A stretch of DNA of 64,000 nucleotides, from positions 2,720,001 to 2,784,000 of the forward strand of contig CM000151.3 of the NCBI GenBank assembly GCA_000004695.1, in the 5' to 3' direction. The DNA is from Dictyostelium discoideum. Taxonomy: Eukaryota. A program made the translations under genes and the position numbers. Below, piece by piece: positions 1 to 64,000 of this stretch (positions are counted from its first letter, which is position 1; the number at the start of each line of letters is the position of its first letter). A model generated the notes under the pieces. It searched no databases and was not told the DNA's origin. It saw only the letters and a list, made by a program, of their open reading frames with translations.

Positions 1-1057
1 ATTACAAATGTATTTCCTTTTGATAATGATGCATAAAAGAACATATGGAATGACACCCATCCAACACTAGTTGCAGAAAATAAAACTACATTTTCATCAT
101 TATTAACCTTTGAACTTAAACAATTCCAATGATATAAAAGTCCAACCAAATTACTACCATTACTTCTTACAACTGGTTTAGAATTACCAGTTGTACCACT
201 TGTATAAATTAAATAGATTGGATGACTTGATTCTACTGGTACATAATCATAAAATGGTGATTGATTATTAATTTTAATTTTTTTAATTTCTTCTTCCCAA
301 TTTAATGAATTTGGTATTATTGTTTGGAAATTATTATTATTATAAACAATATCATTTCTATAAAGTGTTATTACATTGTCAGGCTTAAAAGTTGATAATT
401 CAATTGCTTCTTTTAAATTTGTAGTAATATCAACAATTTCATCAAGTCCAACTCCCAAATTTGTTGTAATTATTAATTTTGGTGTAATTGTTTCAATTCT
501 ATCTATTAAACTTTTAACTGAATAACCATCGAATAAAGCACAATGAGTTGCACCAATACGAGCACATGATAACATTGCAATTGGTGCTTCAACTGTATTT
601 GCCATATAAATTAAAACATTATCATTTTTTGAAACATTTAAATTCAAAAGTACTCTTGAAAATTCACATACTTTTTCATATAATTGATAATAAGTTAATT
701 TTACAGTTTTCTTTAAATATGGACATTCATAAATTAATGCAACTTGATCTTTTTTTAATGGATTCTGAACTTGTCTATCTAATAAATTATAACATGTATT
801 TAATTCACCACCTTTAAACCAATCTGGATAAATTTCATTACCACTATAAACTTTATCATACATTTTATCCCTTTTTTATTTTTAAATTATATTTATAAAA
901 AATTTAATTATTTATTTAACTAATTATGTTTTTTTTTATTGTATGCATACCAATAAACATATTTAGTGGCTACTTGATCCCAAAATGAAATTGGGTCGGT
1001 GTTTATTGAGAATTTATAATCATTTTCATAATTGAATGGTTGGCTTAATGTATACAT
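1..1057 (-). CDS. Acetyl-CoA synthetase-like acyl-CoA ligase (ANL/AMP-binding), paralog A; cut off by the window edge
   Basis: Exon 2 runs 1..870 on the minus strand and begins DKMYDKVYSGDEIYPDWFKGGELNTCYN, which matches the N-termini of the other copies; the plus ORF 548..817 is its antisense shadow. Exon 1 is 951..1057 (MYTLSQPFNYENDYKFSINTDPISFWDQVATKYVYW). Donor is GTATGC and acceptor AAAAAG|GG. The gene continues past position 1. Confidence 0.7.
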
Positions 1058-1910
1058 TATTTTAATAGTTTTTATAAAAATATATTTTTATTATTAAAAT
1101 TTTCAATAATATTGGATTATATAAAAAATGTAAATATAAGTTTTTTTTTTTTTTTTTTTTATAATTTAAAATTGATAACTCTTCATATAATATTTACATT
1201 TAATAAAAAAAAAAATTTAAAAAATAAAAATTTTACGACGTCATTTAATTGTTTTGAGATATCTTTAGACTTTTTAATAATTAAAATATTATTTAATTTC
1301 ATTCTAATTAAGCCTATAGATATTACTTTTTTGAAATTATTTTTAAAAAAGGTATTTTTATGTACTTTAAAAAAGTAAATTGTATTTTTAATTATTAATA
1401 ATCAAAATGAAAAAATGAAAATATATTGTTTTTTTTTTAAATATTAATTGATTTCATTTATGTCTGTCCCTTAATGGTGAAATTATTACCCCCTTTCTAT
1501 GTAGGTAAATCATTTTTAATCTTTTTTTTTTTATTTTGTTTTTTTTTTACCTTTTCAAGTACTTGAATTTTATATTATTATCTTTTTTTTTTTTTTTTTT
1601 AATTTTTAAAAAATTAATAATAATTCTTTTAATTAAAAATTAAAATATAAAAAAACACATGGGGGAGGGGGTAAAAACCACAATGGGTAATTTATATATA
1701 CATTGGGTTGAATTTTATATTAACTTATTTCTTATTTTTTTAATTTTTTAATTTAACACTATTCTAATCCTAATTAAAAAAAAATGTTTTTAATAATTTT
1801 TCCATATTAGAGGTTAATATTTTACTTTTTTAATTTTTGGTAATTTTATTTAATATTAAATTTGAAAATTTTTAAATTTTTTAGTAAAAACAAACTTTCA
1901 AAAGATACTC

Positions 1911-2010
<100 letters not shown>

Positions 2011-2018
2011 TAACATTA

Positions 2019-4024
2019 TTATAAATCTTTAATTTTATAAAAGATTTCAACATCACAAACATTATCTGGTAATTGAAAATTTGTATCATTTAAATATTTA
2101 GAAATGATTTGTCTTTGAGTTTTACCAACTTTAGTTTTTGGTAATTGTGGAACTATTAAAATTTTTCTTAAAATTGCAAAATTTTCTATATCCTTTGATA
2201 TTATTGTATTAATTTCAGATTGTAATTTATTTAAATCAATTTGTCGAATTGATTGATTTTCTTCTTGTTGTTTTAAAACTAATATACCAATTGGTACATT
2301 ATAACAATCTGGATTATTAATACCTATTGAACAACATTCTAAAACTAATGGATGTTTTAAAATTGATGTTTCAATTTTATTTAATTGAACTTTATTACCA
2401 CTGATTTTAATTTGATCATCTGATCTTGAAACAACACCATAACAATTATTTTCATCTTTAAATCCTAAATCACCAGGGTAATAGTAACCTGGAAATTTTG
2501 TAAATAATTGTTTAAACTTTTCATCATTTTTATAAAATGTAGTTGTAAAACCTGGTGGTAAAGGTAATTTAAATACAAGCTCACCAATTTCATACAAAGG
2601 TAATTCCTTACCATCATCTGAAAAAACCTTTGCTTTTAAAGATGGAAATGAAACTCCACATGTATTAATTGGAATTTTTAAATTTTTATTATCAAAACCT
2701 AAAAATAAACGACACCTGTTTCAGTTTGACCATATACACGAGTTGATTGAACTTTTAATTTCTCCTGAATATAATTTGAAATTGATTCTTCAATTGGTTC
2801 TCCACCAAGTACCATTTCTTTTAAATTAGATAAATCATACTTTGAATGTAAATTTTTACAATCAGGATCAACTTTAATTAAGTATCTAATTGCTTTAGCC
2901 ATTGTGAATGCACAACTTACTTCATTTCTTTCAATAATTTCCCAAATATCATCTTCCATATGTTTTGGTTTTGTCACTCCTCCTTCAGACATAACTAATG
3001 TATATCCAACTGAAAATAAACCATATAATAGATTATGAAATGATACCCAGCCAATACTTGTATGAGAAAACACAACTTTTATTTTACCCTTTTGTATCAA
3101 TGTTTGATATTTAATACCTACCATATATGGACCATTACTTCTAACAACTGCTTTAGCACTACCAGTTGTGCCACTTGTATATATTATATATAATGGATGA
3201 CTTGATTCTACTGGAACATATTCATAAAATGGTAATTGATTAATTTCTTTGAATTTTTTAATTTCATCATACCAACTTAATGTATTTGGTATCGTTGGTA
3301 TATCATTTACTTTCTTTAAATCTGATTCGCTTGTAATATCATTTCTAAATAAAGTAATTACATTACTTGGTTTAAAAGTTGATAATTCAATTGCATCTTT
3401 TAAATTTGGTGTAAATGTAATAATTTCATCATTAAAAATACCATAATTTGTTGTAATTATTAATTTTGGTGTAATTGTTTCAATTCTATCTATTAAACTT
3501 TTAACTGAATAACCATCGAATAACACACAATGAGTTGCACCAATACGAGCACATGATAACATTGCAATTGGTGCTTCAATTGTATTTGACATATAAATTA
3601 AAACATTATCATTTTTTGATATATTTAAATTTAAAAGTACTCTTGAAAATTCACATACTTTTTCATAAAATTGATAATAGGTTAATTTTATATTTTTGTT
3701 TAAAAATGGACATTCATAAATTAATGCAGTTTGATCTCTTGTTTCTGGATTTTTTATATGAATATCTAAAACATTATAACATGTATTTAATTCACCACCT
3801 TTAAACCAATCTGGATAAATTTCATCACCACTATAAACTTTATCATACATTCTATCCCTTTTTTTTTAATTTTAAATTATTAGTTTTTTGCAATGACAAT
3901 TGAAAAAATAAAAAAAAGAAATAAAAACTTACCAATAAACTAAATCCTTTGCAACTTCATCCCAAAATTCTATTGGTCTGTTATTTGCTAAATCAATTTC
4001 ATTTTCATAGTTAAATTTATACAT
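2019..4024 (-). pseudogene. Acetyl-CoA synthetase-like ligase paralog B, disrupted
   Basis: The body is split into ORFs 2699..3850 and 2019..2597 by a frameshift or deletion near 2597-2700. It is missing the segment YCYDYKNLKIPINTSGFPFSSLKAMIFSDDGKELGVN that copy C (5007..6851) retains. Exon 1 is 3933..4024 (MYKFNYENEIDLANNRPIEFWDEVAKDLVYW). The splice pattern matches the intact copies. Confidence 0.6.
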
Positions 4025-4200
4025 TTTTTTATTAAATTAAACGATATTAATAAAATAAAATAATAATAAAAAAAAAAATAATGGTACATAAAAAAAAAAA
4101 AGTTTAAAACAATTAACAAATTGGGTATGGGATTTATAACCTTTTTTTACATATATTTGTAATAATTAATATTATCCTATTGGTTCAAAAACATTGAAAA

Positions 4201-4320
4201 AAAAAAACTTTAATACGGACATTCATAAATTAATGCATCTTGATCTATTTTTAATGGATTTTTCATATGAATATCTAAAACATTATAACATGTATTTAAT
4301 TTTTTAAAAAATTTTATTAT
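4201..4320 (-). pseudogene. Isolated fragment of the N-terminal region of an acetyl-CoA synthetase-like ligase
   Basis: About 120 bp nearly identical to 6700..6790 / 3705..3790 (the antisense of ...LNTCYNVLDIHIKNPE...), with no surrounding ORF. Confidence 0.6.
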
Positions 4321-4529
4321 GTATCTTATCTTTATTTAAATTTTGAACCAATAAGATAAAATAAAAAAATAAAGATGAATTACAAATTGGGGTGTATAAG
4401 ATATAATTTAAATATTTTTATTTTATTATTACTAGCTATTTTTATTTTTATTATTATTATTATTATTATTATTTATTATTATTATTATTATTTATTATTA
4501 TTATTATTATTAATTTAATTACCACCAAA

Positions 4530-4885
4530 ATACAGATACTTTCTCTTTCTTGTAAAATTATTAACAATTAATGAGGTTAGTAACATTCCTAAAGAACCCG
4601 ATGCCACAGGTAAGGATATATAATAAAAACCTCTTCAGCATTGTTCAGCACTCATAACACAAATTAAGGCAGTGGCACCACCGGGTGGATGTATTGATTT
4701 TGTGAAATGCATCCCGACAATTGCTAAACTGACCGCTAAAGAGTGCTACTTCAGTTTGAGCATTTGTATAAACCAAATGCACTCTAATGATTGAACCTAT
4801 ATGTCGAAATACTAAATTTCTTGGTTGAGCTAATGGTGATTTGGTGCTCCAAAAATTAATACAGTAGATGCTGCAAATGAACCTA
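4530..4885 (-). pseudogene. Truncated, degenerate duplicate of the C-terminal half of the HPP-family gene at 7455..8390
   Basis: Nucleotide similarity to 7498..7860, with internal deletions and frame disruption. It is flanked by the same ATT-rich repeats and the same upstream block (4320-4420 vs 7250-7350). Confidence 0.6.
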
Positions 4886-4944
4886 TTATTATTATTTTAT
4901 TATTATTATTATTATTTTATTTTTATTATTATTATTATTATTAC

Positions 4945-5006
<62 letters not shown>
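4885..5006. repeat. Imperfect (TTA)n microsatellite
   Basis: TTA/ATT run that ends at the stop codon of paralog C (5007). Confidence 0.9.
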
Positions 5007-5010
<4 letters not shown>

Positions 5011-7011
5011 TTAACATTATTATATAAATCCTTGATTTTATAAAAGATTTCAACATCACAAACATTATCTGGTAATTCATAATTTATATCATTTAAATAT
5101 TTAGAAATGATTTGTCTTTGAATTTTACCAGCTTTGGTTTTCGGTATTTGTGTAACTATTAAAGTTTTTCTTAAAATTGCAAAATTTTCTATATCTTTTG
5201 AAATGATTATATTAATTTCAGATTGTAATTTATTTAAATCAATTTGTTGAATTGATTGATCTTCTTGTTGTTTTAAAACTAAAAAAGCTATTGGTACATT
5301 ATAACAATCTGGATTATAAATACCTATTGAACAACATTCTAAAACTAATGGATGTTTTAAAATTGATGTTTCAATTTTATTTAATTGAACTTTATTACCA
5401 CTGATTTTAATTTGATCATCTGATCTTGAAACAACACCATAACAATTATTTTCATCTTTAAATCCTAAATCACCAGGGTTATAGTAACCTGGGAATTTTG
5501 TAAATAATTGTTTAAACTTTTCATCATTTTTATAAAATGTAGTTGCAAAACTTGGTGGTAATGGTAATTTAAATACAAGCTCTCCAATTTCATTAACACC
5601 TAATTCTTTGCCATCATCTGAAAAAATCATTGCTTTTAAAGATGAAAATGGAAAGCCACTTGTGTTAATAGGAATTTTTAAATTTTTATAATCATAACAA
5701 TAAAAATAACATGCTCCAGTTTCAGTTTGACCGTATACACGAATTGACTTTACTTTTAATTTCTCTTGAATATAATTTGGAATTGATTCTTCAATTGGTT
5801 CTCCACCAACTATTATTTCTTTTAAATTTGATAAATCATACTTTGAATGTAAATTTTTACATTCAGGATCAACTTTAATTAAGTATCTAATTGCTTTAGC
5901 CATTATGGATGCACAAGTTACTTTATTTCTTTCAATAACTTCCCAAATATCATCTTCCATATGTTTTGTTTTAGTAAGCCCACCTTCAAACATAACCAAT
6001 GTATATCCAAGTGATAATAAACCATTAAAAGCATTATGAATTGATATCCACCCAACACTTGTATGATAAAATACTACTTTTGTTTTACCCTTTTGTATCA
6101 ATGTTTGATATTTAATACCAACTAAATGTGGACCATTACTTCTAACAGCCCCTTTAGAATTACCAGTTGTACCACTTGTATATAGTATATATAATGGATG
6201 ACTTGATTCTACTGGTACATATTCATAAAATGGTAATTGATTATTTTCTTTGAATTTTTTAATTTCATCATACCAACTTAATGTATTTGGTATCGTTGGT
6301 ATATCATTTACTTTCTTTAAATCTGATTCGCTTGTAATATCATTTCTAAATAAAGTAATTACATTACTTGGTTTAAAAGTTGATAATTCAATTGATTCTT
6401 TTAAATTTGGTATGAAATTAATAATTTCATCATTAAAAATACCATAATTTGTTGTAATTATTAATTTTGGTGTAATTGTTTCAATTCTATCTATTAAACT
6501 TTTAACTGAATAACCATCGAATAACACACAATGAGTTGCACCAATACGAGCACATGATAACATTGCAATTAATGGTTCTAATGTATTTGACATATAAATT
6601 AAAACATTATCATTTTTTGATATATTTAAATTTAAAAGTACTCTTGAAAATTCACATACTTTTTCATATAATTGATAATAAGTTAATTTTACAGTTTTCT
6701 TTAAATATGGACATTCATAAATTAATGCATCTTGATCTCTTGTTTCTGGATTTTTAATATGAATATCTAAAACATTATAACATGTATTTAATTCACCACC
6801 TTTAAACCAATCTGGATATATTTCATCATCACTATAAACTTTTTCATACATTTTATCCCTTTTATTTTTAAATTATTAGTTTTTTGTCAAGACAATTTAG
6901 AAAAATAAAAAAAACTTACCAATGAACTAAATCCTTTGCAACTTCATCCCAAAATTCTATTGGTTGGTTATTTGCAAAATCAATATCATTTTCATAATTA
7001 AACTTATACAT
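5007..7011 (-). CDS. Acetyl-CoA synthetase-like acyl-CoA ligase, paralog C (intact; 2 exons)
   Basis: Exon 2 is 5007..6858 (614 aa ORF carrying the AMP-binding motif YTSGTTGNSKGAVRSNGPH, a GQTETG hinge and a C-terminal PKTKAGKIQR lysine motif). Exon 1 is 6920..7011 (MYKFNYENDIDFANNQPIEFWDEVAKDLVHW). The intron 6859..6919 has GTAAGT...AG and sits in phase 2 after the W codon. Confidence 0.85.
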
Positions 7012-7454
7012 TTTTATAAGGTAATATATGTATTATTAAATAAAATGATATTAAAATAAAACAAATAATAGTTTTATATAAAAAAAGTTTAAAAAAAATA
7101 ATAACTAAATAATAAAATAAAATAAATAATAAAAGTAAAAAAAAAAAAGGTGGAAAACAATTATTAAATCTGGTGTAGATTTATAACCACTATTAACTGC
7201 GATATACAATATTAATTAATTTATTTTTAATTTTTTTTTATTATTATTATCTTTATTTAAATTTTGAACCAATCAGATAAAATAAAAAATAAATTAAAAA
7301 ATAAGGATAATTACAAATTGTGGGGGTGTATAACATATAATTTAAATTTTTTTATTTTATTATTACTAACTATTATTATTATTTATTATTATTATTTATT
7401 ATTATTATTATTTATTATTATTATTATTTATTATTATTATTATTATTAATTTAA

Positions 7455-8390
<936 letters not shown>

Positions 8391-8829
8391 GTTTGAATAT
8401 TTATTTGTTGTAATTAATTCATCCCTATAATAATGTTGTCACCTAGGATTGTATATATAAATAACTTTAAAGACTAGTTTTTTTTTTTTTTTTTTTAGCA
8501 CGTTTTTATTTTAATTTTTTTTTTTTTTTTTATTTTTATTTTAATTTATTTTATTTTTAATTTTATTATTTTTCGATTTTATTTTAATTTTTTTCTTCTT
8601 TTGTTTTTCGGGATTCGTTTGACCTAAAAAAAAGTCGTAAAGAATGTTTTGGAATATTTTTAGGTTTGAAAAAAAAAATAAATAAAATAAAATAAAATAA
8701 ATTAATTATCCATATCTTCATCTTTATCTGTTTTTTCAAATTTTATTTTTATTTTTCATTTTTTTTTTTTTTATTTAAATTCATTTTAATGCAAATAAAA
8801 AATAAAAATAGTGGTGTTTTAAAACGCTA

Positions 8830-8863
<34 letters not shown>

Positions 8864-8892
8864 TTTATTTATTTAAAATTTGTTTTAAATTT

Positions 8893-9486
8893 TTAAACAT
8901 TACAATAGTAAAAAGTTGGATCATTTTTTGAACATTCATTTGGACTAAACCATCCATAACCAGTTGGAACAGTATTACAAACACTTGTGGAATTGTAAAT
9001 ATTTTTATATGGAATTGAAGAATTACAAGTTAATTCAAAAGCACCTTTATAATTTTGAATACATTGATTCAAGTATTCATAACCAATTAAACCAATATCA
9101 TCTTTCCAACTTGGATCATTTTCACATTTACCATTTGTAACTACACTGACTAATGTATTTTCAGGAATTTCGAAATCATCAACACATGAATAAACTACAT
9201 TCTCAAATGCACATGTACCACTGGCATTTGTAATATTACCTGTTTTTGCACCTTTACAACCACTATTAGTACCAAAAACATTTTGTGTAATCACTGTTCC
9301 ATCTTCGTTACATTCGATATTAGTATTACCATCTACGCACCATCCATTTAATTGATAAACAATTTCATAGGGTTGCAATGAACAATTGTCATCATATAAA
9401 TTATGGACTTCAATTTTTGTATATTTAAATCCAAAAACATATGTTGTAACCATTAAACAAATAAAAATTAAAATAAAAAATTTCAT
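8893..9486 (-). CDS. Secreted cysteine-rich protein, function unknown
   Basis: 197 aa ORF with an N-terminal signal peptide MKFFILIFICLMVTTYVFG, about 20 Cys residues and several N-glycosylation sequons. Confidence 0.6.
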   Translation of the reverse strand: MKFFILIFICLMVTTYVFGFKYTKIEVHNLYDDNCSLQPYEIVYQLNGWCVDGNTNIECNEDGTVITQNVFGTNSGCKGAKTGNITNASGTCAFENVVYSCVDDFEIPENTLVSVVTNGKCENDPSWKDDIGLIGYEYLNQCIQNYKGAFELTCNSSIPYKNIYNSTSVCNTVPTGYGWFSPNECSKNDPTFYYCNV

Positions 9487-9840
9487 TTTTAACCTTTCTC
9501 CTTTTTTTTAAATAATAATTATAATTATTATTATTATTTTTATAATGCATTAGATAAACAAATATTTTTTTTTTTTTTTTTTTTTTCAAAAATTTGTTTA
9601 TTTTATCCAATATTTTTAGGTTTGGTAAGGTGGAAAAAAAAAAGTATTTTTTCACTTTTTTTTTTCCGGCAACCCCTCTAAGACGAAAAAACTTAATGCC
9701 CAAAAAACTCGTGCATTTGAAAAAAAAAAAAAAGTATCTAAAAAGTTGGCAGGTCGGATATAAAATTTCCAGCACTAAAGCGGCGAAAAGTAAGGTTTAT
9801 GATGTGCTTGTTGTCAGTCGGTCACGGTACCCAATTACTT

Positions 9841-9877
<37 letters not shown>

Positions 9878-9905
9878 CCAGAATTATGAGTAGCTAAAAA
9901 AAAAA

Positions 9906-10409
9906 TTAAATTTGTTGTAAATAAATTTCATTATTACTACTTGTGTTATTATATTTAAAATTTGATTTAAATTGAAGTGATTTTAAATTGCCAGTTGGTA
10001 TGTCAGTAGCGTCAATAACAATTTGATTATTACTCTTTTGAATTATTGATTTCAATAAAATATCCTTTGTTCCATCACTATAAATTAATTTCAATGTATT
10101 TATAGAAATAAAACATAAATTTTCACCAACAATTGTAATCAATTCATTTTTTTTATTACTTTTGTTAATTGAAACACTTTTAATAATAGGAATTAAATCT
10201 ACCATTGGTTTTACTTTATTTGATATTATTGTTGTTGTTGTTGTTGAATTTTTTAATACTTTTGATGTTATTAATTCATAAATCAAAATATCTCTATAAG
10301 TTGATAATTTATGAAATAGAATTTTTGAGAAATTTTCATGATTAAATTTAAAAAATTCATTTAATTCATTTAAATCATTTTTATGGCATAATGATTTTAT
10401 AAAACTATA

Positions 10410-10492
<83 letters not shown>

Positions 10493-11354
10493 CAATATAT
10501 AAATCATGTTGAATGATATGATATAAACCAATTACTGAATTTAAATCTGCCATAAAATTAAATTTTGAATTTAAACTAGATTTTGAAGATTCTGATAATG
10601 TTTGATAAAATGAATTTATAATTCCATCAATTTTAATTCTATCAAATTCAAATAACCAACAAATTGTATTCTTTGCAATTGATAACATATTATTATTAAC
10701 AAAATTATTTAAACCTTGCAATTTTGGTATTGGATCATTTCTATGAATAATTGAATGAAATATATTATAATTTAAAATTTGATTATCTTCTAATGTTTTT
10801 AATAAATCAGTATTTCCAATTAATGGTGACCCAAATGTAATACATAGAATTTGTGAATTTTTTAAAATGGTTTCAAGTTTATTTTTTGATATTTGTAAAA
10901 TTATAGATATTGTTAAAATTTGTGATACTGATCCACCTAAACTATGTCCTGAGAATATTACATTATCACCATTCTCTAACCATTGAATTATAATTTGAAT
11001 TGGAAATCCTATTGTCCTTTTAAGAAATCCTTTATGATATGTACCTTGTTTTTCTTTAAATTCTTTAATACTATTTAAATCGGTTGTAATATCACTAAAA
11101 TTAAATTCTGTACCTCTAAATGATACATAATAGGTATTCCTTCTTTTAAATTCACTATTATTATTAATATCTTTTTCACGATATCCAATTATAAAAACTT
11201 GACCACTACATTCAATCTCACCTCTAATTACTCTTTCAATATCATGAGTTTCAAAATTTTCATTAAATTTTTTAATTATTGTTGAATCATCTTTTTCATA
11301 ACAAAAATCTGATAAATTTAAAGAGTTTAAAATTTCATCTTTGTAATATGACAT
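9906..11354 (-). CDS. Class-3 (fungal-type) lipase-domain protein
   Basis: 482 aa ORF. It has the GHSLGG nucleophile-elbow motif (GHSLGGSVSQIL) typical of the Lipase_3 family. A poly-N (AAT)n insertion lies at 10420-10490. Confidence 0.7.
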
Positions 11355-11739
11355 TTATTTATTTTATTTATTTTTTTTTTTTTTATTTTTTTTTTTTTAT
11401 CTTTATTTTTTATTTTTAATGAGATAATAATAAAAAAAAAAACATAATAAGAAATTAAAAAACTTTAAAAAAAGTGATTAATTAAGTGATCTTGATTAAA
11501 AATTAAAAATTAAAAAAAGTTGTAATAAAAATAAGTGGTTTTGACTCAAAGCGAGAAAAAAAAAATTAAAAAAAAAAAAAAATTAAAAAAAAAATAAGGG
11601 TGGATGTAAAATTTTCATCATTAAGTGAAAAATATCTTGTGGTCTCTTTTTTTTATATGCGAATAACCTTAAAAAGTTTAAAAACGAAATTTATTTTTTC
11701 TCAATTTGATAAATATTTTTAGTTTAATTCTCTGATTTA

Positions 11740-11830
<91 letters not shown>

Positions 11831-12162
11831 GTCATTATAATTTTTATTATTTTTTAAAAAAAAAAAAAAAACTACAAAGGAGGTTGATTGGATATTCTAA
11901 AAATCACTAATAATAGTCAGAATTTCTATCATCACTTTTTTTTTTTTAATTCAATTTCACTGAACCAATTTTTGGACTGTGGTTTAGTCGAGATTTTATT
12001 TTTTTTTTTTCAAAAAAAAAAACTAATCAATTTTAATCCAAATTATTGATATTAATTTAATACCATTTGTTTATTTTTTATTTTATTTATTTTTATTTTT
12101 TATTTTTGTTTTTGGAATAGCTCCCCCGATAACTAATTTCACATTAAAGAATCTTGTTTGTG

Positions 12163-12197
<35 letters not shown>

Positions 12198-12470
12198 ATT
12201 TTAAAAGGTTACAATTTAGATAAGAAAATGATAAAAAAGATTTTTAAATCTATAGCTTTTGATTTATATAGTTAAAAGTCTAAAAAGAATAATATTAGTT
12301 CAATTAATTTTTTTTTTTTTTTTTTAACAAAATGATTACAATAAAATTATTAAAATAATAATAAAAGATAATAAGTTTTTTTTTTTATTTTTTTTTTTAG
12401 TATAAATACTGGACTTTTTTTGAAAAAAAAAATCATAAACAAAAATCATTTAATTATTAAAATAAAAAAA

Positions 12471-13230
12471 ATGAAATTACTCAAATCATTATTATTCCTT
12501 GCATCAGTTTTATTTATTTCTTCTCAAGCAGAAAAAAAAGGTAAAAATTTTAATTTTGTAAAATTAAAAAAAAAAAAAATATATTAAGATTTATTTTATT
12601 TTATTTTTTAAAATATGTATAGTTACTGGTGAATTAACATTTTATGCTGCTGGTGATAATTGTCCACCAAGTGGTGAAATTGCATATCCAGGATTACATT
12701 CTAGTGCAGGTGGTTTAGGTACATATGCTAATCCAATCACAGTTGCAGCATCAACTGCATGGTTATCAGCTGGTAAGAAAGTATATGTAGCAGCTTATAA
12801 GAAATATTTCATTATGGAAGATTCATGTGAAGAATGTGAAAATGAATGGGACAGTAATGGAAAATATCATATGGATGCTTGGATTGGTCCAAGTACTATT
12901 CATTCTGGTACTACCAATTGTGAGGTTGCTTTAACACTTTCATCAACCCAATTTATCATTGATCCACTTTCAACCTATGCCGTTGATACAACCGCTTTCT
13001 TTAATGGCACCACTGGAGCATGTTTAAAAACACCTGATAATTGTGTTGATCAAGGTAATGAATGTGGTAACACTTGTCAAATTCCATCAAGTATGTCTTG
13101 TTCATCTGCTGCTTCAATGTTCCTTTTAAGTGAAACTCGTTTCAAAGCTTTAAATCCAAACCTTGATTGTACTAAAAATATTGCAAAAGGTAAATCTGTT
13201 TGTCAATCTGGTTCTTGTGGTGGTCCATAA
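12471..13230 (+). CDS. Secreted protein with a putative DPBB (RlpA/3D-like) domain and a C-terminal Cys-containing LysM-like segment
   Basis: Exon 1 is 12471..12540 (signal peptide MKLLKSLLFLASVLFISSQA), the intron is 12541..12622 (GTAAAA...TATAG), and exon 2 is 12623..13230, joined in phase 1. The mature protein reads VTGELTFYAAGDNCPPSGEIAYPGLHSSAGGLGTYANPITVAASTAWLSAGKKVYVAAYKKYFIMEDSCEECE...KYHMDAWIG. Confidence 0.6.
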
Positions 13231-13818
13231 ATTCCTCTTATTTTAATTTTAAATAATTTATCCAAACTTCCAAAAAAAATTAAAAAAAAAAAATAAAAAA
13301 GCTTTTCATCCGAATCTTGTTTGCACTAATAATATTACAAAAGGGTTAATGACCAATCTGGTTATTATTTTTATTTTCACTTTTTTTTTTATTATTTTTT
13401 TTTAAAAAGCCATTTTTTTATTTGAAAATAAAAACACCTCAAATTCCGAAAAGACAAAAAACAGGTCATTAAAAAAAAAAAAAAAAAACTGATTTTTTTT
13501 TTTTTTAAAGACGAAAATATATTATGTTGGTAATAGTTATTAAAAAAAAAGTTTCAACATCAAAAAACACCTAAATTTTTATTTTTGGTGCCCAAATAAA
13601 AAATAACTAAAAAAAAAAAAAAAAATTGTTTGAAGTTTATTATTTTATTAATAAATTAAAGAACAATGTTAAAAATATATAAATAATATAATAAATTCAT
13701 TTGTTTTTTTTGTTTTTTTTTCTTTAAACCTTTTATTAAAAAAAAAAAAAAAAAAAAAAAAATGAATTCAAATATATCATCATTTAATTGAATAATACAA
13801 TAATAATAATAAAAAAAA

Positions 13819-16217
13819 ATGAATAGATTAAGTGAACCATTTAATTATGACAAAGACTTCAGCTTTTCAAATAACCAACCAATAGAATTTTGGGATGAAG
13901 TTGCTAAGAATTTCGTTCATTGGTTTGTATTCAGTAACAATTTTATAATTTTTAAAAGTATTTTTAAATAAAATAATTTTTTAACACATACAATTTAAAA
14001 TTTTAAATAATAATAAAAAAAAAGGGATAGAATGTATGATAAAGTTTATAGTGGTGATGAAATTTATCCAGATTGGTTTAAAGGTGGTGAATTAAATACA
14101 TGTTATAACGTTTTAGATATTCATATTAAAAATCCTGCAAAAAGAGATCAAGATGCATTAATTTATGAATGTCCATTTTTAAAGAAAACAATTAAACTAA
14201 CATACTATCAATTATATGAAAAAGTATGTGAATTTTCAAGAGCACTTTTAAATTTAAATGTTTCAAAAAATGATAACGTTATAATTTATATGGCAAATAC
14301 AGTTGAAGCACCAATTGCAATGTTATCATGTGCTCGTATTGGTGCAACTTATTGTACATTATTTGATGGTTATTCAGTTAAAAGTTTAATAGATCGAATT
14401 GAAACAATTACACCAAAATTGATTATCACAACAAATTATGGTATTTCAAATGATGAAATTATTACATTTACACCAAATTTAAAAGAAGCAATTGAACAAT
14501 CAAATTTTAAACCAAATCATATAATTATACATAATAGAGATGATGGTGATTATAATGCAAATTTAACTTTAAAAACAATAATTGAAACAATACCAACGAT
14601 ACCAAATACATTAAGTTGGTATGATGAAATTAAAAAATTCAAAGAAAATAATCAATCACCATTTTATGATTATATACCAGTAGATTCAAGTCATCCATTA
14701 TATATTCTATATACAAGTGGTACAACTGGTAACGCTAAAGCAGTTGTAAGAAGTAATGGTCCACATTTAGTTGGTGTTAAATATACATGTAGATGTATGT
14801 TTTTAAATGATGAAGTTAATAATAATAATACTAATTCAGATTTAATTAAATTCTTTTCACATTCAAGTATTGGTTGGGTAACATTTCATGGTTTTCTATA
14901 TTCATTATTATCAACAGGGAATATTTTTATAATGTTTGAAGGTGGAATTTGTGAATTAAATCAAATCAAGTATCAACTTTGGAAAGTTATTGAAAAACAT
15001 AAGGTAAACAAATTTTTTATTGGTCCTAAATCAATTAGACTTTTAATTAAAGATGACCCAAATGCAGAGTTTATATTATCAAATTATAATTTATCAAGTT
15101 TAAATACAATTTTAGTTGGTGCTGATGTAGTTGAAAAATCAGTTGCAAATTATATTGAAAACAAATTAAAAAAATCTGCTTCAAATATATATGGTCAAAC
15201 TGAAACTGGTAATATATATTTATTTGATTTTAAAAAATCAAACAGATCCAATGTTAGCAGTAATAGTAACAGTAGTGGTAGTGGTAGTGGTAGTGGTAGT
15301 GGTAGTGGTAGTGGTAGTGGTAGTGGTAGTGGTAGTGGTTGTGGTAGTGGTAGTGGTAGTGGTAGTGGTAGTGGTAGTGGTAGTGGTAGTAGTAGTGGTA
15401 GAGGTAATATAATGGTAATTGGTCAGCCAACTCCTTCTTTAAAATCATTCATACTCTCTGAAGAAGAAGAAGAGGAAGTTTGTTATAATAATAGTGATGT
15501 TGGTGGTGGTAATAGTGTTTGTAGTGGTAGTAGTAGTGGTAGTGATAGTGGTACGAGTAGTGGTAAAAAATCATTAAATAAAAATGAAATTGGAGAGTTG
15601 GTATTTAAATTACCTTTACCACCTGGATTTGCATTAACCTTTTATAAAAATAATGAACAATTTAAAAAATTATTCAAAACAAATTTATTGAATATGGAAA
15701 AAGGTTATTATTATTTTTCAGGTGATTTGGCATTTAAAGACCAAGATAATAATTTTACAATCGTTTCAAGATCAGATGATCAAATAAAAATTAAATCAAA
15801 TAAAGTACAATTAAATACAATTGAAATTTCAGTTTTAAAACATCCATTGGTTTTAGAATGTTGTTGTATTGGTATTAAAGATGTAGAATTCTTGACTGTA
15901 CCAATTGGTATTCTAATATTAAATAATCAAAATAATCAAAATAATCAAAATAATCAAAATAATCAAAATAATAATCCAATTGAATTAAAAGAATTAGAAA
16001 AAGAAATAAATATGATAATTTCAAATGATATTGATAATCATCAATATTAAGAAGAATAATAGTTGTTAAGAAAATACCAAAGACAAAAAGTGGAAAAAAT
16101 ACAAGATCAATATTATCAAAATTATTAAATGATATCAATTTTGTTTTGCCAAGTAATATTAATGACTATGAATTATTTTTAGAAATTAAAGAATCTTTTA
16201 TAAATAAAACAGTTTGA
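13819..16217 (+). CDS. Acetyl-CoA synthetase-like ligase paralog D, divergent, with low-complexity insertions and a C-terminal frameshift (possible pseudogene)
   Basis: Exon 1 is 13819..13922 (donor GTTTGT) and exon 2 runs from 14025. The ORF 14032..16050 (672 aa) carries an (SG)n insertion, acidic and N/Q repeats. The frame shifts by -1 near 16030-16047, and the conserved C-terminus (LRRIIVVKKIPKTKSGK...) continues in the other frame to a stop at about 16217. Confidence 0.6.
15268..15403 (+). repeat. (GGTAGT)n hexanucleotide coding repeat encoding (SG)n
   Basis: About 22 tandem GGTAGT units inside the paralog D coding sequence. Confidence 0.9.
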
Positions 16218-16455
16218 ATTTTTGGGTATGTGTTTGTTTTTTTTTTTCAATTAAAATTATTATTAAATTATTATTTCTATTTCTGTATTTTTCAGTGTAT
16301 GTGGGTGTCAGTGGTTATTATTCAGACTTTTTTTATATTTGTTTTGTAAATAGTAATAATAATAATAATTATTGGATCAATTAATGATACTATAAAATTT
16401 ATTAGTTATTTTTAATTTTATTTTATTAATATCACATATCATTTTTTTTATTATT

Positions 16456-16487
<32 letters not shown>

Positions 16488-16551
16488 CTTTCTTCTTCCA
16501 TATTCAATAGTTTTTTTTTTTTTTATTATTATTAATACTTATATTAAAAGA

Positions 16552-18602
16552 ATGTATAGACTAAGCGAACCATTTGATTATTTAAATGATAAAACTTATG
16601 CAAATAATGAGCCAGAAGCTTTTTGGGATGAAGTTGCAAAGAAATTAATTAAATGGTAATTATTTGTTTATTTTTTTTTATATATTAATAATTACTAATT
16701 AAAATAACAATTTTTTTTTTTAAAATAAAATAAAAAAGGGATAAAATGTATGATAAAGTTTATAGTGGTGATGAAATGTATCCAGATTGGTTTAAAGGTG
16801 GTGAATTAAATACATGTTATAATGTTTTAGATAGACAAGTTCAAAATCCATTAAAAAGAGATCAAGATGCTTTAATTTATGAATGTCCATATTTAAAGAA
16901 AACTGTTAAATTAACATATTATCAATTATATGAAAAAGTATGTGAATTTTCAAGAGTACTTTTAAATTTAAATATTTCAAAAAATGATAATGTTTTAATT
17001 TATATGGCAAATACATTGGAGCCTTTAATTGCAATGTTATCATGTGCTCGTATTGGTGCAACTCATTGCACAATATTCGATGGTTATTCGGTTAAAAGTT
17101 TAATAGATAGAATTGAAACAATTACACCAAAATTAATAATTACAACAAACTATGGTATATTAAATGATGAAATCATTACATTTACACCAAATTTAAAAGA
17201 TGCAATTGAACAATCAACTTTTAAACCAAGTAATGTAATTACTTTATTTAGAAATGATATTACAAGCGAATCAGATTTAAAGAAAGTAAAAGATATACCA
17301 ACGATACCAAATACATTAAGTTGGTATGATGAAATTAAAAAATTCAAGGAAAATAATCAATCACCATTTTATGAATATGTTCCAGTAGAATCAAGTCATC
17401 CATTATACATAATATATACAAGTGGTACAACTGGAAATTCTAAAGCAGTTGTAAGAAGTAATGGTTCACATATGGTTTGTTTGAATTACTTTAACCGATA
17501 TATTTCAGAAAATAATCAAAGTACAACATTATTGACAACTTCAAGTGTTGGATGGGTATCATTTCATGGTTTCCTATATGGTATGTTGTCATTTGGATCT
17601 ACATTTGTAATGTATGAAGGTGGTATTATAAAAAATAAACATATTGAAGTTGACCTTTGGAATACCATTGAAAAACATAAAGTAACACATGCATTATCAT
17701 TGGCAAGCGCTATTAGATACCTTATTAAAACTGATCCTGAAGGAACAATCCTTCGTTCAAAGTATGATTTATCAAATTTAAAAGAAATATGGATTGGTGG
17801 TGAACCAATTGAAGAATCAATTTCAGAATACATTGAACAAAAGTTAAAAATAAAATCAACAAGGGGATATGGTCAAACTGAAATTGGTATAACTTATTTA
17901 TATTGTTTTGGTCATATTAATATCCCATACTACGCAACTGGTTTACCATCAATTTTCATTAGACCATCAATATTTTCAGACGATGGTAAAGAATTAGGTG
18001 TTAACGAAATTGGTGAAATCGCATTCAAATTACCAATGCCACCAAGTTTTGCAACTACATTTTATAAAAATGATGAAAAGTTTAAACAATTATTTTCAAA
18101 ATTTCCAGGTTACTACAATCCTGGTGATTTAGGTTTTAAAGATGAAAATGGATTTTATACAATTGTTTCAAGATCAGATGATCAAATTAAAATCAGTGGT
18201 AATAAAGTTCAATTAAATACAATTGAAACATCAATACTAAAACATCCATCAGTTTTAGAATGTTGTTCAATTGGTATTAACGATCCAACTTGTTATAGTG
18301 TACCAATAGCCTTATTAGTTTTAAAACAACAACAACAACAGCAACAAGATCAGTCAACTCGACAAATAGATTTAAATAAATTACACTCTGAAATTAATAA
18401 TATCATTACACAAGATATTGCATCATTAGCAGTCTTAAGAAAAATTGTAATTGTTAATCAATTACCAAAAACAAAAACTGGTAAAATTCCAAGACCAATT
18501 ATATCAAAGTTTTTAAATGATTCAAATTTTCTATTACCCGATAACATCAGTAATGTTGAAATATTTTATGAAATCAAAGAATTATATACGAAAATTAATT
18601 AG
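16552..18602 (+). CDS. Acetyl-CoA synthetase-like acyl-CoA ligase, paralog E (intact; 2 exons)
   Basis: Exon 1 is 16552..16655 (MYRLSEPFDYLNDKTYANNEPEAFWDEVAKKLIKW), the intron is 16656..16738 (GTAATT...AAAAAG), and exon 2 is 16739..18602 (ORF 16746..18602, 618 aa). Confidence 0.85.
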
Positions 18603-18730
18603 TCTTTATAAAAAACAAGTTTTTTTTTTTTAAAACCATTTATTGTTTTTTTTTTTTTATTTGTGTTTAAAATTTTTTTATTTTTTTAATTTTTTTTAAA
18701 ATCTTGTTTTTTTTATTATTAAACAGCTCA

Positions 18731-18772
18731 AAAGTGTTTGTAGTTATTTGTTTTTTTTTTTCAACACCCCAA
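18731..18772 (+). promoter_or_regulatory. Conserved upstream motif AAGTGTTTGTrGTTATTTGTTTTTT...ACACCCCAATT, a candidate promoter element for paralog F
   Basis: A G/C-containing island in otherwise AT-only intergenic DNA. It recurs 110-220 bp upstream of exon 1 of paralogs F (18731-18772), G (21324-21360) and H (23284-23325). Confidence 0.4.
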
Positions 18773-18883
18773 TTTTTTTTTTTTTTTTTTTTTTTTTTTC
18801 AAATCTTGTTTTATTTTATTTATTATTTTTAATTGTTTTTTATTACAATTATATAAATTATTCATTTAATTTTAACCTAAAAT

Positions 18884-20904
18884 ATGTTTAAACTTAGTAA
18901 TCCTTTTAATTATTTAAATGATTTTAATTATGCAAATTCTTATCCTGAGGCTTTTTGGGATGAAGTTGCAAAAAAGAATGTTTTTTGGTAAGATAATCCA
19001 TTTTTCTACAAAAAAAAAAATTAAAAACAAAAACTAATATATTTAAAAGGGATAAAATGTATGATAAAGTTTATAGTGGTGATGAAATGTATCCAGATTG
19101 GTTTAAAGGTGGTGAATTAAATACATGTTATAATGTTTTAGATATTCAAGTTCAAAATCCATTAAAAAGAGATCAAGACGCTTTAATTTATGAATGTCCA
19201 TATTTAAAGAAAACTATAAAATTAACATATTATCAATTATATGAAAAAGTATGTGAATTTTCAAGAGTACTTTTAAATTTAAATATTTCAAAAAATGATA
19301 ATGTTTTAATTTATATGGCAAATACTTTAGAACCATTAATTGCAATGTTATCATGTGCTCGTATTGGTGCAACTCATTGTGTATTATTCGATGGTTATTC
19401 AGTTAAAAGTTTAATAGATAGAATTGAAACAATTACACCAAAATTAATAATTACAACAAACTATGGTATTTTTAATGATGAAATTATTACATTTACACCA
19501 AATTTAAAAGATGCAATTGAATTATCAACTTTTAAACCAAGTAATGTAATTACTTTATTTAGAAATGATATTACAAGCGAATCAGATTTAAAGAAAGTAA
19601 AAGATATACCAACGATACCAAATACATTAAGTTGGTATGATGAAATTAAAAAATTCAAGGAAAATAATCAATCACCATTTTATGAATATGTTCCAGTAGA
19701 ATCAAGTCATCCACTATATATTATTTATTCAAGTGGTACAACTGGTAATGCTAAAGCAGTTGTAAGAAGTAATGGTCCAAATTTAGTTTGTATGAATTAC
19801 TTTGACAGATATATTTCAGAAAAATATGAATGTACAACATTATTGACAACTTCAAGTGTCGGATGGGTATCATTTCATGGTTTCCTATATGGTATGTTGT
19901 CATTTGGATCTACATTTGTAATGTATGAAGGTGGTATTATTAAAAACAAACATATTGAAGTTGACTTTTGGAATACCATTGAAAAACATAAAGCGACACA
20001 TACATTATCATTGGCAAACACTATTAGATACTTTATTAAAACTGATCCTGAAGGAACAATTATACGTTCAAAGTATGATTTATCAAATTTAAAAGAAATA
20101 TGGGTCGGAGGTGAAGTAATTGAAGAATCAATCCCAGAATACATTGAAAAAAAGTTAAAAATAAAACCAACAAGGGGATATGGTCAAACTGAAATTGGTA
20201 TAGCTTATTTATATTGTTTTGATCATATTAATATCCCATACTACGCAACTGGTTTACCATCAATTTTCATTAGACCATCAATATTTTCAGACGATGGTAA
20301 AGAATTAGGTGTTAACGAAATTGGTGAAATCGCATTTAAATTACCAATGCCACCAAGTTTTGCAACTACATTATATAAAAATGATGAAAAGTTTAAACAA
20401 TTATTTTCAAAATTTCCAGGTTACTACAATCCTGGTGATTTAGGTTTTAAAGATGAAAATGGATTCTATACAATTGTTTCAAGATCAGATGATCAAATTA
20501 AAATCAGTGGTAATAAAGTTCAATTAAATACAATTGAAACATCAATACTAAAACATCCATTAGTTTTAGAATGTTGTTCAATTGGTATTAACGATCCAAC
20601 TTGTTATAGTGTACCAATAGCCTTATTGGTTTTAAAACAACTACAACAACAAGATCAATCAATTCAACAAATTGATTTAAATAAATTACAAAATGAAATA
20701 AATTATATAATTAAACAAGATATTGAATCATTAGCGGTCTTAAGAAAAATTGTAATCGTTAATCAATTACCAAAAACAAAAACTGGTAAAATTCCAAGAC
20801 CAATTATATCAAAGTTTTTAAATGACTCGAATTTTCAATTACCTGATAATGTCAATAACGTTGAAATATTTTATGAAATCAAAGAATTATATATGAAAAA
20901 TTAA
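18884..20904 (+). CDS. Acetyl-CoA synthetase-like acyl-CoA ligase, paralog F (intact; 2 exons)
   Basis: Exon 1 is 18884..18987, the intron is 18988..19049 (GTAAGA...AG), and exon 2 is 19050..20904 (615 aa ORF). Confidence 0.85.
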
Positions 20905-21496
20905 TCTTTATAAAAAATTGACAGTTTTTTTTTTAATCATTTATTGTCATTTTTTTTTGTTTTTAAAATTATTTTTAAAAATTCACAAAAAATAATAACA
21001 TTAGCAAATAAAATAATTATTAAAATTTTATTTATATATCATATTTTGTTTTGTCTTTAAATTTAAATATTCATATATTTTAATTTTTTACTCTACAATA
21101 ACCAATGTTTTTAGTCATTTTTTTTTTATAATAATTTTCTATAATTTTTTAAAGATATTTTTCCTTTTTTTATTTAATATTGCAGTATTAGTAATCTAAG
21201 AAAAATATTTGGAAAGAAAAAAATTGAGATCCAAATGTAAAAATTCCTTTTAATCTGTTTTATCATTAAGAAAAGTTTTATATTTTATATAATAAAAATA
21301 TTTCTTAATTACAAAACAAATTAAAAGTGTTTGTGGTAATTTGTTTTTTACACCCCAATTACTTTTTTTTTTGGTTATTTTTATTTTTTTTATTTTATTA
21401 TAATTATAATTTTTAATTTTTTTTTTTAATACAATTATATAAATTATTAATATTTAATTTTAAATTTAATTTTTTTTTTAAATTAATAAAATAAGA

Positions 21497-23040
21497 ATGT
21501 TTAAACTTAGTGATCCTTTTAATAATTTAAATGATTTCAATTATGCAAATTCTTTTCCTGAGGCTTTTTGGGATGAAGTTGCAAAAAAGAATGTTTTTTG
21601 GTAAGATAATACATTTTTTTCTTTATATAAAAAATATAAACAAAAACTAATATTTTTAAAAGGGATAAAATGTATGATAAAGTTTATAGTGGTGATGAAA
21701 TGTATCCAGATTGGTTTAAAGGGTGAATTAAATACATGTTATAATTTATATGAAACAAGTCTAAAAATAAAGATAAACAAGTTCAAAATCCATTAAAAAG
21801 AGATCAAGATGCATTAATTTATGAATGTCCATATTTAAAGAAAACTGTAAAATTAACATATCATCAATTATATGAAAAAGTATGTGAATTTTCAAGAGTA
21901 CTTTTAAATTTAAATATTTCAAAAAATGATAATGTTTTAATATATATGGCAAATACGGTTGAAGCACCAATTGCAATTTTATCATGTACTCATAATGGTG
22001 CAACTCATTGTGTATTATTCGATGGTTATTCAGTTAAAAGTTTAATAGATAGAATTGAAACAATTACACCAAAATTAATAATTACAACAAACTATGGTAT
22101 TTTTAATGATGGAATCATTAATTTCATCACAAATTTAAAAGAATCTATTGAATTATCAACTTTTAAACCAAGTAATGTAATTACTTTATTTAGAAATGAT
22201 ATTACAAGCGAATCAGATTTAAAGAAAGTAAAAGATATACCAACGATACCAAATACATTAAGTTGGTATGATGAAAATAAAAAACTTAAAGAAAATAATC
22301 AATCACCATTTTATGAATATGTACCAGTAGAATCAAGTCATCCACTATATATTATTTATTCAAGTGGTACAACTGGTAATGCTAAAGCAGTTGTAAGAAG
22401 TAATGGTCCAAATTTAGTTTGTATGAATTACTTTAACAGATATATTTCAGAAAAATATGAAAATATAAAATTATTTACATTTTCAAATGTCGGATGGATA
22501 TCATTTCATGGTTCCCTATAAGGCTTGTTGTCATCTGGATCTACATTTATAATGTATGAAGGTGGTATTATAAAAAACAAATATATTGAAGTTGACTTTT
22601 GGAATACCATTGAAAAACATAAAGTGACACATGCATTGTCATTGGCAAGCACTATTAGATACTTTATTAAAACTGATCCTGAAGGAACAATTATACGTTC
22701 AAAGTATGGTTTATCAAATTTAAAAGAATTTATGGTTGGAGGTGAAGTAATTGAAGAATCAATCCCAGAATACATTGAAAAAAAGTTTTAAAGCAAAAAC
22801 AAGATCAATCAACTCAATTGATTTAAATAAATTACAATCTGAAATTAATAATATCATTACACAAGATATTGAATCGTTAGCAGTCTTGAGAAAAATTGTA
22901 GTTGTTAATCAATTACCAAAAACCAAAGCTGGTAAAACTCCAAGACCAAAGTTTTTAATGATTCAAATTTTCAATTTCCAGATAATATCATTGACATTGA
23001 AATATTTTATGAAATTAAAGAATTATATATGAAAAGTTAA
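21497..23040 (+). pseudogene. Acetyl-CoA synthetase-like ligase paralog G, heavily disrupted
   Basis: Exon 1 is 21497..21600 and is intact. Exon 2 has a frameshift at about 21720 (KG*), an in-frame stop at about 22519 and an internal deletion of ~160 codons near 22790. Only fragmentary ORFs remain (21946..22521, 22525..22791, 22751..23032). Confidence 0.8.
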
Positions 23041-23083
23041 AAATAACTATTTTTAATCATTTATTACTCATTTTTTATTTATT

Positions 23084-23123
<40 letters not shown>

Positions 23124-23504
23124 AAATTTTGAATCGAATTAATTTACAAAATATATGTTAAATGATATAAAATAGATTCAAATATTGTGAATAAAATTGG
23201 AAAATTTTAAAATGATTATAATAATTGGTCAATTAATGAAAATTGTATTTAATAAAAAACTGTTAAATAATAAAACAGTTTAAAGAAGTGTTTGTGGTTA
23301 TTTTTTGTTTTTTAACACCCCCATTTATTTTTATTTATTTTTTATCTTTTATTTTTTAAAATATATATCATTATTTAAATCTTTTATTTTTTATATATAA
23401 TTAAATTTTTTAATTTTAATTTATATTATATTTAATTTTAAAATTAATTTTTAAAATTTTTTTTTTTTTTTTTTTATAATTTATTTAATTAATTAAAAAT
23501 TAAT

Positions 23505-25522
23505 ATGTATAAGCTTAGTGATCCTTTTAATTATGTAAATGACAGTAATTATGCAAATTCTTATCCTGAGGATTTTTGGGATGAAGTGGCAAAAAAGCAT
23601 GTTTTTTGGTAAATATATCTTTTTTTTTTTTCTTTATAAAAAAAGAGATTTTAATATTAAAACAAAAACTAATATTTTTAAAATAAAGGGATAAAATGTA
23701 TGATAAAGTTTATAGTGGTGATGAAATTTATCCAGATTGGTTTAAAGGTGGTGAATTAAATACATGTTATAATTTATTAGACATTCATACAAAAAATCCT
23801 ACTAAAAGAGATCAAGATGCAATAATTTATGAATGTCCATTTTTAAAGAAAACTGAGAAATTAACATATTATCAATTATATGAAAAAGTATGTGAATTTT
23901 CAAGAGTACTTTTAAATTTAAATGTTTCAAAAAATGATGTTGTTTTAATTTATATGTCAAATACATTAGAACCATTAATTGCAATGTTATCATGTGCTCG
24001 TATTGGCGCAACTCATTGTACAATAATCGATGGTTATTCAGTTAAAAGTTTAATAGATAGAATCGAAACAATTACACCAGAATTAATAATTACAACAAAC
24101 TATGGTATATCAAATGATGAAATCATTACATTTACACCAAATTTAAAAGAAGCAATTGAATTATCAACTTTTAAACCAAGTAATGTAATAACTTTATTTA
24201 GAAATGAAGTTTTGGATGAAACAAATTTAAAAAAAGTAAATGATATACCAACGATACCAAATACATTAAGTTGGTATGATGAAATTAAAAAACTTAAAGA
24301 AAATAATCAATCACCATTTTATGAATATGTACCAGTAGAATCAAGTCATTCATTATATATACTATATACAAGTGGTACAACTGGTAATGCTAAAGCTGTT
24401 GTTAGAAGTAATGGTCCACATTTGGTTAGTATTAGATATTATAGATTCCGTAAAGAATCAGATATACCTCAAATTGTATTTTCATATTCAAATATTGGGT
24501 GGGTATCATTTCACGGTTTCTTTTATGGTTTACTATCTGTAGGGAATACATTTGTAATGTATGAAGGTGGTATTATAAATAACAAACATATTGAAGATGA
24601 TTTATGGAAAACAATTGTAAAACATAAAGTAACACATACATTTCCATCCCCATCTGTATTTAGATACCTTATTAAAACTGATCCTGAAGGAAAAATCATC
24701 AGTTCAAAGTATGATTTATCAAATTTAGAAGAAATATGGTGTGGTAGTGAAGTAATTGAAGAATCAATTCCAGAATACATTGAACAAAAGTTAAAAATAA
24801 AATGTTTAAGAGTATTTGGTCAAAGTGAAATTGGCATAACTTCATTTATTAGTGTTCATGCTTTAAATATGCCTTATAAAGCCACTGGCATACCATCAAT
24901 TTTCATAAAACCATCAATACTTTCAGAAGAAGGTAAAGTTTTGAATTCAAATGAAATTGGTTTTGTTGCAATTAAACTACCAATGCCACCAGGTTTTGCA
25001 ACTACATATTATAAAAATGATGAAAAGTTTAAACAATTATTTTCTAAATTCCCAGGTTATTATAATACCGGTGATTTAGGTTATAAAGATCAAAGAGGAT
25101 TTTATACAATTGTTTCGAGATCAGATGATCAAATTAAAATCGGTTATAAAAAAGTTCAATTAAATACAATTGAAACGTCAATTTTAAAACACCCATCAGT
25201 TTTAGAATGTTGTTCGATTGGTATTTATGATCCAGTTATTCGTAGTGTACCAATTGGTGTATTAGTATTAAAAGAAAATCAATCAATTGATTTAATTAAA
25301 TTACAAAATGAAATTAATAATATCATTACACAAGATATTGAATCATGTGCAGTCTTAAGAAAAATTTTAATTGTTAACCAATTACCAAAAACAAAAGTTG
25401 GTAAAATTCCAAGACTAATTTTGTCAAATTTATTAAATGATTCAAATTATCAACTACCCCATAATGTCAGTGACACTGAAATATTTTATGAAATCAAAGA
25501 ATTATATATGAAAAATTTATAG
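23505..25522 (+). CDS. Acetyl-CoA synthetase-like acyl-CoA ligase, paralog H (intact; 2 exons)
   Basis: Exon 1 is 23505..23608, the intron is 23609..23688 (GTAAAT...AAAG), and exon 2 is 23689..25522 (608 aa ORF). Confidence 0.85.
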
Positions 25523-26224
25523 TTAGTAAACTTAATTTAAAAATTTGTTTTTATTTTTTGAAAAAAAAATAATAAAAAAAAAAAAATTTGAATTATTTAT
25601 TTTTTAAATTTAATAAATAAAAAAATAAAAAAATTTAATTATATTTTTTTTTTTTTTATTGGTTTGATAAAAAATAGTGTTTTACCTTTTGATTACATTA
25701 GAAGTTTTGTTTTAAAAAAAAGGTTAAAAATTCAAAAAAAATAATAAGGACGGATATAAATTATTGTTTATTTCCTTTAATGCATAAACTGTGATTAATC
25801 AATATTAAATAAAAAAAATAATAATAATATAAATATTGTTTGTAATGATTAAAATTTTTTTTTTTTTTAATAAGTTTCAAATGTTGAAAAATCTTTAAAA
25901 AAAAAATTAATTTTAATCGTAACAAGCACTTTAAAAAAATATTTACTTATTATTAGCATTTTTAACAAACAACATAAAAATAAAAATTTTAATTAAAATA
26001 AATTAAATTAAATTAAAAAACACACTGGGGTGTGTAGAATTTCTAAAATATTTTAGTGGAAATAATTTAATTTATTTTAATTAAAATTTTTTATTTTTAA
26101 TTATATAAAAATATTATCTAACAAACAATAAGAATTTTTTTTTTTTTTTTTTTTTTTCATTAGAGTTTGTGCACTATTATATTTAATTTTTCATTTTCAT
26201 TTTATTAAATAATTAATAACAAAT

Positions 26225-28240
26225 ATGTATAAACTTAGTGATCCTTTTGATTATTTAAATGATAATAGTTATTCAAAGTCTAATCCAGAAGCTTTTTGGG
26301 ATGAGGTTGCTAAAAAGAATGTTTTTTGGTAAATATATATCTTTTTTTTTCTTTGTTAAAAAAGAGATATTAAAATTAAAACAAAAACTAAGATTTTTAA
26401 AAATAAAAGGGATAAAATGTATGATAAAGTTTATAGTGGCGATGAAATATATCCAGATTGGTTTAAAGGTGGTGAATTAAATACATGTTATAATTTATTA
26501 GATATTCATATTAAAAATCCTGCTAAAAGAGATCAAGATGCATTAATTTATGAATGTCCATTTTTAAAGAAAACAATTAAATTAACATATTATCAATTAT
26601 ATGAAAAAGTATGTGAATTTTCAAGAGTACTTTTAAATTTAAATGTTTCAAAAAATGATAATGTTTTAATATTTATGGCAAATACATTAGAACCATTGAT
26701 TGCAATGTTATCATGTGCTCGTATTGGTGCAACTCAATGTACATTATTCGATGGTTCTTCGGTTAAAAGTTTAATAGATAGAATCGAAACAATTACACCA
26801 AAATTAATAATTACAACAAATTATGGTATTTTAAATGACGAAATCATTACATTTACACCAAATTTAAAAGAAGCAATTGAATTATCAACTTTTAAACCAA
26901 GTAATGTAATAACTTTATTTAGAAATGAAGTTTTGGATGAAACAAAATTAAAAAAAGTTCAAACTATTCCAACTATTCCAAATACATTAAGTTGGTATGA
27001 TGAAATTAAAAAATTAAAAGAAAATAATCAATCACCATTTTATGAATATGTACCAGTAGAATCAAGTCATCCATTATATATACTTTATACAAGTGGCACA
27101 ACTGGTAATACCAAAGCTGTTGTAAGAAGTAATGGTCCGCATATGGTTGGTATTAAATACTATACATTCCGTAAAGAATCAGATATACCTCAAATTGTAT
27201 TTTCACATACAAATATTGGGTGGGTATCATTTCATGGTTTCTTTTATGGTTTATTATCTGGAGGAAACACCTTGGTAATGTATGAAGGTGGTATTATAAA
27301 AAACAAACATATGGAAGATGATTTATGGATAGCTATTGTAAAACATAAAGTAACACATACGTTTCCATCCCCATCTGTATTTAGATACCTTATTAAAACT
27401 GATCCTGAAGGAACAATTGTACGTTCTAAGTATGATTTATCAAATTTAAAAGAAATATGGTGTGGTGGTGAAGTAATTGAAGAATCAATTCCAGAATATA
27501 TTGAACAAAAGTTAAAAATAAAATGTTTAAGAGTATTTGGTCAAAGTGAAATTGGCGTAACTTCATTTATTAGTGTCCATGCTTTAAATATTCCTTATAG
27601 AGCCACTGGCGTACCATCAATTTATATTAGACCATCAATACTTTCAGAAGAAGGTGAAGTTTTGAATTCAAATGAAATTGGTTTAGTTGCATTTAAACTA
27701 CCAATGCCTCCCAGTTTTACAATTACATTTTATAAAAATGATGAAAAGTTTAAACAACTATTTACAAGATTTCCAGGTTACTACGATTCAGGTGATTTAG
27801 GTTATAAAGATCAAAGAGGATTTTATACAATTGTTTCAAGATCAGATGATCAAATTAAGATAGGTTTTAATAAAATTCAATTAAATACAATTGACACATC
27901 AATTTTAAAACATCCATCAGTTTTAGAATGTTGTTCTATTGGTATTTTAAGTCCAGATTGCCATACTGCACCGATTGGTATATTGGTATTAAAAGAAAAT
28001 CCATCAATTGATTTAAATAAATTACAAAATGAAATTAATAATATCATCACGCAAGATATTGAATCACTGGCAGTCTTAAAAAAAATAATAGTTATTAACC
28101 AATTACCAAAAACAAAAGTTGGTAAAATTCCAAGACAAATTTTATCAAATTTATTAAATGATCCAAACTATCAATTACCAGACGATGTCAATGACTCTGA
28201 ACTATTTTATAAAATCAAAGAGTTATATATGAAAAATTAA
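26225..28240 (+). CDS. Acetyl-CoA synthetase-like acyl-CoA ligase, paralog I (intact; 2 exons)
   Basis: Exon 1 is 26225..26328, the intron is 26329..26409, and exon 2 is 26410..28240 (607 aa ORF). It is about 98% identical to paralog J. Confidence 0.85.
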
Positions 28241-28577
28241 TTTTAGCAAAGTTTTTGTAAATTGTTTTTGTTCTAAAAAAAAAAAAAAAAAAAAAGAGTA
28301 ATAATAATTAAAAAAGAAAATAATTTGGATTATTTTTTTTTAATTTAATAAAAGTAGGAGATATAAAAAATAAATAAAAAATATAAAAAAAAAATAAAAA
28401 AATTTAAACTTTTAAATAATATGTTTGAAATTATTTGATTTTTTTTTTTTTTTGACTAAAAATAGTGTTTTACTATGGGACAAAAAGAGTTTTTTTAATC
28501 CACCTCCATCCTTATTGTTTTGTTTAAAGGGGTTTTCTCCCGTTGTAATTTAATTAATTTTAAATTAAATTTAATTT

Positions 28578-28578
28578 T

Positions 28579-28633
<55 letters not shown>
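28578..28633. repeat. Poly(A) tract of about 56 nt; its duplicate is at 33317..33372
   Basis: Uninterrupted A run inside the duplicated 3' flank of paralogs I and J. Confidence 0.95.
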
Positions 28634-28637
<4 letters not shown>

Positions 28638-28800
28638 TATTTAATTTTACAAAAAGTTTCATTATAATATTTAAAAACCAAAATATAAAAAAAATGTCAC
28701 ACAAATTCCCCACTTAAAATATTATTATAATTTCAAAAATATTTAATTAAAAAAGAAATATATAATAAATAAGAATAAAATAAAAATAATATAATTTGGT

Positions 28801-29130
28801 AGTTAAAATGGATTCTAACTTTATCGGTTGAGTTGAAAGAAGTCGCACAAATTTTGTAACTTAAAAAAGAACTAAGGTTTCTATTTCAACCTCTGTTTTT
28901 AATTTTTTCCAAAATATTAAAACCGCAATAAGGCTACGACATCAATAAAATTGAAATATTTGCTTATTGTGAATTCTCACACGGTATATTGTGTAACACA
29001 CACCACCCAGGTTTAACTTCATGAACGCACCGTCAATAGGAATTCACTACAGCAGCGTAGTCAAATTAAATAATAAAATTCACTACGCTACTGTAGTGAA
29101 ATTTTATGGAAAATTCCCTCCAACAATAAT
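28801..29130 (+). mobile_element. Short (~330 bp) copy of an unassigned repetitive element
   Basis: 28801..28990 matches 33535..33725 and the reverse complement of 62150..62330. It is followed by a hairpin-forming segment (aattcactacagcagcgtagtc ... cactacgctactgtagtgaaatt) and then by a repeat of flank 28310-28500 at 29150-29350. Confidence 0.5.
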
Positions 29131-29786
29131 AATTAAAAAAGAAAATAATTTGGATTATTTTTTTTTTAATTTAATAAAAGTAGGAGATATAAAAAATATA
29201 TAAAAAATATAAAAAAAAAATAAAAAAATTTAAACTTTTAAATAATATGTTTGAAATTATTTGATTTTTTTTTTTTTGATTTTTTTTTTTTAATTATTTT
29301 TTTTTTTTGACTAAAAATAGTGTTTTACTATGGGACGAAAAGAGTTTTTTTAATCCACCTCCTTCCTTATTATTTTACATATATCCAAATTATTAATTAA
29401 TTATCCATATTTTTTGGATTCTATCCTTTTTTTATTTTTTATCACCACTAAAGAGATATTCCTTAAAAAAAAAAAAAAATAGAGAAAATAAGGAAAAATA
29501 GATAAATTTTTTTAAATTTTTTTTTCTTAAAAAACTGCAAATAAAAATAAAAACTAGACTGTTTGGTTATTAAAATGAATATTTATTTATATTTTTAAGA
29601 TTTTTTTTTATTTTTTTTTTTTCAAAAGATATGAAAAAATTTTGATCAGTAAAAAAAAATTTAACAATTTAATTTTAAAAAAATAATTATAAAATCCCAA
29701 TCTAAGCAATGAGAAAGATATAAAATAATTTGTTTTGTTTTTAATTCAAACAATGAGAAAGATATAAAATGATTCTATTTATATTT

Positions 29787-29824
<38 letters not shown>

Positions 29825-30962
29825 CTTTGGACTCCATTTTATCTAGGCATTTAATTAGACAAAACTTAAATAAAGATAATTACAAAAAATATATGAATGA
29901 AAATTTTTAAAACCCTATAGATATTGGGCAGATATGATAATTTCAAACCTTTTTTTAATTTAAAAAAAAAAAAAAAAAAATATCTTGCACGGGAAAAAAA
30001 AACCTAGTAAAATGTTAAATTATTTAAAAAAAAATAAAAATTCTTATATTTTAATATTTTTTATTTAAATATTTATTGTACACCCATTATTTTTTATCAT
30101 TTTATTATAGTTTTTAATAATCTACAATATATTAAACTATAGTTTAATGTTTTAAAAAATGAGAAATTTCAATAGTATTATTTCCTATTAATTGTTGTAT
30201 ATTATTAAATTATAGTTTTATGTTTTAAAAAATGAGAAATTACAATAGTAAAATTTCTCACAATATGGTAAATCAATAAATTTTTTATAATTTAATGACA
30301 AATTAATATTCAATTCTAATTAAATAATATAAGATTTTTTCAATTTTTAATTTATTAAAATATATTTTTTTTATGGCCAGATTCTTTTTAATTATTTTAT
30401 GATAATTTAATAATAAAGTGTGATTAATTATTAATTAGAAATTGATATTAGTTTATTAAAAATTTTATTATATAAAAATATTATCTAACAAACAATAAGA
30501 ATTTTTTTTTTTTTCATTAGAATTTTTGCACTTTCCCAAAAAATTCTCCATATTATTTTATTTATTTATATTTTTTATTGCGACATTAATTTCTTATTTT
30601 TTTTTATTATGAATTATGGTATATGTAAAAAAAAGTAGTAGGAATAAATTTGGAGATTTTAAATAAACCTTTTTCATGTATCTTTTAAATAATCTTAATT
30701 GAAATTATTAGTGGACATATTTTTTTTATTTAATTTTATTCATTTCATAATTCTAGTTTACTCACTTTTTGTAATTTAGGATATTCATAATATGAATAAT
30801 TTTTAATGACGGGTGCAATAAAATTTATTTTTATGTATAAATTTTTTTTTTCCATGATTTAGTATTATTAATTTTTTTTTTCTTTTTTTTTTTTAATATT
30901 TCATTTGTATTTTATTATATTTAATTTTTCATTTTCATTTTATTAAATAATTAAAAACAAAT

Positions 30963-32978
30963 ATGTATAAACTTAGTGATCCTTTTGATTATTTAAATGA
31001 TAACAGTTATTCAAATTCTAATCCAGAAGCTTTTTGGGATGAGGTTGCTAAAAAGAATGTTTTTTGGTAAATATATATCTTTTTTTTTCTTTGTTAAAAA
31101 AGAGATATTAAAATTAAAACAAAAACTAAGATTTTTAAAAATAAAAGGGAAAAAATGTATGATAAAGTTTATAGTGGCGATGAAATATATCCAGATTGGT
31201 TTAAAGGTGGTGAATTAAATACATGTTATAATTTATTAGACATTCATATTAAAAATCCTGCTAAAAGAGATCAAGATGCATTAATTTATGAATGTCCATA
31301 TTTAAAGAAAACAATTAAATTAACCTATTATCAATTATATGAAAAAGTATGTAAATTTTCAAGAGTTCTTTTAAACTTAAATGTTTCAAAAAATGATAAT
31401 GTTTTAATATTTATGGCAAATACATTAGAACCATTAATTGCAATGTTATCATGTGCTCGTATTGGTGCAACTCAATGTACATTATTCGATGGTTATTCGG
31501 TTAAAAGTTTAATAGATAGAATCGAAACAATTACACCAAAATTAATAATTACAACAAATTATGGTATTTTTAATGACGAAATCATTACATTTACACCAAA
31601 TTTAAAAGAAGCAATTGAATTATCAACTTTTAAACCAAGTAATGTAATTACTCTATTTAGAAATGAAGTTTTGGATGAAACAAAATTAAAAAAAGTTCAA
31701 AATATTCCAACTATTCCAAATACATTAAGTTGGTATGATGAAATTAAAAAATTAAAAGAAAATAATCAATCACCATTTTATGAATATGTACCAGTAGAAT
31801 CAAGTCATCCATTATATATACTTTATACAAGTGGCACAACTGGTAATACCAAAGCTGTTGTAAGAAGTAATGGTCCGCATATGGTTGGTATTAAATACTA
31901 TACATTCCGTAAAGAATCAGATATACCTCAAATTGTATTTTCAAATGCAAATATTGGGTGGGTATCATTTCATGGTTTCTTTTATGGTTTATTATCTGGA
32001 GGAAACACCTTGGTAATGTATGAAGGTGGTATTATAAAAAACGAACATATAGAAGATGATTTATGGATAGCTATTGTAAAACATAAAGTAACACATACAT
32101 TTCCATCCCCATCTGTATTTAGATACCTTATTAAAACTGATCCTGAAGGAACAATTGTACGTTCTAAGTATGATTTATCAAATTTAAAAGAAATATGGTG
32201 TGGCGGTGAAGTAATTGAAGAATCAATTCCAGAATACATTGAACAAAAGTTAAAAATAAAATGTTTAAGAGTATACGGTCAAAGTGAAATTGGCGTAACT
32301 TCATTTATTAGTGTCCATGCTTTAAATATTCCTTATAGAGCCACTGGCGTACCATCAATTTATATTAGACCATCAATACTTTCAGAAGAAGGTGAAGTTT
32401 TGAATTCAAATGAAATTGGTTTAGTTGCATTTAAACTACCAATGCCACCCAGTTTTGCAATTACATTTTATAAAAATGATGAAAAGTTTAAACAACTATT
32501 TACAAGGTTTCCAGGTTACTATGATTCAGGTGATTTAGGTTATATAGATCAAAGAGGATTTTATACAATTGTTTCAAGATCAGATGATCAAATTAAGATA
32601 AGTTGTAATAAAATTCAATTAAATACAATTGACACATCAATTTTAAAACATCCATCAGTTTTAGAATGTTGTTCTATTGGTATTTTAAGTCCAGATTGTC
32701 GTACTGCACCGATTGGTATATTGGTATTAAAAGAAAATCCATCAATTGATTTAAATAAATTACAAAATGAAATTAATAATATCATCACGCAAGATATTGA
32801 ATCACTGGCAGTCTTAAAAAAAATAATAGTTATTAACCAATTACCAAAAACAAAAGTTGGTAAAATTCCAAGACAAATTTTATCAAATTTATTAAATGAT
32901 CCAAACTATCAATTACCAGACGATGTCAATGACTCTGAACTATTTTATAAAATCAAAGAGTTATATATGAAAAATTAA
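30963..32978 (+). CDS. Acetyl-CoA synthetase-like acyl-CoA ligase, paralog J (intact; 2 exons)
   Basis: Exon 1 is 30963..31066, the intron is 31067..31147, and exon 2 is 31148..32978 (607 aa ORF). Confidence 0.85.
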
Positions 32979-33316
32979 TTTTAGCAAAGTTTTTGTAAAT
33001 TGTTTTTGTTCTAAAAAAAAAAAAAAAAAAAAAGAGTAATAATAATTAAAAAAGAAAATAATTTGGATTATTTTTTTTTAATTTAATAAAAGTAGGAGAT
33101 ATAAAAAATAAATAAAAAATATAAAAAAAAAATAAAAAAATTTAAACTTTTAAATAATATGTTTGAAATTATTTGATTTTTTTTTTTTTTTGACTAAAAA
33201 TAGTGTTTTACTATGGGACAAAAAGAGTTTTTTTAATCCACCTCCATCCTTATTGTTTTGTTTAAAGGGGTTTTCTCCCGTTGTAATTTAATTAATTTTA
33301 AATTAAATTTAATTTT

Positions 33317-33376
<60 letters not shown>

Positions 33377-33534
33377 TTTTAATTTCACAAAAGTTTTCAT
33401 AATAGATATTAGATACCAGATATTAAAAAAATGTCACACAAAATCACCACATAAAATAATAATATAAATTCAAAAATAATTTAATTAAAAAGAAAATAAT
33501 AATTAATTAGAATAAAATTAAAATAATATAATAT

Positions 33535-34005
33535 TGTAGTTTAAATTGGATCTAACCCTATCGGCTGAGGTTGAAGTAGTTCGCTCAAATCTGTTAACTA
33601 TAAAAAGAACTAGGTTTCTAATTCAACCTCAGTAATAAATATATACAAAATAATAAAAACGCGATAGGGCTACGGTCATCAATTAAATTGAATATATTGC
33701 TAATGATGAATCTCAACAACAGGATAATGAGGAACAACAACAACAACCACAGGTATCAACATTCAATGAACAGCAACGTCAAATAAGGGAACAGCAGCAG
33801 GTAATAGATAAACAAAATCAACTTCTTCAACAACACATTCAATTAATAAATCAACAATCTCAACAACAATTAAATAACCATTCGACACCACCATCATCAC
33901 CCAACATTACAACACCAATAACTTCAGCAGCAATAACCAATACAATAAAGAAATCATTAGGAAAAACTAACACTGATGACACCGACCACCAGTTGTTACA
34001 ATTAA
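33535..34005 (+). mobile_element. Fragment of a repetitive element: terminal structure plus the start of a Q/N-rich ORF
   Basis: 33535..33725 is the terminal region and contains the internal inverted repeat gaggttgaa...ttcaacctc. 33720..34005 encodes ...QQRQIREQQQVIDKQNQLLQQHIQLINQQSQQQLNNHSTPPSSPNITTPITSAAITNTIKKSLGKTN. The same element occurs inverted at 61540..62330. Confidence 0.55.
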
Positions 34006-34217
34006 AATGAATATTATTTATATTTTTAAGATTTTTTTTATTTTTTTTTTTTCAAAAGATATGAAAAAATTTTGATCAGTAAAAAAAAATTTAACAATTT
34101 AATTTTAAAAAAATAATTATAAAAATCCCAATCTAAGCAATGAGAAAGATATAAAATAATTTGTTTTGTTTTTTATTCAAACAATGAGAAAGATATAAAA
34201 TGATTTTATTTATTTTT

Positions 34218-34249
<32 letters not shown>

Positions 34250-34938
34250 CTTTGGACTCCATTTTATCTAGGCATTTAATTAGACAAAACTTAAATAAAG
34301 ATAATTACAAAAAATATATGAATGGAAATTTTTAAAACCCTAGAGATATTGGGCAGATATGATAGTTTCAAACCTTTTTTTATTTTAAAAAAAAAAAAAA
34401 AAAAATATCTTTACAATAAAAATTGTAAAAAAAAAAATATATATAGTGAAAAAAATCAAAAAAGCACTATTAAAAAGAAGAATTCAATTCACTTAACTTA
34501 AAATCAAAATCAAAATAAATATATAATTGAACACTTTTTTAATTAATTTAAAAAAAAAAAAAATTAAAAAAAAAAAAAAAAATACTAGTATACTCACTTA
34601 CATATATTTATATTTGTAAATTATATCGCAATTATTTTATTCCTTTTCAAATAATTATCAGTGCAAAAAAATAATGATAATAAAAATGAAAAAAAAAATT
34701 TACCACATCTTAGTCCCATATTTAACTAGTTTTTAATTAAATTCAACACAACTATGATTTTGAAAAAAAAAAAATAAAAAATAAAAAAAAAAAATGTATT
34801 ACTTTTTTTTTAAACAATTTTATTTATTTATTTTTATTTATTTTTCTTATTATATATCTCTATAATCTATATTATTTTTTTTTTTTTTTTTTTTTTTCTA
34901 TATATCTCTAATTTTTTTTTTAAATAACAATAATAATA

Positions 34939-35304
34939 ATGAAAACTGAAAAAGGTGCTTACAAATGTACCCAAAAATTTTGCAGCATGTCTTATGGTTA
35001 CGCTAGCTCACTCTCAAGACATATTACCAAGAAACATGCAGGTGCTGTAAGAAATAAATCTGCTTCAAATAAACCAATGGTAATGTGCCGCCACTCTGAT
35101 TGCACTTTCCTCTGCCACACAAAACACCGTCGTAGACATGAAAAGTGTCACAAAAATCTTTGCAAAGACCAAGAATGTCCCGCTTGTACCAATCCAGATC
35201 AATTTAAAAGAGGTAGAAAACCTAAACATTTGGTAGATCCTAAAAATTCCATAATTTCCTCTAGACAGTCGAACTACTGTTCAATTCAAAATTTGTTTAA
35301 ATAA
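34939..35304 (+). CDS. Small C2H2-type zinc-finger-like protein
   Basis: 121 aa ORF. YKCTQKFCSMSYGYASSLSRHITKKH fits C-x4-C-x12-H-x4-H, and a second Cys/His cluster is CRHSDCTFLCHTKHRRRHEKCH. The C-terminus is basic. Confidence 0.5.
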   Translation: MKTEKGAYKCTQKFCSMSYGYASSLSRHITKKHAGAVRNKSASNKPMVMCRHSDCTFLCHTKHRRRHEKCHKNLCKDQECPACTNPDQFKRGRKPKHLVDPKNSIISSRQSNYCSIQNLFK

Positions 35305-35313
35305 AAAAAATCG

Positions 35314-35353
<40 letters not shown>

Positions 35354-35471
35354 ATAATAATAATAATATTAAAGATTAAAAATTAAAAAAAAATAAAAAT
35401 AAACCTGTTTTTTAAAGATGGAAATAACAAAACAAATTAATTTTTTTGAATTTATTATTTTTTATTCAAAA

Positions 35472-35508
<37 letters not shown>

Positions 35509-36319
35509 CTTGGGTTTTAAGGAAAAAAAAAAAAATAAATAAAAAAAATTTTATTTTTTATTTCGTACAAGTGTTAATTATTATTAAAAAATTAAAAAAT
35601 TAATGTTTTCAAATCGCTCAATGATCAAAACACGTTAGTACTATTTTTAACCAAAAACCCAAAAACCCAAAAAAAAAAAAAACGAATTATAGTCAAGCAA
35701 CATGTAATGAAAAATTATAACCATAATTAAAACTCAACAATTAGAAAAAAAAAAAAAAAAGAAAAAAAAAAAAAAAAAAAAAATTATTCTTTACAATAAA
35801 CACAATAATTTTAAAAAAAAATTTAAATATTTTGGAGTAAAGCGAAAAAAAAAAATACGAATCGTATTATTATTTTAATCTTTCATTAAACAATTAATTT
35901 TATTTTTTTTTTTTTTTTTTTATTTTAAAAATGTTTTTTTATTTTGTGATTGGAGGCAAAATAAATTAAAAAAAAAAAAAAATTAAAAAAAAAAAAAATT
36001 AAAAAAATATCTTTTGCTTTTAAAAAAAAACGGCAAAATCCATTGATTAAATCCTCAAAACTCAGGAAATCTTACTACAGTGCATTTTCACATAAAAAAT
36101 GTCCTAGTTAATAAAGAAATTAAATTTGGATAATGTTTTTTTTTTTTTCTTTTCTCTATTTTTTAAAAGATTTTTGAATATTTAAAAAAAAGCTTTTTTT
36201 TTTTTTCTTTTTATTTTTGTTTTTTTAAAAATTTAAAAAAAAAAAAAAAGAAAAAGAAAAAGAAAAAAATAATAATAACAATAATAATAAAAAAAAAGAA
36301 AAAAAAAAAAAAATTAAAT

Positions 36320-40155
<3,836 letters not shown>

Positions 40156-40430
40156 ATAAAAAAATAAAATAAAAACTTTTAAATATAAGAATAGTTAATT
40201 TTTTTTTTTTTTTGACACCCAAATTTGTGAATGTCAGTTTCCAGTGTTTTATTATTTTAAATAAATAAATATAATTATAGTGATTGTGATTGTGATTGTG
40301 ATATTATTATTATTGTTTTTTTTTTTTTTTTTTTTTTTTTTTATTTTTAATTTTAATTTTAAAATTTGAAAAATGTAATTATAATCTTCAAATGAGATAA
40401 TTAAAAAAAAGGGGTTAGTGTTTTGGTGTA

Positions 40431-41261
40431 TTACATAGTAACAGTATCTAATTGATTGTTTTGATTTTTAATAATTATACCATTAATTTCAAACTTTAAA
40501 AATTCTAAACGAGCAAGGGTAAAATTTGGATCTAATTTATTGACGATCAAAGAGATGATATCTTTTTTAGTTTTACCTAAACAAAGCTCATGGTCATTCA
40601 TTTCCATAGCTAAATGATACCAAGCCAATGAGTTTTTAGCATTTGAAAAATCGGATAAACATTGGTCCTCTTGTTCCAAGGATTTTATAAACATTTGTTT
40701 TCTTGATAATTGTGATTTAAATGAATCGATATTATATCTTTTCATTAATAAACCCAATTCTAAATAAAGGTTTGGACTATACTTTGTATCTAATGATAGT
40801 GCGACACTAAGGAATTCAATTTTATTTCTAACATCATCTTCATTATCTTCACGAATTAATTTTGATAAAGCGTAATAAGTCTTTGAAAAGTTTGGATTAA
40901 TTTGACTCTCTTTCAATAGTAATTCTTGTTTATTCATCACCGATACACCATCTAATAATGTTATAGTTGATAAATCATCATCTAATTCCTCTGATAATTG
41001 ATAATATAACATTGGTCTATTTGGATCTAATTCAATTGATTTTAATAATACATCTATTCTATTCATTGTTACTTGATTGTTATTTTTATTATTGTTTTTA
41101 TTATTGCTGTTGTTGTTATTGCTATTGTTATTGTTATTGTTGTTGGTTTTACCTTTTAATAATACACTTTCATCTTTATTCATTTCTTGATATAATAAAT
41201 GATAATATTCACTATAGAATGGATATTGGTTTATTAATCTTATAAGTTTTAATTTTCTTTT

Positions 41262-41300
<39 letters not shown>

Positions 41301-43018
41301 TATTAAAAAATTATATTATTATTATTATTATTATTATTAATATATATATATATAATTTTATATTTACCAATTTCATTATTTAATAAATTTTTAAATTTTA
41401 AATATTTTTGATGATCAATTTCTTTATAATAATTTGATAATGAAGAGAAAATGAATTTATAATAATCAGTGGTTGAATTTTGTTTTGAAGATTCAATCAT
41501 TGAATAAATTAAATCTAATTTAGAGTAAGATTTTGAACCAATTAATACAACCTCTTTATTATCAATCGATTGAATTAATAATTTTTTACATTCTAAATGA
41601 TTTGGATTAATTTCTAATGCTCTTGTAAATGATGATATTATATTCCATGAACAATTGAAATTACCATTACTATCTACTGATTTAATTGATTGATTTCTAT
41701 TCTCTAAATAACAGCCAAGTTTAAAATAAGATTCTGCAAAACTATTTGGAATTGTTTGAATATTACTATTATCGATTATATACTGCTCTTGTATCGAAAT
41801 TGCAATACCAAGTAATTGTAATCTATTTAATTTTATTGATTTTTCATCATCACCATCACCATTATCAATTATAACTAAATCATAATTATTTAATAATTTA
41901 TTTGATAATTTTAAATATAAAGTTGGTTCATTTGGAAATTGTAAAATTGCTTCAGTTAAAATTTTAATCGATTGTTGTGGTGTAATTTCAGGTTGTTCAG
42001 ATAAATAGATTGAAGAGAATGGTGTTGTATTTTTATTTAACTGATAATTGTTTTTACAAATTTCAAATGTTGAAAGTTTATCACCATTCATCATTTGAAT
42101 TTCACCAAGGTTGTTAACTAATAAAAAGGTTGCTAAATTATGATTGGCTACTAAATTACCTGGCTCCATATCTAAAACCTTTAAAAACAATTCCAACTTG
42201 TTTAAACCAACCCATTGGAATCTATTATCATTCATTAATATTGGTAGCACAATTCTATCTTGTAACATTGTCGATTGATAATTTGTTAATTTAATATAGG
42301 GTGGTGTAAATGATGGACTGATTTCAATCTCTTTAATCAACAACTCCTTCAATGTGAATTTTGTTGTACCGTCTAGTAATGTCAATACGTAATCGTCGTC
42401 ACACTCTTCAATATCTTTCAACCAACTATATAAAAAGTAATGAATGAAGGCTTGTTTTGGCTCAATATTTAATATCTCTAAAAATATTTCCAATTGTCCA
42501 ATCTCTCTACCATTAACGATTGCAACATCTCTTGCTCCTAATAATTCTGATAGTTTTTGATAATTTTCAATATTAAATGGTTCCAATTCAATTTGTTTTG
42601 TAATTTTCTTTACTTCAAAATTATTTATTATTCTTACTGTATAATTCTTTTTATTTTTATTATTTTTATTATTACCACTACTACTACTACTATTATTCTT
42701 GTTGCTATCGTTGCTAGTTTGTGATGTTTGTTTAGAATTTGATGATGATGATGATGACTTTTTATTTAATGTGGAATAATGAAGTTTATAGAAATTTCTA
42801 TATGCATTTTTAAAATTATTTATTGTAGTATTATTGGATTGGCTATCGGTGTTATTTCCAAATAAATTTAAAAAAGATAAACCATTATTATTATTATTAT
42901 TATTGTTATTATTGTTATTATTATTACCGCTATTTGCAAAAATAGTACCACCACTATTACTAGTAACAATTAATTGGCTTGGTTTTTTTGCAATACCATT
43001 TAATAGTATTCTAAACAT
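40431..43018 (-). CDS. TPR-like repeat protein (2 exons, about 827 aa)
   Basis: Exon 1 is 41368..43018 and exon 2 is 40431..41263. The intron 41264..41367 (104 bp) has donor GTAAAT and acceptor TTTTAG, joins in phase 1, and has no stop across the junction (...NNEIG|EKRKLKLIRLINQYPFYSEYYHLLYQEMNKDES...). Repeated ~40 aa units (IELEPFNIENYQKLSELL, ALEINPNHLECKKLL, SIELDPNRPMLYYQLSEEL) occur in both exons. Confidence 0.6.
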
Positions 43019-43169
43019 TTTATTATTATTATAATTATTATTATTTTTATTTTATTTTATTTTTTTTTTTATGTATACATAAAAAAAAAAATAAAAATAA
43101 TAAAAATAAAAAACCACACGTAATGTTATGTATTTCGCAGTGTGTTTTGAATCACGCAAACAAAATGAT

Positions 43170-43212
<43 letters not shown>

Positions 43213-43655
43213 ATTAAAATAAAAGTGATTTTTTTTAAAAAAAAAAAAAATTAAAAAAAAAATAAAAAAAATATCCAAAAGACTATCGTTTAATTTTTAC
43301 TGGTGAAAATATGTTTTTAAAAAATTTGCAGAATTTGGGACCAAATATATTTAAAAAAAAAAAAAAAAAAATTATTGTTAAATTAAATAATCAAAAAAAA
43401 AGAAATACTATTACTAAAATAATAAAATAAAAAAAATAAATGTAAAATTATAAAATACCAAATCCTTTTAAATGAAGAAGTGAAAAAAAAAAAAAAAATA
43501 AATAAAAAATTAGATTATTTTAAAATTTTTTTTTTTTTTTTTTTCCTACCAGCTCAAAAAATTGAAAATAATAATTCAAATACCAGAACATTAAATGTAA
43601 ATACTTCCCAAACCATTGTTTGATTAGTTTTGGTTAATAACCAGAGATTGAGCGA

Positions 43656-43706
<51 letters not shown>

Positions 43707-43840
43707 TTTTTTTGTTTTTTTTGTTTTTTTTCAAACAAAAATCTGAAAATATCATTTCAAATAAAAAAAAAAATTAAATAAAGGTGAAAATATTTTTTAA
43801 TAACAAAATTAAATTAAATTTATTTTTAAAATTAAAAACT

Positions 43841-43918
<78 letters not shown>

Positions 43919-43988
43919 GAAAGATGGGGAAATATTGATAAAGTTGAAAAAAATGATTTGAGATTGCTTTTTTTTTTTGTACATAAAA

Positions 43989-45107
43989 TTATAAAATTAA
44001 TTTTCCAGTTTCTTTCCAATTCTTAATAAATGGTAAAACCGAATTTATATAATCATTATTTAAAAAATTATGAGGATGATCATTTTTATTAATATGAGGT
44101 ACAATTATAATATTTTCCATTGATTTACTATTATTTAAATGATTTGCACCTGTTGCAAATTTTGAAATTAAAGTATCTTCTAATTTTATAAAATTTAAAA
44201 CTTGTTTTGATTTTAAAATTTCAATATTATCATTATCATTATTATTATTATTAAAATCATTTGGTATTAAAATGCAACCTGGAGCTAAATATAGAAATGA
44301 AATTCTTGATAATAGATTTGGTGAATATTTAATAATGATTTTAATAGCATTTGTAACGAATGTACCACCATCAGAAGCACAAATTTGTAAAAATGATTTA
44401 TTAGGATTATCAAATAGATAATCAATCCATAATTGAGCTATTAGGATTGAAGTTTTTGAAAATTCACCACCATTTATAGTTAAATGTCTAATTGTATCCA
44501 TACAGAAACCAATTGTATCATTTGGTGAAGGTGAATAATCATCTGGTGAAATTTGATAAGATGGTAAATAAACACAGTGTAAATTCATACCTTCTACCAT
44601 TGATTCTGAAATTTTAGATGCATCTGTACCTGCCCAACCTATTGAATTACCCATACCGTTAACATATCCAATTTGTCCCATTTCATAATCTTTACCAATC
44701 TTTTCACCTAAACTATAATACTGTGTTGAATTTGTAGTTTTATTTCTTTTAAATCTATTTGTAAATTCAATTTTAATTAATTCATTATTATTATTTTCTA
44801 AATCATTTAAATGATTACATCTATGTAATGATCTTATTGTAAATTTTAAATTTTCAAATAAATGATTTTTACCATAAAATAATCCATCAATTCTTGAATC
44901 TTGTTTTTTACATAATTCCCAATAAATGGTTTCAACTTTATATTTTTCATCAATAGTTAATGATTCATAAATTTCTTTTAATTCTTGTAATGAAAATTTT
45001 TCATCATATTTATTTGGTTCAATACATAAATAACTAAAATTTTTATTAATAAAATTTTTAGAATAACTTGCAAATGAATATGCAATACTTGATTTTATAA
45101 ATTGCAT
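43989..45107 (-). CDS. Hypothetical protein
   Basis: 372 aa uninterrupted ORF with Dictyostelium-like codon usage (…GYVNGMGNSIGWAGTDA…). I recognised no domain with confidence. Confidence 0.5.
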   Translation of the reverse strand: MQFIKSSIAYSFASYSKNFINKNFSYLCIEPNKYDEKFSLQELKEIYESLTIDEKYKVETIYWELCKKQDSRIDGLFYGKNHLFENLKFTIRSLHRCNHLNDLENNNNELIKIEFTNRFKRNKTTNSTQYYSLGEKIGKDYEMGQIGYVNGMGNSIGWAGTDASKISESMVEGMNLHCVYLPSYQISPDDYSPSPNDTIGFCMDTIRHLTINGGEFSKTSILIAQLWIDYLFDNPNKSFLQICASDGGTFVTNAIKIIIKYSPNLLSRISFLYLAPGCILIPNDFNNNNNDNDNIEILKSKQVLNFIKLEDTLISKFATGANHLNNSKSMENIIIVPHINKNDHPHNFLNNDYINSVLPFIKNWKETGKLIL

Positions 45108-45311
45108 TTTTTTTAATAAAAATTTAAAATAAAAAAAAAAAAAAAAAATAAAAAAAACAAGGCCACACTAATAAAAAAAAAGTGGGAAAATATTAATAAA
45201 AAAAACCATTTATTTATTTATTTTTAGATTTTATTTTTGTATTTTTATTTTTATATTTTTATTTTTTTATTTTATTTTTATTCTTTGATCTTATTTCAGG
45301 TTATTAAAGTT

Positions 45312-45355
<44 letters not shown>

Positions 45356-45364
<9 letters not shown>

Positions 45365-48300
45365 TGAAGAATAAAGTTTTAATAATAATGAAGAAGATAA
45401 AACTGATAATGAAGAAACTACCATTGCAGCAGCAGCAGCCATTGGTGGTAAAGACACACCAAAGATTACTCTAAATAAACCAGCGGCTAGTGGAACAGCA
45501 CAAAGATTATAGATTAAAGCTAATGTGAAATTAATTTTAATTCTACGGAAAACTACTCTCGATAAATGAATTGAACGATAAACATCAGTGAGTGAATTTT
45601 TCAATAAAACGATTGAAGATGATTCAATAGCGATATCAGTACCAGTTGCAACTGAAATACCAACATCAGCTTGTGACAATGCAGGTGAATCATTAACACC
45701 ATCACCAACGAAACAAACTACATTACCACTAGCTTGTAAATCTGAAACTTTCTCTGCTTTCTCTTTTGGTATAACCTCTGAATAGATATGATCTTCATCA
45801 ATGCCAACTTGATTTGCAATGAATTTAGCTGCTCTTTTATTATCACCTGTTACCATGTAACATTTTAATCCCATTGATTTTAATTTCTTTATTGCTCTTT
45901 TTGAATCATCTCTTGGTATATCTGAAATTGACATTATACCTTTAAATAAAATAGTGGTGGTACTAGTGGTATCATTGTCATCATTGCTATCACCATATGA
46001 AACATAAATTACAGTTTTACCATTTGTTTCCCATGATTGAGCTAATTCAACGAATTCAATTGGTACATTAATTGAATTATCTTTCATAAATGATAAATTA
46101 CCAATTTTACATTGAATTAATGAATCTACAATACATGATAAACCTCTACCAGCAATACCTTTAAAATCTGAAACTGGTGGGAATTGATAATCTTGAATCA
46201 TTGGCGAACCAATTGGATCTGCACCTTTGGTGGTTAAAGTTTGTTTGCAAAATTGTACAATTGCTTTACCAATTGGATGTTCTGAACCACTTTCAGCTGC
46301 ACCAACAATTTTAAAAAATAATTTATCTTCTTCTTCTTTTGGAGCAGAGTTGTTGTTGTTGTTGTTATCGTTGTTGTTTGATTGATGGTTTACACGATAA
46401 TCAGTTACATTCATTTTACCAGTTGTAATTGTACCAGTTTTATCAAATAAAATTGCAGTTGCTTTATGAGCAGTTTCTAATGGTTTACCACCTTTAATTA
46501 ATATACCAATTGAAGCACCAACACCAGTACCAACCATAACAGCAGTTGGGGTTGCTAAACCTAATGCACATGGACATGCAATTACAATTACAGAGATTGC
46601 AGTTAAGAATGAGTATAGGAATGGTGATGTATTATGTCTCCATTCAGCAGATACTGAATTTGTCTCGGTTACAGCTATCCAAATACCAAATGTAATTAAA
46701 CCTAATAATAGAATGATTGGTACGAAATATTTTGAGATTGTATCTGCTAATTGTTGAATTGGTGCTTTTGAAGTTTGAGCTTGTTGAACTAACCCAATGA
46801 TTTGTGATAATGTATTCTCACTACCGATTTTATTTGCCTTAATAATTAAAACACCATCCAAATTCAATGTACCACCAGTAACTGAATCATTAACTTTCTT
46901 CAATACTGGTATACTCTCACCAGTGATCATACTTTCATCACATGATGATGAACCATTAATAACAATACCATCAGTTGGAATTGATTGACCTGGTATAACT
47001 TTTAATAAATCACCATATGAAATTAATGATGATTGTATAATTTCTTCAGATTCAATTATAATTGGTGCAGTTGATGAGCCATTGTAATTATCTTGATTTC
47101 TTAATGTAACTAATGTGGTTTCTTTTGATTGTAAATTCATTAATTTTACAATTGCTGATGAAGTATGACCCTTTGCAATATTTTCTAACCATCTACCAAG
47201 AATAATGAATGTAATTAAACTTGCAGAAGTTTCAAAGAAATGCATTGCTTCATACATTGGGTTTACTATACCAATGATAATTGAAATTACTGAATAAACA
47301 TAGGCACATGTTGAACCAACTGCAACTAATAAATCCATATTACCATGTAAATTTTTAACGGCAGCATATGAAACTTTATAAAATGTAGCACCACTTATAA
47401 ATTGGACAGGGGTTGCTAAAATGAAACCTATCAATGCTTCAACTGGGAACCCATCAGCTAATTGATAATGTAAGAATTTAATACTCTTTATCGGTACCAA
47501 TATCATTGCAATAATAATCAATGGCAATGTCCATGATATTGAAAATATGAATAAATGTTTCCATTTCTTAATTTCTCTCTTTCTCATTAACGAATTCTTA
47601 ATATCATCAGTCTCTGGATTAAATAATTCACTATCAATATCATAATCTAATTTCAATGATTTCATTATAACTCTTGCTCCGATTTGATATGAATCACCAT
47701 CAACTTTTAATAAAACAATTTGATCACCACTATTTTTATTTTTTTTATTTTTCTTTTGTGATGATGATGATGAGTGTTGTTTAATAATTTCTAAATTTGA
47801 AATACCTTGAAATTTAATTTTTAAATCATCAAATAATAATAATGGTTGTTCATCATTTAGTTTATTGGATTGTTTTTCTTGATAATTTAAAAGTTTTAAA
47901 TGAAAAGTACCAGCTTTTGATTGTTGAATTAATTTAGTTTCAAATCCTAATATTTCAATTGATTCTTGAATTTCTTTAACATCTTTACAAATCGATGAAT
48001 TATATTTAATTTCAGCTCTTTCGGCCAATAAATTAACATTACATTCAATTACACCATCAACACTTTTAATACTATGTTCGACCATACCAACACATGATGC
48101 ACATGTCATACCAAATACACCAATTGATATTATTTCAATTAATTCTAATTTATTATTATTATTATTATTATCAATTTTAATATCAATTGATTCCATTTCA
48201 ATTGATGTTGAATTATTATATTTATTATTATTATTAATTTCAACAACTTCTTCATCTGATGATGAAATTGGTTCAAATGGAGATTTAGTAATACTACTAA

Positions 48301-48605
48301 TATCATTTAATGATGATGAAGATGATGAATTTGAATAATCTAATAATAATGGTGAAGTAACTGTTGATGTTTGTTGTTGTTGTTGCTTTTGTTTTTGACA
48401 TTTAAAACCCAATTTTTCAATTGTTTTTCTAATGGTTCTATCATTTACACTTGCAATAACGAATAATTGTTTGGTTTTAAAATTGATTTTAACTGAATGA
48501 ATATTTTTATTTTGTAATAATGTTGCTTCAATTCTATTGGCACAACCAACTTCACATTTCATACCTTTAATTTCAAATACTCTTTCTCTACTATTATAAT
48601 CACCA

Positions 48606-48640
<35 letters not shown>

Positions 48641-49268
48641 TGGTGATTGTAATATACTACCATCATTTAATAATGGTGTATTTTCCATTGATTCCTTTTT
48701 TTTAAAAAAATTAAATTAATAAAATAATTATTTAATATATTTATATTTATATATTTATATTTACCATTAATTCTGGACATTCTTTTGATTGAATTGCAGC
48801 AACTTCTAAATTTAAAGATTTAAATTGTTTTAAAATTTTAAATAAATAACGATCGACACTACATTCAACTTGAACTATTTGATTGGTATAATCAATGTTT
48901 ACATAGATAACATCGGTTGAAATCTCTTGTAATGTTTGTTTAATAGTTTCAACCAATTCTTCATTACCTTTTAATTGTGGAATGTAGAATCTGAAAAATG
49001 TATTTTCAATTAATCCTGAAATTGGACAACATTTTCTTTCAACTGTAGATTGTTGTTGTTGTTGTCCATCACTTTCAACACCACTATCTCCACAACTTCC
49101 ACTTTCACATTTACAACCATTACTTTCGTTTGGTTTTTGTTGTTGTCCAATGATTGGTGAAGAACAACATGTTGTGGATTTATTTTCAGTTTCAATTAAT
49201 CCTTGTAAAAGATCATTACATGAACATTTAATACAATTGCAATTACATCCGTCAAGTGAAATTGCCAT
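45356..49268 (-). CDS. Copper-transporting P1B-type ATPase (ATP7-like) with an additional upstream exon encoding a Cys-rich, degenerate metal-binding domain
   Basis: Exon 2 is 45356..48694 (1110 aa ORF). It has heavy-metal-associated domains (MKCEVGC; GMTCASCVGMVEH), a CPC motif (IACPCALGLATP), DKTGT phosphorylation motif (FDKTGTITTGK) and GDGVNDSPAL. Exon 1 is 48765..49268, the 173 aa ORF starting MAISLDGCNCNCIKCSCN. The inferred 70 bp intron 48695..48764 (ATG|GTAAAT ... AAAAAAAAG|GAATCAATGGAAAAT) joins exon 1 in frame to the ATPase. Confidence 0.75.
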
Positions 49269-49314
49269 TTTTTTTTTTTTTTTATTTAGATAATTTTTTT
49301 TTTTTTGTTTAGAT

Positions 49315-49348
<34 letters not shown>

Positions 49349-49623
49349 CTGGAACTTAAATATATATTCTTAAAAAGGTTTATAAATTTTTAAAATGAAA
49401 TTATTGTGATATTTCTAAAAAAATAAATAAATAAATAAAATTAATTAAACATGTATTATATTGCTATTATAATTACAATTATTGTTATGTTGTTACAATA
49501 ATAAATGATAAATGGAATGGAAAATGAAAAATAATATCTAAACAAAAAAAAAAAAAAAAAAGTGTGGTTCAATAGGTAAAAATATCTTAATTAACAACGA
49601 CAAAAAGTTTAGCAAGAAATATT

Positions 49624-49657
<34 letters not shown>

Positions 49658-50290
49658 TGAATAAAGAAAATAACACACATATACGTTTTTAGAAATTTTA
49701 AAAACTCACACAACACATTAACTTTTAAATAATTTTTTTTAAAGGGTGGGGTAAATTATTTTTATAAAAACAAAGAAATTATAGGAACAACTTATTTTTA
49801 TTTTATATGGGTTAATAAATTAAAAAAAAAAAAAAAAAAATAAAAAAAAAATAGAAAAAAACTATTTAAATACATTTTTTATTTGTACAAGTGAATCCAA
49901 ATGAATTTAAAAAAAAAAATTTTAAAAAAAAAAAAAATCCAATAAAAATAATCTAGATTTATTAATTAAAAAAAAACAGTAACTTTATCGTTATATATGT
50001 GTAGTGACAATAATATAAAAAAAAAAAATAAAAAAAAATAAATAACGCACAATTACAACACTATAAAATTTTTAAAATACAAAAAAAGAAAAAATAAAAA
50101 ATCAAAACAATGGAAGTTTATATGTGGGTGATAAAGATAAAAGTGATAAGGAGGTGTTTTTTTTTTTTTTTAAAAAAATTATTTTTTTATTTATTTTTTT
50201 ATTTATTTTTTTTATTTTTTTATTTATTTTTTTTATTTGTTTATTTATTTATTAATTTATATTATTATAACTGATATTATTGGAGCATTG

Positions 50291-50396
50291 TTGAAGAAGA
50301 GGAAATGAAGAGGAAATGAAGAGGAAAAATTGAAGAGGAAAAATTGAAGTGGAAAAATCGAAGAGGAATAAAATGAAGAGGGAAAATGAAGAGGAG
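50291..50396. repeat. GA-rich imperfect tandem repeat (GAAGAGGAAAAAT-like units, about 8 copies)
   Basis: gaagaggaaatgaagaggaaatgaagaggaaaaattgaagaggaaaaattgaagtggaaaaatcgaagaggaa... in intergenic DNA between the ATPase gene and the Arb2-like gene. Confidence 0.8.
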
Positions 50397-50871
50397 GGTT
50401 GTTGTTTGTATTTACCTTTGAGGCTGTGGGTATTTTTGATTGAGTGTGTGAAAATTTTTTTTTTTTTTTAAAAAGTATCAAAAAAATTTTTAAAAAAAAA
50501 AAAAAAAATTAAAAAAATTAAAAAAAAATAAAAAAAAATGAAAATAAAAAAAAAATATAAAAAAAAAAGTCCCAGTGCTTCTATTTGATTCTACACACAC
50601 GTAAATTTTGGTGAAATGCAAAAAAAAAAAAAAAAAAACAAAAAACAAAAATAGAAAAAATTAAAAAAAAATGATATAAATAAACAAAAGAAAATAAAGA
50701 TTGGGTATTTTTTAAAAATAAAAATTAAACAAAATAGTTCATCTTTGTCATTTTTATTTTATTTTTATTTATTTATTTTTATTTTTTTTTTTTTATTTTT
50801 TTATTTTTTTTTTGAAACAATGTTTTTTTTTATTTTTTTTTTTTTTTTTTTAATTTAAATTTTTGAGCTTT

Positions 50872-50908
<37 letters not shown>

Positions 50909-50911
<3 letters not shown>

Positions 50912-52066
50912 TCAGACATTGAAAAAGAAGAAAATAAAGATAGTTCACCACCAACTACACCACCAACAGGAGGACCCACAAAAAATAATGATATTGATGA
51001 TGATGAAAAAGAAAATAAAATTGAAAGATCATTAACAGAGAATTTAAATAAAAGATTTTACAACAACAACAACAACAATAGTAATAATTCTAATGGTGAA
51101 GAAATTGAAGATATTGATTATAAAAATTTTAAAACTATTAAAGAATTTGGATATTATTATAATGATAAAGGTGAATTAAGAAGTATTGAAGGTGAAGAGA
51201 AATTTAAATTTATAAATCAACAACAGTATGATAGGTTAGGTGATATTATTGTGAAAACCATTCAAAATAAAATGAAATCGGAACCAATCAATTTAGAGGA
51301 GCATTGGATACCAAAAGGTGAAACCAACCAATGTAACATTTTCACAAGTAAAGATTTCTTTGAAAACCCAACAAAGCTTATGGTATTCATTAATGGTAGT
51401 GGTGCAGTTAAATCTGGTCAATGGGCAAGAAGTCTATGTATAAATGACACACTAAACACTGGTTCGATTTTACCTTATTTGAATGACGCAATTTCAAATG
51501 ATTTCTCAATCATAGTTTTAAATCCAAATTATAATGTATTTGAAGAAAGAATAATTGAAGAAGGAGAAGAACAAAAAGAAAAAGCAAAAGAAGAGGAAGA
51601 AAAAAAAGATGATAATGGTAAACTATTAAAAAAGAAAAGAGTAGATAATTCAATCAAAGGTAGTGAAAATTCAAATAATCATATTTTAACAGTTTATGAT
51701 GAATTTATAAAGAAATCACCAGCAAAAGAGATTGTAATTGTTGCACATAGTTTTGGTGGTGTGAATACTACATATCTATTGGATAATAGAGGTGAAGAGA
51801 TTGCTGATAGATTAAAATCCATTGCATTCACTGATTCCGTTCATTCATTATCACCAAAATCATCATCTTTCACTAAGTCATTCTTTGCTGATGAAAATAA
51901 AACAAAGAATTGGGTAAAAAGTGATAAAAAGTTAAATACAGATTTAGGATTTTCAAAATTACAAGGTTGCAATATAGCCTCATCTGGTCACAGAGTTCAC
52001 GAATTCACTTCCTCAGCTTGTAGAGTACCTTTATTTCAATTTATTTTAAATTCATTAAAAAAATAA
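50909..52066 (+). CDS. Arb2 / FAM172A-like alpha/beta-hydrolase-fold protein
   Basis: 385 aa ORF with an acidic/N-rich N-terminus, then ...LMVFINGSGAVKSGQWARSLCINDTLNTGSILPYLN... and IVIVAHSFGGVNTTYLL (GxSxG-type elbow), as in the FAM172/Arb2 family. Confidence 0.5.
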
Positions 52067-52127
52067 AAAAAAAACAACAATTTAATTTTTAATTTTTTTT
52101 TAATTTTTTATTTTTTAATTTTTATTA

Positions 52128-53399
52128 TCAATTATTATTTTCTTCAATTATAGAGTTATTTAAAGTATTACTATTATCTGTATTTAAAATTGAATTATTT
52201 GTTTCATTATTTACAACAATATCAATTGATTTTGAAATACTTGAAAATGAATTTTCCAATTCAATTGATTGATCTAATGATTTACCACCTGTTAAATCAA
52301 GACTTGATTTATTTTTTTTACCCACACTATCAATTTCTGTTTTTATTAATTATATAGGTGTTAATATTTTTTTTTAAACTCTTTTTTTTTTTTTTACTAA
52401 TAAAAAAATAAACCTTACCTAAACTTGATTTATCACTAAATGAAGTTGTTTTAACTTTTCTAAATAATAAATAATTTTGAAATTTAAAATTTGCCAAGAC
52501 AAACATTACAACTATCATTTGTGTTGTATCAATTAATTGTGTAAAGAATAACCACCAAATTTTATTTTTTAATGAAAAATCAAATTGAAAATTGAATACT
52601 AATTCTTCAACAAATGTACATACAAATGTTAGGATTAAAGTTACTAATAAAACTTTAGTTTTAAAAATCATATCTTGAAAATGTTCAAATGATGTATTCT
52701 TTTTATGTTTTTTTAAACTTCTTAATAATGCACTACCAAATGATATAATCATTATTGAATAAATTAATAATAATAATAAAAATCCAACACCTTGACCAAA
52801 TTTTAAATCCATTGTTAAACTACCAACACAAATAAATGTTTGGTAACATAATAAAACAATTATAAATATAACAGTTGCAATATTTACTGGTTTTAAATTA
52901 TTTACTCTAATATCATCAGATACAAAAAATGAATACATTATAAGTAACCTTTTTTAAAAAAAAAATAATTATTTTATGGAAAATTAGTATTAATTAATTC
53001 TGAAAAAAAATATTATTTTTTTTTTTATTTTTTTTTGACTTTAATTAATAATTTAGGTATTTACCAAAAGTGAAGAATAAAAACCCATTCACAAAATACA
53101 CAAATTGTACCAATTGAGGAGAAGAAAAATCCAATACTACCAACAGTGATACCAGTTGGATTTTGGTAAAATAAAATTGTGGATAATGAACGCATAAAAC
53201 AAAATATTGACATTGATAAATAAATAAAAAATCTAGTGCCATATTTATTTTTTTTTTTTACCATTGTTCTCCCCTCAACATAAGCTTGGAAAATATTTAA
53301 AATGAAAAAAAATATATATAATAATAATCTAATTCCCATATATGAATATAATGCATTATGTTTTGCATCATGTTTAGTTATTAATATATCATCTGACAT
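52128..53399 (-). CDS. Multi-pass membrane protein (3 exons, about 357 aa)
   Basis: Exon 1 is 53065..53399 (MSDDILITKHDAKHN...ILHFW). Intron 1 is 52949..53064 (TG|GTAAAT...AAAAAG). Exon 2 is 52419..52948 (…WLLIMYSFFVSDD…, ORF 52330..52938). Intron 2 is 52337..52418 (G|GTAAGG...AACAG). Exon 3 is 52128..52336 (EIDSVGKKNKSSLDLTGG...). All junctions are in frame, and the product has 6-7 hydrophobic segments. Confidence 0.6.
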
Positions 53400-53953
53400 T
53401 TTTTTTTTAATTATTTATTTTTTGTTTTTATTTTTTATTTATTTTTTATTTTTTTTTTGTTCAATAAAATGTAATATAATATGTGTATAATAAAAAAGAT
53501 GGTAATAATTTATTTTTAGTTATTTCTAAAATAAAAAAAACTAAATGAAAAAAAAAAAAAATAAAAAAAGAAAAAAAAAAAGGCAATCATTTTGATGATT
53601 ATTAGAATCTTTATCAAAAAAAAAAAAAAAAAAAAAAAAAATAATAATTAAAAAAAAGAAAAAAAAAAAAAAAACGAAAAAAGATTATCAAAAGATTATT
53701 AGACGTCTAAAAATAAACCAATAGTTTCATTAAAAAAAAAAAAAAAAAATTTTTTAAAAGAAAATATCAAAAAATAAATATCTATGAAAATCAACAACCA
53801 ATAATCTTTCGACAAAAACAAAAAATTAAAAAAAAAGGTAAAAAAAAAAAAAAAAAAAAAAATTAAAATTTCCTTACCCTGATATCATATGCCACGGCAC
53901 CGATTATTTGAAGTTTTCAATTTCCAATATTTTTTTCTTTTATTTTGGTTTTC

Positions 53954-53998
<45 letters not shown>

Positions 53999-55127
53999 AA
54001 ATGGGTTGCACAAAAATGATTTACTTTTTTTAAATTTGCGGTAACGAGCGAACATATTCCAAAAAAATAAAATAAAATAAAAAAAAATAAAACAATAAAA
54101 TTATTTGATTTAGAATTTTTTAAATTAAAACCCCAAACAATTCTTTTTTTTTTTTATGTAATTTAAAAAAACTATTATATTTAATTAATTCTTTATTGTT
54201 TTTTAATAATTTAATTATTACCTCACACATATACTTTCTCTTTGGGATACATAAAATTCTAAAAATAGAATTGATATTTTTTTTTTTTTTACCCAGGAGG
54301 GATCTTTTAACTGGTTATTTTGTTTTCCCCACTAATTTCAATATATAATTCCCATTTAAAAATATCAGCAAGCTTGAATGATTTTAAAATAAAATAAAAT
54401 AAAATAAAATATCATTTGTAAAATATAAAATATAAAAAATAGTAATTTTTGAAAAAGGTAAAGAAAAGATAATTTCAATTTTTAGGCTGATATTAATATG
54501 CACCACATGACATATATCAATATCCTACTCAATTGATGAAAAGTGTTTTTATTTTTAGGGAATCTAAATGTTGAAACATCGATTAGTTTTGAAATGTTCC
54601 AGGGACAGAATCAATTTAAATTATATTATATTTACATATGAAATTGTTAAAAGAAATAGAAGTAGTGGTGTGAACACAATTTTTTATTTTTATTTTTATT
54701 TTTAAAAAAAAAAATGGGTAACTCTGACACACAACAATAATCTTTATTAATTTTAATTTAACCTATTTTATAATATTCATCGAAATTTTAAATAATTATT
54801 AAAAAAGATATTATAAATAAATAAAATTCCTGGCTTGAAAATAAAAAATTAAAAAAAAAAAAAAAATAATAAAAAAGATATTGACAATATTCCAAGCTTT
54901 TTTTTTTTTTTTTTTTTAATTCGTAAATCTAAAAAATTAAATGATTTTTATTTTCATTTTTTTTAATTTTTTTTTTTTTTTTTTATTTTGAAAAAAAAGA
55001 TTTATTTGAACAACAAACAGATTTTTATATTTTTATATTTTTTATTTTTTTTTTTTCAAAAAAAGATCCGTTTTATATGAAGAAAACAAATTTTTTCAAA
55101 AATATCATCGGTTTGGTTTGATAAGAA

Positions 55128-55184
55128 TTTAAAAGGAAGGTGGGAATTTGATATAAGATTTAAAAGGAAGGTGGGAATTTGATA
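55128..55184 (+). promoter_or_regulatory. Tandem direct repeat (2 copies of TTTAAAAGGAAGGTGGGAATTTGATA) upstream of the G8-domain gene
   Basis: Two copies of a 26 bp GC-containing unit, 5 bp apart, lying 220-275 bp upstream of the ATG at 55403. Confidence 0.35.
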
Positions 55185-55402
55185 AAATAATTTAAAAATC
55201 CTACACAATGTCTTTCTGATAATTAAGAAACCCAAATTAATTCCATTGATTTCTTTATTATAATTGGTGGAAAAAATAAATGCCAAGATATTTTTATTTT
55301 TTTTTTTTATTTTTTTTTTTTAAATAAAAAAAAAGAATATAAAAGGATTTTCATTAATTTTATTTTAATATTAAACAACATCAAAAACAAATATTTTTTA
55401 AA

Positions 55403-58400
55403 ATGAAGATCTATAAAAAGAATCATTTTTTAAAAATTTTAATAATATTTATTTATTTATCGTGTAATATTTTAAAGGTAATTATTTAATTTTTAATTTT
55501 ATTTTTATTAATTTATTTATTAATAATTGTTTTTATAATAATTAATAAAAAGGTAAATGCAGATGGTACATTTTCAACAATTCAACCAAGTACAGATATT
55601 AAATTTGATAAATCAAATTTAGAATTTGTTGCCGAATGGGATGTTAGTGCAAATAGTATTTCAAATGTTGTAGGTAGTACAGATTCAAGTGAATTTTCAT
55701 TAAATTATGGTGTATGGGGACCAACATATAATTATTTAATCGCAAAAAATAAATCACCATCAATAAAGGCAAATGTTGATTATACATTTTCATTTGATTT
55801 TAAACTTGGTAAAGCTTTAGGAGAATATAATAATTATCAAAGTATGGTATTATCTTTTTACATTCCAGAGGATATCGCATACTTTCCATGGGAAATTCGT
55901 ACACCATTATATACAACCAATGAATTCAGTGGTAATTTCGCATCTACAAGTTATCAATCAAAGATTTTAACATTTAGATCAACAGTTGATATTGGTAATT
56001 CAATAATGGTACTCCGTATAAACCGTGCAACTGAAACTGGTCCAACTGCATCAAGTGTTTATTTTAGAAATATGAAAATTACAATTCCATCAAAACCAAT
56101 TACAACACCAACTGATTTATTAACAAAAGATTCTGAATTAATTGTAATTCCAAAACCACCAATTTCATTAGACCTACAGGATTTAACAAAATGTCCATAT
56201 CTAACTGCAAGTGATTTATATAATTGGCATGATCCAACCATTTGGCCAAATGGTGTTGTACCATCACCAAATCAAAATATAACAATACCTGCTGGTAAAC
56301 GTGTTTTAATATCTGCTTCTTCAATTTCACAAACTCAAATTTACTCAAGAATTGTTGTACCTGTAAATAGTGAATTAATATTCAATGATCAAAATTTCAC
56401 AATGAATATTAGAGATATATATGTTCAAGGTAAATTCATTATGGGTACAAGTTTATGTCGTTACAATTCCTTTATCAATATTATATTCCATGGTGAAAAA
56501 ACTTTACAAGATACAATTGCTCAATTCTATGGATCGAAAGGTATTGCTGTTGCTTCTGGTGGTTTCATTTCAGTTCAAGGTAAACAATATCATAATACAT
56601 GGAGTAAACTTGCTTCAAATGTGTGGTCTGGCGATAGAGTAATTTGGATTCAAGATAATGTAAATTGGGAAGTTGGTCAACAAGTTTTAATTACAACATC
56701 AGTTTACAAAGATGAATTAGATAATCAAAATGAAATTTTGACAATTAAAGCTATTGAAGGTAAGAAAATTGAATTCACTGAACCAATTAAATGGTTTAAA
56801 TATGGTTCTCAAGAATATCAAAGTGAAGTTGCACTTCTTTCAAGAAGAATTGTATTCTCAAGTGATGAATCTTCATCTGTTTCAACTTCATTTGGTGGTC
56901 ATATTCTATCTTCTGGTGAAATGCAATTCGCTGGTGTTCAATTAAAAAGAATGGGTCAAAAGAATGTAAAAGCACGTTATCCACTTCATTATCATTTAGG
57001 TGGTACACTAAATAATTCATTTATTTCTGATTGTTCAGTTACTAATAGTTATTATCGTTGTTATACAATTCATGGTACCAATAATGTTACATTAACAAGA
57101 AATGGTATTTATTTATATTTTTTCAATTATATTATAAATATTTAAATATATATATAATTATTAAAATTATTATTATTATTTCTATAAATTTAAATTTAGT
57201 TGCTTATGATGCATTTGGCCATTGTTATTATTTAGAAGATGGTGTTGAAGTTGATAATAGAATTTCATTTAATCTTGGTGCATATGTTCATACAATTGGT
57301 AAACCTGCTGCTGGTGCATCTCAAATTGGTATTTATTTACTTTTAATCTACTAATAATTTTAATTATATATATAAATAAACTAACCAATTTAAAAAATTT
57401 TAATTATTACCTTAGGTGAAACATTTTATCAAAGTAGTGAATTAACTCAACCAGCAGACTCTGCAGCCTCTTGTTTCTACATTACAAATTCATGGAATTC
57501 ATTTATTGGAAACGCTGCAAGTGGTGGTTGGGCAGGTTTTGCTTTCCCAAATTTAGTATGTAATAATTATTTTCAAAGTTTTATTTTTTTTATTCAATAT
57601 TCTAACATTATTTAATTTTTAGCCAAAACCAATAGGTAATCATAGAACTCTTAATATTATACCAATGCAGTATCCTATTAAAGAATGGCAAGGAAATACA
57701 GCCCACTCGAGTGGTTATTACTTTGAAGATGGGTAATTATCTATTATTTATTTTTATTAATTATTATTAATTTATTATTAAAATTATTTTTATAATTAAT
57801 GAATTAATTCATTATTTTTTTTTTTTAAAAAAATAAAAAGTGCATCAATTTATGTTGGTGGTAATTTAACATTTAATGAAGCAAATGGAATGTTAATTTA
57901 TAATTCAGGTAGATTAGGTAGAACTACATATGTAAATGGTGTAAAAAATGAAAATAATGTTGTTTTTGATAGATTAAATAATACAAAGATATTTTTATCA
58001 AATTTAGGTGTTGGATATTGGGGTGAAAATATAGAGATTGTAGGTTATGAATCACATGATAATACACGTCCTGTATCACTTTTTGGTAACGTTTGGTTAC
58101 ATAATGCACTTGTTAATGGTCAATCTGGTAATATTTTAACTAAAAATTCAGAGACAACAAGACAAGGTTTCCGTTTCTATGATTTTTATGTTCAAACCAT
58201 AATTTCAAATACTATTTTTAGAAATTTTATTCATTCAACAGCTGCAACTAAACGTGATGAAGATAATGTTGTTATTACAGCTACTACATTTAGTGATGTA
58301 TTTAAACCACAATTTATTTCAGCAACTAAAAATATTACATTTCAAAATGTACCACAATCTCAAATCATTGGACATGAAGATGTTGCAAATTCTGGTAGTA

Positions 58401-59257
58401 GTAGATTATTTAATTTCCTTGATGGTGATGGTTCAGTAACAAGTTCATTCACTGGTAAACCTGGTATACCACAAATTGTTGGTTCTCATGTATCATGGTG
58501 GAAATTTGATGATTCTTGTTTATTCAGTACAGAATGGAATGTTTGGGTTTGTAATAAAGGTACTAAAGGTCTTGCTAATATTGAATTTTGGGTACCAGGT
58601 TTTATGGAACGTGAACTTGAACAAGACCCAGATTCATACATTGGTTCAATTAGTTTATTTGGTAGTGGTATAAATGATGAAAGAAAAACATTATTAACTA
58701 GAAATCGTAAGTTTAATAGTTTTATAAACCAATATTAAAAATGATAATAATAATTGTTATATTAATAATACTTTTTTTTTTATTTTTTATTTTTTTATTT
58801 TTTTAAAGCTGGTATTACTGGTGTTTCAAATATGGGTTGGTATGCTTATTTCACAATTGGTACACCAAATTATTTAAGGATATGGACAGCTCAAATTGCA
58901 TTTGGTGAATATATTTTTTTAGCTATACCATATCCAACTGGTACAACTTTTACAATTACAAGTGAGTATGATTATTCTAATCAATATACATACACTATTA
59001 CAAAGACAACATCTGCACTTGCAGTTAAACAAGGTAATGGCAAACAATACTACTTTGATGGTACTCATTTATTTTTAAAACTCGTCAATTTTATGAATAC
59101 TGGTGGAAGTTGGGAAAGTTTCGATAGAGTTGGTATAAAGATTCCAGATGTATATTGGACATACATTTACAATATTCGTGCTACAAATACTGCTAAACCA
59201 TCTGTAAATGGTTACTTTTTAAATTTACCAGATGTTAGACCATCTTCAACTTTATAA
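55403..59257 (+). CDS. Secreted G8-domain / right-handed beta-helix protein (CEMIP/TMEM2-like), 7 exons, about 1106 aa
   Basis: The seven exons are 55403..55477 (signal peptide MKIYKKNHFLKILIIFIYLSCNILK), 55553..57104, 57200..57328, 57416..57555, 57623..57732, 57841..58706 and 58809..59257. Donors are GTAATT, GTATTT, GTATTT, GTATGT, GTAATT and GTAAGT, and every junction keeps the ORF-track frames (55844.., 57890.., 58832..). G8-like region is ...RYPLHYHLGGTLNNSFISDCSVTNSYYRCYTIHGTNNVTLTRN. Confidence 0.65.
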
Positions 59258-60312
59258 ATAAGATCAATTTAATTCGATCTATTTATCATTTATTTATTAA
59301 AATTACTAAATTCTATATAAATATTTATTACACAACGATTATTTTTTATCATTTTATTAAAGTTATTAATATGTGATATTTTGTTTATTATAAATTGTAT
59401 TATGAAGTTTTATTAAATTTTTAATAAATATAATTATATTTTTATTGTGGCTAGATTCTTTTTATTATTTTATGATGATTGATATTAGTTTGTTATAAAT
59501 TTCATTAAATTTTAATATCTTTCCTTAAAATGTGAGAAATTAGTATTATTTCTCTAAAAATAGTAAAAGATTTAATTTTTTTTCCGTGTTTATAGGGGAA
59601 AATAAATGAAATAATAAAAATAATAGTGAATATTTCATATTAATTATATGAAAAATGTGTGGTTGAGTTTGGCCTGGTATGAAAAGTAATTTAATGTGGC
59701 ACTGGTTTGTCCGTAGCTTCATTATTTTATTTTTATTTTTCATATTTTCAGAAAATAAATATGAATTGCAATGTATTCTTGATAGATATTACCCAAGTTC
59801 TAAAAGGAATGATTATACTAATTATAATAATTACAATAATAAATAATAATAAATAATAATAAATAATCATAATACTATTATTAGTATTATTATTATTTCA
59901 TATTCAGTTCTTGCCAACCAAATCCAAAAAACGAATAATTTTTATGGGGAAAATAAAATTAAATTATAATTTCGCAAAAAATAAAAAATAAAAAAAAAAA
60001 AAATAAAAAATTAAAAATGGTGTGTGGTGAGAGTGGGAACTAAATCTAAAACAAACTATCGCCTAACAAAATTTTTTATCACCACTCTATCAACTGTACC
60101 TTTTATATAAAAAAAAGAAAAAAAAAAAAAAAATTAAAATTATAAAATTTGAATAAAATTTAAGTTTTTATTTTATTTTATTTTTTTATAAAAATTGAAG
60201 TATAATTTATAAAGGCAAAAAATAAATATTTATTAAAAACTTTAAAAAAAAAAAAAAAAATATTATTATACATTAATATATAAAATAAAAAGATAAAAAA
60301 TTAAAAATAATC

Positions 60313-60483
60313 ATGTTAAAATTTTAAATAGCCATTTTAGTGATAATCTCATTACTTACAAATTTAAATGCTGTAAATGGACAAAATACCGCCTGTTTGG
60401 ATTATTGTTTTTATAAAAACCCAATTATATTAAGAGAATGTTCAAAAGGAAAATCATTAAGCCCAAAAGACTATATTAAATAA
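60313..60483 (+). pseudogene. Paralog of the small secreted Cys-rich peptide at 61320, with an early in-frame stop
   Basis: atgttaaaattttaaatagccattttagtgataatctcattacttacaaatttaaatgctgtaaatgg... parallels 61320 (MLKFLMVILVVISLLSIFDVANGK) but has TAA at codon 5. The downstream text keeps Cys spacing similar to CLDYCFYKNPIILRECSKG. Confidence 0.3.
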
Positions 60484-61319
60484 TTGTAGAAATCAATGCT
60501 TTGAATAACCTTTTTTTTGAAATTTAATTATTAATAAACTTGTTATCAATAATATTATTTTATTACTTTTCCCCAAAAAAATATTTTAAAATATTTTTTT
60601 AGTATGTGGAATTTATCTCTTATTAATAGATAAATTCCATTATTTTTTTTATTTAATAAATCATAATAAAGAATTGTCTAAAATGATAAATTTATGTGTG
60701 TGTGTGTGTTTTTTTTAATAATAATCCCAAATTAAACTATTTTCTTTATTTGTTTTATTTAAATAAAGAGAATGGTTTAATTCGGGATTATTATTTTATT
60801 ATTTATTTATTTGTTTATTTTTTTTTAATTTAAACAAAACAAAAAAAAATTTATCAATTATTTTTAATAAAAATTATTATTAGCTTCGGCTCAATTACTC
60901 AAGATTATTTTAGATATAATAATAAATATAGAATAAATTCAATAATAATTATAAAGATAGACCTTATCTGTTACAGTTTTTGCCAAATGGTTTACTGGGG
61001 AAAATAAAATTAAATTATAACTAAAAAAAATAAAATTTATATCATATGTGCCTCACCTTTCATTCACCAACTCTTACATACATTGCTTTATTTGGTCAAT
61101 TTTACATTTTTAATTGTTTTTTTTTTTTTTTTTTTTTTATTAAAAGGATAAAATTTTTTTATAATTTAATTTTTTTATATAAAAAGGATACTAATTTTTA
61201 TTCATTTTATTATTAAATAATTGCATTATAATTTAAAAAAGATAAAAAATAAATAAATATATCAGAAATAATTTAAAAATATATATTTAATTTTTTTATA
61301 AAAAGATAAATTTTAAAAA

Positions 61320-61529
61320 ATGTTAAAATTTTTAATGGTTATTTTAGTGGTGATCTCATTGCTTTCAATTTTTGATGTTGCAAATGGAAAAAATCTTCTA
61401 TGTATGGAAAATTGCATTAAAGAAGCAGTGGATTATCCATTTAAATGTGTATTTGGAACTCCAGTAACTACACAATGTAGCTTACTTATATATAAATGTT
61501 CTGTTAAATGCTCTTCCTTACACTACTAG
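61320..61529 (+). CDS. Small secreted cysteine-rich peptide (69 aa)
   Basis: Signal peptide MLKFLMVILVVISLLSIFDVANG, then a mature peptide with 6 Cys (CMENCIKEAVDYPFKCVFGTPVTTQCSLLIYKCSVKC). Confidence 0.45.
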   Translation: MLKFLMVILVVISLLSIFDVANGKNLLCMENCIKEAVDYPFKCVFGTPVTTQCSLLIYKCSVKCSSLHY

Positions 61530-61539
61530 TTCCAGCCTC

Positions 61540-62330
61540 TAAATGGATTGAATTGAAATAATTTTTTTAGTGTTTATAAAAGGAAATTCTAAAAATAAAC
61601 TAAATTTAAAAATAATAAAATTTTTTAAAATTCGAAAACAGTCAGCTGGTAAACTATAACAACTGGTGGTCGGTGTCATCATGTTAGTTTTTCCTAATGA
61701 TTTCTTCATTGTGTTGATTATTGTTGCTGAGGTTATTGGTATTGTTACATTAGGTGACGATGGTGGTGTTGAGTGATTATTTGGTTGTTGTTGTGATTGT
61801 TGACTCATTAATTGGATATGTTGCTGAAGTAGTTGATTCTGTTAATCTATTACCTGTTGTTGTTCTTTTATTTGACGTTGTTGTTCATTAAATACTGAAA
61901 CCTGTGGTGGAGGTTGTTCTTGTTGTTGTTGTTGTTCATTATCTTGTTGTTGAAGTTCATTATTATCAATATCTTCATTATTGTTATTATTATTGTTATT
62001 TTTATTATTATTAGTTGACATTCTTAAAATAAATTATTTAATAAAGTTTGATAATTTATTATTGTTGATTTTGAATTGTTATTTTATTATTACTGAATTT
62101 ATTATTATTATTAGTAGTAAAATAAACTATTAATTTTTTAAGGAATAAATGTACACAAATTAATTAAAGACCATAGCCCTATCGCGTTTTTATTATGTTG
62201 TATCTTTTTTATTACTGAGGTTGGATTAGAAACTTAATTTCTTTTTATAGTCCTCAGATTTGAGCAAGCTCAAATCTGTTATCAACTCCAACCTTCAGCC
62301 GATAGGGTTGGATCTAAATTAAATTTCATT
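61540..62330 (-). mobile_element. Larger copy of the repetitive element seen at 33535..34005, inverted orientation, with a Q/N-rich ORF
   Basis: The reverse complement of 62150..62330 matches the 33535..33725 terminal structure. The minus-strand ORF (includes 61539..61808: MSQQSQQQPNNHSTPPSSPNVTIPITSATIINTMKKSLGKTN...) is homologous to 33720..34005. The upstream minus-strand text encodes MSTNNNKNNNNNNNEDIDNNELQQQDNEQQQQEQPPPQVSVFNEQQRQIKEQQQ. Confidence 0.55.
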
Positions 62331-63038
62331 ATTATATTATTTTATATTTATTTTAAATTTGTATTATTATTTTTATGAGGTAATTTTATATGTGACATTT
62401 TAATATCTGGTATCTAATATCTATTGTGTGAAAATTATTGTGAAATTAAAATTAATTAAATAATTTTTTTTTTTTTTTTTTATTTTTTTTTTTATTTTTT
62501 TTTTTTTGGAAATTAAATTTAATTTAAAATACAATAAAATAAATATTTATTATTTTCTATAATATACGTATTATAACTAATTATTGTGAGAGAGTTGAAA
62601 ACAAAACTATATTTTGAATTATTATTAATTATTTTTGAATTATTATTATTGTGTTCTGTTTAGAACATATCAAAAAAATTAAATAAATTATTAGTATTAA
62701 CAAGATATTTATGAGTTGTATAATGTGTAAAATTGACTTATATTTAATTGGTTAATTTTACAATTTTAATTATTTTTTTTTTTTTATATTTTTAATAATT
62801 TTAATATATTTTATTTTATAATTTAAAAGATACATTGTTGATGGGATAAATCCGTGAAAAGTAATTTTGTGAGGCGTTGATTGGTGATTTTTTTTTTTTT
62901 TAATTTTTTTTTTTATTTTCTTTCTAGCTACTATTTTTTATTTATTTAATTATAAAAAAATTGAAATATAATTTAAAAAGGTAAAAAATATATATTTATT
63001 ATAAACTATAGAAAAAAAAAAAATATTAATATATATTT

Positions 63039-63218
63039 GTCCCATGCCAAAATTAATATGGCTGCTGAAATTAATATGGTAATTTTGGCATGGGACTTAT
63101 GTCTGCTAGAATTACCACATTAATTTCAGCAGCCATATTAATTTTGGCATGCACAGACCAACTATTTTAGGCTGAAATTAATATGGCTGCCGAAATTAAT
63201 ATGGTAATTTTGGGCATA
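63039..63218. repeat. Foldback / nested inverted-repeat structure (MITE-like)
   Basis: gtcccatgccaaaatta...taattttggcatgggac forms a 17 bp stem (63039-63096). The following segment ctagaattaccacattaatttcagcagccatattaattttggcatg is the reverse complement of the first arm plus loop, and a third partial copy (gctgaaattaatatggctgccgaaattaatatggtaattttgggcat) follows. Confidence 0.7.
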
Positions 63219-63600
63219 GAAAAATAAAAAAAAAACTCAAAGTCATTTAATTAATAATCATCTCAAATATAAAAGAATTAAAAATAATAAAAAAAAACTC
63301 ATGGGATTAATTACAGTAACAATACTGATGACAAGAATAATTATAAAATAAAAAAAAAAAAAAAATCTTTTTTTATCTTTTTATTTTTATTTCTTATTTA
63401 TTTTCATGTGTTCAAAAAAAGTGGTGGTTTAAAACAATTTATTTAATTTTAAACTGTATGATTGTTTAAACAATTTCGAAATAAGTTTCTTTAAAGAAAT
63501 TCTGTATTTCTTTTTTTTATTTTATTTTATTTCATTTCATTCTATTTTTTTTTTTTTATTTTTTTTATTTTTTTATTTTTTTATTTTTTTTTTGTATATT

Positions 63601-63604
63601 TAAG

Positions 63605-63701
<97 letters not shown>

Positions 63702-63703
63702 TA

Positions 63704-63747
<44 letters not shown>

Positions 63748-63760
63748 ATTACTATTATTT
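63601..63760. repeat. (TTA)n microsatellite, about 50 units
   Basis: Near-perfect att/tta run. Confidence 0.95.
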
Positions 63761-64000
63761 AATTGACCGAAGGGATATCTTTTACTTTTTTTTTATATAT
63801 AATTGTTCGAAACTTTAAAAAATAAAATAAAAAAAAAAAATTAAAAAAAAAAATATAAAAAAAAAATTAAAAAAATTAAAAAGTATTTTTTTTTTTTATT
63901 TTTTTATTTTTCCACCCGAAGATGTCGCTTTTTTGGAATTTAAAGATGTTGAATTCAATCAAAGTGATGAATTTGGTGTATTATTTAACGAAGTTACTAT

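Follow-up and report, generated by a model that had tools for sequence, protein, structure and literature searches.

Organization of the paralog D locus

The window analysed here is a 64,000-nucleotide stretch of chromosome 2 of Dictyostelium discoideum AX4 (assembly GCA_000004695.1, contig CM000151.3, positions 2,720,001–2,784,000), and all nucleotide coordinates refer to it. It contains a tandem cluster of genes encoding ANL enzymes that resemble short-chain acyl-CoA synthetases (PrpE/Acs-like), within which paralog D diverges most. Paralogs A, G, H, and I match DDB_G0273215, DDB_G0273305, DDB_G0273229, and DDB_G0273365, respectively, at 100% identity, and further damaged gene copies are present in the same cluster. 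Paralog D has in common with its neighbours its orientation in the array, a two-exon structure whose first exon measures 104 nt (92 nt in paralog A), and 60–68% identity. It is the only one of them with the SG- and E-rich insertions, 6 additional residues ahead of motif A7, a GTTTGT splice donor, and the frameshift. Its gene model and in-frame motifs in AX4 are as follows:

13819–13922, + strand: exon 1, 35 codons plus 2 nt, encoding MNRLSEPFNYDKDFSFSNNQPIEFWDEVAKNFVHW, the start of ACAS_N; structured as in six paralogs
13923–14024, + strand: intron of 102 nt, GT..AG, with the unusual donor GTTTGT
14025–16050, + strand: exon 2 as read in AX4, with a premature TAA at 16048–16050; product of 709 aa
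14710–14739, + strand: motif A3 (P-loop), YTSGTTGNAK, aa 264–273, intact
15190–15210, + strand: motif A5, YGQTETG, aa 424–430, on modelled strand E382–389 (ORF numbering) of the N-terminal domain
15709–15732, + strand: motif A7, YYFSGDLA, aa 597–604
15766–15792, + strand: motif A8, the true inter-domain hinge, SRSDDQIKI (SRSDDQ, aa 616–621), placed by alignment to 5gxd

The long open reading frame (14032–16050) ends at the TAA at 16048–16050, and the annotation of a second assembly, GCA_054883475.1, has exactly the same 709-aa model. With the frame repaired the protein would be 765 aa long, or 728 aa if translation began at the internal ATG (14032), in place of the 730 aa of the original prediction. 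Neither the 709-aa nor the 672-aa product was found by exact look-up in the protein collection.

At the position of the GTTTGT donor all six paralogs have GTAA. GTTTGT is common to AX4 and to the alleles of comparison genomes L004 and L007, and L002 has GTAAGT. The donor is probably usable, since the intact L007 allele carries it too, and for the same reason the 4-nt indel (GTAA) that separates it from L002 and the paralogs was not accepted as an earlier, shared sign of decay.

Family placement

Paralog D contains matches to the Pfam domains ACAS_N (PF16177; 59.7 bits against a cut-off of 27, E = 2.5e-16), AMP-binding (PF00501; 158 bits against a gathering score of 29.9, E = 3e-46), and, only after frame repair, AMP-binding_C. 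The PF00501 match ends at profile position 330 of 384 because the first Ser/Gly insertion (LCR1, below) breaks up the domain. The ANL core motifs have the patterns T/S-S-G-T-T-G-x-P-K (A3), Y-G-x-T-E (A5), Y-x-x-G-D (A7), R-x-D (A8, the hinge), and P-K-T-x-S-G-K (A10); A3, A5, A7, and A8 are all found in paralog D, which places it among the ANL enzymes. The closest solved structure is that of the propionate/acrylate-CoA ligase PrpE (5gxd; E = 9e-92 with paralog E as the query). Paralog D has the domain set and two-domain ANL fold of PrpE (5gxd), the acetyl-CoA synthetase Acs (1pg4, 2p2f), and the animal ACSS-type short-chain acyl-CoA synthetases, and the PrpE/Acs motifs A3, A5, A7, A8, and A10 are likewise present. 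It differs from PrpE and Acs in its identity of ~22–25% at fold-search level, in having YGQTE instead of WWQTE and GAD for GGE, in its four low-complexity insertions, and in an A10 motif that is out of frame in the AX4 allele.

The NCBIfam equivalogs for acetate- and propionate-CoA ligase, TIGR02188, NF007815, and TIGR02316, score 285, 275, and 241 bits with paralog D, far under their cut-offs of 955, 725, and 827, and the intact paralog G is also under the cut-offs, at 339–343 bits. These models are bacterial, so the scores bear on substrate assignment only. In a neighbour-joining tree paralog D forms the longest branch, at the base of the cluster, a basal place that is not reliable because the tree has no support values and the branch is long. 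When the protein database is searched with the N-terminal part of D, no annotated entry exceeds 68% identity across the full query, and a search with the C-terminal part gave only two matches among 8000 candidates, with low-complexity words swamping the search.

Every D allele departs from the conserved sequence at GGE (GAD, aa 400–402), at GDLG (GDLA, aa 604), and, within A8, at SGN (KSN), so that even the intact ones may not act as standard ligases. In a count restricted to columns conserved in ≥90% of sequences, with the missing exon 1 and the truncated tail excluded, only three real substitutions are left; being common to all D alleles, they are weak evidence of decay and were set aside as proof of it.

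Low-complexity insertions

Four sites of repeats in the AX4 gene were located with Tandem Repeats Finder:

14817–14835, + strand: poly-N site, (TAA/AAT)6, encoding poly-N, after A3
15272–15406, + strand: LCR1, (GTAGTG)22.5, period 6, 96% matches, score 249, encoding (SG)n, aa 445–495 (51 residues)
15460–15565, + strand: LCR2, a (GAA)6 E-run plus a Ser/Gly-rich patch, aa 514–548
15921–15972, + strand: NQN array, (AAATAATCA)5.8, period 9, 100% matches, encoding (NQN)n

The SG array, EEEEEE stretch, second Ser/Gly patch, and NQN array of the original prediction are thus present at or near the positions given there; the poly-N site was absent from its list. The (SG)n of LCR1 has one Cys interruption in AX4. 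LCR2 consists of an E-run (15460–15478, (GAA)6.3, encoding EEEEEE) and a second patch of imperfect GTAGTG-type repeats (15489–15565), and stands in place of a short ‘DDGKE’ hairpin turn in the paralogs. The NQN array sits in a variable C-terminal-domain loop that contains poly-Q in paralogs E and F.

The D alleles, intact ones included, have repeats at the same four sites and differ in their lengths. The Asn run at the poly-N site has 4 residues in AX4, 15 in L006, ~23 in L007, 26 in L004, and 33 in L002; the LCR1 segment has 51 in AX4 (by far the longest), 18 in L004, 37 in L007, and 15 in L006; and the LCR2 segment has 35, 37, 29, and 46, respectively. This pattern speaks against the repeats being a by-product of decay.

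GQTETG had been taken for the hinge, and the insertions for part of the segment that rotates during catalysis. The motif is A5, in the N-terminal domain, and the hinge A8 lies ~190 residues downstream; both Ser/Gly insertions fall between A5 and A6, in predicted loops of the N-terminal domain. An AlphaFold model of D (pLDDT 77.7, pTM 0.79) matches 5gxd and Acs (1pg4, 2p2f) in Foldseek searches with E values of ~1e-41 to 1e-45, the top matches being 5gxd, 7mmz, and Acs with a TM score of ~0.7. Values of pLDDT below 50 occur only at the inserts and in one other short loop: over ORF residues 402–459 for LCR1, between strands E394–398 and E462–466, and over residues 482–509 for LCR2, between E472–475 and E521–526. 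Both insertions are accordingly modelled as disordered loops between beta-strands of the N-terminal domain.

Coding repeats of polymorphic length are typical of D. discoideum (Scala et al. 2012, PMC3460934; PMC9234386), and those of paralog D resemble them in being in-frame, near-perfect, and variable in length between strains, and in encoding polar residues in exposed or disordered segments. Length-variable coding repeats being the norm in this organism (PMC3460934), the gene is not the extreme example of tolerated insertion that it had been thought to be. It differs in that its main array is a hexanucleotide (SG)n, whereas the usual Dictyostelium coding repeats are AAT or CAA triplets, and in that this array lies inside the catalytic domain and adjoins active-site motifs, the usual repeats being in a linker or tail.

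A single-nucleotide deletion near the 3′ end

The −1 shift that leaves IPKTKSGK out of frame up to 16217 was confirmed and lies at 16035–16038. The features concerned are:

16035–16038, + strand: frameshift site, where codon 706 (AAA, Lys) has lost one A; GATAATC, as against GATAAATC in other alleles
16038–16217, + strand: out-of-frame C-terminal remnant, 59 codons plus TGA
16074–16097, + strand: motif A10, IPKTKSGK, within the remnant; catalytic Lys codon at 16095–16097

The −1 frame is open from 16038 to the TGA at 16215–16217 and reads SSILRRIIVVKKIPKTKSGK...INKTV. Once one base is added, this reading aligns gaplessly, residue for residue, with the C-termini of six paralogs. Stops occur at 0.078 per codon in the window, which gives a 60-codon open frame a probability of ~0.008; the homology of the −1 frame is stronger evidence than its openness. 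The alleles of L004, L006, and L007 read DIDKSSIL (GATAAATC) in one frame here, and the A10 lysine motif that is out of frame in AX4 is in frame in L006 and L007. An intron removing the shift was considered and rejected, as the two frames overlap by only 13 nt and both flanks are gapless relative to the paralogs, leaving no room for one. The original description of paralog D in AX4, as a copy of an ANL enzyme gene that contains microsatellites in frame and is disabled by a −1 shift, is borne out.

Alleles in other genomes and selection

The original prediction had called for comparison with orthologues, and this comparison reveals intact alleles in L006 and L007, losses of various kinds, and a relic in D. 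citrinum. The L007 allele encodes 758 aa and is in one frame across exon 2; the L006 allele is annotated as 753 aa, with aa 75–765 seen in one frame. L002 has lost window positions 14953–16134 through a 1.2-kb deletion, L004 is disabled by indels of −1, +1, −1, −2, and −8, and D. citrinum (L001) retains a 285-bp relic with a stop codon. Disabling lesions are found in four of the seven genomes examined and are all different. The comparison assemblies (GCA_0548...) are plausibly those of a 2025 bioRxiv paper, which describes Nanopore de novo assemblies of D. discoideum and of two cryptic-species strains, with D. citrinum treated in a companion paper. If L004 is a Nanopore assembly, some of its single-base frameshifts could be homopolymer errors; such errors are a less likely cause of its −2 and −8 indels or of the 1.2-kb deletion in L002.

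Among the D alleles dN/dS is 0.13–0.46 by NG86, a crude estimator at 21% G+C, and neutrality is rejected in every pair (p from 1e-2 to 1e-11); for the intact pair, L006 and L007, dN/dS is 0.30 (p = 5e-9). Control values are 0.29–0.32 for paralog E, 0.25 for paralog A, and 0.14–0.75 for other neighbours. The AX4 branch of D has 13 synonymous and 15 non-synonymous unique changes, and the AX4 allele carries a single lesion. That lesion together with the dN/dS values argues for an allele that is young or segregating, not for an old pseudogene.

An old pseudogene, dead throughout the species complex and with arrays that grew after constraint was lost, would account for lesions in four of seven genomes, for the longest branch and the most conserved-column deviations among close paralogs, for the SG array of AX4 being by far the longest, and for the lack of any annotated database protein above 68% identity over the full query. 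It is nevertheless improbable: dN/dS is indistinguishable from that of intact paralogs, two alleles retain full-length open frames of ~2.2 kb at a stop frequency of 0.078 per codon, the lesions all differ, and the arrays stand at the same sites in intact alleles. The term ‘decaying’ previously applied to this copy is therefore overstated, given one lesion only, a dN/dS like that of intact neighbours, and intact alleles of 753 and 758 aa elsewhere; the shift itself is real, and sequencing error, the other explanation offered for it, is very unlikely.

The young or segregating allele of D favoured here invites comparison with the polymorphic pseudogenes of the Dictyostelium tgr family (bioRxiv 10.1101/2025.10.22.684067), which likewise have intact and disabled alleles among strains; independent losses and more damaged copies within the cluster are also as in tgr-type birth-and-death. 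Paralog D belongs to a metabolic enzyme family, whereas tgr is a recognition family, and no diversifying selection is seen in D (dN/dS <0.5).

Nature of the AX4 allele

ANL enzymes need the A10 lysine (PKTKSGK) for the adenylation half-reaction, and because this lysine is among the missing residues the AX4 product is predicted to be catalytically dead. That the truncated 709-aa protein functions without A10, or non-catalytically, so that the allele is not null, is somewhat less probable even than an old pseudogene. All of the N-terminal domain and the greater part of the C-terminal domain are still in frame, and the second assembly annotates the 709-aa product as a protein, but the truncation takes away the A10 lysine along with the 60 residues that end the C-terminal domain, Salmonella Acs has been solved both as a K609A mutant and in a Lys609-acetylated form, and other strains do without the gene altogether.

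Sequencing or assembly error in the reference, with the gene intact in AX4, is less probable again. The downstream frame is fully preserved over 59 codons that match the paralogs, its surroundings are AT-rich and filled with repeats, and intact alleles exist elsewhere. However, GCA_054883475.1 is identical across the whole D gene, including all 22.5 SG units, the missing base, and the surrounding 16015–16085, and the site, GATAATCATC, contains no long homopolymer. This assembly is 99.94% identical over window positions 1–17020 and differs in two homopolymer runs and one SNP, all outside D, so that it cannot have been copied from the reference; it is almost certainly independent, which makes a one-off error very unlikely. 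It could derive from the laboratory lineage of the reference, in which case it would prove that the base is missing while being silent on population frequency. Bypass of the shift by programmed −1 ribosomal frameshifting or transcriptional slippage is scarcely credible, having only the preserved downstream frame in its favour against a 16030–16050 region (ATT GAT AAT CAT CAA TAT TAA) without an X XXY YYZ heptamer or long homopolymer, an overlap of the two frames of only 13 nt, and orthologous alleles that are unshifted, such that the shift is not a conserved feature.

The account that we consider likely as a whole combines repeats present under constraint, a recent loss of one nucleotide, a dead product, a young null allele, and turnover of a tandem family. 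The D lineage carries arrays at four loops, one following A3 (poly-N), two in consecutive beta-hairpins between A5 and A6, and one in the C-terminal domain, and their lengths change between strains, most simply through replication slippage. The repeats were probably already present while the D protein was under purifying selection, as predicted disordered loops on an otherwise normal ANL fold. Codon 706 has lost a single A in the reference lineage, which ends translation four codons later and removes the last 60 residues. The AX4 allele would thus be null, very young, and probably still segregating, in a gene that is dispensable but was recently constrained, and the independent losses in other strains would represent birth-and-death turnover of the tandem family.

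Implications

For annotation, the locus is best listed as a real gene with a null allele specific to this strain. It should be labelled neither as a product of sequencing error nor as a pseudogene of great age, and its 709-aa model should not be read as a functioning enzyme. The general understanding of ANL enzymes and of Dictyostelium coding repeats is left unchanged. In the intact alleles the inserts would occupy two adjacent beta-hairpin loops beside active-site motifs A5 and A6. We suggest tentatively, as a possibility somewhat short of even, that intact D alleles (e.g. GCA_054859355.1 and GCA_054859235.1) encode an active, selectively maintained ANL enzyme with hypervariable disordered SG/acidic inserts of 15–51 residues and altered GAD and A8 motifs. 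If so, they would constitute a natural experiment on the sites in the ANL N-terminal domain at which large disordered insertions can be accommodated, and D might also have a new substrate or role and have been lost from nature repeatedly. On the structural model, the locus would mark N-terminal-domain loops of ANL enzymes that accept long disordered insertions. Paralog D also offers a small, clean case of birth-and-death turnover, with at least four kinds of loss among close relatives and purifying selection still visible.

Organization of the cluster and of paralog D

The window has a G+C content of 21% and contains acyl-CoA-synthetase-like genes in a tandem cluster; in each gene a single small intron separates a short first exon from a long second one. 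Four of the cluster translations are 100% identical to AX4 DDB_G0273215, DDB_G0273305, DDB_G0273229 and DDB_G0273365, which places the window on AX4 chromosome 2. Paralog D is the second gene in the cluster. Tandem Repeats Finder reports four arrays at its main repeat sites plus a smaller fifth, and these calls and the translation bear out the repeats described in the original prediction.

Features of paralog D (window coordinates)
13819-13922 (+), exon 1
13923-14024 (+), intron
from 14025 (+), exon 2, its frame closing at TAA 16048-50
14817-14835, smaller array, encoding NNNN
15272-15406, period 6, 22.5 copies, 96% matches, encoding (SG)n with one Cys
15460-15478, (GAA)6.3, encoding EEEEEE
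15489-15565, imperfect GTAGTG-type repeats, encoding a second Ser/Gly patch
15921-15972, period 9, 5.8 copies, 100% matches, encoding (NQN)n

Pfam searches identify ACAS_N and AMP-binding domains in D, and AMP-binding_C solely once the frame is repaired. The top NCBIfam models are propionate- and acetate-CoA ligase, with scores far under the curated cut-offs for D and likewise for an intact paralog. Among solved structures, the family is nearest to the PrpE acyl-CoA ligase 5gxd and next to acetyl-CoA synthetases. The 672-aa ORF of D, modelled with AlphaFold (mean pLDDT 77.7, pTM 0.79), matches 5gxd and Salmonella Acs in Foldseek searches (E 1e-41 to 1e-45).

Other copies in the cluster are also damaged or duplicated. 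A clear pseudogene lies between paralogs F and G (21497-23037, +), in which F-like residues 29-404 directly adjoin 564-652, so that ~160 aa are deleted internally, and the frame passes 1 to 2 to 1; its sole surviving ORF (191 aa; 21946-22521) has a D-like start, MANTVEAPIA, but then becomes F-like, suggesting that it is chimeric. Another paralog (2022-4300, −) is shifted near 2697-2701, straight after YGQTETG and in the same loop as the SG array of D, reading ...YGQTETGVVYF* in one frame and DNKNLKIPINTCGVSFPSLKAK... in another; in the annotation of assembly GCA_054883475.1 the shift is spanned by an apparently artificial intron to give a 622-aa product (P0024). Paralogs H and I (26417-28240 and 31155-32978) share 97% protein identity and are thus a very recent tandem duplication inside the cluster.

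Position and length of the low-complexity inserts

The Ser/Gly- and Glu-rich inserts LCR1 (aa 445-495) and LCR2 (aa 514-548) both lie between the ANL core motifs A5 and A6, in place of the paralogs' IPYYAT and DDGKE turn respectively; the NQN array (aa 668-687) occupies a C-terminal-domain loop that carries poly-Q in paralogs E and F. The original prediction took GQTETG for the hinge and placed the inserts in the region that rotates during catalysis. Going by known ANL motifs, YGQTETG (aa 424-430) is motif A5, within the N-terminal domain, and the hinge is motif A8 (SRSDDQ, aa 616-621), so the hinge argument does not hold. Long stretches with pLDDT <50 occur in the model only at ORF residues 402-459 and 482-509 (ORF residue + 37 = full-length residue), as coil between the N-terminal-domain strands E394-398/E462-466 and E472-475/E521-526. 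On the alignment and the model, LCR1 and LCR2 are therefore expanded loops of the N-terminal domain that precede the hinge and lie outside the rotating part.

The low-complexity sites are common to all D alleles and vary in length.

Lengths of LCR1, LCR2 and the NQN site (residues) and of the poly-N run
AX4: 51, 35, 20; poly-N 4
L004: 18, 37, 18; poly-N 26
L006: 15, 46, 20; poly-N 15
L007: 37, 29, 21; poly-N about 23
L002: poly-N 33

The SG array of AX4 is the longest, and with its 96% purity this fits a recent expansion. Such insertions, which the original prediction called an extreme example if the gene is functional, are ordinary for D. discoideum, in which microsatellites make up >10% of the genome, exons have ~50x the triplet-repeat density of other taxa, and repeats vary about equally in coding and non-coding DNA (PMC3460934; PMC9234386); the D repeats behave in the same way, varying in length at shared sites.

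The AX4 frameshift

The -1 frame of D is open from 16038 to TGA 16215-17 (translation SSILRRIIVVKKIPKTKSGK...INKTV). One base inserted near 16036 yields a 765-aa protein that aligns without gaps to six paralogs through the C-terminus, confirming the predicted -1 shift. The lesion, private to AX4, is the loss of 1 nt (GATAAATC to GATAATC). The original prediction offered sequencing error as an alternative. Assembly GCA_054883475.1 is 99.94% identical to window 1-17020, differing over the 17 kb only by a TT indel (8515-16), a T/C SNP (9665) and an A7 indel (12163-69), the indels being in homopolymer runs, and is thus not copied from the reference. It equals the window throughout 13819-16217, including all SG units and GATAATCATC, and its annotation of D is exactly the 709-aa truncated product, which makes a one-off sequencing error very unlikely. 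The assembly represents a strain of the reference's lineage or else a widespread haplotype. Programmed frameshifting is not credible, as ATT GAT AAT CAT CAA TAT TAA contains no slippery heptamer and the orthologues are unshifted, and an intron spanning the shift has no room, the frames overlapping by 13 nt only.

The truncated product is missing residues 706-765, among them the A10 lysine, which is required for adenylate formation and is Lys609 in Salmonella Acs; PDB entries of the Acs K609A mutant and the Lys609-acetylated form are among the Foldseek matches of the D model. With this lysine lost, the AX4 product is predicted to have no activity.

Alleles of paralog D in other genomes

The syntenic D locus was reached via neighbouring genes in five further genomes.

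Alleles of paralog D
L007, D. cf. discoideum, GCA_054859235.1: intact, a single frame across exon 2, 758 aa in the annotation, DIDKSSILRRIIVVGKIPKTKSGK
L006, D. discoideum, GCA_054859355.1: intact, a single frame over aa 75-765 (5' end of the locus cut off), 753 aa in the annotation
L004, D. cf. discoideum, GCA_054859205.1: full length, unshifted at the AX4 site, five private indels (-1, +1, -1, -2, -8), of which some single-base ones may be errors if the comparison assemblies are Nanopore-based
L002, D. discoideum, GCA_054859385.1: intact for its first 344 codons, beyond which window 14953-16134 is missing through a deletion
L001, D. citrinum, GCA_054859145.1: 285-bp relic only, with a stop codon

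This comparison of orthologues, proposed with the original prediction, yields two intact alleles and three damaged in different ways, and D has been disabled several times independently. The L006 annotation of 753 aa is exactly that predicted from its indels relative to AX4, and Nanopore errors would not yield intact ORFs, a 1.2-kb deletion or an AX4-type allele. A 2025 preprint describing Nanopore assemblies from D. discoideum and cryptic species plausibly is where the comparison assemblies come from. In D. citrinum, an annotated 226-aa hypothetical protein, ACTFIU_001970 (L001 9923-11196), begins inside the relic (MEKGYYYFSGDLAFKDQ...IKIKSNKVQL) and continues into unrelated sequence, and is a chimeric gene model on a pseudogene fragment.

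The intron donor of D (13923-13930) is GTTTGT in AX4, L004 and the intact L007 (about 7458), and GTAA(G/A/T)T in all six paralogs and L002 (8447-8455), a difference of a 4-nt GTAA indel. Neighbouring genes suggest that L002 is the genome closer to AX4, yet its donor differs, a pattern that points to lineage sorting or gene conversion at the locus.

All D alleles carry GGE to GAD (15122-15127, aa 401-402), GDLG to GDLA (15730-15732, aa 604) and, in motif A8, SGN to KSN (15793-15798, aa 625-626), at positions conserved across the rest of the family and bacterial relatives. These substitutions hint at altered or weakened catalysis in the intact alleles too, whose protein may not have the activity of the paralogs.

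Selection on paralog D

With each allele projected onto the AX4 codon frame, Nei-Gojobori dN/dS for D, a crude estimate in a genome this AT-rich, is 0.39, 0.37, 0.26 and 0.13 for AX4 against L004, L007, L006 and L002, and 0.30 between the intact L006 and L007 (binomial p against neutrality for the five pairs, 1e-5 to 1e-11). AT-biased mutation is expected to raise rather than lower a neutral estimate. Intact neighbours give 0.29-0.32 (E), 0.25 (A) and 0.14-0.75 (three non-family genes) by the same method. Changes on the AX4 branch only are 13 synonymous and 15 non-synonymous over 622 codons (~0.28 scaled by site counts). Therefore purifying selection of the ordinary kind has acted on D, inserts included, and AX4 acquired its deletion very recently. 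The pseudogene reading holds for the AX4 strain but needs qualifying: the AX4 copy is a null allele, and a very young one, of a gene that is dispensable although constrained.

What the first reader, a model, noticed from the sequence alone, without database searches (positions are those of the whole stretch)
18731..23325. Conserved upstream element shared by paralogs F, G and H
AAAAGTGTTTGTrGTTATTTGTTTTTT(n)ACACCCCAATT occurs at 18731-18772, 21324-21360 and 23284-23325, always 110-220 bp upstream of exon 1. It is conserved even for the dead copy G. A weaker version (gtgtatgtgggtgtcagtggttatt, 16294-16330) precedes E. Copies I and J carry a different G-rich box (acacactggggtgtgtag, 26029). This suggests subfamily-specific promoter elements that were duplicated along with the genes.
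Basis: seen in the sequence. Interest (0 to 1): 0.5.

Follow-up and report, generated by a model that had tools for sequence, protein, structure and literature searches.

The report
Conserved C-rich promoter box, Dictyostelium genes
Three neighbouring copies of a Dictyostelium acyl-CoA-synthetase-like gene share a short upstream DNA block, and the only part under selection is the C-rich box ACACCCC, which looks like an ordinary binding site of the known G-box type for a developmental transcription factor.

Summary
GTGTTTGT-N-ACACCCC occurs exactly three times in the window, 110-220 bp upstream of the start codons of copies F, G and H; none is expected by chance.

The window is D. discoideum AX4 chromosome 2. 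It holds a tandem array of acetyl-CoA-synthetase-like genes; F is DDB_G0273227.

The block was inherited through the duplications. The paralogs are young, with 79-93% identity at 4-fold sites, so sharing alone does not show function.

- **Constrained part:** only ACACCCC(A/C)ATTT beats background. Its C columns are invariant in 15 of 15 cases, against 22% of other G/C columns in the same spacers.
- **Unconstrained part:** the GT-rich half is no better conserved than its surroundings.
- **Wider occurrence:** the box is also upstream of B and C, recurs in related species, and is lost in 2 of 3 dead copies.

Its reverse complement, GGGGTGT, fits the published GBF response element. So do the "different" boxes of E and I, which makes them one class rather than subfamily-specific elements. 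J lacks I's box.

E, F and H are induced at 8-16 h of development. The most likely reading is a G-box/CAE-type promoter element. That makes it a new member of a known kind, of modest interest. Binding and function are untested.

The parts
18730..18774 (+). F block: AAAAGTGTTTGTAGTTATTTG-T(n)-CAACACCCCAATT, ending 110 bp before the ATG of F (DDB_G0273227)
   Evidence: F identified by exact protein match
18764..18770 (+). F C-box ACACCCC. Its reverse complement GGGGTGT fits KGKGKGK. This is the constrained core.
21323..21360 (+). G block (G is a pseudogene); C-box at 21350-21356
23283..23326 (+). H block (DDB_G0273305); C-box ACACCCCC at 23315-23323, giving two overlapping heptamers
18720..18734 (+). 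5' sub-motif (T)AAACAG(C/T)T(C/T)AAA(A)G of F. The G version is at 21313-21327 and the H version at 23272-23285. It resembles the last codons plus stop of gene D.
   Evidence: resemblance to the D tail not significant
16206..16237 (+). E's counterpart of the 5' part: AAAACAGTTTGA (last codons and stop of D), then GTGTTTGT. The T-run and CAA follow just downstream of this stretch. No ACACCCC.
16295..16314 (+). E G-box GTGTATGTGGGTGTCAGTGG, with two overlapping perfect heptamers in the G-rich orientation
26020..26037 (+). I box ACACACTGGGGTGTGTAG, with perfect heptamers GGGGTGT and GGTGTGT. Unique in the window.
4389..4395 (-). C-box upstream of B: ATACACCCCAATTTGTAATT, 371 bp before the ATG at 4024 and about 126 bp after the degenerate HPP-like copy upstream
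7319..7329 (-). C-box upstream of C: ATACACCCCCACAATTTGTAATT, 318 bp before the ATG at 7011 and about 126 bp after the stop of the HPP-family gene
30756..30778 (+). J: decayed box GTTTACTCACTTTTTGTAATTTA. Strain ACTFIW has ACCCAC here. It is not a heptamer match.
13524..13586 (+). D: weak look-alike ATGTTGGTAATAGTTATT...AAAAACACCTAAATTTTTATTTTT, 235-295 bp before the ATG
   Evidence: resemblance judged by eye only
18848..18862 (+). TATA-like ATTATATAAATTATT shared by the F-type and G-type promoters (G: 21434-21448)

Best explanation
The shared block is a piece of promoter-side spacer inherited through the tandem duplications of the gene array. Its functional core is the sense-strand C-rich box ACACCCC(A/C)ATTT, 104-220 bp upstream of the ATG.

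Proposed mechanism, which is inferred and not shown: after aggregation, cAMP signalling activates GBF. GBF binds the C-box, possibly together with the upstream GT-rich stretch as a weak second half-site, and switches on the downstream gene at the mound stage.

The boxes of E (TGTGGGTGT) and I (GGGGTGTGT) are variants of the same class, not different elements.

Shown: presence, inheritance, selective conservation of the C-box, the fit to the published consensus, and developmental induction of the genes. Inferred: that a protein binds, that it is GBF, and that the box drives the induction.
For: **Not chance.** There are 3 matches against 0 expected. All six ACACCCC in the window lie upstream of family members, against 1.2 expected.

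**Selective conservation.**
- Within orthologous promoter groups of intact genes from four genomes, the C columns of the box are invariant 15/15. Other G/C columns in the same spacers are invariant 30/135 (p=2e-9).
- With the well-aligned F and H groups only, the figures are 10/10 against 16/40 (p=5e-4).
- The only GC-containing 8-mers shared by the F, G and H spacers are the two halves of the block, apart from CCATTTAT (F-H) and TGGTTATTT (G-H).

**Other species keep the two-box layout**.
- D. citrinum: GGGGTGT...AACACCAATTT.
- D. dimigraforme: ...GCACCCCTTTT.
- D. firmibasis: AACAGTTTTAAG...GTGTGGGT...ACAACCCC, at -210 to -150. Here the upstream neighbour is not a paralog, so the block travels with the downstream gene.

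**Enrichment.** CACCCC is 23 times denser in the 400 bp upstream of family ATGs (1.22 per kb) than elsewhere in 263 kb (0.052 per kb), and 16 of 18 are on the gene's strand.

**Loss in dead copies.** The box is lost in 2 of 3 pseudogene copies and kept in 10 of 10 intact F/G/H-type genes (Fisher p=0.038).

**Fit to GBF.**
[quoted passage not shown] So do the E and I boxes.
- 24 of 37 family promoters hold such a heptamer, against 28 of 221 AT-rich control windows.

**Expression** (PMC4403905, Additional file 7).
- F is up at 8 and 11 h; H at 11, 12 and 14 h; E at 14 and 16 h; C at 18 and 20 h.
- I is up in suspension at 10-12 h, after 300 uM cAMP from 6 h.
- J, which has no box, is in no differential-expression list and not in the expressed-gene list.
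- GBF is described as required for induction of many genes in the mound (PMC2257962).
Against: - No binding or reporter data exist for these genes. No paper in the library names them.
- A single heptamer is a low-specificity match: 51 occur in the window against 30 expected, and 13% of control windows hold one.
- The GT-rich half does not fit the heptamer perfectly and shows no excess conservation. The paired sites described for other GBF targets are therefore not clearly present in D. discoideum F, G and H.
- The conserved flank (A/C)ATTT goes beyond the GBF consensus and could point to another factor.
- The paralogs are young, with 4-fold identity 0.79-0.93. 59% of 4-fold columns are invariant across nine genes, so seven invariant columns have p of about 0.02 if G/C sites mutated no faster than A/T sites.
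- The copies and strains are not independent, and adjacent sites are not independent, so the p-values overstate the evidence.
- The transcription start site is unknown.
- Induction times differ among the copies (8 to 20 h).
- The dead copy G keeps a perfect box.
Confidence: 0.45

Rival explanations
1. It is a functional promoter element of the downstream gene, but bound by a factor other than GBF. This would be an unidentified C-box-binding protein that recognises the longer core ACACCCC(A/C)ATTT.
For: - The conserved core is longer than the GBF heptamer and includes the (A/C)ATTT flank in F, G, H, B and C.
- There is only one perfect heptamer per promoter in F and G.
- The GT half is unconstrained.
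- Induction times are staggered from 8 to 20 h rather than uniform.
Against: - No other Dictyostelium factor with this specificity turned up in the literature searches. One of them returned nothing useful.
- The E and I boxes, and the D. citrinum and D. firmibasis versions, share only the GBF-type heptamer, not the ATTT flank.
Confidence: 0.2
2. It is a neutral leftover of recent tandem duplication. The block is shared only because the copies are young. It stands out because complex, GC-containing sequence resists the slippage and indels that scramble the surrounding AT-rich simple sequence.
For: - 4-fold-site identity is 0.84 for F-H, 0.79 for F-C and 0.93 for E-F, against 0.46 by chance.
- 59% of 4-fold columns are invariant across nine genes.
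- The GT half is conserved no better than background.
- Pseudogene G keeps the block intact.
- The J lineage has let its box decay.
Against: - C-box columns are invariant 15/15, against 22-40% for other G/C columns in the same spacers.
- The spacers are only 9-16% G+C, and G/C are the majority base in none of the 118 four-fold columns. From this I infer an AT-biased mutation pressure under which a neutral CCCC run should decay.
- The layout is retained in three further species, at corrected 4-fold distances of 0.33-0.46.
- The box is lost in 2 of 3 pseudogenes and in none of 10 intact genes.
- E and F have nearly identical second exons but different promoters. Coding divergence therefore understates promoter age.
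Confidence: 0.2
3. The block belongs to the upstream gene. It would be a relic of, or a signal at, a gene's 3' end: the stop-codon region, 3'UTR, or a termination or polyadenylation signal.
For: - AAAACAGTTTAA in the F/G/H blocks matches AAAACAGTTTGA, the last codons and stop of gene D. There it is followed by GTGTTTGT, a T-run and CAA, as in the block.
- The B and C boxes lie 86-144 bp after the stop of an HPP-family gene in every strain.
- In D. citrinum the C-type box is 60 bp from the upstream gene but 1.1 kb from the family ATG.
Against: - Alignment of the D tail to the F, G and H spacers is no better than shuffles; 13-97 of 200 shuffles score as well.
- In E's spacer, the one place where the block really follows D's stop codon, the selectively conserved ACACCCC is missing.
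- In D. firmibasis the block lies about 580 bp from a non-paralog upstream gene and 150-210 bp from the family ATG.
- The distance to the ATG is 104-220 bp, against 161-478 bp to the upstream stop.
Confidence: 0.1
4. It is a promoter (DUSE) or gene of a small non-coding RNA, or a structured RNA or DNA hairpin formed by the inverted GTGT...ACAC halves.
For: - DUSE elements of Dictyostelium ncRNA genes contain CCC, and a TGTG box accompanies some of them (PMC7919456).
- The two halves are in inverted orientation.
Against: - The DUSE consensus [AT]CCCA[AT]AA (PMC3188802) does not occur in any block and is not enriched in the window.
- The order of the boxes is the reverse of DUSE followed by a TGTG box.
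- There is no Rfam match at E<=1 in 16000-31000 and no tRNA gene.
- Folding energies are no better than shuffles, with z-scores of -0.24, -1.49 and +0.12 and no common structure.
Confidence: 0.02

Closest known systems
GBF-binding G-boxes / CA-rich elements (CAEs) of Dictyostelium post-aggregative and cell-type-specific genes, as described for cprB, cotC and the sigN family
   Same: - A short G/T-rich (or, on the other strand, C/A-rich) box in an otherwise AT-rich promoter.
- It fits (T/G)G(T/G)G(T/G)G(T/G).
- It occurs in either orientation, a few hundred bp upstream of the ATG.
- It is shared by the promoters of a duplicated gene family, exactly as reported for the sigN group 2 promoters (PMC2257962).
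- The genes are induced after aggregation.
   Different: - F and G have one perfect heptamer plus an imperfect GT-rich partner 20-27 bp away, not clear pairs of sites.
- The conserved core extends into an (A/C)ATTT flank that is not part of the consensus.
- No binding or gbfA-dependence data exist.
- Induction times range from 8 to 20 h among the copies.
DUSE, the Dictyostelium upstream sequence element of ncRNA genes
   Same: A short CCC-containing box in AT-rich DNA, sometimes accompanied by a TGTG box (PMC7919456).
   Different: - The consensus [AT]CCCA[AT]AA is not matched.
- The box order is reversed.
- No ncRNA lies downstream.
- The element lies upstream of protein-coding genes.
Phylogenetic footprints in promoters of tandemly duplicated gene families in general
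   Same: Islands of retained sequence (C-box, TATA-like box, leader) lie within spacers otherwise scrambled by indels. The elements are copied along with the genes.
   Different: Nothing distinctive. This is the generic category the finding falls into.

Membership tests
GBF-type G-box / CAE | [quoted passage not shown] | tested here: met
   The reverse complement of ACACCCC is GGGGTGT. Perfect matches lie at 18764-18770, 21350-21356 and 23315-23323, and in the B, C, E and I boxes. The consensus is quoted from PMC2257962.
GBF-type G-box / CAE | Two closely spaced sites or half-sites (pairs of sites in sigN promoters per PMC2257962; the half-site requirement is recalled from memory of Schnitzler et al. 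1994 and was not read here) | tested here: inconclusive
   - The GT half GTGTTTGTGGT lies 20-27 bp upstream but fits no perfect heptamer and shows no excess conservation.
- H, C, E and I have two overlapping heptamers.
- In D. citrinum and D. firmibasis the 5' box is the perfect one.
GBF-type G-box / CAE | Bound by GBF protein in vitro or in vivo | not testable with these tools
   This needs a gel-shift assay or ChIP. No such data were found for these genes.
GBF-type G-box / CAE | Target gene induced after aggregation, cAMP-inducible, and dependent on gbfA | tested here: inconclusive
   - The timing fits. F is up at 8 and 11 h, H at 11-14 h and E at 14-16 h on filters. I is up at 10-12 h in suspension after 300 uM cAMP (PMC4403905 supplement).
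- gbfA dependence is not known.
- Six further list entries for F, three for E and two for H were not resolved to a column.
GBF-type G-box / CAE | Location in the 5' flank of the regulated gene | tested here: met
   The box lies 104-220 bp upstream of the ATG in all F/G/H-type copies, on the gene's strand. The transcription start site is unknown.
DUSE (ncRNA promoter element) | Motif [AT]CCCA[AT]AA about 60 nt upstream of an ncRNA gene | tested here: not met
   No match lies within any block, and there is no Rfam family hit in 16000-31000 at E<=1.
Selectively constrained cis-element (generic) | Conserved more than neighbouring comparable sites, and across species | tested here: met
   - C-box: 15/15 against 30/135 G/C columns, or 10/10 against 16/40. 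Recognisable in D. citrinum, D. dimigraforme and D. firmibasis.
- Not met for the GT-rich half: 9/38.

The most novel reading that the evidence does not exclude
The block could be a two-box module in which the strong site moves between positions during evolution. The perfect GBF-type heptamer sits in the 3' box in D. discoideum but in the 5' box in D. citrinum and D. firmibasis.

Its 5' end (AAAACAGTTTAA) could be a fossil of the stop-codon region of the neighbouring paralog that was carried into the promoter by the duplication.

Differences in box layout among the copies (F, H, E, C, I, J) would then set their staggered induction times: 8 h, 11-12 h, 14-16 h, 18-20 h, cAMP-dependent only, and silent.
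Probability: 0.12. Interest if true: 0.4.

Novelty: new member of a known kind. Interest (0 to 1): 0.22.

Why it matters
The finding gives a concrete, testable cis-element for an uncharacterised and fast-evolving family of acetyl-CoA-synthetase-like genes in a model organism.

- The family is a natural series of paralog promoters: a perfect box, a variant box, a decayed box, and dead genes. Their expression differs accordingly, which suits the study of how regulation diverges after tandem duplication.
- The case is also a caution. In young tandem arrays, shared upstream sequence is expected by descent, and only part of the shared block, here 7-12 bp of about 45, shows evidence of selection.

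It does not change what is known about Dictyostelium transcription.

Tried and rejected
- **DUSE or ncRNA promoter:** rejected. The consensus is not matched and there is no Rfam hit.
- **Hairpin or structured RNA from the inverted halves:** rejected. Folding is no better than shuffles and there is no common structure.
- **tRNA or tRNA-associated element:** none found.
- **Bacterial promoter/terminator scan:** irrelevant for a eukaryote, as expected.
- **Relic of gene D's 3' end:** suggestive by eye, but local alignments are not better than dinucleotide shuffles. Kept only as a side note.
- **Whole 40-bp motif as the functional unit:** rejected. The GT half is at background conservation.
- **"I and J share a box":** rejected.
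- **Literature:**
  - No paper names any of the 11 gene identifiers searched, which cover seven of the family's genes including the AX4 duplicate copies.
  - The sequence-word search returned only noise.
  - Powell-Coffman et al. 1994 (PMC359110) is not held.
  - The supplements of PMC4506546, PMC2864575 and PMC8327917 gave nothing.
- **More distant chromosome-1 paralogs:** DDB_G0267544 and DDB_G0268272 could not be fetched, so that extension of the test failed.
- **Genome-wide motif enrichment:** could not be run. No Dictyostelium genome is searchable by pattern with these tools.
Full report
**What the window is**

The sequence is about 21% G+C. It carries a tandem array of two-exon genes with ACAS_N, AMP-binding and AMP-binding_C domains, so they are acetyl-CoA-synthetase-like.

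- tblastn with copy F finds eleven copies or fragments.
  - On the minus strand: A (ATG about 1057), B (4024) and C (7011), plus a small fragment at 4213-4302.
  - On the plus strand: D (13819), E (16552), F (18884), G (21497), H (23505), I (26225) and J (30963).
- F is identical to DDB_G0273227/DDB_G0273695 of D. discoideum AX4. E is DDB_G0273225, H is DDB_G0273305, I is DDB_G0273229 and J is DDB_G0273365. The window is therefore AX4 chromosome 2, inside its known duplicated segment.
- G is a pseudogene with frameshifts and an internal deletion. B has a frameshift near residue 423.

Yes.

- The full blocks are 18730-18774, 21323-21360 and 23283-23326. They end 110, 137 and 179 bp before the ATGs.
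- The E box (16295-16314) and the I box (26020-26037) are present.

Three corrections are needed.

1. J does not have I's box, even with three mismatches allowed. The homologous place is degenerate.
2. E's positional counterpart of the block's 5' part is at 16206-16237: AAAACAGTTTGA, GTGTTTGT, a T-run and CAA, but no ACACCCC. The G-rich E box lies about 60 bp further on.
3. ACACCCC is also upstream of B (4389-4395) and C (7323-7329), on those genes' strand, as ATACACCCCAATTTGTAATT and ATACACCCCCACAATTTGTAATT. All six ACACCCC in 64 kb lie upstream of family members, against 1.2 expected.

**Chance is excluded, but common descent is the real null**

The paralogs are young or homogenised.

- Identity at 4-fold degenerate sites is 0.84 for F-H, 0.79 for F-C and F-I, and 0.93 for E-F. 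Chance identity is 0.46.
- Across nine F/H-type genes from four genomes, 59% of 4-fold columns are invariant. Seven invariant columns would therefore have p of about 0.02, even if G/C sites mutated no faster than A/T sites.

Sharing among F, G and H is therefore weak evidence of function on its own. I looked for relative conservation instead.

**Relative conservation**

I fetched the orthologous arrays from three other D. discoideum strains, two "cf. discoideum" strains, D. citrinum, D. dimigraforme, D. firmibasis and D. purpureum.

- The F/G/H-type promoters of the D. discoideum complex all carry the block. The consensus is AAAACAGTTTAAA(A)AG(AA)GTGT(TTGT)GGTAAT-T-rich-(C)AACACCCC(A/C)ATTT, with the C-box 104-220 bp before the ATG.
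- Between the F, G and H spacers of the window, the only shared GC-containing 8-mers are the two halves of the block, apart from CCATTTAT (F-H) and TGGTTATTT (G-H).
- Within orthologous groups of intact genes, the C columns of the box are invariant in 15 of 15 cases. Other G/C columns in the same spacers are invariant in 30 of 135 (Fisher p=2e-9).
- Restricting to the well-aligned F and H groups gives 10/10 against 16/40 (p=5e-4).
- The 45 bp upstream of the C-box, which include GTGTTTGT, score 9/38. That is the background level.

The constrained unit is therefore the C-box, not the 40-bp motif. These p-values overstate the case, because neighbouring sites and related copies are not independent and the alignment of AT-rich flanks is imperfect.

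**Further support**

- **Pseudogenes.** Two of the three dead F/G-type copies have lost the box. One lost it by deletion (L002, ATG 14805). The other, the ortholog of G in strain ACTFIY, reads ACATACC. All ten intact genes keep the box (p=0.038). AX4's own G still has it.
- **More distant species** keep the layout, with the stronger site in a different place (corrected 4-fold distances 0.33-0.46).
  - D. citrinum has AAAAGTGTTAGGGGTGTAGTGTTG-T7-AACACCAATTT.
  - D. dimigraforme has AACTGTTTAAAATGTTG-T-run-AGCACCCCTTTT.
  - D. firmibasis has AACAGTTTTAAG...GTGTGGGT...ACAACCCC at -210 to -150.
- **Association with the downstream gene.** In D. firmibasis the upstream neighbour is an unrelated 226-residue gene about 580 bp away, so the block goes with the downstream gene.
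- **D. purpureum.** The single homolog has ACACCCACCCCCACA about 420 bp upstream.
- **Enrichment.** Over 263 kb of Dictyostelium sequence in hand, CACCCC is 23 times denser in the 400 bp upstream of family ATGs than elsewhere, and 16 of 18 are on the gene's strand.

**What the box resembles**

[quoted passage not shown] That consensus is quoted by Vicente et al. for the sigN family, where conserved pairs of such sites in the promoters of duplicated genes were read as GBF sites (PMC2257962).
- The E box (TGTGGGT, TGGGTGT) and the I box (GGGGTGT, GGTGTGT) fit as well.
- Such heptamers occur in 24 of 37 family promoters, against 28 of 221 AT-rich control windows.
- The match has low specificity: 51 heptamers occur in the window against 30 expected.
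- GTGTTTGTGGT is not a perfect heptamer.
- The conserved (A/C)ATTT flank lies outside the consensus. A different factor is therefore a serious rival.

**Expression**

No paper names these genes. The supplement of Rosengarten et al. 2015 (PMC4403905) lists them. I assigned columns from the tab positions and confirmed them where leading tabs are shown.

| Copy | Lists in which it is up-regulated |
|---|---|
| F | filters, 8 h and 11 h |
| H | filters, 11 h, 12 h ("rapid") and 14 h |
| E | filters, 14 h and 16 h |
| C | filters, 18 h and 20 h |
| I | suspension, 10 h and 12 h |
| J | none |

- In the suspension experiment, 300 uM cAMP was given from 6 h.
- E, F and H, but not C, I or J, pass the expression threshold in both regimes.
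- J, the copy without a box, appears in no differential-expression list.
- GBF is described as required for induction of many genes in the mound, so the timing is compatible.
- The copies are staggered rather than tightly co-regulated.
- Several further list entries for F, E and H were not resolved to a column.

**Rivals**

- **A factor other than GBF:** about 0.2.
- **Neutral relic of duplication:** about 0.2. The arguments are set out above.
- **A 3'-end element or fossil of the upstream gene:** about 0.1.
  - For: AAAACAGTTTAA resembles D's last codons and stop. The B and C boxes always lie 86-144 bp after an HPP-family gene. In D. citrinum that box is 60 bp from the upstream gene but 1.1 kb from the family ATG.
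  - Against: the D-tail alignment is no better than shuffles, and the F/G/H-type box tracks the downstream ATG.
- **DUSE, ncRNA or hairpin:** rejected.

**Verdict**

The finding is real. It is a duplicated promoter block whose selected core is a C-rich box of the G-box/CAE type, most likely conferring post-aggregative induction. It is a new member of a known kind, of modest interest. The mechanism is inferred, not shown.

Noticed in passing
window 16552-18603 (E) vs 18884-20904 (F): E and F have nearly identical second exons (92% amino-acid identity, 0.93 at 4-fold sites). Their first exons are only 69% identical and their promoters differ. This suggests gene conversion or recombination confined to exon 2.
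   Followed up: partly
all intact paralogs in the window (C, E, F, H, I): Amino-acid identity (0.70-0.78) is lower than identity at 4-fold synonymous sites (0.75-0.84) for most pairs. The proteins are therefore evolving unusually fast relative to silent sites, through relaxed constraint or positive selection.
   Followed up: no
window 4213-4302 (-) and 4520-4900 (-): The spacer upstream of B holds a 90-bp fragment of a family paralog (83% identity to F residues 57-86) and a degenerate copy of the HPP-family membrane-protein gene that is intact at 7455-8390. The B/C duplication unit therefore included the HPP gene plus the synthetase-like gene.
   Followed up: partly
window 28300-28521 and 29126-29376: A direct duplication of about 200-250 bp, 826 bp apart (a 44-nt stretch is 100% identical), brackets a long A-run and a G+C-richer segment (about 28800-29110) in the 2.7-kb I-J spacer. 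It looks like an insertion or rearrangement. No tRNA gene or Rfam match lies there.
   Followed up: partly
window 30530-30900: J has about 390 bp between the shared 'cattaga(g/a)tttgtgcac' and the shared leader that I lacks. The J-type genes of strains ACTFIR and ACTFIW contain part of the same segment, so it is probably a deletion in I rather than an insertion in J.
   Followed up: partly
introns of C, F, H and I (e.g. window 19025-19049): The 3' part of the single intron, AAAACAAAAACTAAT, is conserved among F, H and I. C has the variant GACAAAAAACTAATAATTT. The 5' part is scrambled by indels. The conserved part is probably the branch-point region.
   Followed up: no
window 18604-18660, 20905-20960, 23041-23080: The first 50-60 bp after the stop codons of E, F and G share a block (...TTTTTAATCATTTATTG/AC...). 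It is a second conserved island in the spacers, possibly the 3'-end processing region.
   Followed up: no
window 1655-1700 (-), upstream of A: A C-rich stretch, ACCCATTGTGGTTTTTACCCCCTCCCCCATGTGTTTTT, lies about 600-640 bp upstream of A's ATG. It is not a GBF-heptamer match, and its relation to the family box is unknown.
   Followed up: no
window 60695-60709 and 50123-52326: A (TG)n run lies at 60695-60709, and five GBF-type heptamers cluster around the ORF at 50909-52066. They are unrelated to the family.
   Followed up: no

Follow-up and report, generated by a model that had tools for sequence, protein, structure and literature searches.

A young tandem duplication in an acyl-CoA synthetase-like gene array of Dictyostelium discoideum and a probable reference error behind one of its copies

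Introduction

About ten ACS/PrpE-like AMP-binding genes form an array on chromosome 2 of Dictyostelium discoideum AX4. The final two members, paralogs I and J, are nearly identical, and in the reference sequence both are followed by parts of one repeat element. A first-pass annotation explained this arrangement by a very recent segmental duplication of ~3.9 kb, which the element insertion would predate and after which the two element copies would have decayed unequally. We therefore asked how and when the pair arose, and whether the element indeed belongs to the duplicated unit. The analysis covers a window of 64,000 nucleotides, the whole stretch of DNA under study, to which all coordinates without further label refer.

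The window was compared with GCA_054883475.1 (hereafter L003), an independent assembly from long reads whose sequence is near-identical to that of AX4, and with three diverged wild genomes of the discoideum clade (L001, L002 and L005), none of which is close to NC4. Over 22 kb, only a handful of positions separate L003 from the window. This near-identity, together with the Nanopore and Illumina assembly of AX2-214 reported in the data set of L003 (PMC12745789), indicates that its strain is probably AX2-214. At positions 34453-34498 the AX4 reference and L003 are in conflict, and L003 agrees with a wild outgroup.

Results

Two near-identical paralogs at the end of the array

The two genes were delimited as follows.

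26225 to 28240, + strand: paralog I gene, DDB_G0273229 (exon 1 26225-26328, intron 26329-26409, exon 2 26410-28240)
30963 to 32978, + strand: paralog J gene, DDB_G0273365 (DDB_G0273687) (exon 1 30963-31066, intron 31067-31147, exon 2 31148-32978)

Each contains a single 81-bp intron and not several, as assumed before. Every gene of the region bears a second DDB_G identifier; thus, I is also DDB_G0273689 in AX4's large laboratory duplication and matches P0001 at 100%, whereas J falls within the cluster of DDB_G0273365/DDB_G0273687, where the second identifier likewise refers to that duplication. A literature search for five gene IDs of these genes returned nothing.

Both products comprise 644 aa without stops. 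The 607-aa ORFs have 592 of 607 residues in common and 17 codons distinguish the two 644-aa gene models (protein identity 97-98%), in line with the initial description of two near-identical, intact paralogs. Among the residue differences listed there, S/Y at ORF position 113 and K/I in DLGY[K/I]DQ are present, but T/N near 254 is absent; a T/N difference is found at ORF position 183, and H/N and T/A at 264-265. Pfam searches yielded ACAS_N (1e-6), AMP-binding (about 1e-50) and AMP-binding_C (about 1e-12), all of which pass the gathering cut-offs. In addition, TSGTTG...K and ...GK motifs were seen in the sequence, and where the hinge region canonically has SGHR, I has GFNK and J has SCNK. From the domain architecture, I and J are predicted to be acyl-CoA synthetase-like (ACS/PrpE-like) members of the ANL superfamily.

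As indicated by self-BLAST of the window, I and J form the closest pair of the array, followed by 16734-18657/19045-20958 with 94.2% and 1916-4116/4917-7101 with 91.6% identity. That one relatively young tandem duplication gave rise to the most recent pair of the array is supported.

The duplicated units and their flanks

Around the genes, the following segments can be distinguished.

26095 to 29990, + strand: duplication unit I, the upstream copy, collinear with 30463-34415
30463 to 34415, + strand: duplication unit J, the downstream copy, in which the ancestral downstream context is kept
29991 to 30462, + strand: spacer S at the junction between the units, unique, with a short internal direct repeat
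30531 to 30912, + strand: ancestral upstream segment, kept by J and lost from I, aligning to the wild upstream region
28241 to 28305, + strand: immediate 3′ flank 'a' of I, with 0 of 65 bases differing from J; present in L003
29126 to 29373, + strand: R2, genuine 3′ flank of I, 98.1% identical to J 33044-33259 with 2 indels
29569 to 29990, + strand: distal flank D of I, 98.1% identical to 34001-34415 (8 mismatches in 413, 5 indels)
34001 to 34415, + strand: distal flank D of J, the counterpart of 29569-29990

The units are adjacent collinear direct repeats, both on the + strand, and each consists of a gene plus flanks. Self-BLAST aligned 26133-29036 with 30870-33782 (95.6% over 2924 columns), 29569-29986 with 34001-34411 (96.2%) and 26095-26147 with 30463-30514 (98%). 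Upstream, unit I lies in the ancestral context, the 3′ flank of paralog H; its left edge is fuzzy (26045-26095), and its right edge is located just past (A)19TATCTTG. Beyond 34415 the sequence runs on as in the wild strains, and the final ~100-150 bp of distal flank D of I align with what follows the single gene in the wild strains. The 472-bp spacer S has no match in the window or in the fetched loci except L003, where it is found at 100% identity.

The ~380-bp indel, the extra 3′ flank copy at 29126-29373 and the distal flank were found where the first-pass annotation had placed them. The indel, however, had been assigned to the upstream region of J. The segment 30531-30912 aligns to L001 9750-9935 and L002 9711-9934 at 78-80%, upstream of the single wild gene, and, judged from these alignments, it is ancestral. 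Because the segment is ancestral, the indel is a deletion upstream of I.

The number of copies differs between the genomes. L003 carries both genes as well as the 380-bp segment at 100% identity. In L001, L002 and L005 the array ends with a single gene, and the 121-aa and ~1300-aa genes that come next are the same; the wild gene before it is the partner of H. In the copy-number comparison proposed earlier, AX4 and L003 thus have two copies and the diverged wild genomes one. Over exon 2, I differs from J by 1.7%, and the distance of either copy to the single wild gene is 6.6-7.2%. The duplication is real and no assembly artefact, as it is present in the independent assembly too, and it is almost certainly an ordinary lineage-specific tandem duplication. 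Since it is common to both laboratory lineages, it predates the domestication of strain NC4.

Divergence of the two copies

When the block 28306-29032, discussed below, is excluded, on which the uniformity of the following figures depends, noncoding identity between I and J amounts to 98.2% (16 mismatches in 904 aligned bases), with 12 indel events in these 904 bases; this lies above the 95% that the first-pass annotation had set as a limit for a recent event. Coding sequence is 98.3% identical (33 differences in 1935). The dS between I and J of 0.041 is about one fifth of the 0.19-0.215 that separates them from the wild co-ortholog, and for this reason the duplication is young, yet not of the laboratory era. 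The designation 'very recent' hence calls for qualification, given a dS of 0.041 and an event that is common to both laboratory lineages and predates the domestication of NC4.

A suspect block behind paralog I

The remaining features concern the 3′ side of the two units.

28306 to 29032, + strand: suspect 727-bp block, a probable misplaced J-derived Sanger read; absent from L003
29033 to 29125, + strand: remnant in AX4 of a 108-bp palindromic insertion specific to copy I, with the right arm intact and the left arm garbled and 15 bases short
29374 to 29568, + strand: Y, an I-specific 195-bp segment at the position occupied by repeat E in J
33250 to 34001, + strand: repeat E behind J, 752 bp, low-copy and dispersed, matching 61651-62540 (- strand) and L004 5443-6327
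61651 to 62540, - strand: second copy of E in the window, used as outgroup

Behind J, repeat E is larger than the 470 bp at 33535-34005 first assigned to it: it starts upstream of the poly(A) tract, which lies inside the element at 33318-33372 and comprises 55 residues in both copies instead of 56 to 58. The copy contains a truncated Q-rich ORF and two internal deletions relative to the other copies. The three copies at 33250-34001, 61651-62540 and L004 5443-6327 have common 5′ and 3′ limits, and a further one underlies DDB_G0271474. The ORF fragment matches the Q-rich hypothetical proteins P0124-P0126, in which neither a Pfam domain nor a transposition protein was recognized. E thus has the dispersed copies with common ends of a transposable element, whereas target-site duplication, terminal repeats and a transposition protein were not found. 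At the orthologous site in the wild strains E is absent. Because I contains 195 bp of unrelated sequence at the position of E, the comparison with Y reveals no clean empty site, and no target-site duplication was detected; Y matches only itself and L003, and its similarity to E is not convincing. The E/Y difference between the copies would therefore be no simple insertion.

In the AX4 reference, I is followed by element sequence of its own. Three parts make up the suspect block: 28306-28511 repeats the 3′ flank of J, 28512-28636 is the beginning of repeat E with the A55 tract, and 28637-29032 is a noisy copy of E. At its beginning, 331 of 331 bases equal J and the A55 tract is identical; the corresponding J tract in L003 is A41. 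Past the tract, 85 substitutions are unique to I and 1 is unique to J over ~365 aligned bases, and identity between the I-side and J copies of the element is about 74-80%, which is at odds with the near-identity of the element originally described for both units.

L003 lacks the entire block. At this site it has a 108-bp near-perfect hairpin (12083-12190; -50 kcal/mol, z = -18.8) flanked by an ATAAT-like duplication, the insertion site itself being an AAT repeat, and R2 follows directly after the palindrome. The left terminal 17-mer of the L003 palindrome is absent from the window, and consequently L003 is no simple deletion derivative of the AX4 sequence. Moreover, 29039-29062 contains five mismatches to L003. 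Only partial related copies of the palindrome, a possible MITE-like insertion, were found, in L004.

The kind of changes in the block is reminiscent of base-calling errors. Mismatched I bases match the next J base in 62% of the cases, compared with 24-42% at offsets of two to four, a test with a high background in sequence of 80% A+T. In addition, single-A drop-outs become more frequent toward the end of the block, and its length of 727 bp is about that of one Sanger read. On the basis of these sequence features, 28306-29032 is most likely a low-quality, J-derived Sanger read that was misplaced in the AX4 reference. This reading draws on one independent assembly, and a Nanopore assembly may mis-handle palindromes and homopolymers. 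If the block is misplaced, repeat E would be specific to J. Since the I-side element lies in a block absent from L003, the genuinely alignable shared sequence amounts to ~2.9 kb with 28306-29032 set aside, and not to ~3.9 kb.

The order of events initially proposed, in which E inserted before the duplication and the I copy decayed and was partly deleted, would require that AX4 is right and that the sister strain lost 727 bp. The block does exist in the AX4 reference, and the two E sequences behind I and J share derived deletions relative to the two other E copies, which argues for a common origin. However, no neutral process fits 85 versus 1 unique changes beside 331 identical bases in a unit that diverges by 1.8%, and an identical A55 is unlikely given the indel events counted in the other noncoding bases. 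Moreover, the two laboratory lineages share a recent ancestor and are otherwise almost identical here, and a deletion in L003 cannot recreate the missing left terminus of the palindrome. The imbalance of changes, the identical bases with A55 and the absence from L003 thus argue against decay of the I-side element, and we consider this history very unlikely.

Long palindromes are fragile sites, and break-induced replication is mutagenic. The block could accordingly be real and specific to the AX3/AX4 lineage, if the palindrome behind I broke and was repaired by copying paralog J, 4.7 kb away, through synthesis-dependent annealing or break-induced replication that became error-prone or switched template past A55 and rejoined inside the palindrome. 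In agreement with this possibility, the block starts exactly at the left boundary of the palindrome, rejoins 16 bases inside it, and is colinear with the J flank and identical up to the homopolymer. Yet about 23% substitutions plus many 1-bp deletions exceed the reported mutagenesis of break-induced replication by orders of magnitude, the errors resemble base-calling after homopolymer slippage (next-base miscalls, and doublets losing one base toward the end), the length is that of one Sanger read, and no closer E donor was found among the sequences available. If true, the block would document a natural case of error-prone repair (about 20% errors) in Dictyostelium, induced by a palindrome and templated by a paralog; we regard this as a shade less probable still.

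Uniform divergence and selection

With the suspect block excluded, the divergence of the pair is even, 1.7% in coding and 1.77% in noncoding sequence. Between I and J, no run free of differences exceeds 343 bp (P = 0.09 when the spacing of differences is permuted), and neither this permutation test nor distances to H and the wild genes taken in windows, which revealed no switch, gave a signal of gene conversion. It is very improbable that an old duplication was kept alike in gene and flanks by repeated I/J conversion: the raw alignment does look mosaic, with ~610 bp at 100%, the gene at ~98% and the element at ~80% identity, and the polarised changes are mildly clustered, the first seven all being derived in J, but the mosaic vanishes without the suspect block and with the 380-bp deletion aligned correctly, the longest identical run is not significant, the noncoding flanks are as alike as the gene itself, and the single gene in the three wild genomes is equidistant from I and J.

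The uniform divergence over the unit suggests a single duplication event. Derived changes are balanced, with 14 on I and 15 on J. The dN/dS of 0.27 (Fisher p = 4.5e-4 against neutrality) is consistent with both copies being under purifying selection, as they appear to be, and I and J are candidate functional duplicates rather than pseudogenes.

Discussion

Taken together, the data point to one tandem direct duplication in the ancestry of NC4, from which AX2 and AX4 derive. The last array gene would have been copied along with flanks of about 130 bp on its 5′ and about 0.7-1 kb on its 3′ side, possibly by replication slippage or unequal exchange within AT-rich DNA of low complexity, whereby the upstream neighbourhood stayed with I, the downstream neighbourhood with J, and the 472-bp spacer came to lie at the junction. 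Afterwards, the copies would have diverged evenly (about 1.7-1.8% overall, dS 0.04). Later structural changes would comprise the 380-bp deletion upstream of I and the 108-bp palindromic insertion just past I, and at one 3′ flank site the 752-bp repeat E in J stands against 195 bp of unrelated sequence in I, the direction of this last change being a matter of inference. In the AX4 reference, the hairpin may have caused a coverage gap, at which a single J-derived Sanger read with base calls that degenerated past the A55 tract was assembled into I at the palindrome. Taken as a whole, a duplication in the NC4 lineage combined with an artefactual block is likely.

As a textbook case of a young tandem duplicate, in a model organism and in a gene family that had been annotated before, the pair is ordinary biology. 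Dated, strain-variable and constrained, it can be of use in studies of gene-family turnover in Dictyostelium. The probable 727-bp error, with base errors nearby, next to DDB_G0273229 in the AX4 chromosome 2 reference is a warning relevant to primers, knock-out arms, promoter or terminator constructs and repeat histories that are drawn from the reference only.

How does this locus compare with known systems? Like I and J, tandem duplicates within gene-family arrays of D. discoideum, including the other pairs of the window, are direct, consist of one gene with short flanks and lie in AT-rich, low-complexity intergenic DNA, and their copy number varies between diverged isolates. I and J differ from the other array pairs in being the youngest (98.3%), in the unique junction spacer of 472 bp and in several small copy-specific indels. 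The ~750-kb chromosome 2 duplication (mentioned in PMC12745789) of AX3/AX4 affects the same region; it is, however, of laboratory origin, spans hundreds of kilobases and has identical copies, in contrast to the ~4 kb and 1.7% divergence of the I/J duplication, which is also found in an assembly without the ~750-kb duplication. As with Sanger-era reference errors at homopolymers and hairpins, the AX4 conflict is about one read long, and its noise begins at a homopolymer; it sits exactly at the 108-bp hairpin, past a 55-base homopolymer, the likeness being one of sequence-level signatures. Finally, the proteins share the same three Pfam domains over their full length with bacterial PrpE/ACS of the ANL superfamily, are 33-36% identical to proteins named propionyl-CoA synthetase, and find their nearest solved structures in 5gxd_A (E 8e-89) and in ACS structures such as 1ry2 and 1pg4. 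Unlike the bacterial PrpE/ACS, the family in Dictyostelium has grown to about ten tandem genes at this locus, and I and J have an altered SGHR hinge.

The array and its terminal pair

Self-comparison of the window, which has a G+C content of about 20% and contains long homopolymers, revealed about ten full or partial copies of one gene on both strands. The encoded proteins comprise the domains ACAS_N, AMP-binding and AMP-binding_C, share 33-36% identity with bacterial proteins named propionyl-CoA synthetase, and have 5gxd_A and acetyl-CoA synthetases as nearest solved structures. A literature search with five gene identifiers yielded no paper mentioning them.

Members of the array in the window
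156-890, 2020-3991, 5021-6884 (-): array members
14001-14786, 16465-18657, 18777-20958, 21375-22787, 23431-25583 (+): array members
Paralog H, preceding I: corresponds to DDB_G0273305
26225-28240 (+): paralog I, spliced product 100% identical to D. discoideum AX4 DDB_G0273229 (second record DDB_G0273689)
30963-32978 (+): paralog J, corresponds to DDB_G0273365/DDB_G0273687

The protein of I carries the second identifier DDB_G0273689 because this part of chromosome 2 lies within the large laboratory duplication that AX4 harbors. The gene models of I and J each give 644 residues and a single 81-bp intron, not the several introns that the first-pass annotation had described. It had proposed I and J as the youngest members; they are the most similar pair of the array, the next pairs showing 94.2% and 91.6% identity. 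Besides these older pairs, the rest of the array comprises truncated copies and two head-to-head blocks in opposite orientation, and its intact members vary among wild strains, as exemplified by a split copy at 4178-6190 of the wild locus L002. One short tandemly repetitive sequence, 85-96% identical between sites, was observed at several places on both strands (4884-5033, 8022-8335, 37085-37243 and 63499-63764). Scanning the entire window for tRNA genes gave no match, and hence no link to tRNA-targeting retroelements; an Rfam search of 25000-36500 at a permissive threshold returned only two sub-threshold miRNA-like chance matches.

A tandem duplication specific to the AX4 lineage

The proposed duplication is borne out by collinear self-alignments of 26095-26147 with 30463-30514 (98%), 26133-29036 with 30870-33782 (95.6% over 2924 columns) and 29569-29986 with 34001-34411 (96.2%). 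For comparison, the locus was retrieved by exact-protein look-ups from four assemblies of PRJNA1300491, a set comprising AX2-214 and nine wild isolates sequenced with Nanopore plus Illumina (PMC12745789). Relaxed-scoring BLAST against the wild strains returned mainly low-complexity noise and was kept out of the conclusions.

The diverged discoideum-clade isolates L001 (GCA_054859355.1), L002 (GCA_054859385.1) and L005 (GCA_054859205.1) each contain one terminal array gene, followed by the same genes of 121 and ~1300 residues. In exon 2, I and J differ by 1.7% and each differs by 6.6-7.2% from the single wild gene; the preceding wild gene is the partner of H. The single wild terminal gene and the mutual closeness of I and J thus indicate that the duplication is specific to the AX4 lineage. 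The fourth locus, L003 (GCA_054883475.1), departs from the window sequence in just a handful of places over 22 kb; given this near-identity and the published strain list, we infer that it represents AX2-214. It holds I, J, the intervening spacer and the 380-bp segment upstream of J. Hence, the duplication is no assembly artefact and is older than the laboratory split between AX2 and AX3/AX4. Copy number indeed differs among strains, with two copies in AX4 and L003 and one in L001, L002 and L005.

Both units end directly after (A)19TATCTTG; beyond this edge J runs on as in the wild strains, and I enters the unique spacer S (29991-30462). The left limit of homology lies at about 26083-26095 and 30452-30463, where the sequence is AT-rich and contains a 10-bp indel. 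By position and spacing, the ancestral upstream neighbor, the 3' flank of H, remained with I and the ancestral downstream neighbor with J, as a tandem duplication predicts. Apart from L003, the 472 bp of S at the junction matched nothing else in the window or in the loci from the other assemblies. Most likely, the pair would have arisen through unequal exchange, or slippage during replication, between short tracts of low complexity, with filler DNA at the junction.

An apparent mosaic and a suspect block behind I

A first global alignment of the two units (MAFFT/BLAST) was heterogeneous: identity was ~85% just upstream of the start codon, ~98% in the gene and 100% over ~610 bp, a stretch that opens with the final 216 coding bases and closes with the poly(A) tract, then fell suddenly to ~80% in the "embedded element" before recovering to 97-99% in the distal flank. 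If accepted as it stands, such a mosaic (0%/2%/20%) would count against a single recent event and favor gene conversion or a complicated history. This reading was rejected after correct alignment of the 380-bp deletion and removal of one suspect block.

The ~380-bp indel described upstream of J is present, as a deletion on the I side. The segment 30531-30912 aligns upstream of the single wild-strain gene with 78-80% identity and is therefore ancestral, retained in J and lost from copy I. With the deletion placed correctly, the "85%" region resolves into two well-matching pieces.

The 727-bp block 28306-29032 behind I is missing from L003. Its first 331 bases equal the J flank (331/331), and the poly(A) tract within them is exactly 55 long in either copy; in L003 the J tract has 41. 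At the first base past the tract, identity to J drops to 74-80%. With two other repeat copies as outgroups, we counted 85 unique substitutions in the I copy versus 1 in the J copy, and the same outgroups reveal derived deletions common to both. Moreover, mismatched I bases equal the next J base in 62% and the preceding base in 47% of cases, as compared to 24-42% for offsets of two to four bases, and nearer to the block's end AA doublets lose a single base increasingly often. One Sanger read through A55 would give just this succession of clean sequence as far as a long homopolymer, phase-shifted noise beyond it and base loss at ~700 bp. As for a closer donor of the noisy copy, the related copies at 61651-62540 and in L004, a locus on another chromosome, are both farther from it than J. 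In L003, a palindrome stands in place of the block.

The palindrome (108 bp, near-perfect; L003 12083-12190, remnant in the window at 29033-29125) reads TGTTGTAGGGAATTTTC...GAAAATTCCCTACAACA. It is inserted into the AAT-repeat with which the 3' flank begins, and the window sequence from 29126 follows it directly. As single-stranded DNA it folds with -50 kcal/mol (z = -18.8), and a hairpin of this strength is a plausible cause of a coverage gap at the site. Of the palindrome, the window has no more than the right arm and a garbled portion of the left one. Its left terminal 17-mer is missing from the entire window, and a simple deletion in the window sequence therefore cannot yield L003. The junction of block and palindrome, TCAATAGGAATTCAC, looks like a mix of TCAAATAAGGGAAC from J and TCAATAAAATTTCAC from the palindrome. 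Judged from these sequence features, 28306-29032 is probably a J-derived read assembled into copy I. Partial relatives of the palindrome occur at L004 11726-11825 and 4923-4962, and it is possibly a member of a small Dictyostelium family of MITE-like elements.

Proposed corrected order of the two copies
Copy I: gene, flank a (65 bp), 108-bp palindrome, R2 29126-29373, Y 29374-29568, distal flank D 29569-29990
Copy J: 380-bp ancestral segment, gene, a, R (to 33249), repeat E 33250-34001, D 34001-34415

Repeat E and segment Y

The first-pass annotation had proposed an embedded element shared by both copies, unequally decayed and inserted before the duplication. Given the absence of the block from L003 and the 85 versus 1 unique changes, this proposal most likely rests on a reference error. 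The extent of the element had also been understated, as repeat E begins upstream of the poly(A) tract and includes it. The "extra internal repeat" exists (29126-29373), yet R2 is the genuine 3' flank of I.

Copies of repeat E (~0.75-0.9 kb, both ends common)
33250-34001 (+)
61651-62540 (-)
L004 5443-6327 (another chromosome)

E is a low-copy dispersed repeat, and a further copy underlies DDB_G0271474. It contains an internal poly(A) tract and a truncated Q-rich ORF, annotated as the hypothetical proteins ACTFIT_010762 and DDB_G0271474, in which neither a Pfam domain nor a recognisable transposition protein was found. At this site the wild strains lack E. At its position I holds the 195-bp segment Y, whose only counterpart in the material compared is that in L003. 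When Y was tested as a possible remnant of E, only an A-rich stretch aligned, and 2-5 of 200 Markov-resampled versions of Y score equally high. E may have replaced Y in J, or Y may have replaced E in I. Whichever the direction, an element that both copies inherited has lost its support.

Further differences between the AX4 reference and L003

About 20 base differences lie at 34383-34591, just past an A19 tract. Within 34453-34498, 14 positions differ between the two sequences; L003 matches a wild outgroup at those that are diagnostic, which provides independent support for local base errors in the reference. This suggests additional errors across 34383-34591. Homopolymer lengths differ at 33318-33372 (A55 versus A41), 35314-35351, 35476-35483 and 35755-35761, which may reflect true instability or, in one or the other assembly, an artefact of sequencing. 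Upstream of H we noted a 9-bp indel (23119-23127) and an adjacent GG/AA difference (23199-23200); apart from these and one homopolymer length, 12 kb are free of differences.

Divergence of I and J

All divergence figures were computed with 28306-29032 excluded.

Divergence between I and J
Noncoding: 16/904 (1.77%), 12 indel events
Coding: 33/1935 (1.7%), 15 synonymous and 17 non-synonymous codon differences
dS 0.041, dN 0.011, dN/dS 0.27 (Fisher p = 4.5e-4 against equality)
Derived changes: 14 on I, 15 on J
Longest run without difference: 343 bp (permutation, P = 0.09)
dS to the wild co-ortholog: 0.19-0.215
dS between two tropical isolates' own copies: 0.054

The S/Y and K/I residue differences were found as named; at the position given for "T/N near 254" there is none. 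We saw no evidence of gene conversion between I and J, and the pattern is that of a single duplication, after which two functional genes evolved independently under constraint.

Taken together, the core claim holds: I and J are young duplicates, no pair of the array is younger, and their copy number varies among strains. The biology of the I/J duplication is ordinary, and the useful by-product of the analysis is a flagged problem in the AX4 reference sequence.

Follow-up and report, generated by a model that had tools for sequence, protein, structure and literature searches.

Within the window, that is, the whole stretch of 64,000 nucleotides of Dictyostelium discoideum DNA analysed here, the open reading frame of a copper ATPase and the small open reading frame upstream of it are very probably best explained as one gene: the deposited P1B-1 Cu(I) pump, with an exon-1 module found only in Dictyostelia, whose function we infer in part. 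The gene is the one deposited as XP_644454.1, EAL70528.1, EAL70835.1 and UniProt Q557B5; its two exons, when joined, encode 1280 aa identical to XP_644454.1 / Q557B5, “P-type ATPase [D. discoideum AX4]”. The sequence-only reading of this DNA had described the upstream exon as cryptic. That is the wrong word, because exon 1 already belongs to the deposited model, and we have re-derived that model without any change to the genome annotation. The two-exon structure is thus known already, and the module departs only modestly, and in this lineage alone, from known themes. What has so far gone undescribed is the slime-mould-specific N-terminus itself, in which a Cys-rich segment precedes a domain that resembles a copper chaperone but has lost the usual metal site: our literature search returned no paper describing the dictyostelid module, nothing for Q557B5, and one review only for DDB_G0273675. 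The features of the gene are collected in Table 1.

Table 1. Features of the copper-ATPase gene, in window coordinates, with the basis or properties of each
Feature	Position	Strand	Basis or properties
Exon 1 of Cu-ATPase gene, codons 1–168, ATG at 49268..49266	48765..49268	−	504 nt, phase 0
Phase-0 intron, GTAAAT...AAAAAAAAG	48695..48764	−	70 nt, 2.9% GC; sequence
Exon 2, codons 169–1280 and stop at 45356..45358	45356..48694	−	ORF and joined product
Cys-rich segment, residues 1–81	49026..49268	−	Alignment A1, Cys count
CxxC-less HMA-fold domain, residues 84–165, ending in invariant (E/Q)-C164-P165	48774..49019	−	
E-N-T-P-L-L, residues 172–177, acidic-dileucine-type motif, linker at exon 2 start	48668..48685	−	
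HMA1, residues 206–269, GMKCEVGC (CxxxC variant)	48392..48583	−	Pfam HMA; AF2 βαββαβ, pLDDT 80–89
HMA2, residues 354–426, canonical GMTCASC (363–369)	47921..48139	−	Pfam, AF2
Fourth ferredoxin-like domain, residues 429–526, without CxxC, adjoins membrane domain	47621..47914	−	AF2
P1B-1 ATPase core, residues ~540–1280	45359..47581	−	Pfam and motif scan

The donor of the intron reads ATG/GTAAAT, with the G at 48764, and the acceptor AAAAAAAAG/GAA, with the G at 48695; exon 2 then opens with the codons GAA TCA ATG (E-S-M). The intron contains stops in the reading frame, and its GC content stands against 28–29% in each exon. If it is left in place, the upstream frame is a 173-aa ORF (48747..49268, reverse strand) whose product ends in ...ECPELMVNINI and a stop. 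On re-checking, the 173-aa ORF, both splice sites, the 70-nt intron and the 1280-aa product of the sequence-only reading all proved correct. Around the junction there are only two stop-free in-frame GT..AG pairs, of 70 nt and 109 nt. The 109-nt alternative, with its donor at 48803, was rejected: it would delete the invariant IQSKECP, and no ortholog or database entry agrees with it.

The same letters could also be read as two co-oriented genes, the first encoding a soluble, Atx1-like protein of 173 aa that is rich in Cys and would bind copper, and the second a 1110-aa ATPase that starts from the ATG at 48688. Each ORF is intact as read, and an ATG lying 6 nt inside exon 2 makes the 1110-aa product formally possible. 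However, the stop of the first frame and the next ATG are separated by just 58 nt of 3% GC, which leaves no space for a terminator and a promoter between two genes. Moreover, in a collection of 15 billion proteins the fusion is found, and neither the stand-alone 1110-aa product nor the stand-alone 173-aa product is.

Comparison with other dictyostelids bears on the same question. Orthologs were gathered by a full-length search and an exhaustive phmmer run; word-indexed searches, made with the N-terminal 187 aa and with alignment A1, missed even the query's own entry, and we give them no evidential weight, as this is a limit of the index for such composition. A homologous phase-0 intron of 70–74 nt is present in four further genomes (D. 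cf. discoideum, D. firmibasis, D. purpureum and P. violaceum), and Heterostelium too has an intron at this position, which is thus shared by several genera. The junction in Acytostelium is intron-less, and the two parts there form one continuous ORF. The same holds for four contigs from a Polysphondylium relative (L002–L005), in which a single uninterrupted ORF of 1182 aa lacks exactly the 71-nt P. violaceum intron; these contigs represent either cDNA or an intron-less genome, and in both cases the ORF is one. As a source of cDNA evidence, the cluster member P0004, from Logan, was considered and set aside, since its sequence stops short of the exon junction.

The rates of change tell exon from intron. 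Between AX4 and D. cf. discoideum, exon 1 shows 18 substitutions and one 3-nt indel per 504 nt (~4% of columns), against differences in 16 of the 73 columns of the intron (~22%). The dN/dS ratio of exon 1 is 0.16 versus D. cf. discoideum and 0.30 versus D. firmibasis, and in its HMA-like part it is 0–0.16, similar to the canonical HMA domains. These ratios indicate that exon 1 is under purifying selection; the intron diverges several-fold faster. The start of the protein (MAIS, MAIF or MGIS) is conserved among orthologs, and the VNINI tail of the 173-aa ORF is not. Annotation and comparative evidence together thus back the predicted splicing of exon 1 to exon 2, in one gene and not two. The in-frame joining proposed by the sequence-only reading is therefore supported; the separate small copper-binding protein that it had kept as its alternative is effectively refuted by the occurrence of the fusion, the absence of the stand-alone products and the uninterrupted ORF in Acytostelium, and we give the two-gene arrangement next to no chance of being right.

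It is also conceivable that both forms arise from one gene, that is, that regulated retention of the intron yields a soluble, Cys-rich, chaperone-like protein of 173 aa alongside the full pump. A retained intron would indeed lead to an immediate in-frame stop and leave the 173-aa ORF intact. Yet the intron sequence evolves freely and the 173-aa protein is missing from the collection; and because Acytostelium has no intron at the site, such a mechanism could not be general. We consider it highly improbable.

The single gene, then, encodes a membrane core that by its motifs carries the full Cu(I) (P1B-1) signature, as this is defined in the Argüello classification. The catalytic elements of a P-type ATPase are all there, namely the DKTGT919 phosphorylation site, the TGES759 of the actuator, the GDGVND1165 hinge (GDGxND) and the SEHP972 of the P1B N-domain, and Pfam assigns E1-E2_ATPase at 2e-49 and Hydrolase at 1e-26. 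The transmembrane metal site is likewise complete: CPC875, N-x6-YN-x4-P (NFTLALIYNLCAVP1223) and M-x2-SS-x5-[NS] (MVVSSLSVLSS1259). HMA2 supplies the N-terminal GMxCxxC domain, of which P1B-1 pumps have at least one.

In front of this core, the N-terminal module is present in 11 of the 11 sequences of alignment A1, which comprises several strains and species of the D. discoideum group and six more distant dictyostelid taxa. The exhaustive phmmer search of 1.84 billion representatives matched only the protein's own cluster and detected no relative outside Dictyostelia. Its Cys-rich segment has cysteines at C8, C10, C12, C15 and C17, in the arrangement CxCxCxxCxC-N-x-LL, followed by C34-C35, C52, C54, C59 and C80-C81. 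Ten of them (C8, 10, 12, 15, 17, 34, 35, 52, 54 and 80) are invariant in the 11 sequences and C81 is nearly so. C59 is not conserved: it and its neighbouring residues are missing in P0005 and P0006, and the segment is partly variable between D. discoideum isolates. The cysteine cluster noticed in the upstream exon is real: residues 1–81 contain 12 Cys, where the long ORFs of the window have a Cys background of 1.7% (binomial P ~2e-8), and nowhere else in the six frames of the window does CxCxCxxCxC occur.

Of the marks of a metallothionein or Cu(I)-thiolate cluster domain, residues 1–81 do show a conserved, high Cys content in CxC, CC and CxxC arrangements. They are not a member of a curated family or a small free-standing protein: the metallothionein families of Pfam give no match at E ≤ 1 for residues 1–81, Pfam finds nothing significant in residues 1–168, and the segment heads a membrane protein of 1280 aa. 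In the AF2 model the Cys-rich segment has pLDDT <50 and is not modelled, and it is probably unstructured without metal.

Two other roles for the cysteines deserve to be weighed. CC and CxC motifs bind Zn(II) and Cd(II) too, for example in plant HMA4 tails, and the metal is therefore not assignable from such motifs alone. The head could accordingly be a Zn(II) (or Cd) site, either a zinc-knuckle-like structural element or a sensor of divalent metals, comparable to the di-Cys tails of plant HMA2/HMA4 or the CCCDGAC segment of ZntA. But the core has the complete Cu(I)/Ag(I) P1B-1 signature and not that of Zn/Cd pumps (CPx with conserved Asp/Lys), His is absent from the cluster, no zinc-finger-like fold appears in the AF2 model, and the dense CxCxCxxCxC spacing is closest to that of Cu(I)4 clusters (PMC2396432). 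We regard a divalent-metal site as unlikely.

An S-acylation (palmitoylation) site, which would anchor the tail to the membrane or direct sorting, is another possible role for the N-terminal Cys string. In favour of it, Cys strings are often palmitoylated when they lie close to the end of a membrane protein's cytosolic tail, and the segment is predicted to be disordered. Such strings allow positional drift, however, and usually have hydrophobic or basic neighbours, whereas in this segment N, S, K and D flank the cysteines and the CxCxCxxCxC / CC / CxC…CC spacing is invariant across Dictyostelia, as is typical of metal ligands; the first membrane helix, besides, lies ~500 residues away. Acylation seems to us improbable as the explanation.

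The second part of the module had been read from the letters as a β-α-β-β-α-β-like segment without MxCxxC, and AF2 bears this out, predicting an HMA-type βαββαβ fold for residues 82–165 at pLDDT ~90. The predicted fold of residues 84–165 is ferredoxin-like and most similar to metallochaperones and the metal-binding domains (MBDs) of ATPases. The loop at the position of GMxCxxC, IPQLKGNEE in D. discoideum, is free of Cys in every ortholog, and C164 is invariant in the 11 aligned sequences. Resemblance to HMA domains at the level of sequence is weak and suggestive only. Pfam gives no PF00403 match in residues 1–168, and the sole HMA-type profile to match there, HMA_2 (PF19991), scores 14.4 bits against a cut-off of 30. 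With hhalign, the domain aligns in register with the protein's own HMA1 at E = 5e-4, and with HMA2 at E = 0.04. The A1 profile run against PDB sequences gave only non-significant matches (designed armadillo repeats and an ACT-like domain, E ≥ 0.1).

Downstream of the module, the claim of two recognisable HMA domains stands in so far as Pfam reports two HMA stretches (95.8 bits in total, the strongest being 361–420, in HMA2), but it needs qualification. Only HMA2 has the canonical motif (MTCASC); HMA1 has CxxxC (MKCEVGC), kept as GMxCxxGC in all orthologs. There is also a fourth, CxxC-less ferredoxin-like domain, predicted by AF2 as β-α-(α)-β-β-α-β with pLDDT 62–83, for which hhalign detects no sequence similarity to HMA profiles over residues 429–526. 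In a published review the Dictyostelium Cu-ATPase is credited with only two MBDs (PMC3308323), compared with four predicted HMA-type folds and a Cys head here. Between the module and HMA1, [DE]xTPLL is conserved in the D. discoideum group, D. purpureum and Polysphondylium and absent from Acytostelium and Heterostelium; we infer that ENTPLL may serve as a sorting signal.

Several known systems invite comparison with this tail. E. coli ZntA (PDB 1MWY/1MWZ), a Zn/Cd/Pb pump, has a single 7-residue Cys stretch, CCCDGAC, before an HMA domain that retains GMDCxxC, in contrast to the Cys-rich residues 1–81 and CxxC-less HMA-fold domain of dictyostelids. Human ATP7A/ATP7B, with six MBDs, and yeast Ccc2, with two, keep CxxC in all of them and have no metallothionein-like head. 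Arabidopsis RAN1/HMA7 does have a degenerate MBD3 (PDB 8RNZ; PMC12586476), but that domain is membrane-proximal, so that its better counterpart is the fourth domain (429–526), and it has no flanking Cys cluster; the dictyostelid 84–165 domain is the most distal one and lies between CC and CP, with no sequence relatives detected outside Dictyostelia. The copper-inducible tolerance pumps CrpA of Aspergillus and Crp1/Crd1 of Candida albicans carry extra N-terminal CxxxC/CxxC motifs before their GMxCxxC HMA domains (PMC6981102, PMC3308323). They share the CxxxC spacing with the dictyostelid HMA1 variant, but theirs are isolated pairs with no CxxC-less HMA domain after them, unlike the 12-Cys CxCxCxxCxC/CC/CxC segment, and phmmer detects no sequence homology between the fungal motifs and the module.

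For the head itself, the closest likeness is to Cu(I)4-thiolate sensors. In Drosophila MTF-1, residues 547-CNCTNCKCDQTKSCHGGDC-565 sense copper load by forming a Cu4S6 cluster (PMC2396432), and its CNCxxCKC resembles the dictyostelid CNCNCIKCSC, in motif pattern only and not by homology. Clusters of this kind, in dMTF-1, Ace1/Amt1/Mac1 and fungal Cu-metallothioneins, serve as copper-load sensors or buffers, folding around Cu(I) in a cooperative manner (PMC2396432). Like the dictyostelid head, they are short, His-poor segments dense in CxC/CxxC, and they are unstructured without metal, as the head probably is too; they are found, however, in transcription factors or small free proteins, whereas the dictyostelid head lies in the tail of a transporter.

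By analogy with these systems, the most likely role of the exon-1 module would be to regulate the pump, with a Cu(I)-thiolate sensor or buffer carried by a scaffold domain. As cytosolic copper rises, the CxC/CC-rich head would assemble a polynuclear Cu(I)-thiolate cluster, as do metallothioneins, Ace1/Mac1 and Drosophila MTF-1, with the degenerate HMA domain as docking scaffold; cluster formation could then alter the contacts of the N-terminal tail with the pump or with the sorting machinery, and so tune copper export. A simpler option is that the head buffers Cu(I) and passes it to HMA1/HMA2. The fuller proposal we put forward only tentatively, as a possibility that we would not yet favour: that dictyostelids fused a metallothionein-like Cu(I)-cluster sensor and a disabled chaperone domain to a copper-tolerance pump, such that the cluster formed at high copper switches activity or sorting, possibly in concert with the neighbouring ExxxLL motif, as a transporter-intrinsic sensor without detectable sequence relatives outside the lineage.

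Dictyostelium serves as a model for the copper poisoning of bacteria in phagosomes. In PMC5758549 (citing Hao 2016), atp1 (DDB_G0273675) is reported to be copper-induced and responsible for tolerance; judging from two identical chromosome-2 copies and the paper's gene list, our locus is probably this copper-induced tolerance pump, whose paralogs are atp2 (DDB_G0284141) and atp3 (DDB_G0269590). The tail of the pump has five conserved elements, namely the Cys head, two CxxC-less HMA-type folds, a CxxxC HMA domain and a canonical one, and these offer a small but concrete lead. If the locus is atp1, the Cys head would readily suggest itself as a candidate copper sensor or buffer built into the pump, a hypothesis that is readily testable by mutagenesis.

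Excision of the 70 nt between the donor and the acceptor listed in the table fuses 168 and 1112 codons in frame into a product of 1280 amino acids, and the 173-aa ORF, the splice sites and the joined ORF proposed by the sequence-only reading were all recovered at the positions it gave. The intron has a G+C content of 2.9%, against 28–29% in either flanking coding part, and contains in-frame stops; the window as a whole has a G+C content of ~22%, with coding tracts of poly-N and poly-Q. Near the junction only one alternative GT..AG pair, of 109 nt, keeps the frame open, and splicing it out would remove residues identical in all orthologs.

By exact-sequence look-up in a public collection, the joined product is identical to the deposited 'P-type ATPase [Dictyostelium discoideum AX4]' (XP_644454.1 / EAL70528.1 / EAL70835.1 / UniProt Q557B5), and neither of the stand-alone products, of 1110 and 173 aa, is present there. 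Therefore, the upstream exon is exon 1 of the reference model and not cryptic, as had been proposed; it is already known to both RefSeq and UniProt. The 173-aa ORF and the ATPase ORF are one gene. Two separate genes, each product with its own ORF, would require a terminator and a promoter inside 58 nt of 3% G+C, and we consider this extremely improbable. Regulated retention of the intron, which would yield a free 173-aa protein ending at its own stop, is only marginally more credible.

Features of the pump gene and its neighbors, in window positions
Feature	Position	Strand	Remarks
173-aa ORF	49268..48747	−	C-terminus ...ECPELMVNINI, then stop
Intron donor GT	48764/48763	−	directly after the M168 ATG codon
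Intron acceptor AG	48696/48695	−	then GAA TCA ATG GAA AAT..., start of the long ATPase ORF
ENTPLL	48668-48685	−	residues 172–177; fits acidic dileucine pattern [DE]xxxL[LI]; just past the splice junction
HMA1	48392-48583	−	residues 206–269; GMKCEVGC, CxxxC not canonical CxxC; Pfam-recognised
Fourth ferredoxin-like domain	47621-47914	−	residues 429–526; pLDDT 62–83 (AF2); CxxC-free; adjoins first membrane helix
Downstream ORF	43989-45107	−	372 aa
Upstream ORF	50909-52066	+	385 aa; divergent, 1.6 kb upstream

A full-length search found orthologs in D. citrinum, D. firmibasis, D. purpureum, Polysphondylium violaceum, a Polysphondylium relative, Acytostelium subglobosum, Heterostelium album and one EukProt dictyostelid, every one with 91–98% query coverage and opening with the same Cys-rich head. 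Splice reconstruction at the genomic loci of D. cf. discoideum, D. firmibasis, D. purpureum and P. violaceum places, in each, a 70–74-nt phase-0 intron at the homologous site, following ...KECPxxxx. In Acytostelium the junction is a continuous, intron-free ORF, and the sole intron (68 nt, phase 2, after aa 90; locus L009, 1501-5093) falls within the HMA-like domain; Heterostelium (locus L007, 1501-2409) has introns at both sites. Intron positions thus vary by genus, which implies that both introns are old and were lost differentially. Four contigs from the Polysphondylium relative carry a single unbroken 1182-aa ORF, missing exactly the 71 nt of the P. violaceum intron; these environmental or run-assembled sequences (JGI 3300028160/64/65 and Logan SRR8446776) represent a complete Polysphondylium-like ortholog, either a transcript or an intron-less genome. 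The deposited 1353-aa Heterostelium model (P0014), spanning 6.6 kb, departs from all orthologs past ...PPMAAAAAMV, and the C-terminal part of the model appears to be wrongly joined.

Between AX4 and D. cf. discoideum, the 504 nt of exon 1 differ by 18 substitutions and one 3-nt indel, the intron differs at 16 of 73 columns with both splice sites intact, and the region upstream of exon 1 is indel-rich. Nei–Gojobori dN/dS against D. cf. discoideum and D. firmibasis is 0.16 and 0.30 for exon 1, and 0 and 0.16 for its HMA-like part, which is also the range of the pump core and of the canonical HMA domains. The D. cf. discoideum ortholog is flanked by ORFs of 386 and 361 aa (L001 44-1204, 7169-8277), without Pfam matches, whose size and orientation resemble those of the flanking ORFs in the table and suggest conserved synteny.

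The exon encodes a module consisting of a Cys-rich head, an HMA-fold domain and a Cys-Pro. Cysteine makes up 12 of the first 81 residues, compared with 1.7% in the window's long ORFs (P about 2e-8). In an alignment of 11 dictyostelid N-termini, C8, C10, C12, C15 and C17 are invariant, forming CxCxCxxCxC-N-x-LL, as are C34-C35 (followed by Ser), C52, C54 and C80; C81 is nearly so, and the C80-C81 pair directly precedes the first β-strand of the domain, just as the invariant C164-P165 directly follows the last. CxCxCxxCxC occurs once across all six frames of the window. Other D. discoideum isolates (P0005, P0006) have NGCECGDSG in place of AX4 NGCKCESGSCGDSG (window 49092-49115) and so lose C59, a strain-level polymorphism within the Cys-rich segment; in the D. 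discoideum group a Q-rich insertion interrupts the ancestral CxCxxxxCC motif.

In an AlphaFold2 run on this alignment, residues 1–79 stay unmodelled (pLDDT below 50), and residues 82–165 are predicted to fold as β-α-β-β-α-β (pLDDT about 88–91). The β1–α1 loop, the GMxCxxC site of functional HMA domains, reads LKGNEE and is Cys-free in every ortholog, and a Pfam search of residues 1–168 gave no match to PF00403. Profile–profile comparison aligns the domain in register with the same protein's HMA1 (E-value 5e-4) and HMA2 (0.04), a weak sequence relationship. Because the HMA fold is predicted, yet the family sequence match and the metal-site cysteines are missing, the exon-1 domain is, as modelled, a degenerate HMA domain, in agreement with the sequence-only proposal of a degenerate ferredoxin-like domain.

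In the remainder of the pump, a second AF2 run (residues 196–545) gave HMA1 a βαββαβ fold despite its CxxxC, and all nine dictyostelid orthologs keep the HMA1 motif as GMxCxxGC. HMA2 (residues 354–426), the second domain recognised by Pfam, has the canonical GMTCASC. No sequence similarity links the fourth domain, predicted in the same run, to HMA profiles; in position it is the counterpart of the degenerate MBD3 of Arabidopsis RAN1. The membrane core bears all P-type motifs, with Pfam concordant, and the complete P1B-1 signature for Cu(I)/Ag(I) (CPC875, N-x6-YN-x4-P at 1223, M-x2-SS-x5-S at 1259). ENTPLL is a possible sorting signal; [DE]xTPLL is kept in the D. discoideum group, D. purpureum and Polysphondylium, and is missing from Acytostelium and Heterostelium.

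D. discoideum has three putative Cu-ATPases, atp1 (DDB_G0273675), atp2/ATP7A (DDB_G0284141) and atp3 (DDB_G0269590), according to a review that reports induction of atp1 by copper salts and credits it with copper tolerance (PMC5758549). The locus protein is one AX4 entry carrying two GenBank protein accessions, which would fit the duplicated part of chromosome 2; because the 8.48-Mb chromosome carries it twice in identical form, atp1 is the most likely identity. Residues 1–187 were searched exhaustively with phmmer against 1.84 billion representatives at 50% identity (E ≤ 0.001), and only the protein's own cluster was returned, so the module has no detectable relatives beyond Dictyostelia and, by implication, would be missing from both D. 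discoideum paralogs. The Acanthamoeba homolog has a canonical HMA domain at its very start.

A dense CxC/CC segment that lacks His and stays disordered in the absence of metal is characteristic of polynuclear Cu(I)-thiolate clusters, and we lean slightly towards the head binding such a cluster. The same cysteines might instead form a Zn/Cd site, which seems unlikely, or a palmitoylated cysteine string, which is more doubtful still. The Drosophila MTF-1 segment CNCTNCKCDQTKSCHGGDC forms a Cu4S6 cage in sensing copper load (PMC2396432), and the fungal copper-detoxification pump CrpA, like the D. discoideum pump, carries extra Cys motifs upstream of its HMA domains (PMC6981102); degenerate MBDs can serve as docking or regulatory modules (PMC12586476). 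If the head does bind Cu(I), a rise in cytosolic copper would load it with several ions, the CxxC-less HMA domain, with CC and CP on either side, would act as its scaffold, and metal-induced folding would alter the tail's contacts with the pump core, HMA1/HMA2 or the sorting machinery. That the module is a specific regulatory switch of this kind is a tentative proposal.

The original observation is thus confirmed and its interpretation supported. Each ingredient has precedents: P1B pumps with Cys-rich heads are known, as are degenerate MBDs and Cu-thiolate sensors; the dictyostelid module and its strict conservation appear to be undescribed so far, as does a tail with four predicted HMA-type folds, compared with the 'two MBDs' given in a review (PMC3308323). 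We regard the dictyostelid module as a modest lead for specialists, and not as a surprise.

Follow-up and report, generated by a model that had tools for sequence, protein, structure and literature searches.

We begin by asking whether a locus that a bacterial-style open reading frame (ORF) track presents only as three large fragments (55844-57145, 57890-58738 and 58832-59257, with 433, 282 and 141 aa) encodes one spliced protein, and what such a protein may do. The locus lies on the plus strand of a 64-kb stretch of Dictyostelium discoideum DNA (the window, to which all coordinates refer). The sequence-only reading had pointed out the three fragments and had proposed a seven-exon gene, from 55403 to 59257, with a product of about 1106 aa. 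Rebuilt from the window sequence, the coding sequence consists of 3321 nt in seven exons on the plus strand, giving 1106 aa and a stop, and an exact look-up finds the spliced product identical over its full length to XP_644451.1 (also EAL70525.1 and EAL70846.1) of D. discoideum AX4. Both the model and the length of its product are thus borne out. Since the identity extends over all 1106 residues, the exon-intron structure is that of comF, and the seven-exon model is a re-discovery of the public annotation. UniRef names the 1106-aa product "Communication mutant protein F" (comF), and two AX4 locus tags, DDB_G0273257 and DDB_G0273669 (comF-1/comF-2), encode this same protein, which presumably reflects the chromosome-2 duplication of AX4.

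Exon 1 (55403-55477, 75 nt, aa 1-25) starts in an AAAATG context and encodes most of the signal peptide, MKIYKKNHFLKILIIFIYLSCNILK. Intron 1 (55478-55552, 75 nt, GTAATT..AAAAAG, 4% GC) is obligatory because an in-frame TAA lies at 55487-55489. Exon 2 (55553-57104, 1552 nt, aa 26-542 plus the first base of codon 543) completes the signal peptide and encodes the CBM-like domain, a linker and the G8 segment before entering the CEMIP beta-helix, and is followed by intron 2 (57105-57199, 95 nt, GTATTT..ATTTAG, 4% GC, phase 1). Next come exon 3 (57200-57328, 129 nt, about aa 543-586), intron 3 (57329-57415, 87 nt, GTATTT..CCTTAG, phase 1), which splits the codon of G586, exon 4 (57416-57555, 140 nt, about aa 586-632), intron 4 (57556-57622, 67 nt, GTATGT..TTTTAG, phase 0), exon 5 (57623-57732, 110 nt, aa 633 to about 669) and intron 5 (57733-57840, 108 nt, GTAATT..AAAAAG, phase 2), which splits the codon of G669. 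Exon 6 (57841-58706, 866 nt, about aa 669-958) encodes the rungs on the C-terminal side of the beta-helix and the first part of the C-terminal domain, and after intron 6 (58707-58808, 102 nt, GTAAGT..TTAAAG, phase 1) the C-terminal beta-sandwich is encoded by exon 7 (58809-59257, 449 nt including the TAA stop, about aa 958-1106). On the sequence all six introns are of the GT..AG type and keep the frame, as had been proposed; the "four short internal exons" of the same proposal have to be corrected to three (exons 3, 4 and 5). The GC content is 4-12% in the six introns (67-108 nt) versus 29-38% in exons 2-7.

Could the model be an artefact, or the gene a pseudogene, with the ORF fragments being separate genes or decayed remnants and the small exons chance frames? 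Two observations lean that way: intron 1 is missing from the D. firmibasis orthologue, in which aa 1-551 are all encoded by the uninterrupted first exon, and some automated annotations of other strains or species contain shorter products of 1079-1102 aa. The same orthologue, however, has introns 2, 3, 5 and 6 at the same positions, and in the alignment of dictyostelid homologues the five internal junctions of comF all fall within gap-free, conserved blocks. G586 is invariant in 11 of these homologues, G669 is at least 90% conserved, and the residues flanking the other junctions (N542/A544 for intron 2, L632/P635 for intron 4, N957/G959 for intron 6) are invariant as well. The small exons, far from being chance frames, encode the stretch in which the family is conserved most strongly (GHCYYLEDGVE, QPAD, GNAASGGW, GNTAHS), and the predicted fold of the spliced protein is one continuous beta-helix (pLDDT 91.9). 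The gene also features in published expression lists, both as expressed and as differentially expressed: DDB_G0273257 belongs to the 8,040 genes listed as expressed in PMC4403905, whose filter-development lists place it under UP_Hr01 and UP_Hr03_gradual. Together with the identity to the reference annotation, the conserved junctions, the expression lists and the predicted continuous fold effectively refute an artefact or a pseudogene, which we regard as extremely improbable.

The next question is how the spliced protein is built. According to the structure model, its N-terminal domain (55577-56092, about aa 34-205) is a beta-sandwich of CBM-like fold, a CBM-like head that belongs to no Pfam family: a Pfam scan at E<=10 with the peptides of this domain and of exon 6 returns no family. 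The match to CBM70 is no better than that to dozens of other CBM families. Pfam gives no sequence-family match for ComF outside G8/CEMIP. The G8 domain (56243-56614, aa 256-379), for which the PF10162 profile had been named beforehand as the check, matches with E 4.5e-33 and 114.2 bits against a cut-off of 22.9, over profile positions 2-124 of 124. The beta-helix that had been expected after G8 is found as a CEMIP-type right-handed beta-helix core (56888-57712, aa 471-662, exons 2-5; Pfam CEMIP_beta-hel, PF24606, E 4.2e-53, well above the cut-off), with the family motifs RYPLHYH, YRCYTIHGTNN, GHCYYLEDGVE, QPAD and GNTAHS conserved in 48 homologues and in human TMEM2. All three peptides quoted in the sequence-only reading are present in the product, but RYPLHYHLGG, which had been taken as G8-type, is at aa 500-509, inside the CEMIP_beta-hel match and outside the Pfam G8 match. 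Within exon 7 there is a borderline match to CEMIP_X (PF24605; 58859-59083, aa 975-1049): the whole protein, with a score of 26.1 bits, falls slightly short of the 27.6-bit cut-off, and the peptide of exon 7 taken by itself reaches 30.1 bits. None of the four Pfam families that match ComF at E<=0.1 is a GG-type lectin domain. It is practically certain that the locus is the annotated D. discoideum comF and that its product has the following layout: a signal peptide, a CBM-like beta-sandwich, a conserved linker, one long beta-helix (G8 + CEMIP), and a C-terminal beta-sandwich (a putative CEMIP domain X).

The proposed signal-peptide exon holds up in a heuristic test. The top Kyte-Doolittle window, aa 8-26, is the sole hydrophobic segment of ComF; it follows a Lys-rich start (MKIYKK), and a putative cleavage site, between VNA and DG, comes after aa 28. 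A hydropathy scan shows neither a second transmembrane segment nor a hydrophobic C-terminal tail, and eight N-X-S/T sequons are present. In the structure model aa 1-27 are the only part with pLDDT below 50, a low confidence that is expected of a cleaved signal peptide. By these criteria, secretion of ComF via a predicted signal peptide (about aa 1-28) is supported.

Relatives of ComF are found among the dictyostelids. The orthologue in D. firmibasis (RB653_009385) has 81% identity to ComF, and 'G8 domain-containing protein' relatives in D. discoideum, D. purpureum, Heterostelium and Tieghemostelium have 50-58%. These relatives agree with ComF in their build from the CBM-like domain onwards, in the conserved motifs and in a C-terminal ...PSSTL ending. 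The paralogues differ in a Cys-containing 'C..xxxWRPT..SP' stretch after the signal peptide, which ComF and its D. firmibasis orthologue do not have, and many of them are about 1400 aa long in comparison with the 1106 aa of ComF. Upstream of comF, a perfect 26-bp direct repeat, TTTAAAAGGAAGGTGGGAATTTGATA, occupies 55128-55153 and 55159-55184 on the plus strand (220-275 bp upstream of the ATG) and occurs nowhere else in the window. In D. firmibasis, one AGGTGGGAA-type copy lies at the same relative position upstream of the orthologue, with a conserved TGTCTTT.TGA.AATTAA block after it. We consider the repeat a candidate promoter element. A scan for bacterial promoters and terminators 3' of the comF stop gives no more matches than shuffled sequences do, and such a scan is not relevant to a eukaryote.

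ComF is homologous to the core of the vertebrate proteins TMEM2 (CEMIP2; PDB 8c6i) and CEMIP (KIAA1199/HYBID). A phmmer comparison of ComF with TMEM2 gives E 7.6e-29, and the family profile, whose alignment continues through the exon-6 region, covers TMEM2 residues 337-1074 with E 8.6e-121. The CEMIP/TMEM2-like architecture that had been proposed stands only in part: the G8 domain and the CEMIP beta-helix are there, whereas the two GG lectin-like domains of TMEM2/CEMIP (one helix-inserted, one C-terminal) are both unmatched in ComF, and the N-terminal CBM-like domain is an extra feature of ComF. The HMMER alignment skips TMEM2 from residue 165 to 257, where the spans of the ComF query overlap (292-382 and 321-669). 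Unlike TMEM2, ComF is without a transmembrane anchor and has a predicted cleavable signal peptide instead.

Does this homology mean that ComF has the hyaluronidase activity that is reported for CEMIP/TMEM2? Dictyostelium is not known to make hyaluronan. The unspecific CBM70 match described above speaks against this reading, as does the comparison with the vertebrate proteins: the substitutions reported to abolish activity in TMEM2 and CEMIP (R265C, D273N, D286N, and CEMIP R187) are all in GG domain 1 (PMC10206443), the domain that is unmatched in ComF and whose TMEM2 segment the alignment skips. The activity of TMEM2 itself is disputed. For its soluble ectodomain, the homologue with a solved structure, neither hyaluronidase activity nor binding to hyaluronan was detectable, and an active site could not be assigned (PMC10206443); apart from reviews, our literature search found no recent structural work on a CEMIP active site beyond that paper. 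We reject the hyaluronidase reading as very improbable, and hyaluronan is an unlikely substrate of ComF.

The conserved residues and the structural neighbours provide other information on function. In 48 homologues, with identities down to about 26% and bacterial proteins included, H504, H506, R527, H532, E555, D556, E559 and N567 are at least 94% conserved, and likewise D600, N610, N613, N618, N657, H660, D742, Y782, D783, D863 and D865; human TMEM2 shares those of the conserved polar residues that lie within aa 500-660. The great majority of the structural neighbours of ComF are polysaccharide hydrolases, lyases or epimerases, and the likeness extends to GH87 alpha-1,3-glucanase, GH28 polygalacturonase, GH110, PL6 lyases, the AlgE4/AlgG mannuronan C5-epimerases and phage tailspike depolymerases. 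With these beta-helix carbohydrate-active enzymes ComF has only 7-15% sequence identity; the likeness is one of fold. The high-scoring neighbours also include a few non-enzymes (NosD, the PfbA adhesin, Vag8).

From these observations an extracellular, glycan-directed function of ComF appears quite probable, and the polysaccharide-modifying or adhesion role that had been suggested for the protein can reasonably be inferred. Whether ComF truly catalyses is, in our judgement, evenly balanced. The protein may instead be a non-catalytic glycan-binding, matrix or adhesion protein, in which the beta-helix and the CBM-like domain only bind polysaccharide, a possibility that we consider less likely than not. 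The predominance of polysaccharide hydrolases, lyases and epimerases among the structural neighbours argues against it, and so does the His/Asp/Glu/Arg set, which is near-invariant down to the most distant homologues; a pattern of this kind is seen more often at catalytic or metal sites than on surfaces that only bind. The fusion of a CBM to a beta-helix, too, is a classic enzyme layout. On the other side, none of the non-vertebrate family members is known to be enzymatically active. For a protein that only binds, the glycan could be a sheath, cell-surface or prey polysaccharide, and the role one of matrix organisation or ligand presentation.

Most likely, ComF is a beta-helix protein that is secreted, binds glycan and probably cleaves or modifies it. 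In the mechanism that we propose, ComF would be secreted early in starvation and development, and its CBM-like domain would dock it on an extracellular polysaccharide. The constellation of His, Asp, Glu, Arg and Asn on the beta-helix, conserved from bacteria to humans, would then bind the docked glycan and probably cleave or modify it. By the name of the gene and by the original screen, the phenotype is reportedly non-cell-autonomous. A secreted ComF would fit such a phenotype, which the name 'communication mutant' implies. The REMI-seq supplements (PMC8386026) have no entry for comF, and our literature search found no open-access text naming the Dictyostelium gene or its locus tag.

As the best overall explanation of the locus, we give a probability of roughly 0.85 to comF as the gene of a secreted, glycan-directed beta-helix protein that is a relative of CEMIP/TMEM2. 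Little of this has weight as a discovery, since public databases already contain the gene under this name, with its exon structure and G8 annotation; the model is sound but not new. It does demonstrate that a seven-exon eukaryotic gene can be rebuilt residue for residue from raw sequence where a bacterial-style ORF track gives three pieces. What it offers to the family is a view of ComF-type proteins as stripped-down relatives of CEMIP/TMEM2, with the GG domain unmatched and a CBM-like head. A bolder and unlikely reading is that ComF and its dictyostelid paralogues are active secreted enzymes that cleave or modify glycans, with H504/H506/R527/H532/E555/D556/E559 as the catalytic centre of the G8/CEMIP/TMEM2 superfamily, and that their action on matrix or prey polysaccharide releases or shapes an intercellular signal. 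If this were true, the released or shaped signal would explain the non-cell-autonomous 'communication' phenotype, and the disputed mechanism of CEMIP/TMEM2 could be tested directly on a GG-free protein from a genetically tractable amoeba. The residues conserved across the family could guide experiments on the active site of vertebrate CEMIP/TMEM2.

The stretch from 55403 to 59257 on the + strand reads as a typical Dictyostelium gene, in a window whose GC content is 21%. Its exon model was rebuilt independently of the sequence-only reading, from three-frame translation and boundary motifs, and contains exon 1 (55403-55477, 75 nt), exon 2 (55553-57104, 1552 nt), exon 3 (57200-57328, 129 nt), exon 4 (57416-57555, 140 nt), exon 5 (57623-57732, 110 nt), exon 6 (57841-58706, 866 nt) and exon 7 (58809-59257, 449 nt), all on the + strand. 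The introns (67-108 nt each) are GT..AG in all six cases and have a GC content of 4-12%, against 29-38% for exons 2-7. The spliced coding sequence of 3321 nt gives 1106 aa and a TAA, identical to the reference annotation; the mechanical ORF list holds only fragments of 433, 282 and 141 aa. The sequence-only reading had described just such a seven-exon gene, with six GT..AG introns and three ORF fragments, so that its observation is confirmed and its interpretation supported, except that it counted four short internal exons where there are three (129, 140 and 110 nt).

An exact-sequence look-up (NCBI, UniRef, EukProt) finds the product already deposited as XP_644451.1 / EAL70525.1 / EAL70846.1, "hypothetical protein DDB_G0273257" and "DDB_G0273669" of Dictyostelium discoideum AX4, with the UniRef name "Communication mutant protein F". 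The locus is comF itself, a known gene, and the model, being identical to the reference annotation, is therefore a re-discovery. The two locus tags reflect a duplication on chromosome 2 of AX4; Kibler et al. 2003 reportedly identified the com genes in their REMI screen.

Homologues support the splice sites: when 11 dictyostelid sequences are aligned, all internal junctions lie in conserved blocks free of gaps. Junction 2/3 is flanked by N542 and A544 and junction 4/5 by L632 and P635, while among the split-codon residues G586 is invariant, G669 is at least 90% conserved and P958 stands between N957 and G959. The D. firmibasis orthologue (81% identity) has exon breaks by tblastn after residues 551, 595, 678 and 966, which, corrected for its N-terminal offset of +9 residues, correspond to comF introns 2, 3, 5 and 6. 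In the supplementary lists of PMC4403905, the 8,040 genes over the expression threshold include DDB_G0273257, which by column position also falls under UP_Hr01 and UP_Hr03_gradual in the filter-development data; comF is thus transcribed and induced early in starvation. Another gene, DDB_G0286897, probably a G8-domain paralogue, shares the early-induction column UP_Hr03_gradual with it (PMC4403905 supplementary file 7).

Intron 1 (55478-55552, 75 nt) is in frame, but in D. discoideum a TAA in the reading frame at 55487-55489 forces its removal. D. firmibasis, a close relative, has no such intron: residues 1-551 occupy a single exon, with uninterrupted coding sequence through the signal-peptide region (orthologue locus L001, 3001-4653). 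This indicates intron gain, loss or intronisation between the sister species. Upstream, 220-275 bp before the start codon of comF, two perfect copies of a 26-bp direct repeat, TTTAAAAGGAAGGTGGGAATTTGATA, stand with a period of 31 (55128-55184, +); the window has no others. At the corresponding position upstream of the orthologue there is a single AGGTGGGAA-type copy (L001 2689-2760), followed by a conserved TGTCTTT.TGA.AATTAA block, and the repeat is a candidate conserved cis-regulatory element.

The upstream neighbours, an Arb2-domain / alpha-beta-hydrolase-like protein (50909-52066, +) and a TPR-containing protein (41303-43018, -), have no evident functional link to comF. Elsewhere there are a copper-type heavy-metal P-type ATPase of 1110 aa (45356-48688, -; two HMA, E1-E2 ATPase and HAD hydrolase domains) and a 1169-aa ORF (36646-40155, +) that matches no Pfam family at E<=0.001 and, being listed with a TTG start, probably belongs to a larger spliced gene. 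A tandem array (14032-32978, +) comprises six or more similar ORFs, each about 610-670 aa long (14032-16050, 16746-18602, 19057-20904, 23696-25522, 26417-28240 and 31155-32978, all +). The five scanned are acetyl-CoA-synthetase-like AMP-binding enzymes, all with ACAS_N and AMP-binding and four with AMP-binding_C; a shorter ORF of 191 aa within the region (21946-22521) may be a fragment.

We turn to the protein. Pfam matches G8 at aa 256-379 (E 4.5e-33), as the sequence-only reading expected, CEMIP_beta-hel at aa 471-662 (E 4.2e-53) and, borderline, CEMIP_X at aa 975-1049 (26.1 bits for the full protein and 30.1 for the exon-7 peptide; cut-off 27.6). The RYPLHYHLGG motif, formerly placed in G8, is at aa 500-509, within the beta-helix match and outside Pfam's G8. 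The sole hydrophobic stretch (aa 8-26, after MKIYKK and before VNA|DG) is a likely secretion signal; hydropathy of the full protein reveals no C-terminal anchor, and the sequence has eight N-X-S/T sequons. The full-length AlphaFold2 model, built on 48 homologues, is of high confidence, with a pLDDT of 91.9, a pTM of 0.89 and only residues 1-27 unstructured.

The family profile matches TMEM2 residues 337-1074 (E 8.6e-121), so homology runs well past the Pfam-delimited domains. The proposed CEMIP/TMEM2-like architecture holds for G8 and the beta-helix but not for the GG domains of CEMIP/TMEM2 proper: Pfam matches no GG-type domain in ComF, and the HMMER alignment leaves out the stretch of TMEM2 that contains the inserted one. 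ComF thus belongs to the wider superfamily but is not, in architecture, a CEMIP/TMEM2 orthologue; its substrate probably differs too. Within the dictyostelids it is part of a multi-copy family of "G8 domain-containing proteins" (50-58% identity), with remoter relatives in a chytrid, a diatom, eukaryote transcriptomes, metagenome contigs and bacteria, some of the bacterial ones with T9SS sorting domains.

Beyond the architecture, homology, fold and likely secretion signal shown here, the CBM-like head (an N-terminal beta-sandwich) and the beta-helix would act on extracellular polysaccharide. That ComF is catalytic we put at a probability of about 0.5. Catalysis is favoured because most structural neighbours are enzymes and a polar constellation (H504, H506, R527, H532, E555, D556, E559, N567, D600, N610, N613, N618, N657, H660, D742, Y782, D783, D863 and D865) is conserved to at least 94% in 48 homologues, bacterial ones at ~26% identity among them; human TMEM2 keeps the residues lying between aa 500 and 660. 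A few beta-helix neighbours, however, are binders, and a purely binding or matrix protein is a possible reading that we hold tentatively, with the enzyme majority and the conserved constellation against it. Two further points weigh against catalysis: neither hyaluronidase activity nor hyaluronan binding could be detected for purified soluble TMEM2, to which no active site could be assigned, and the mutations that abolish the activity reported earlier lie in the GG domain of TMEM2/CEMIP (PMC10206443), which ComF appears to lack. The same two points make it very improbable that ComF is specifically a hyaluronidase. A secreted ComF would fit a non-cell-autonomous "communication" phenotype. Of lasting interest is that this family, simpler than CEMIP/TMEM2, may show where the catalytic centre of the G8/CEMIP superfamily lies and what chemistry it performs.
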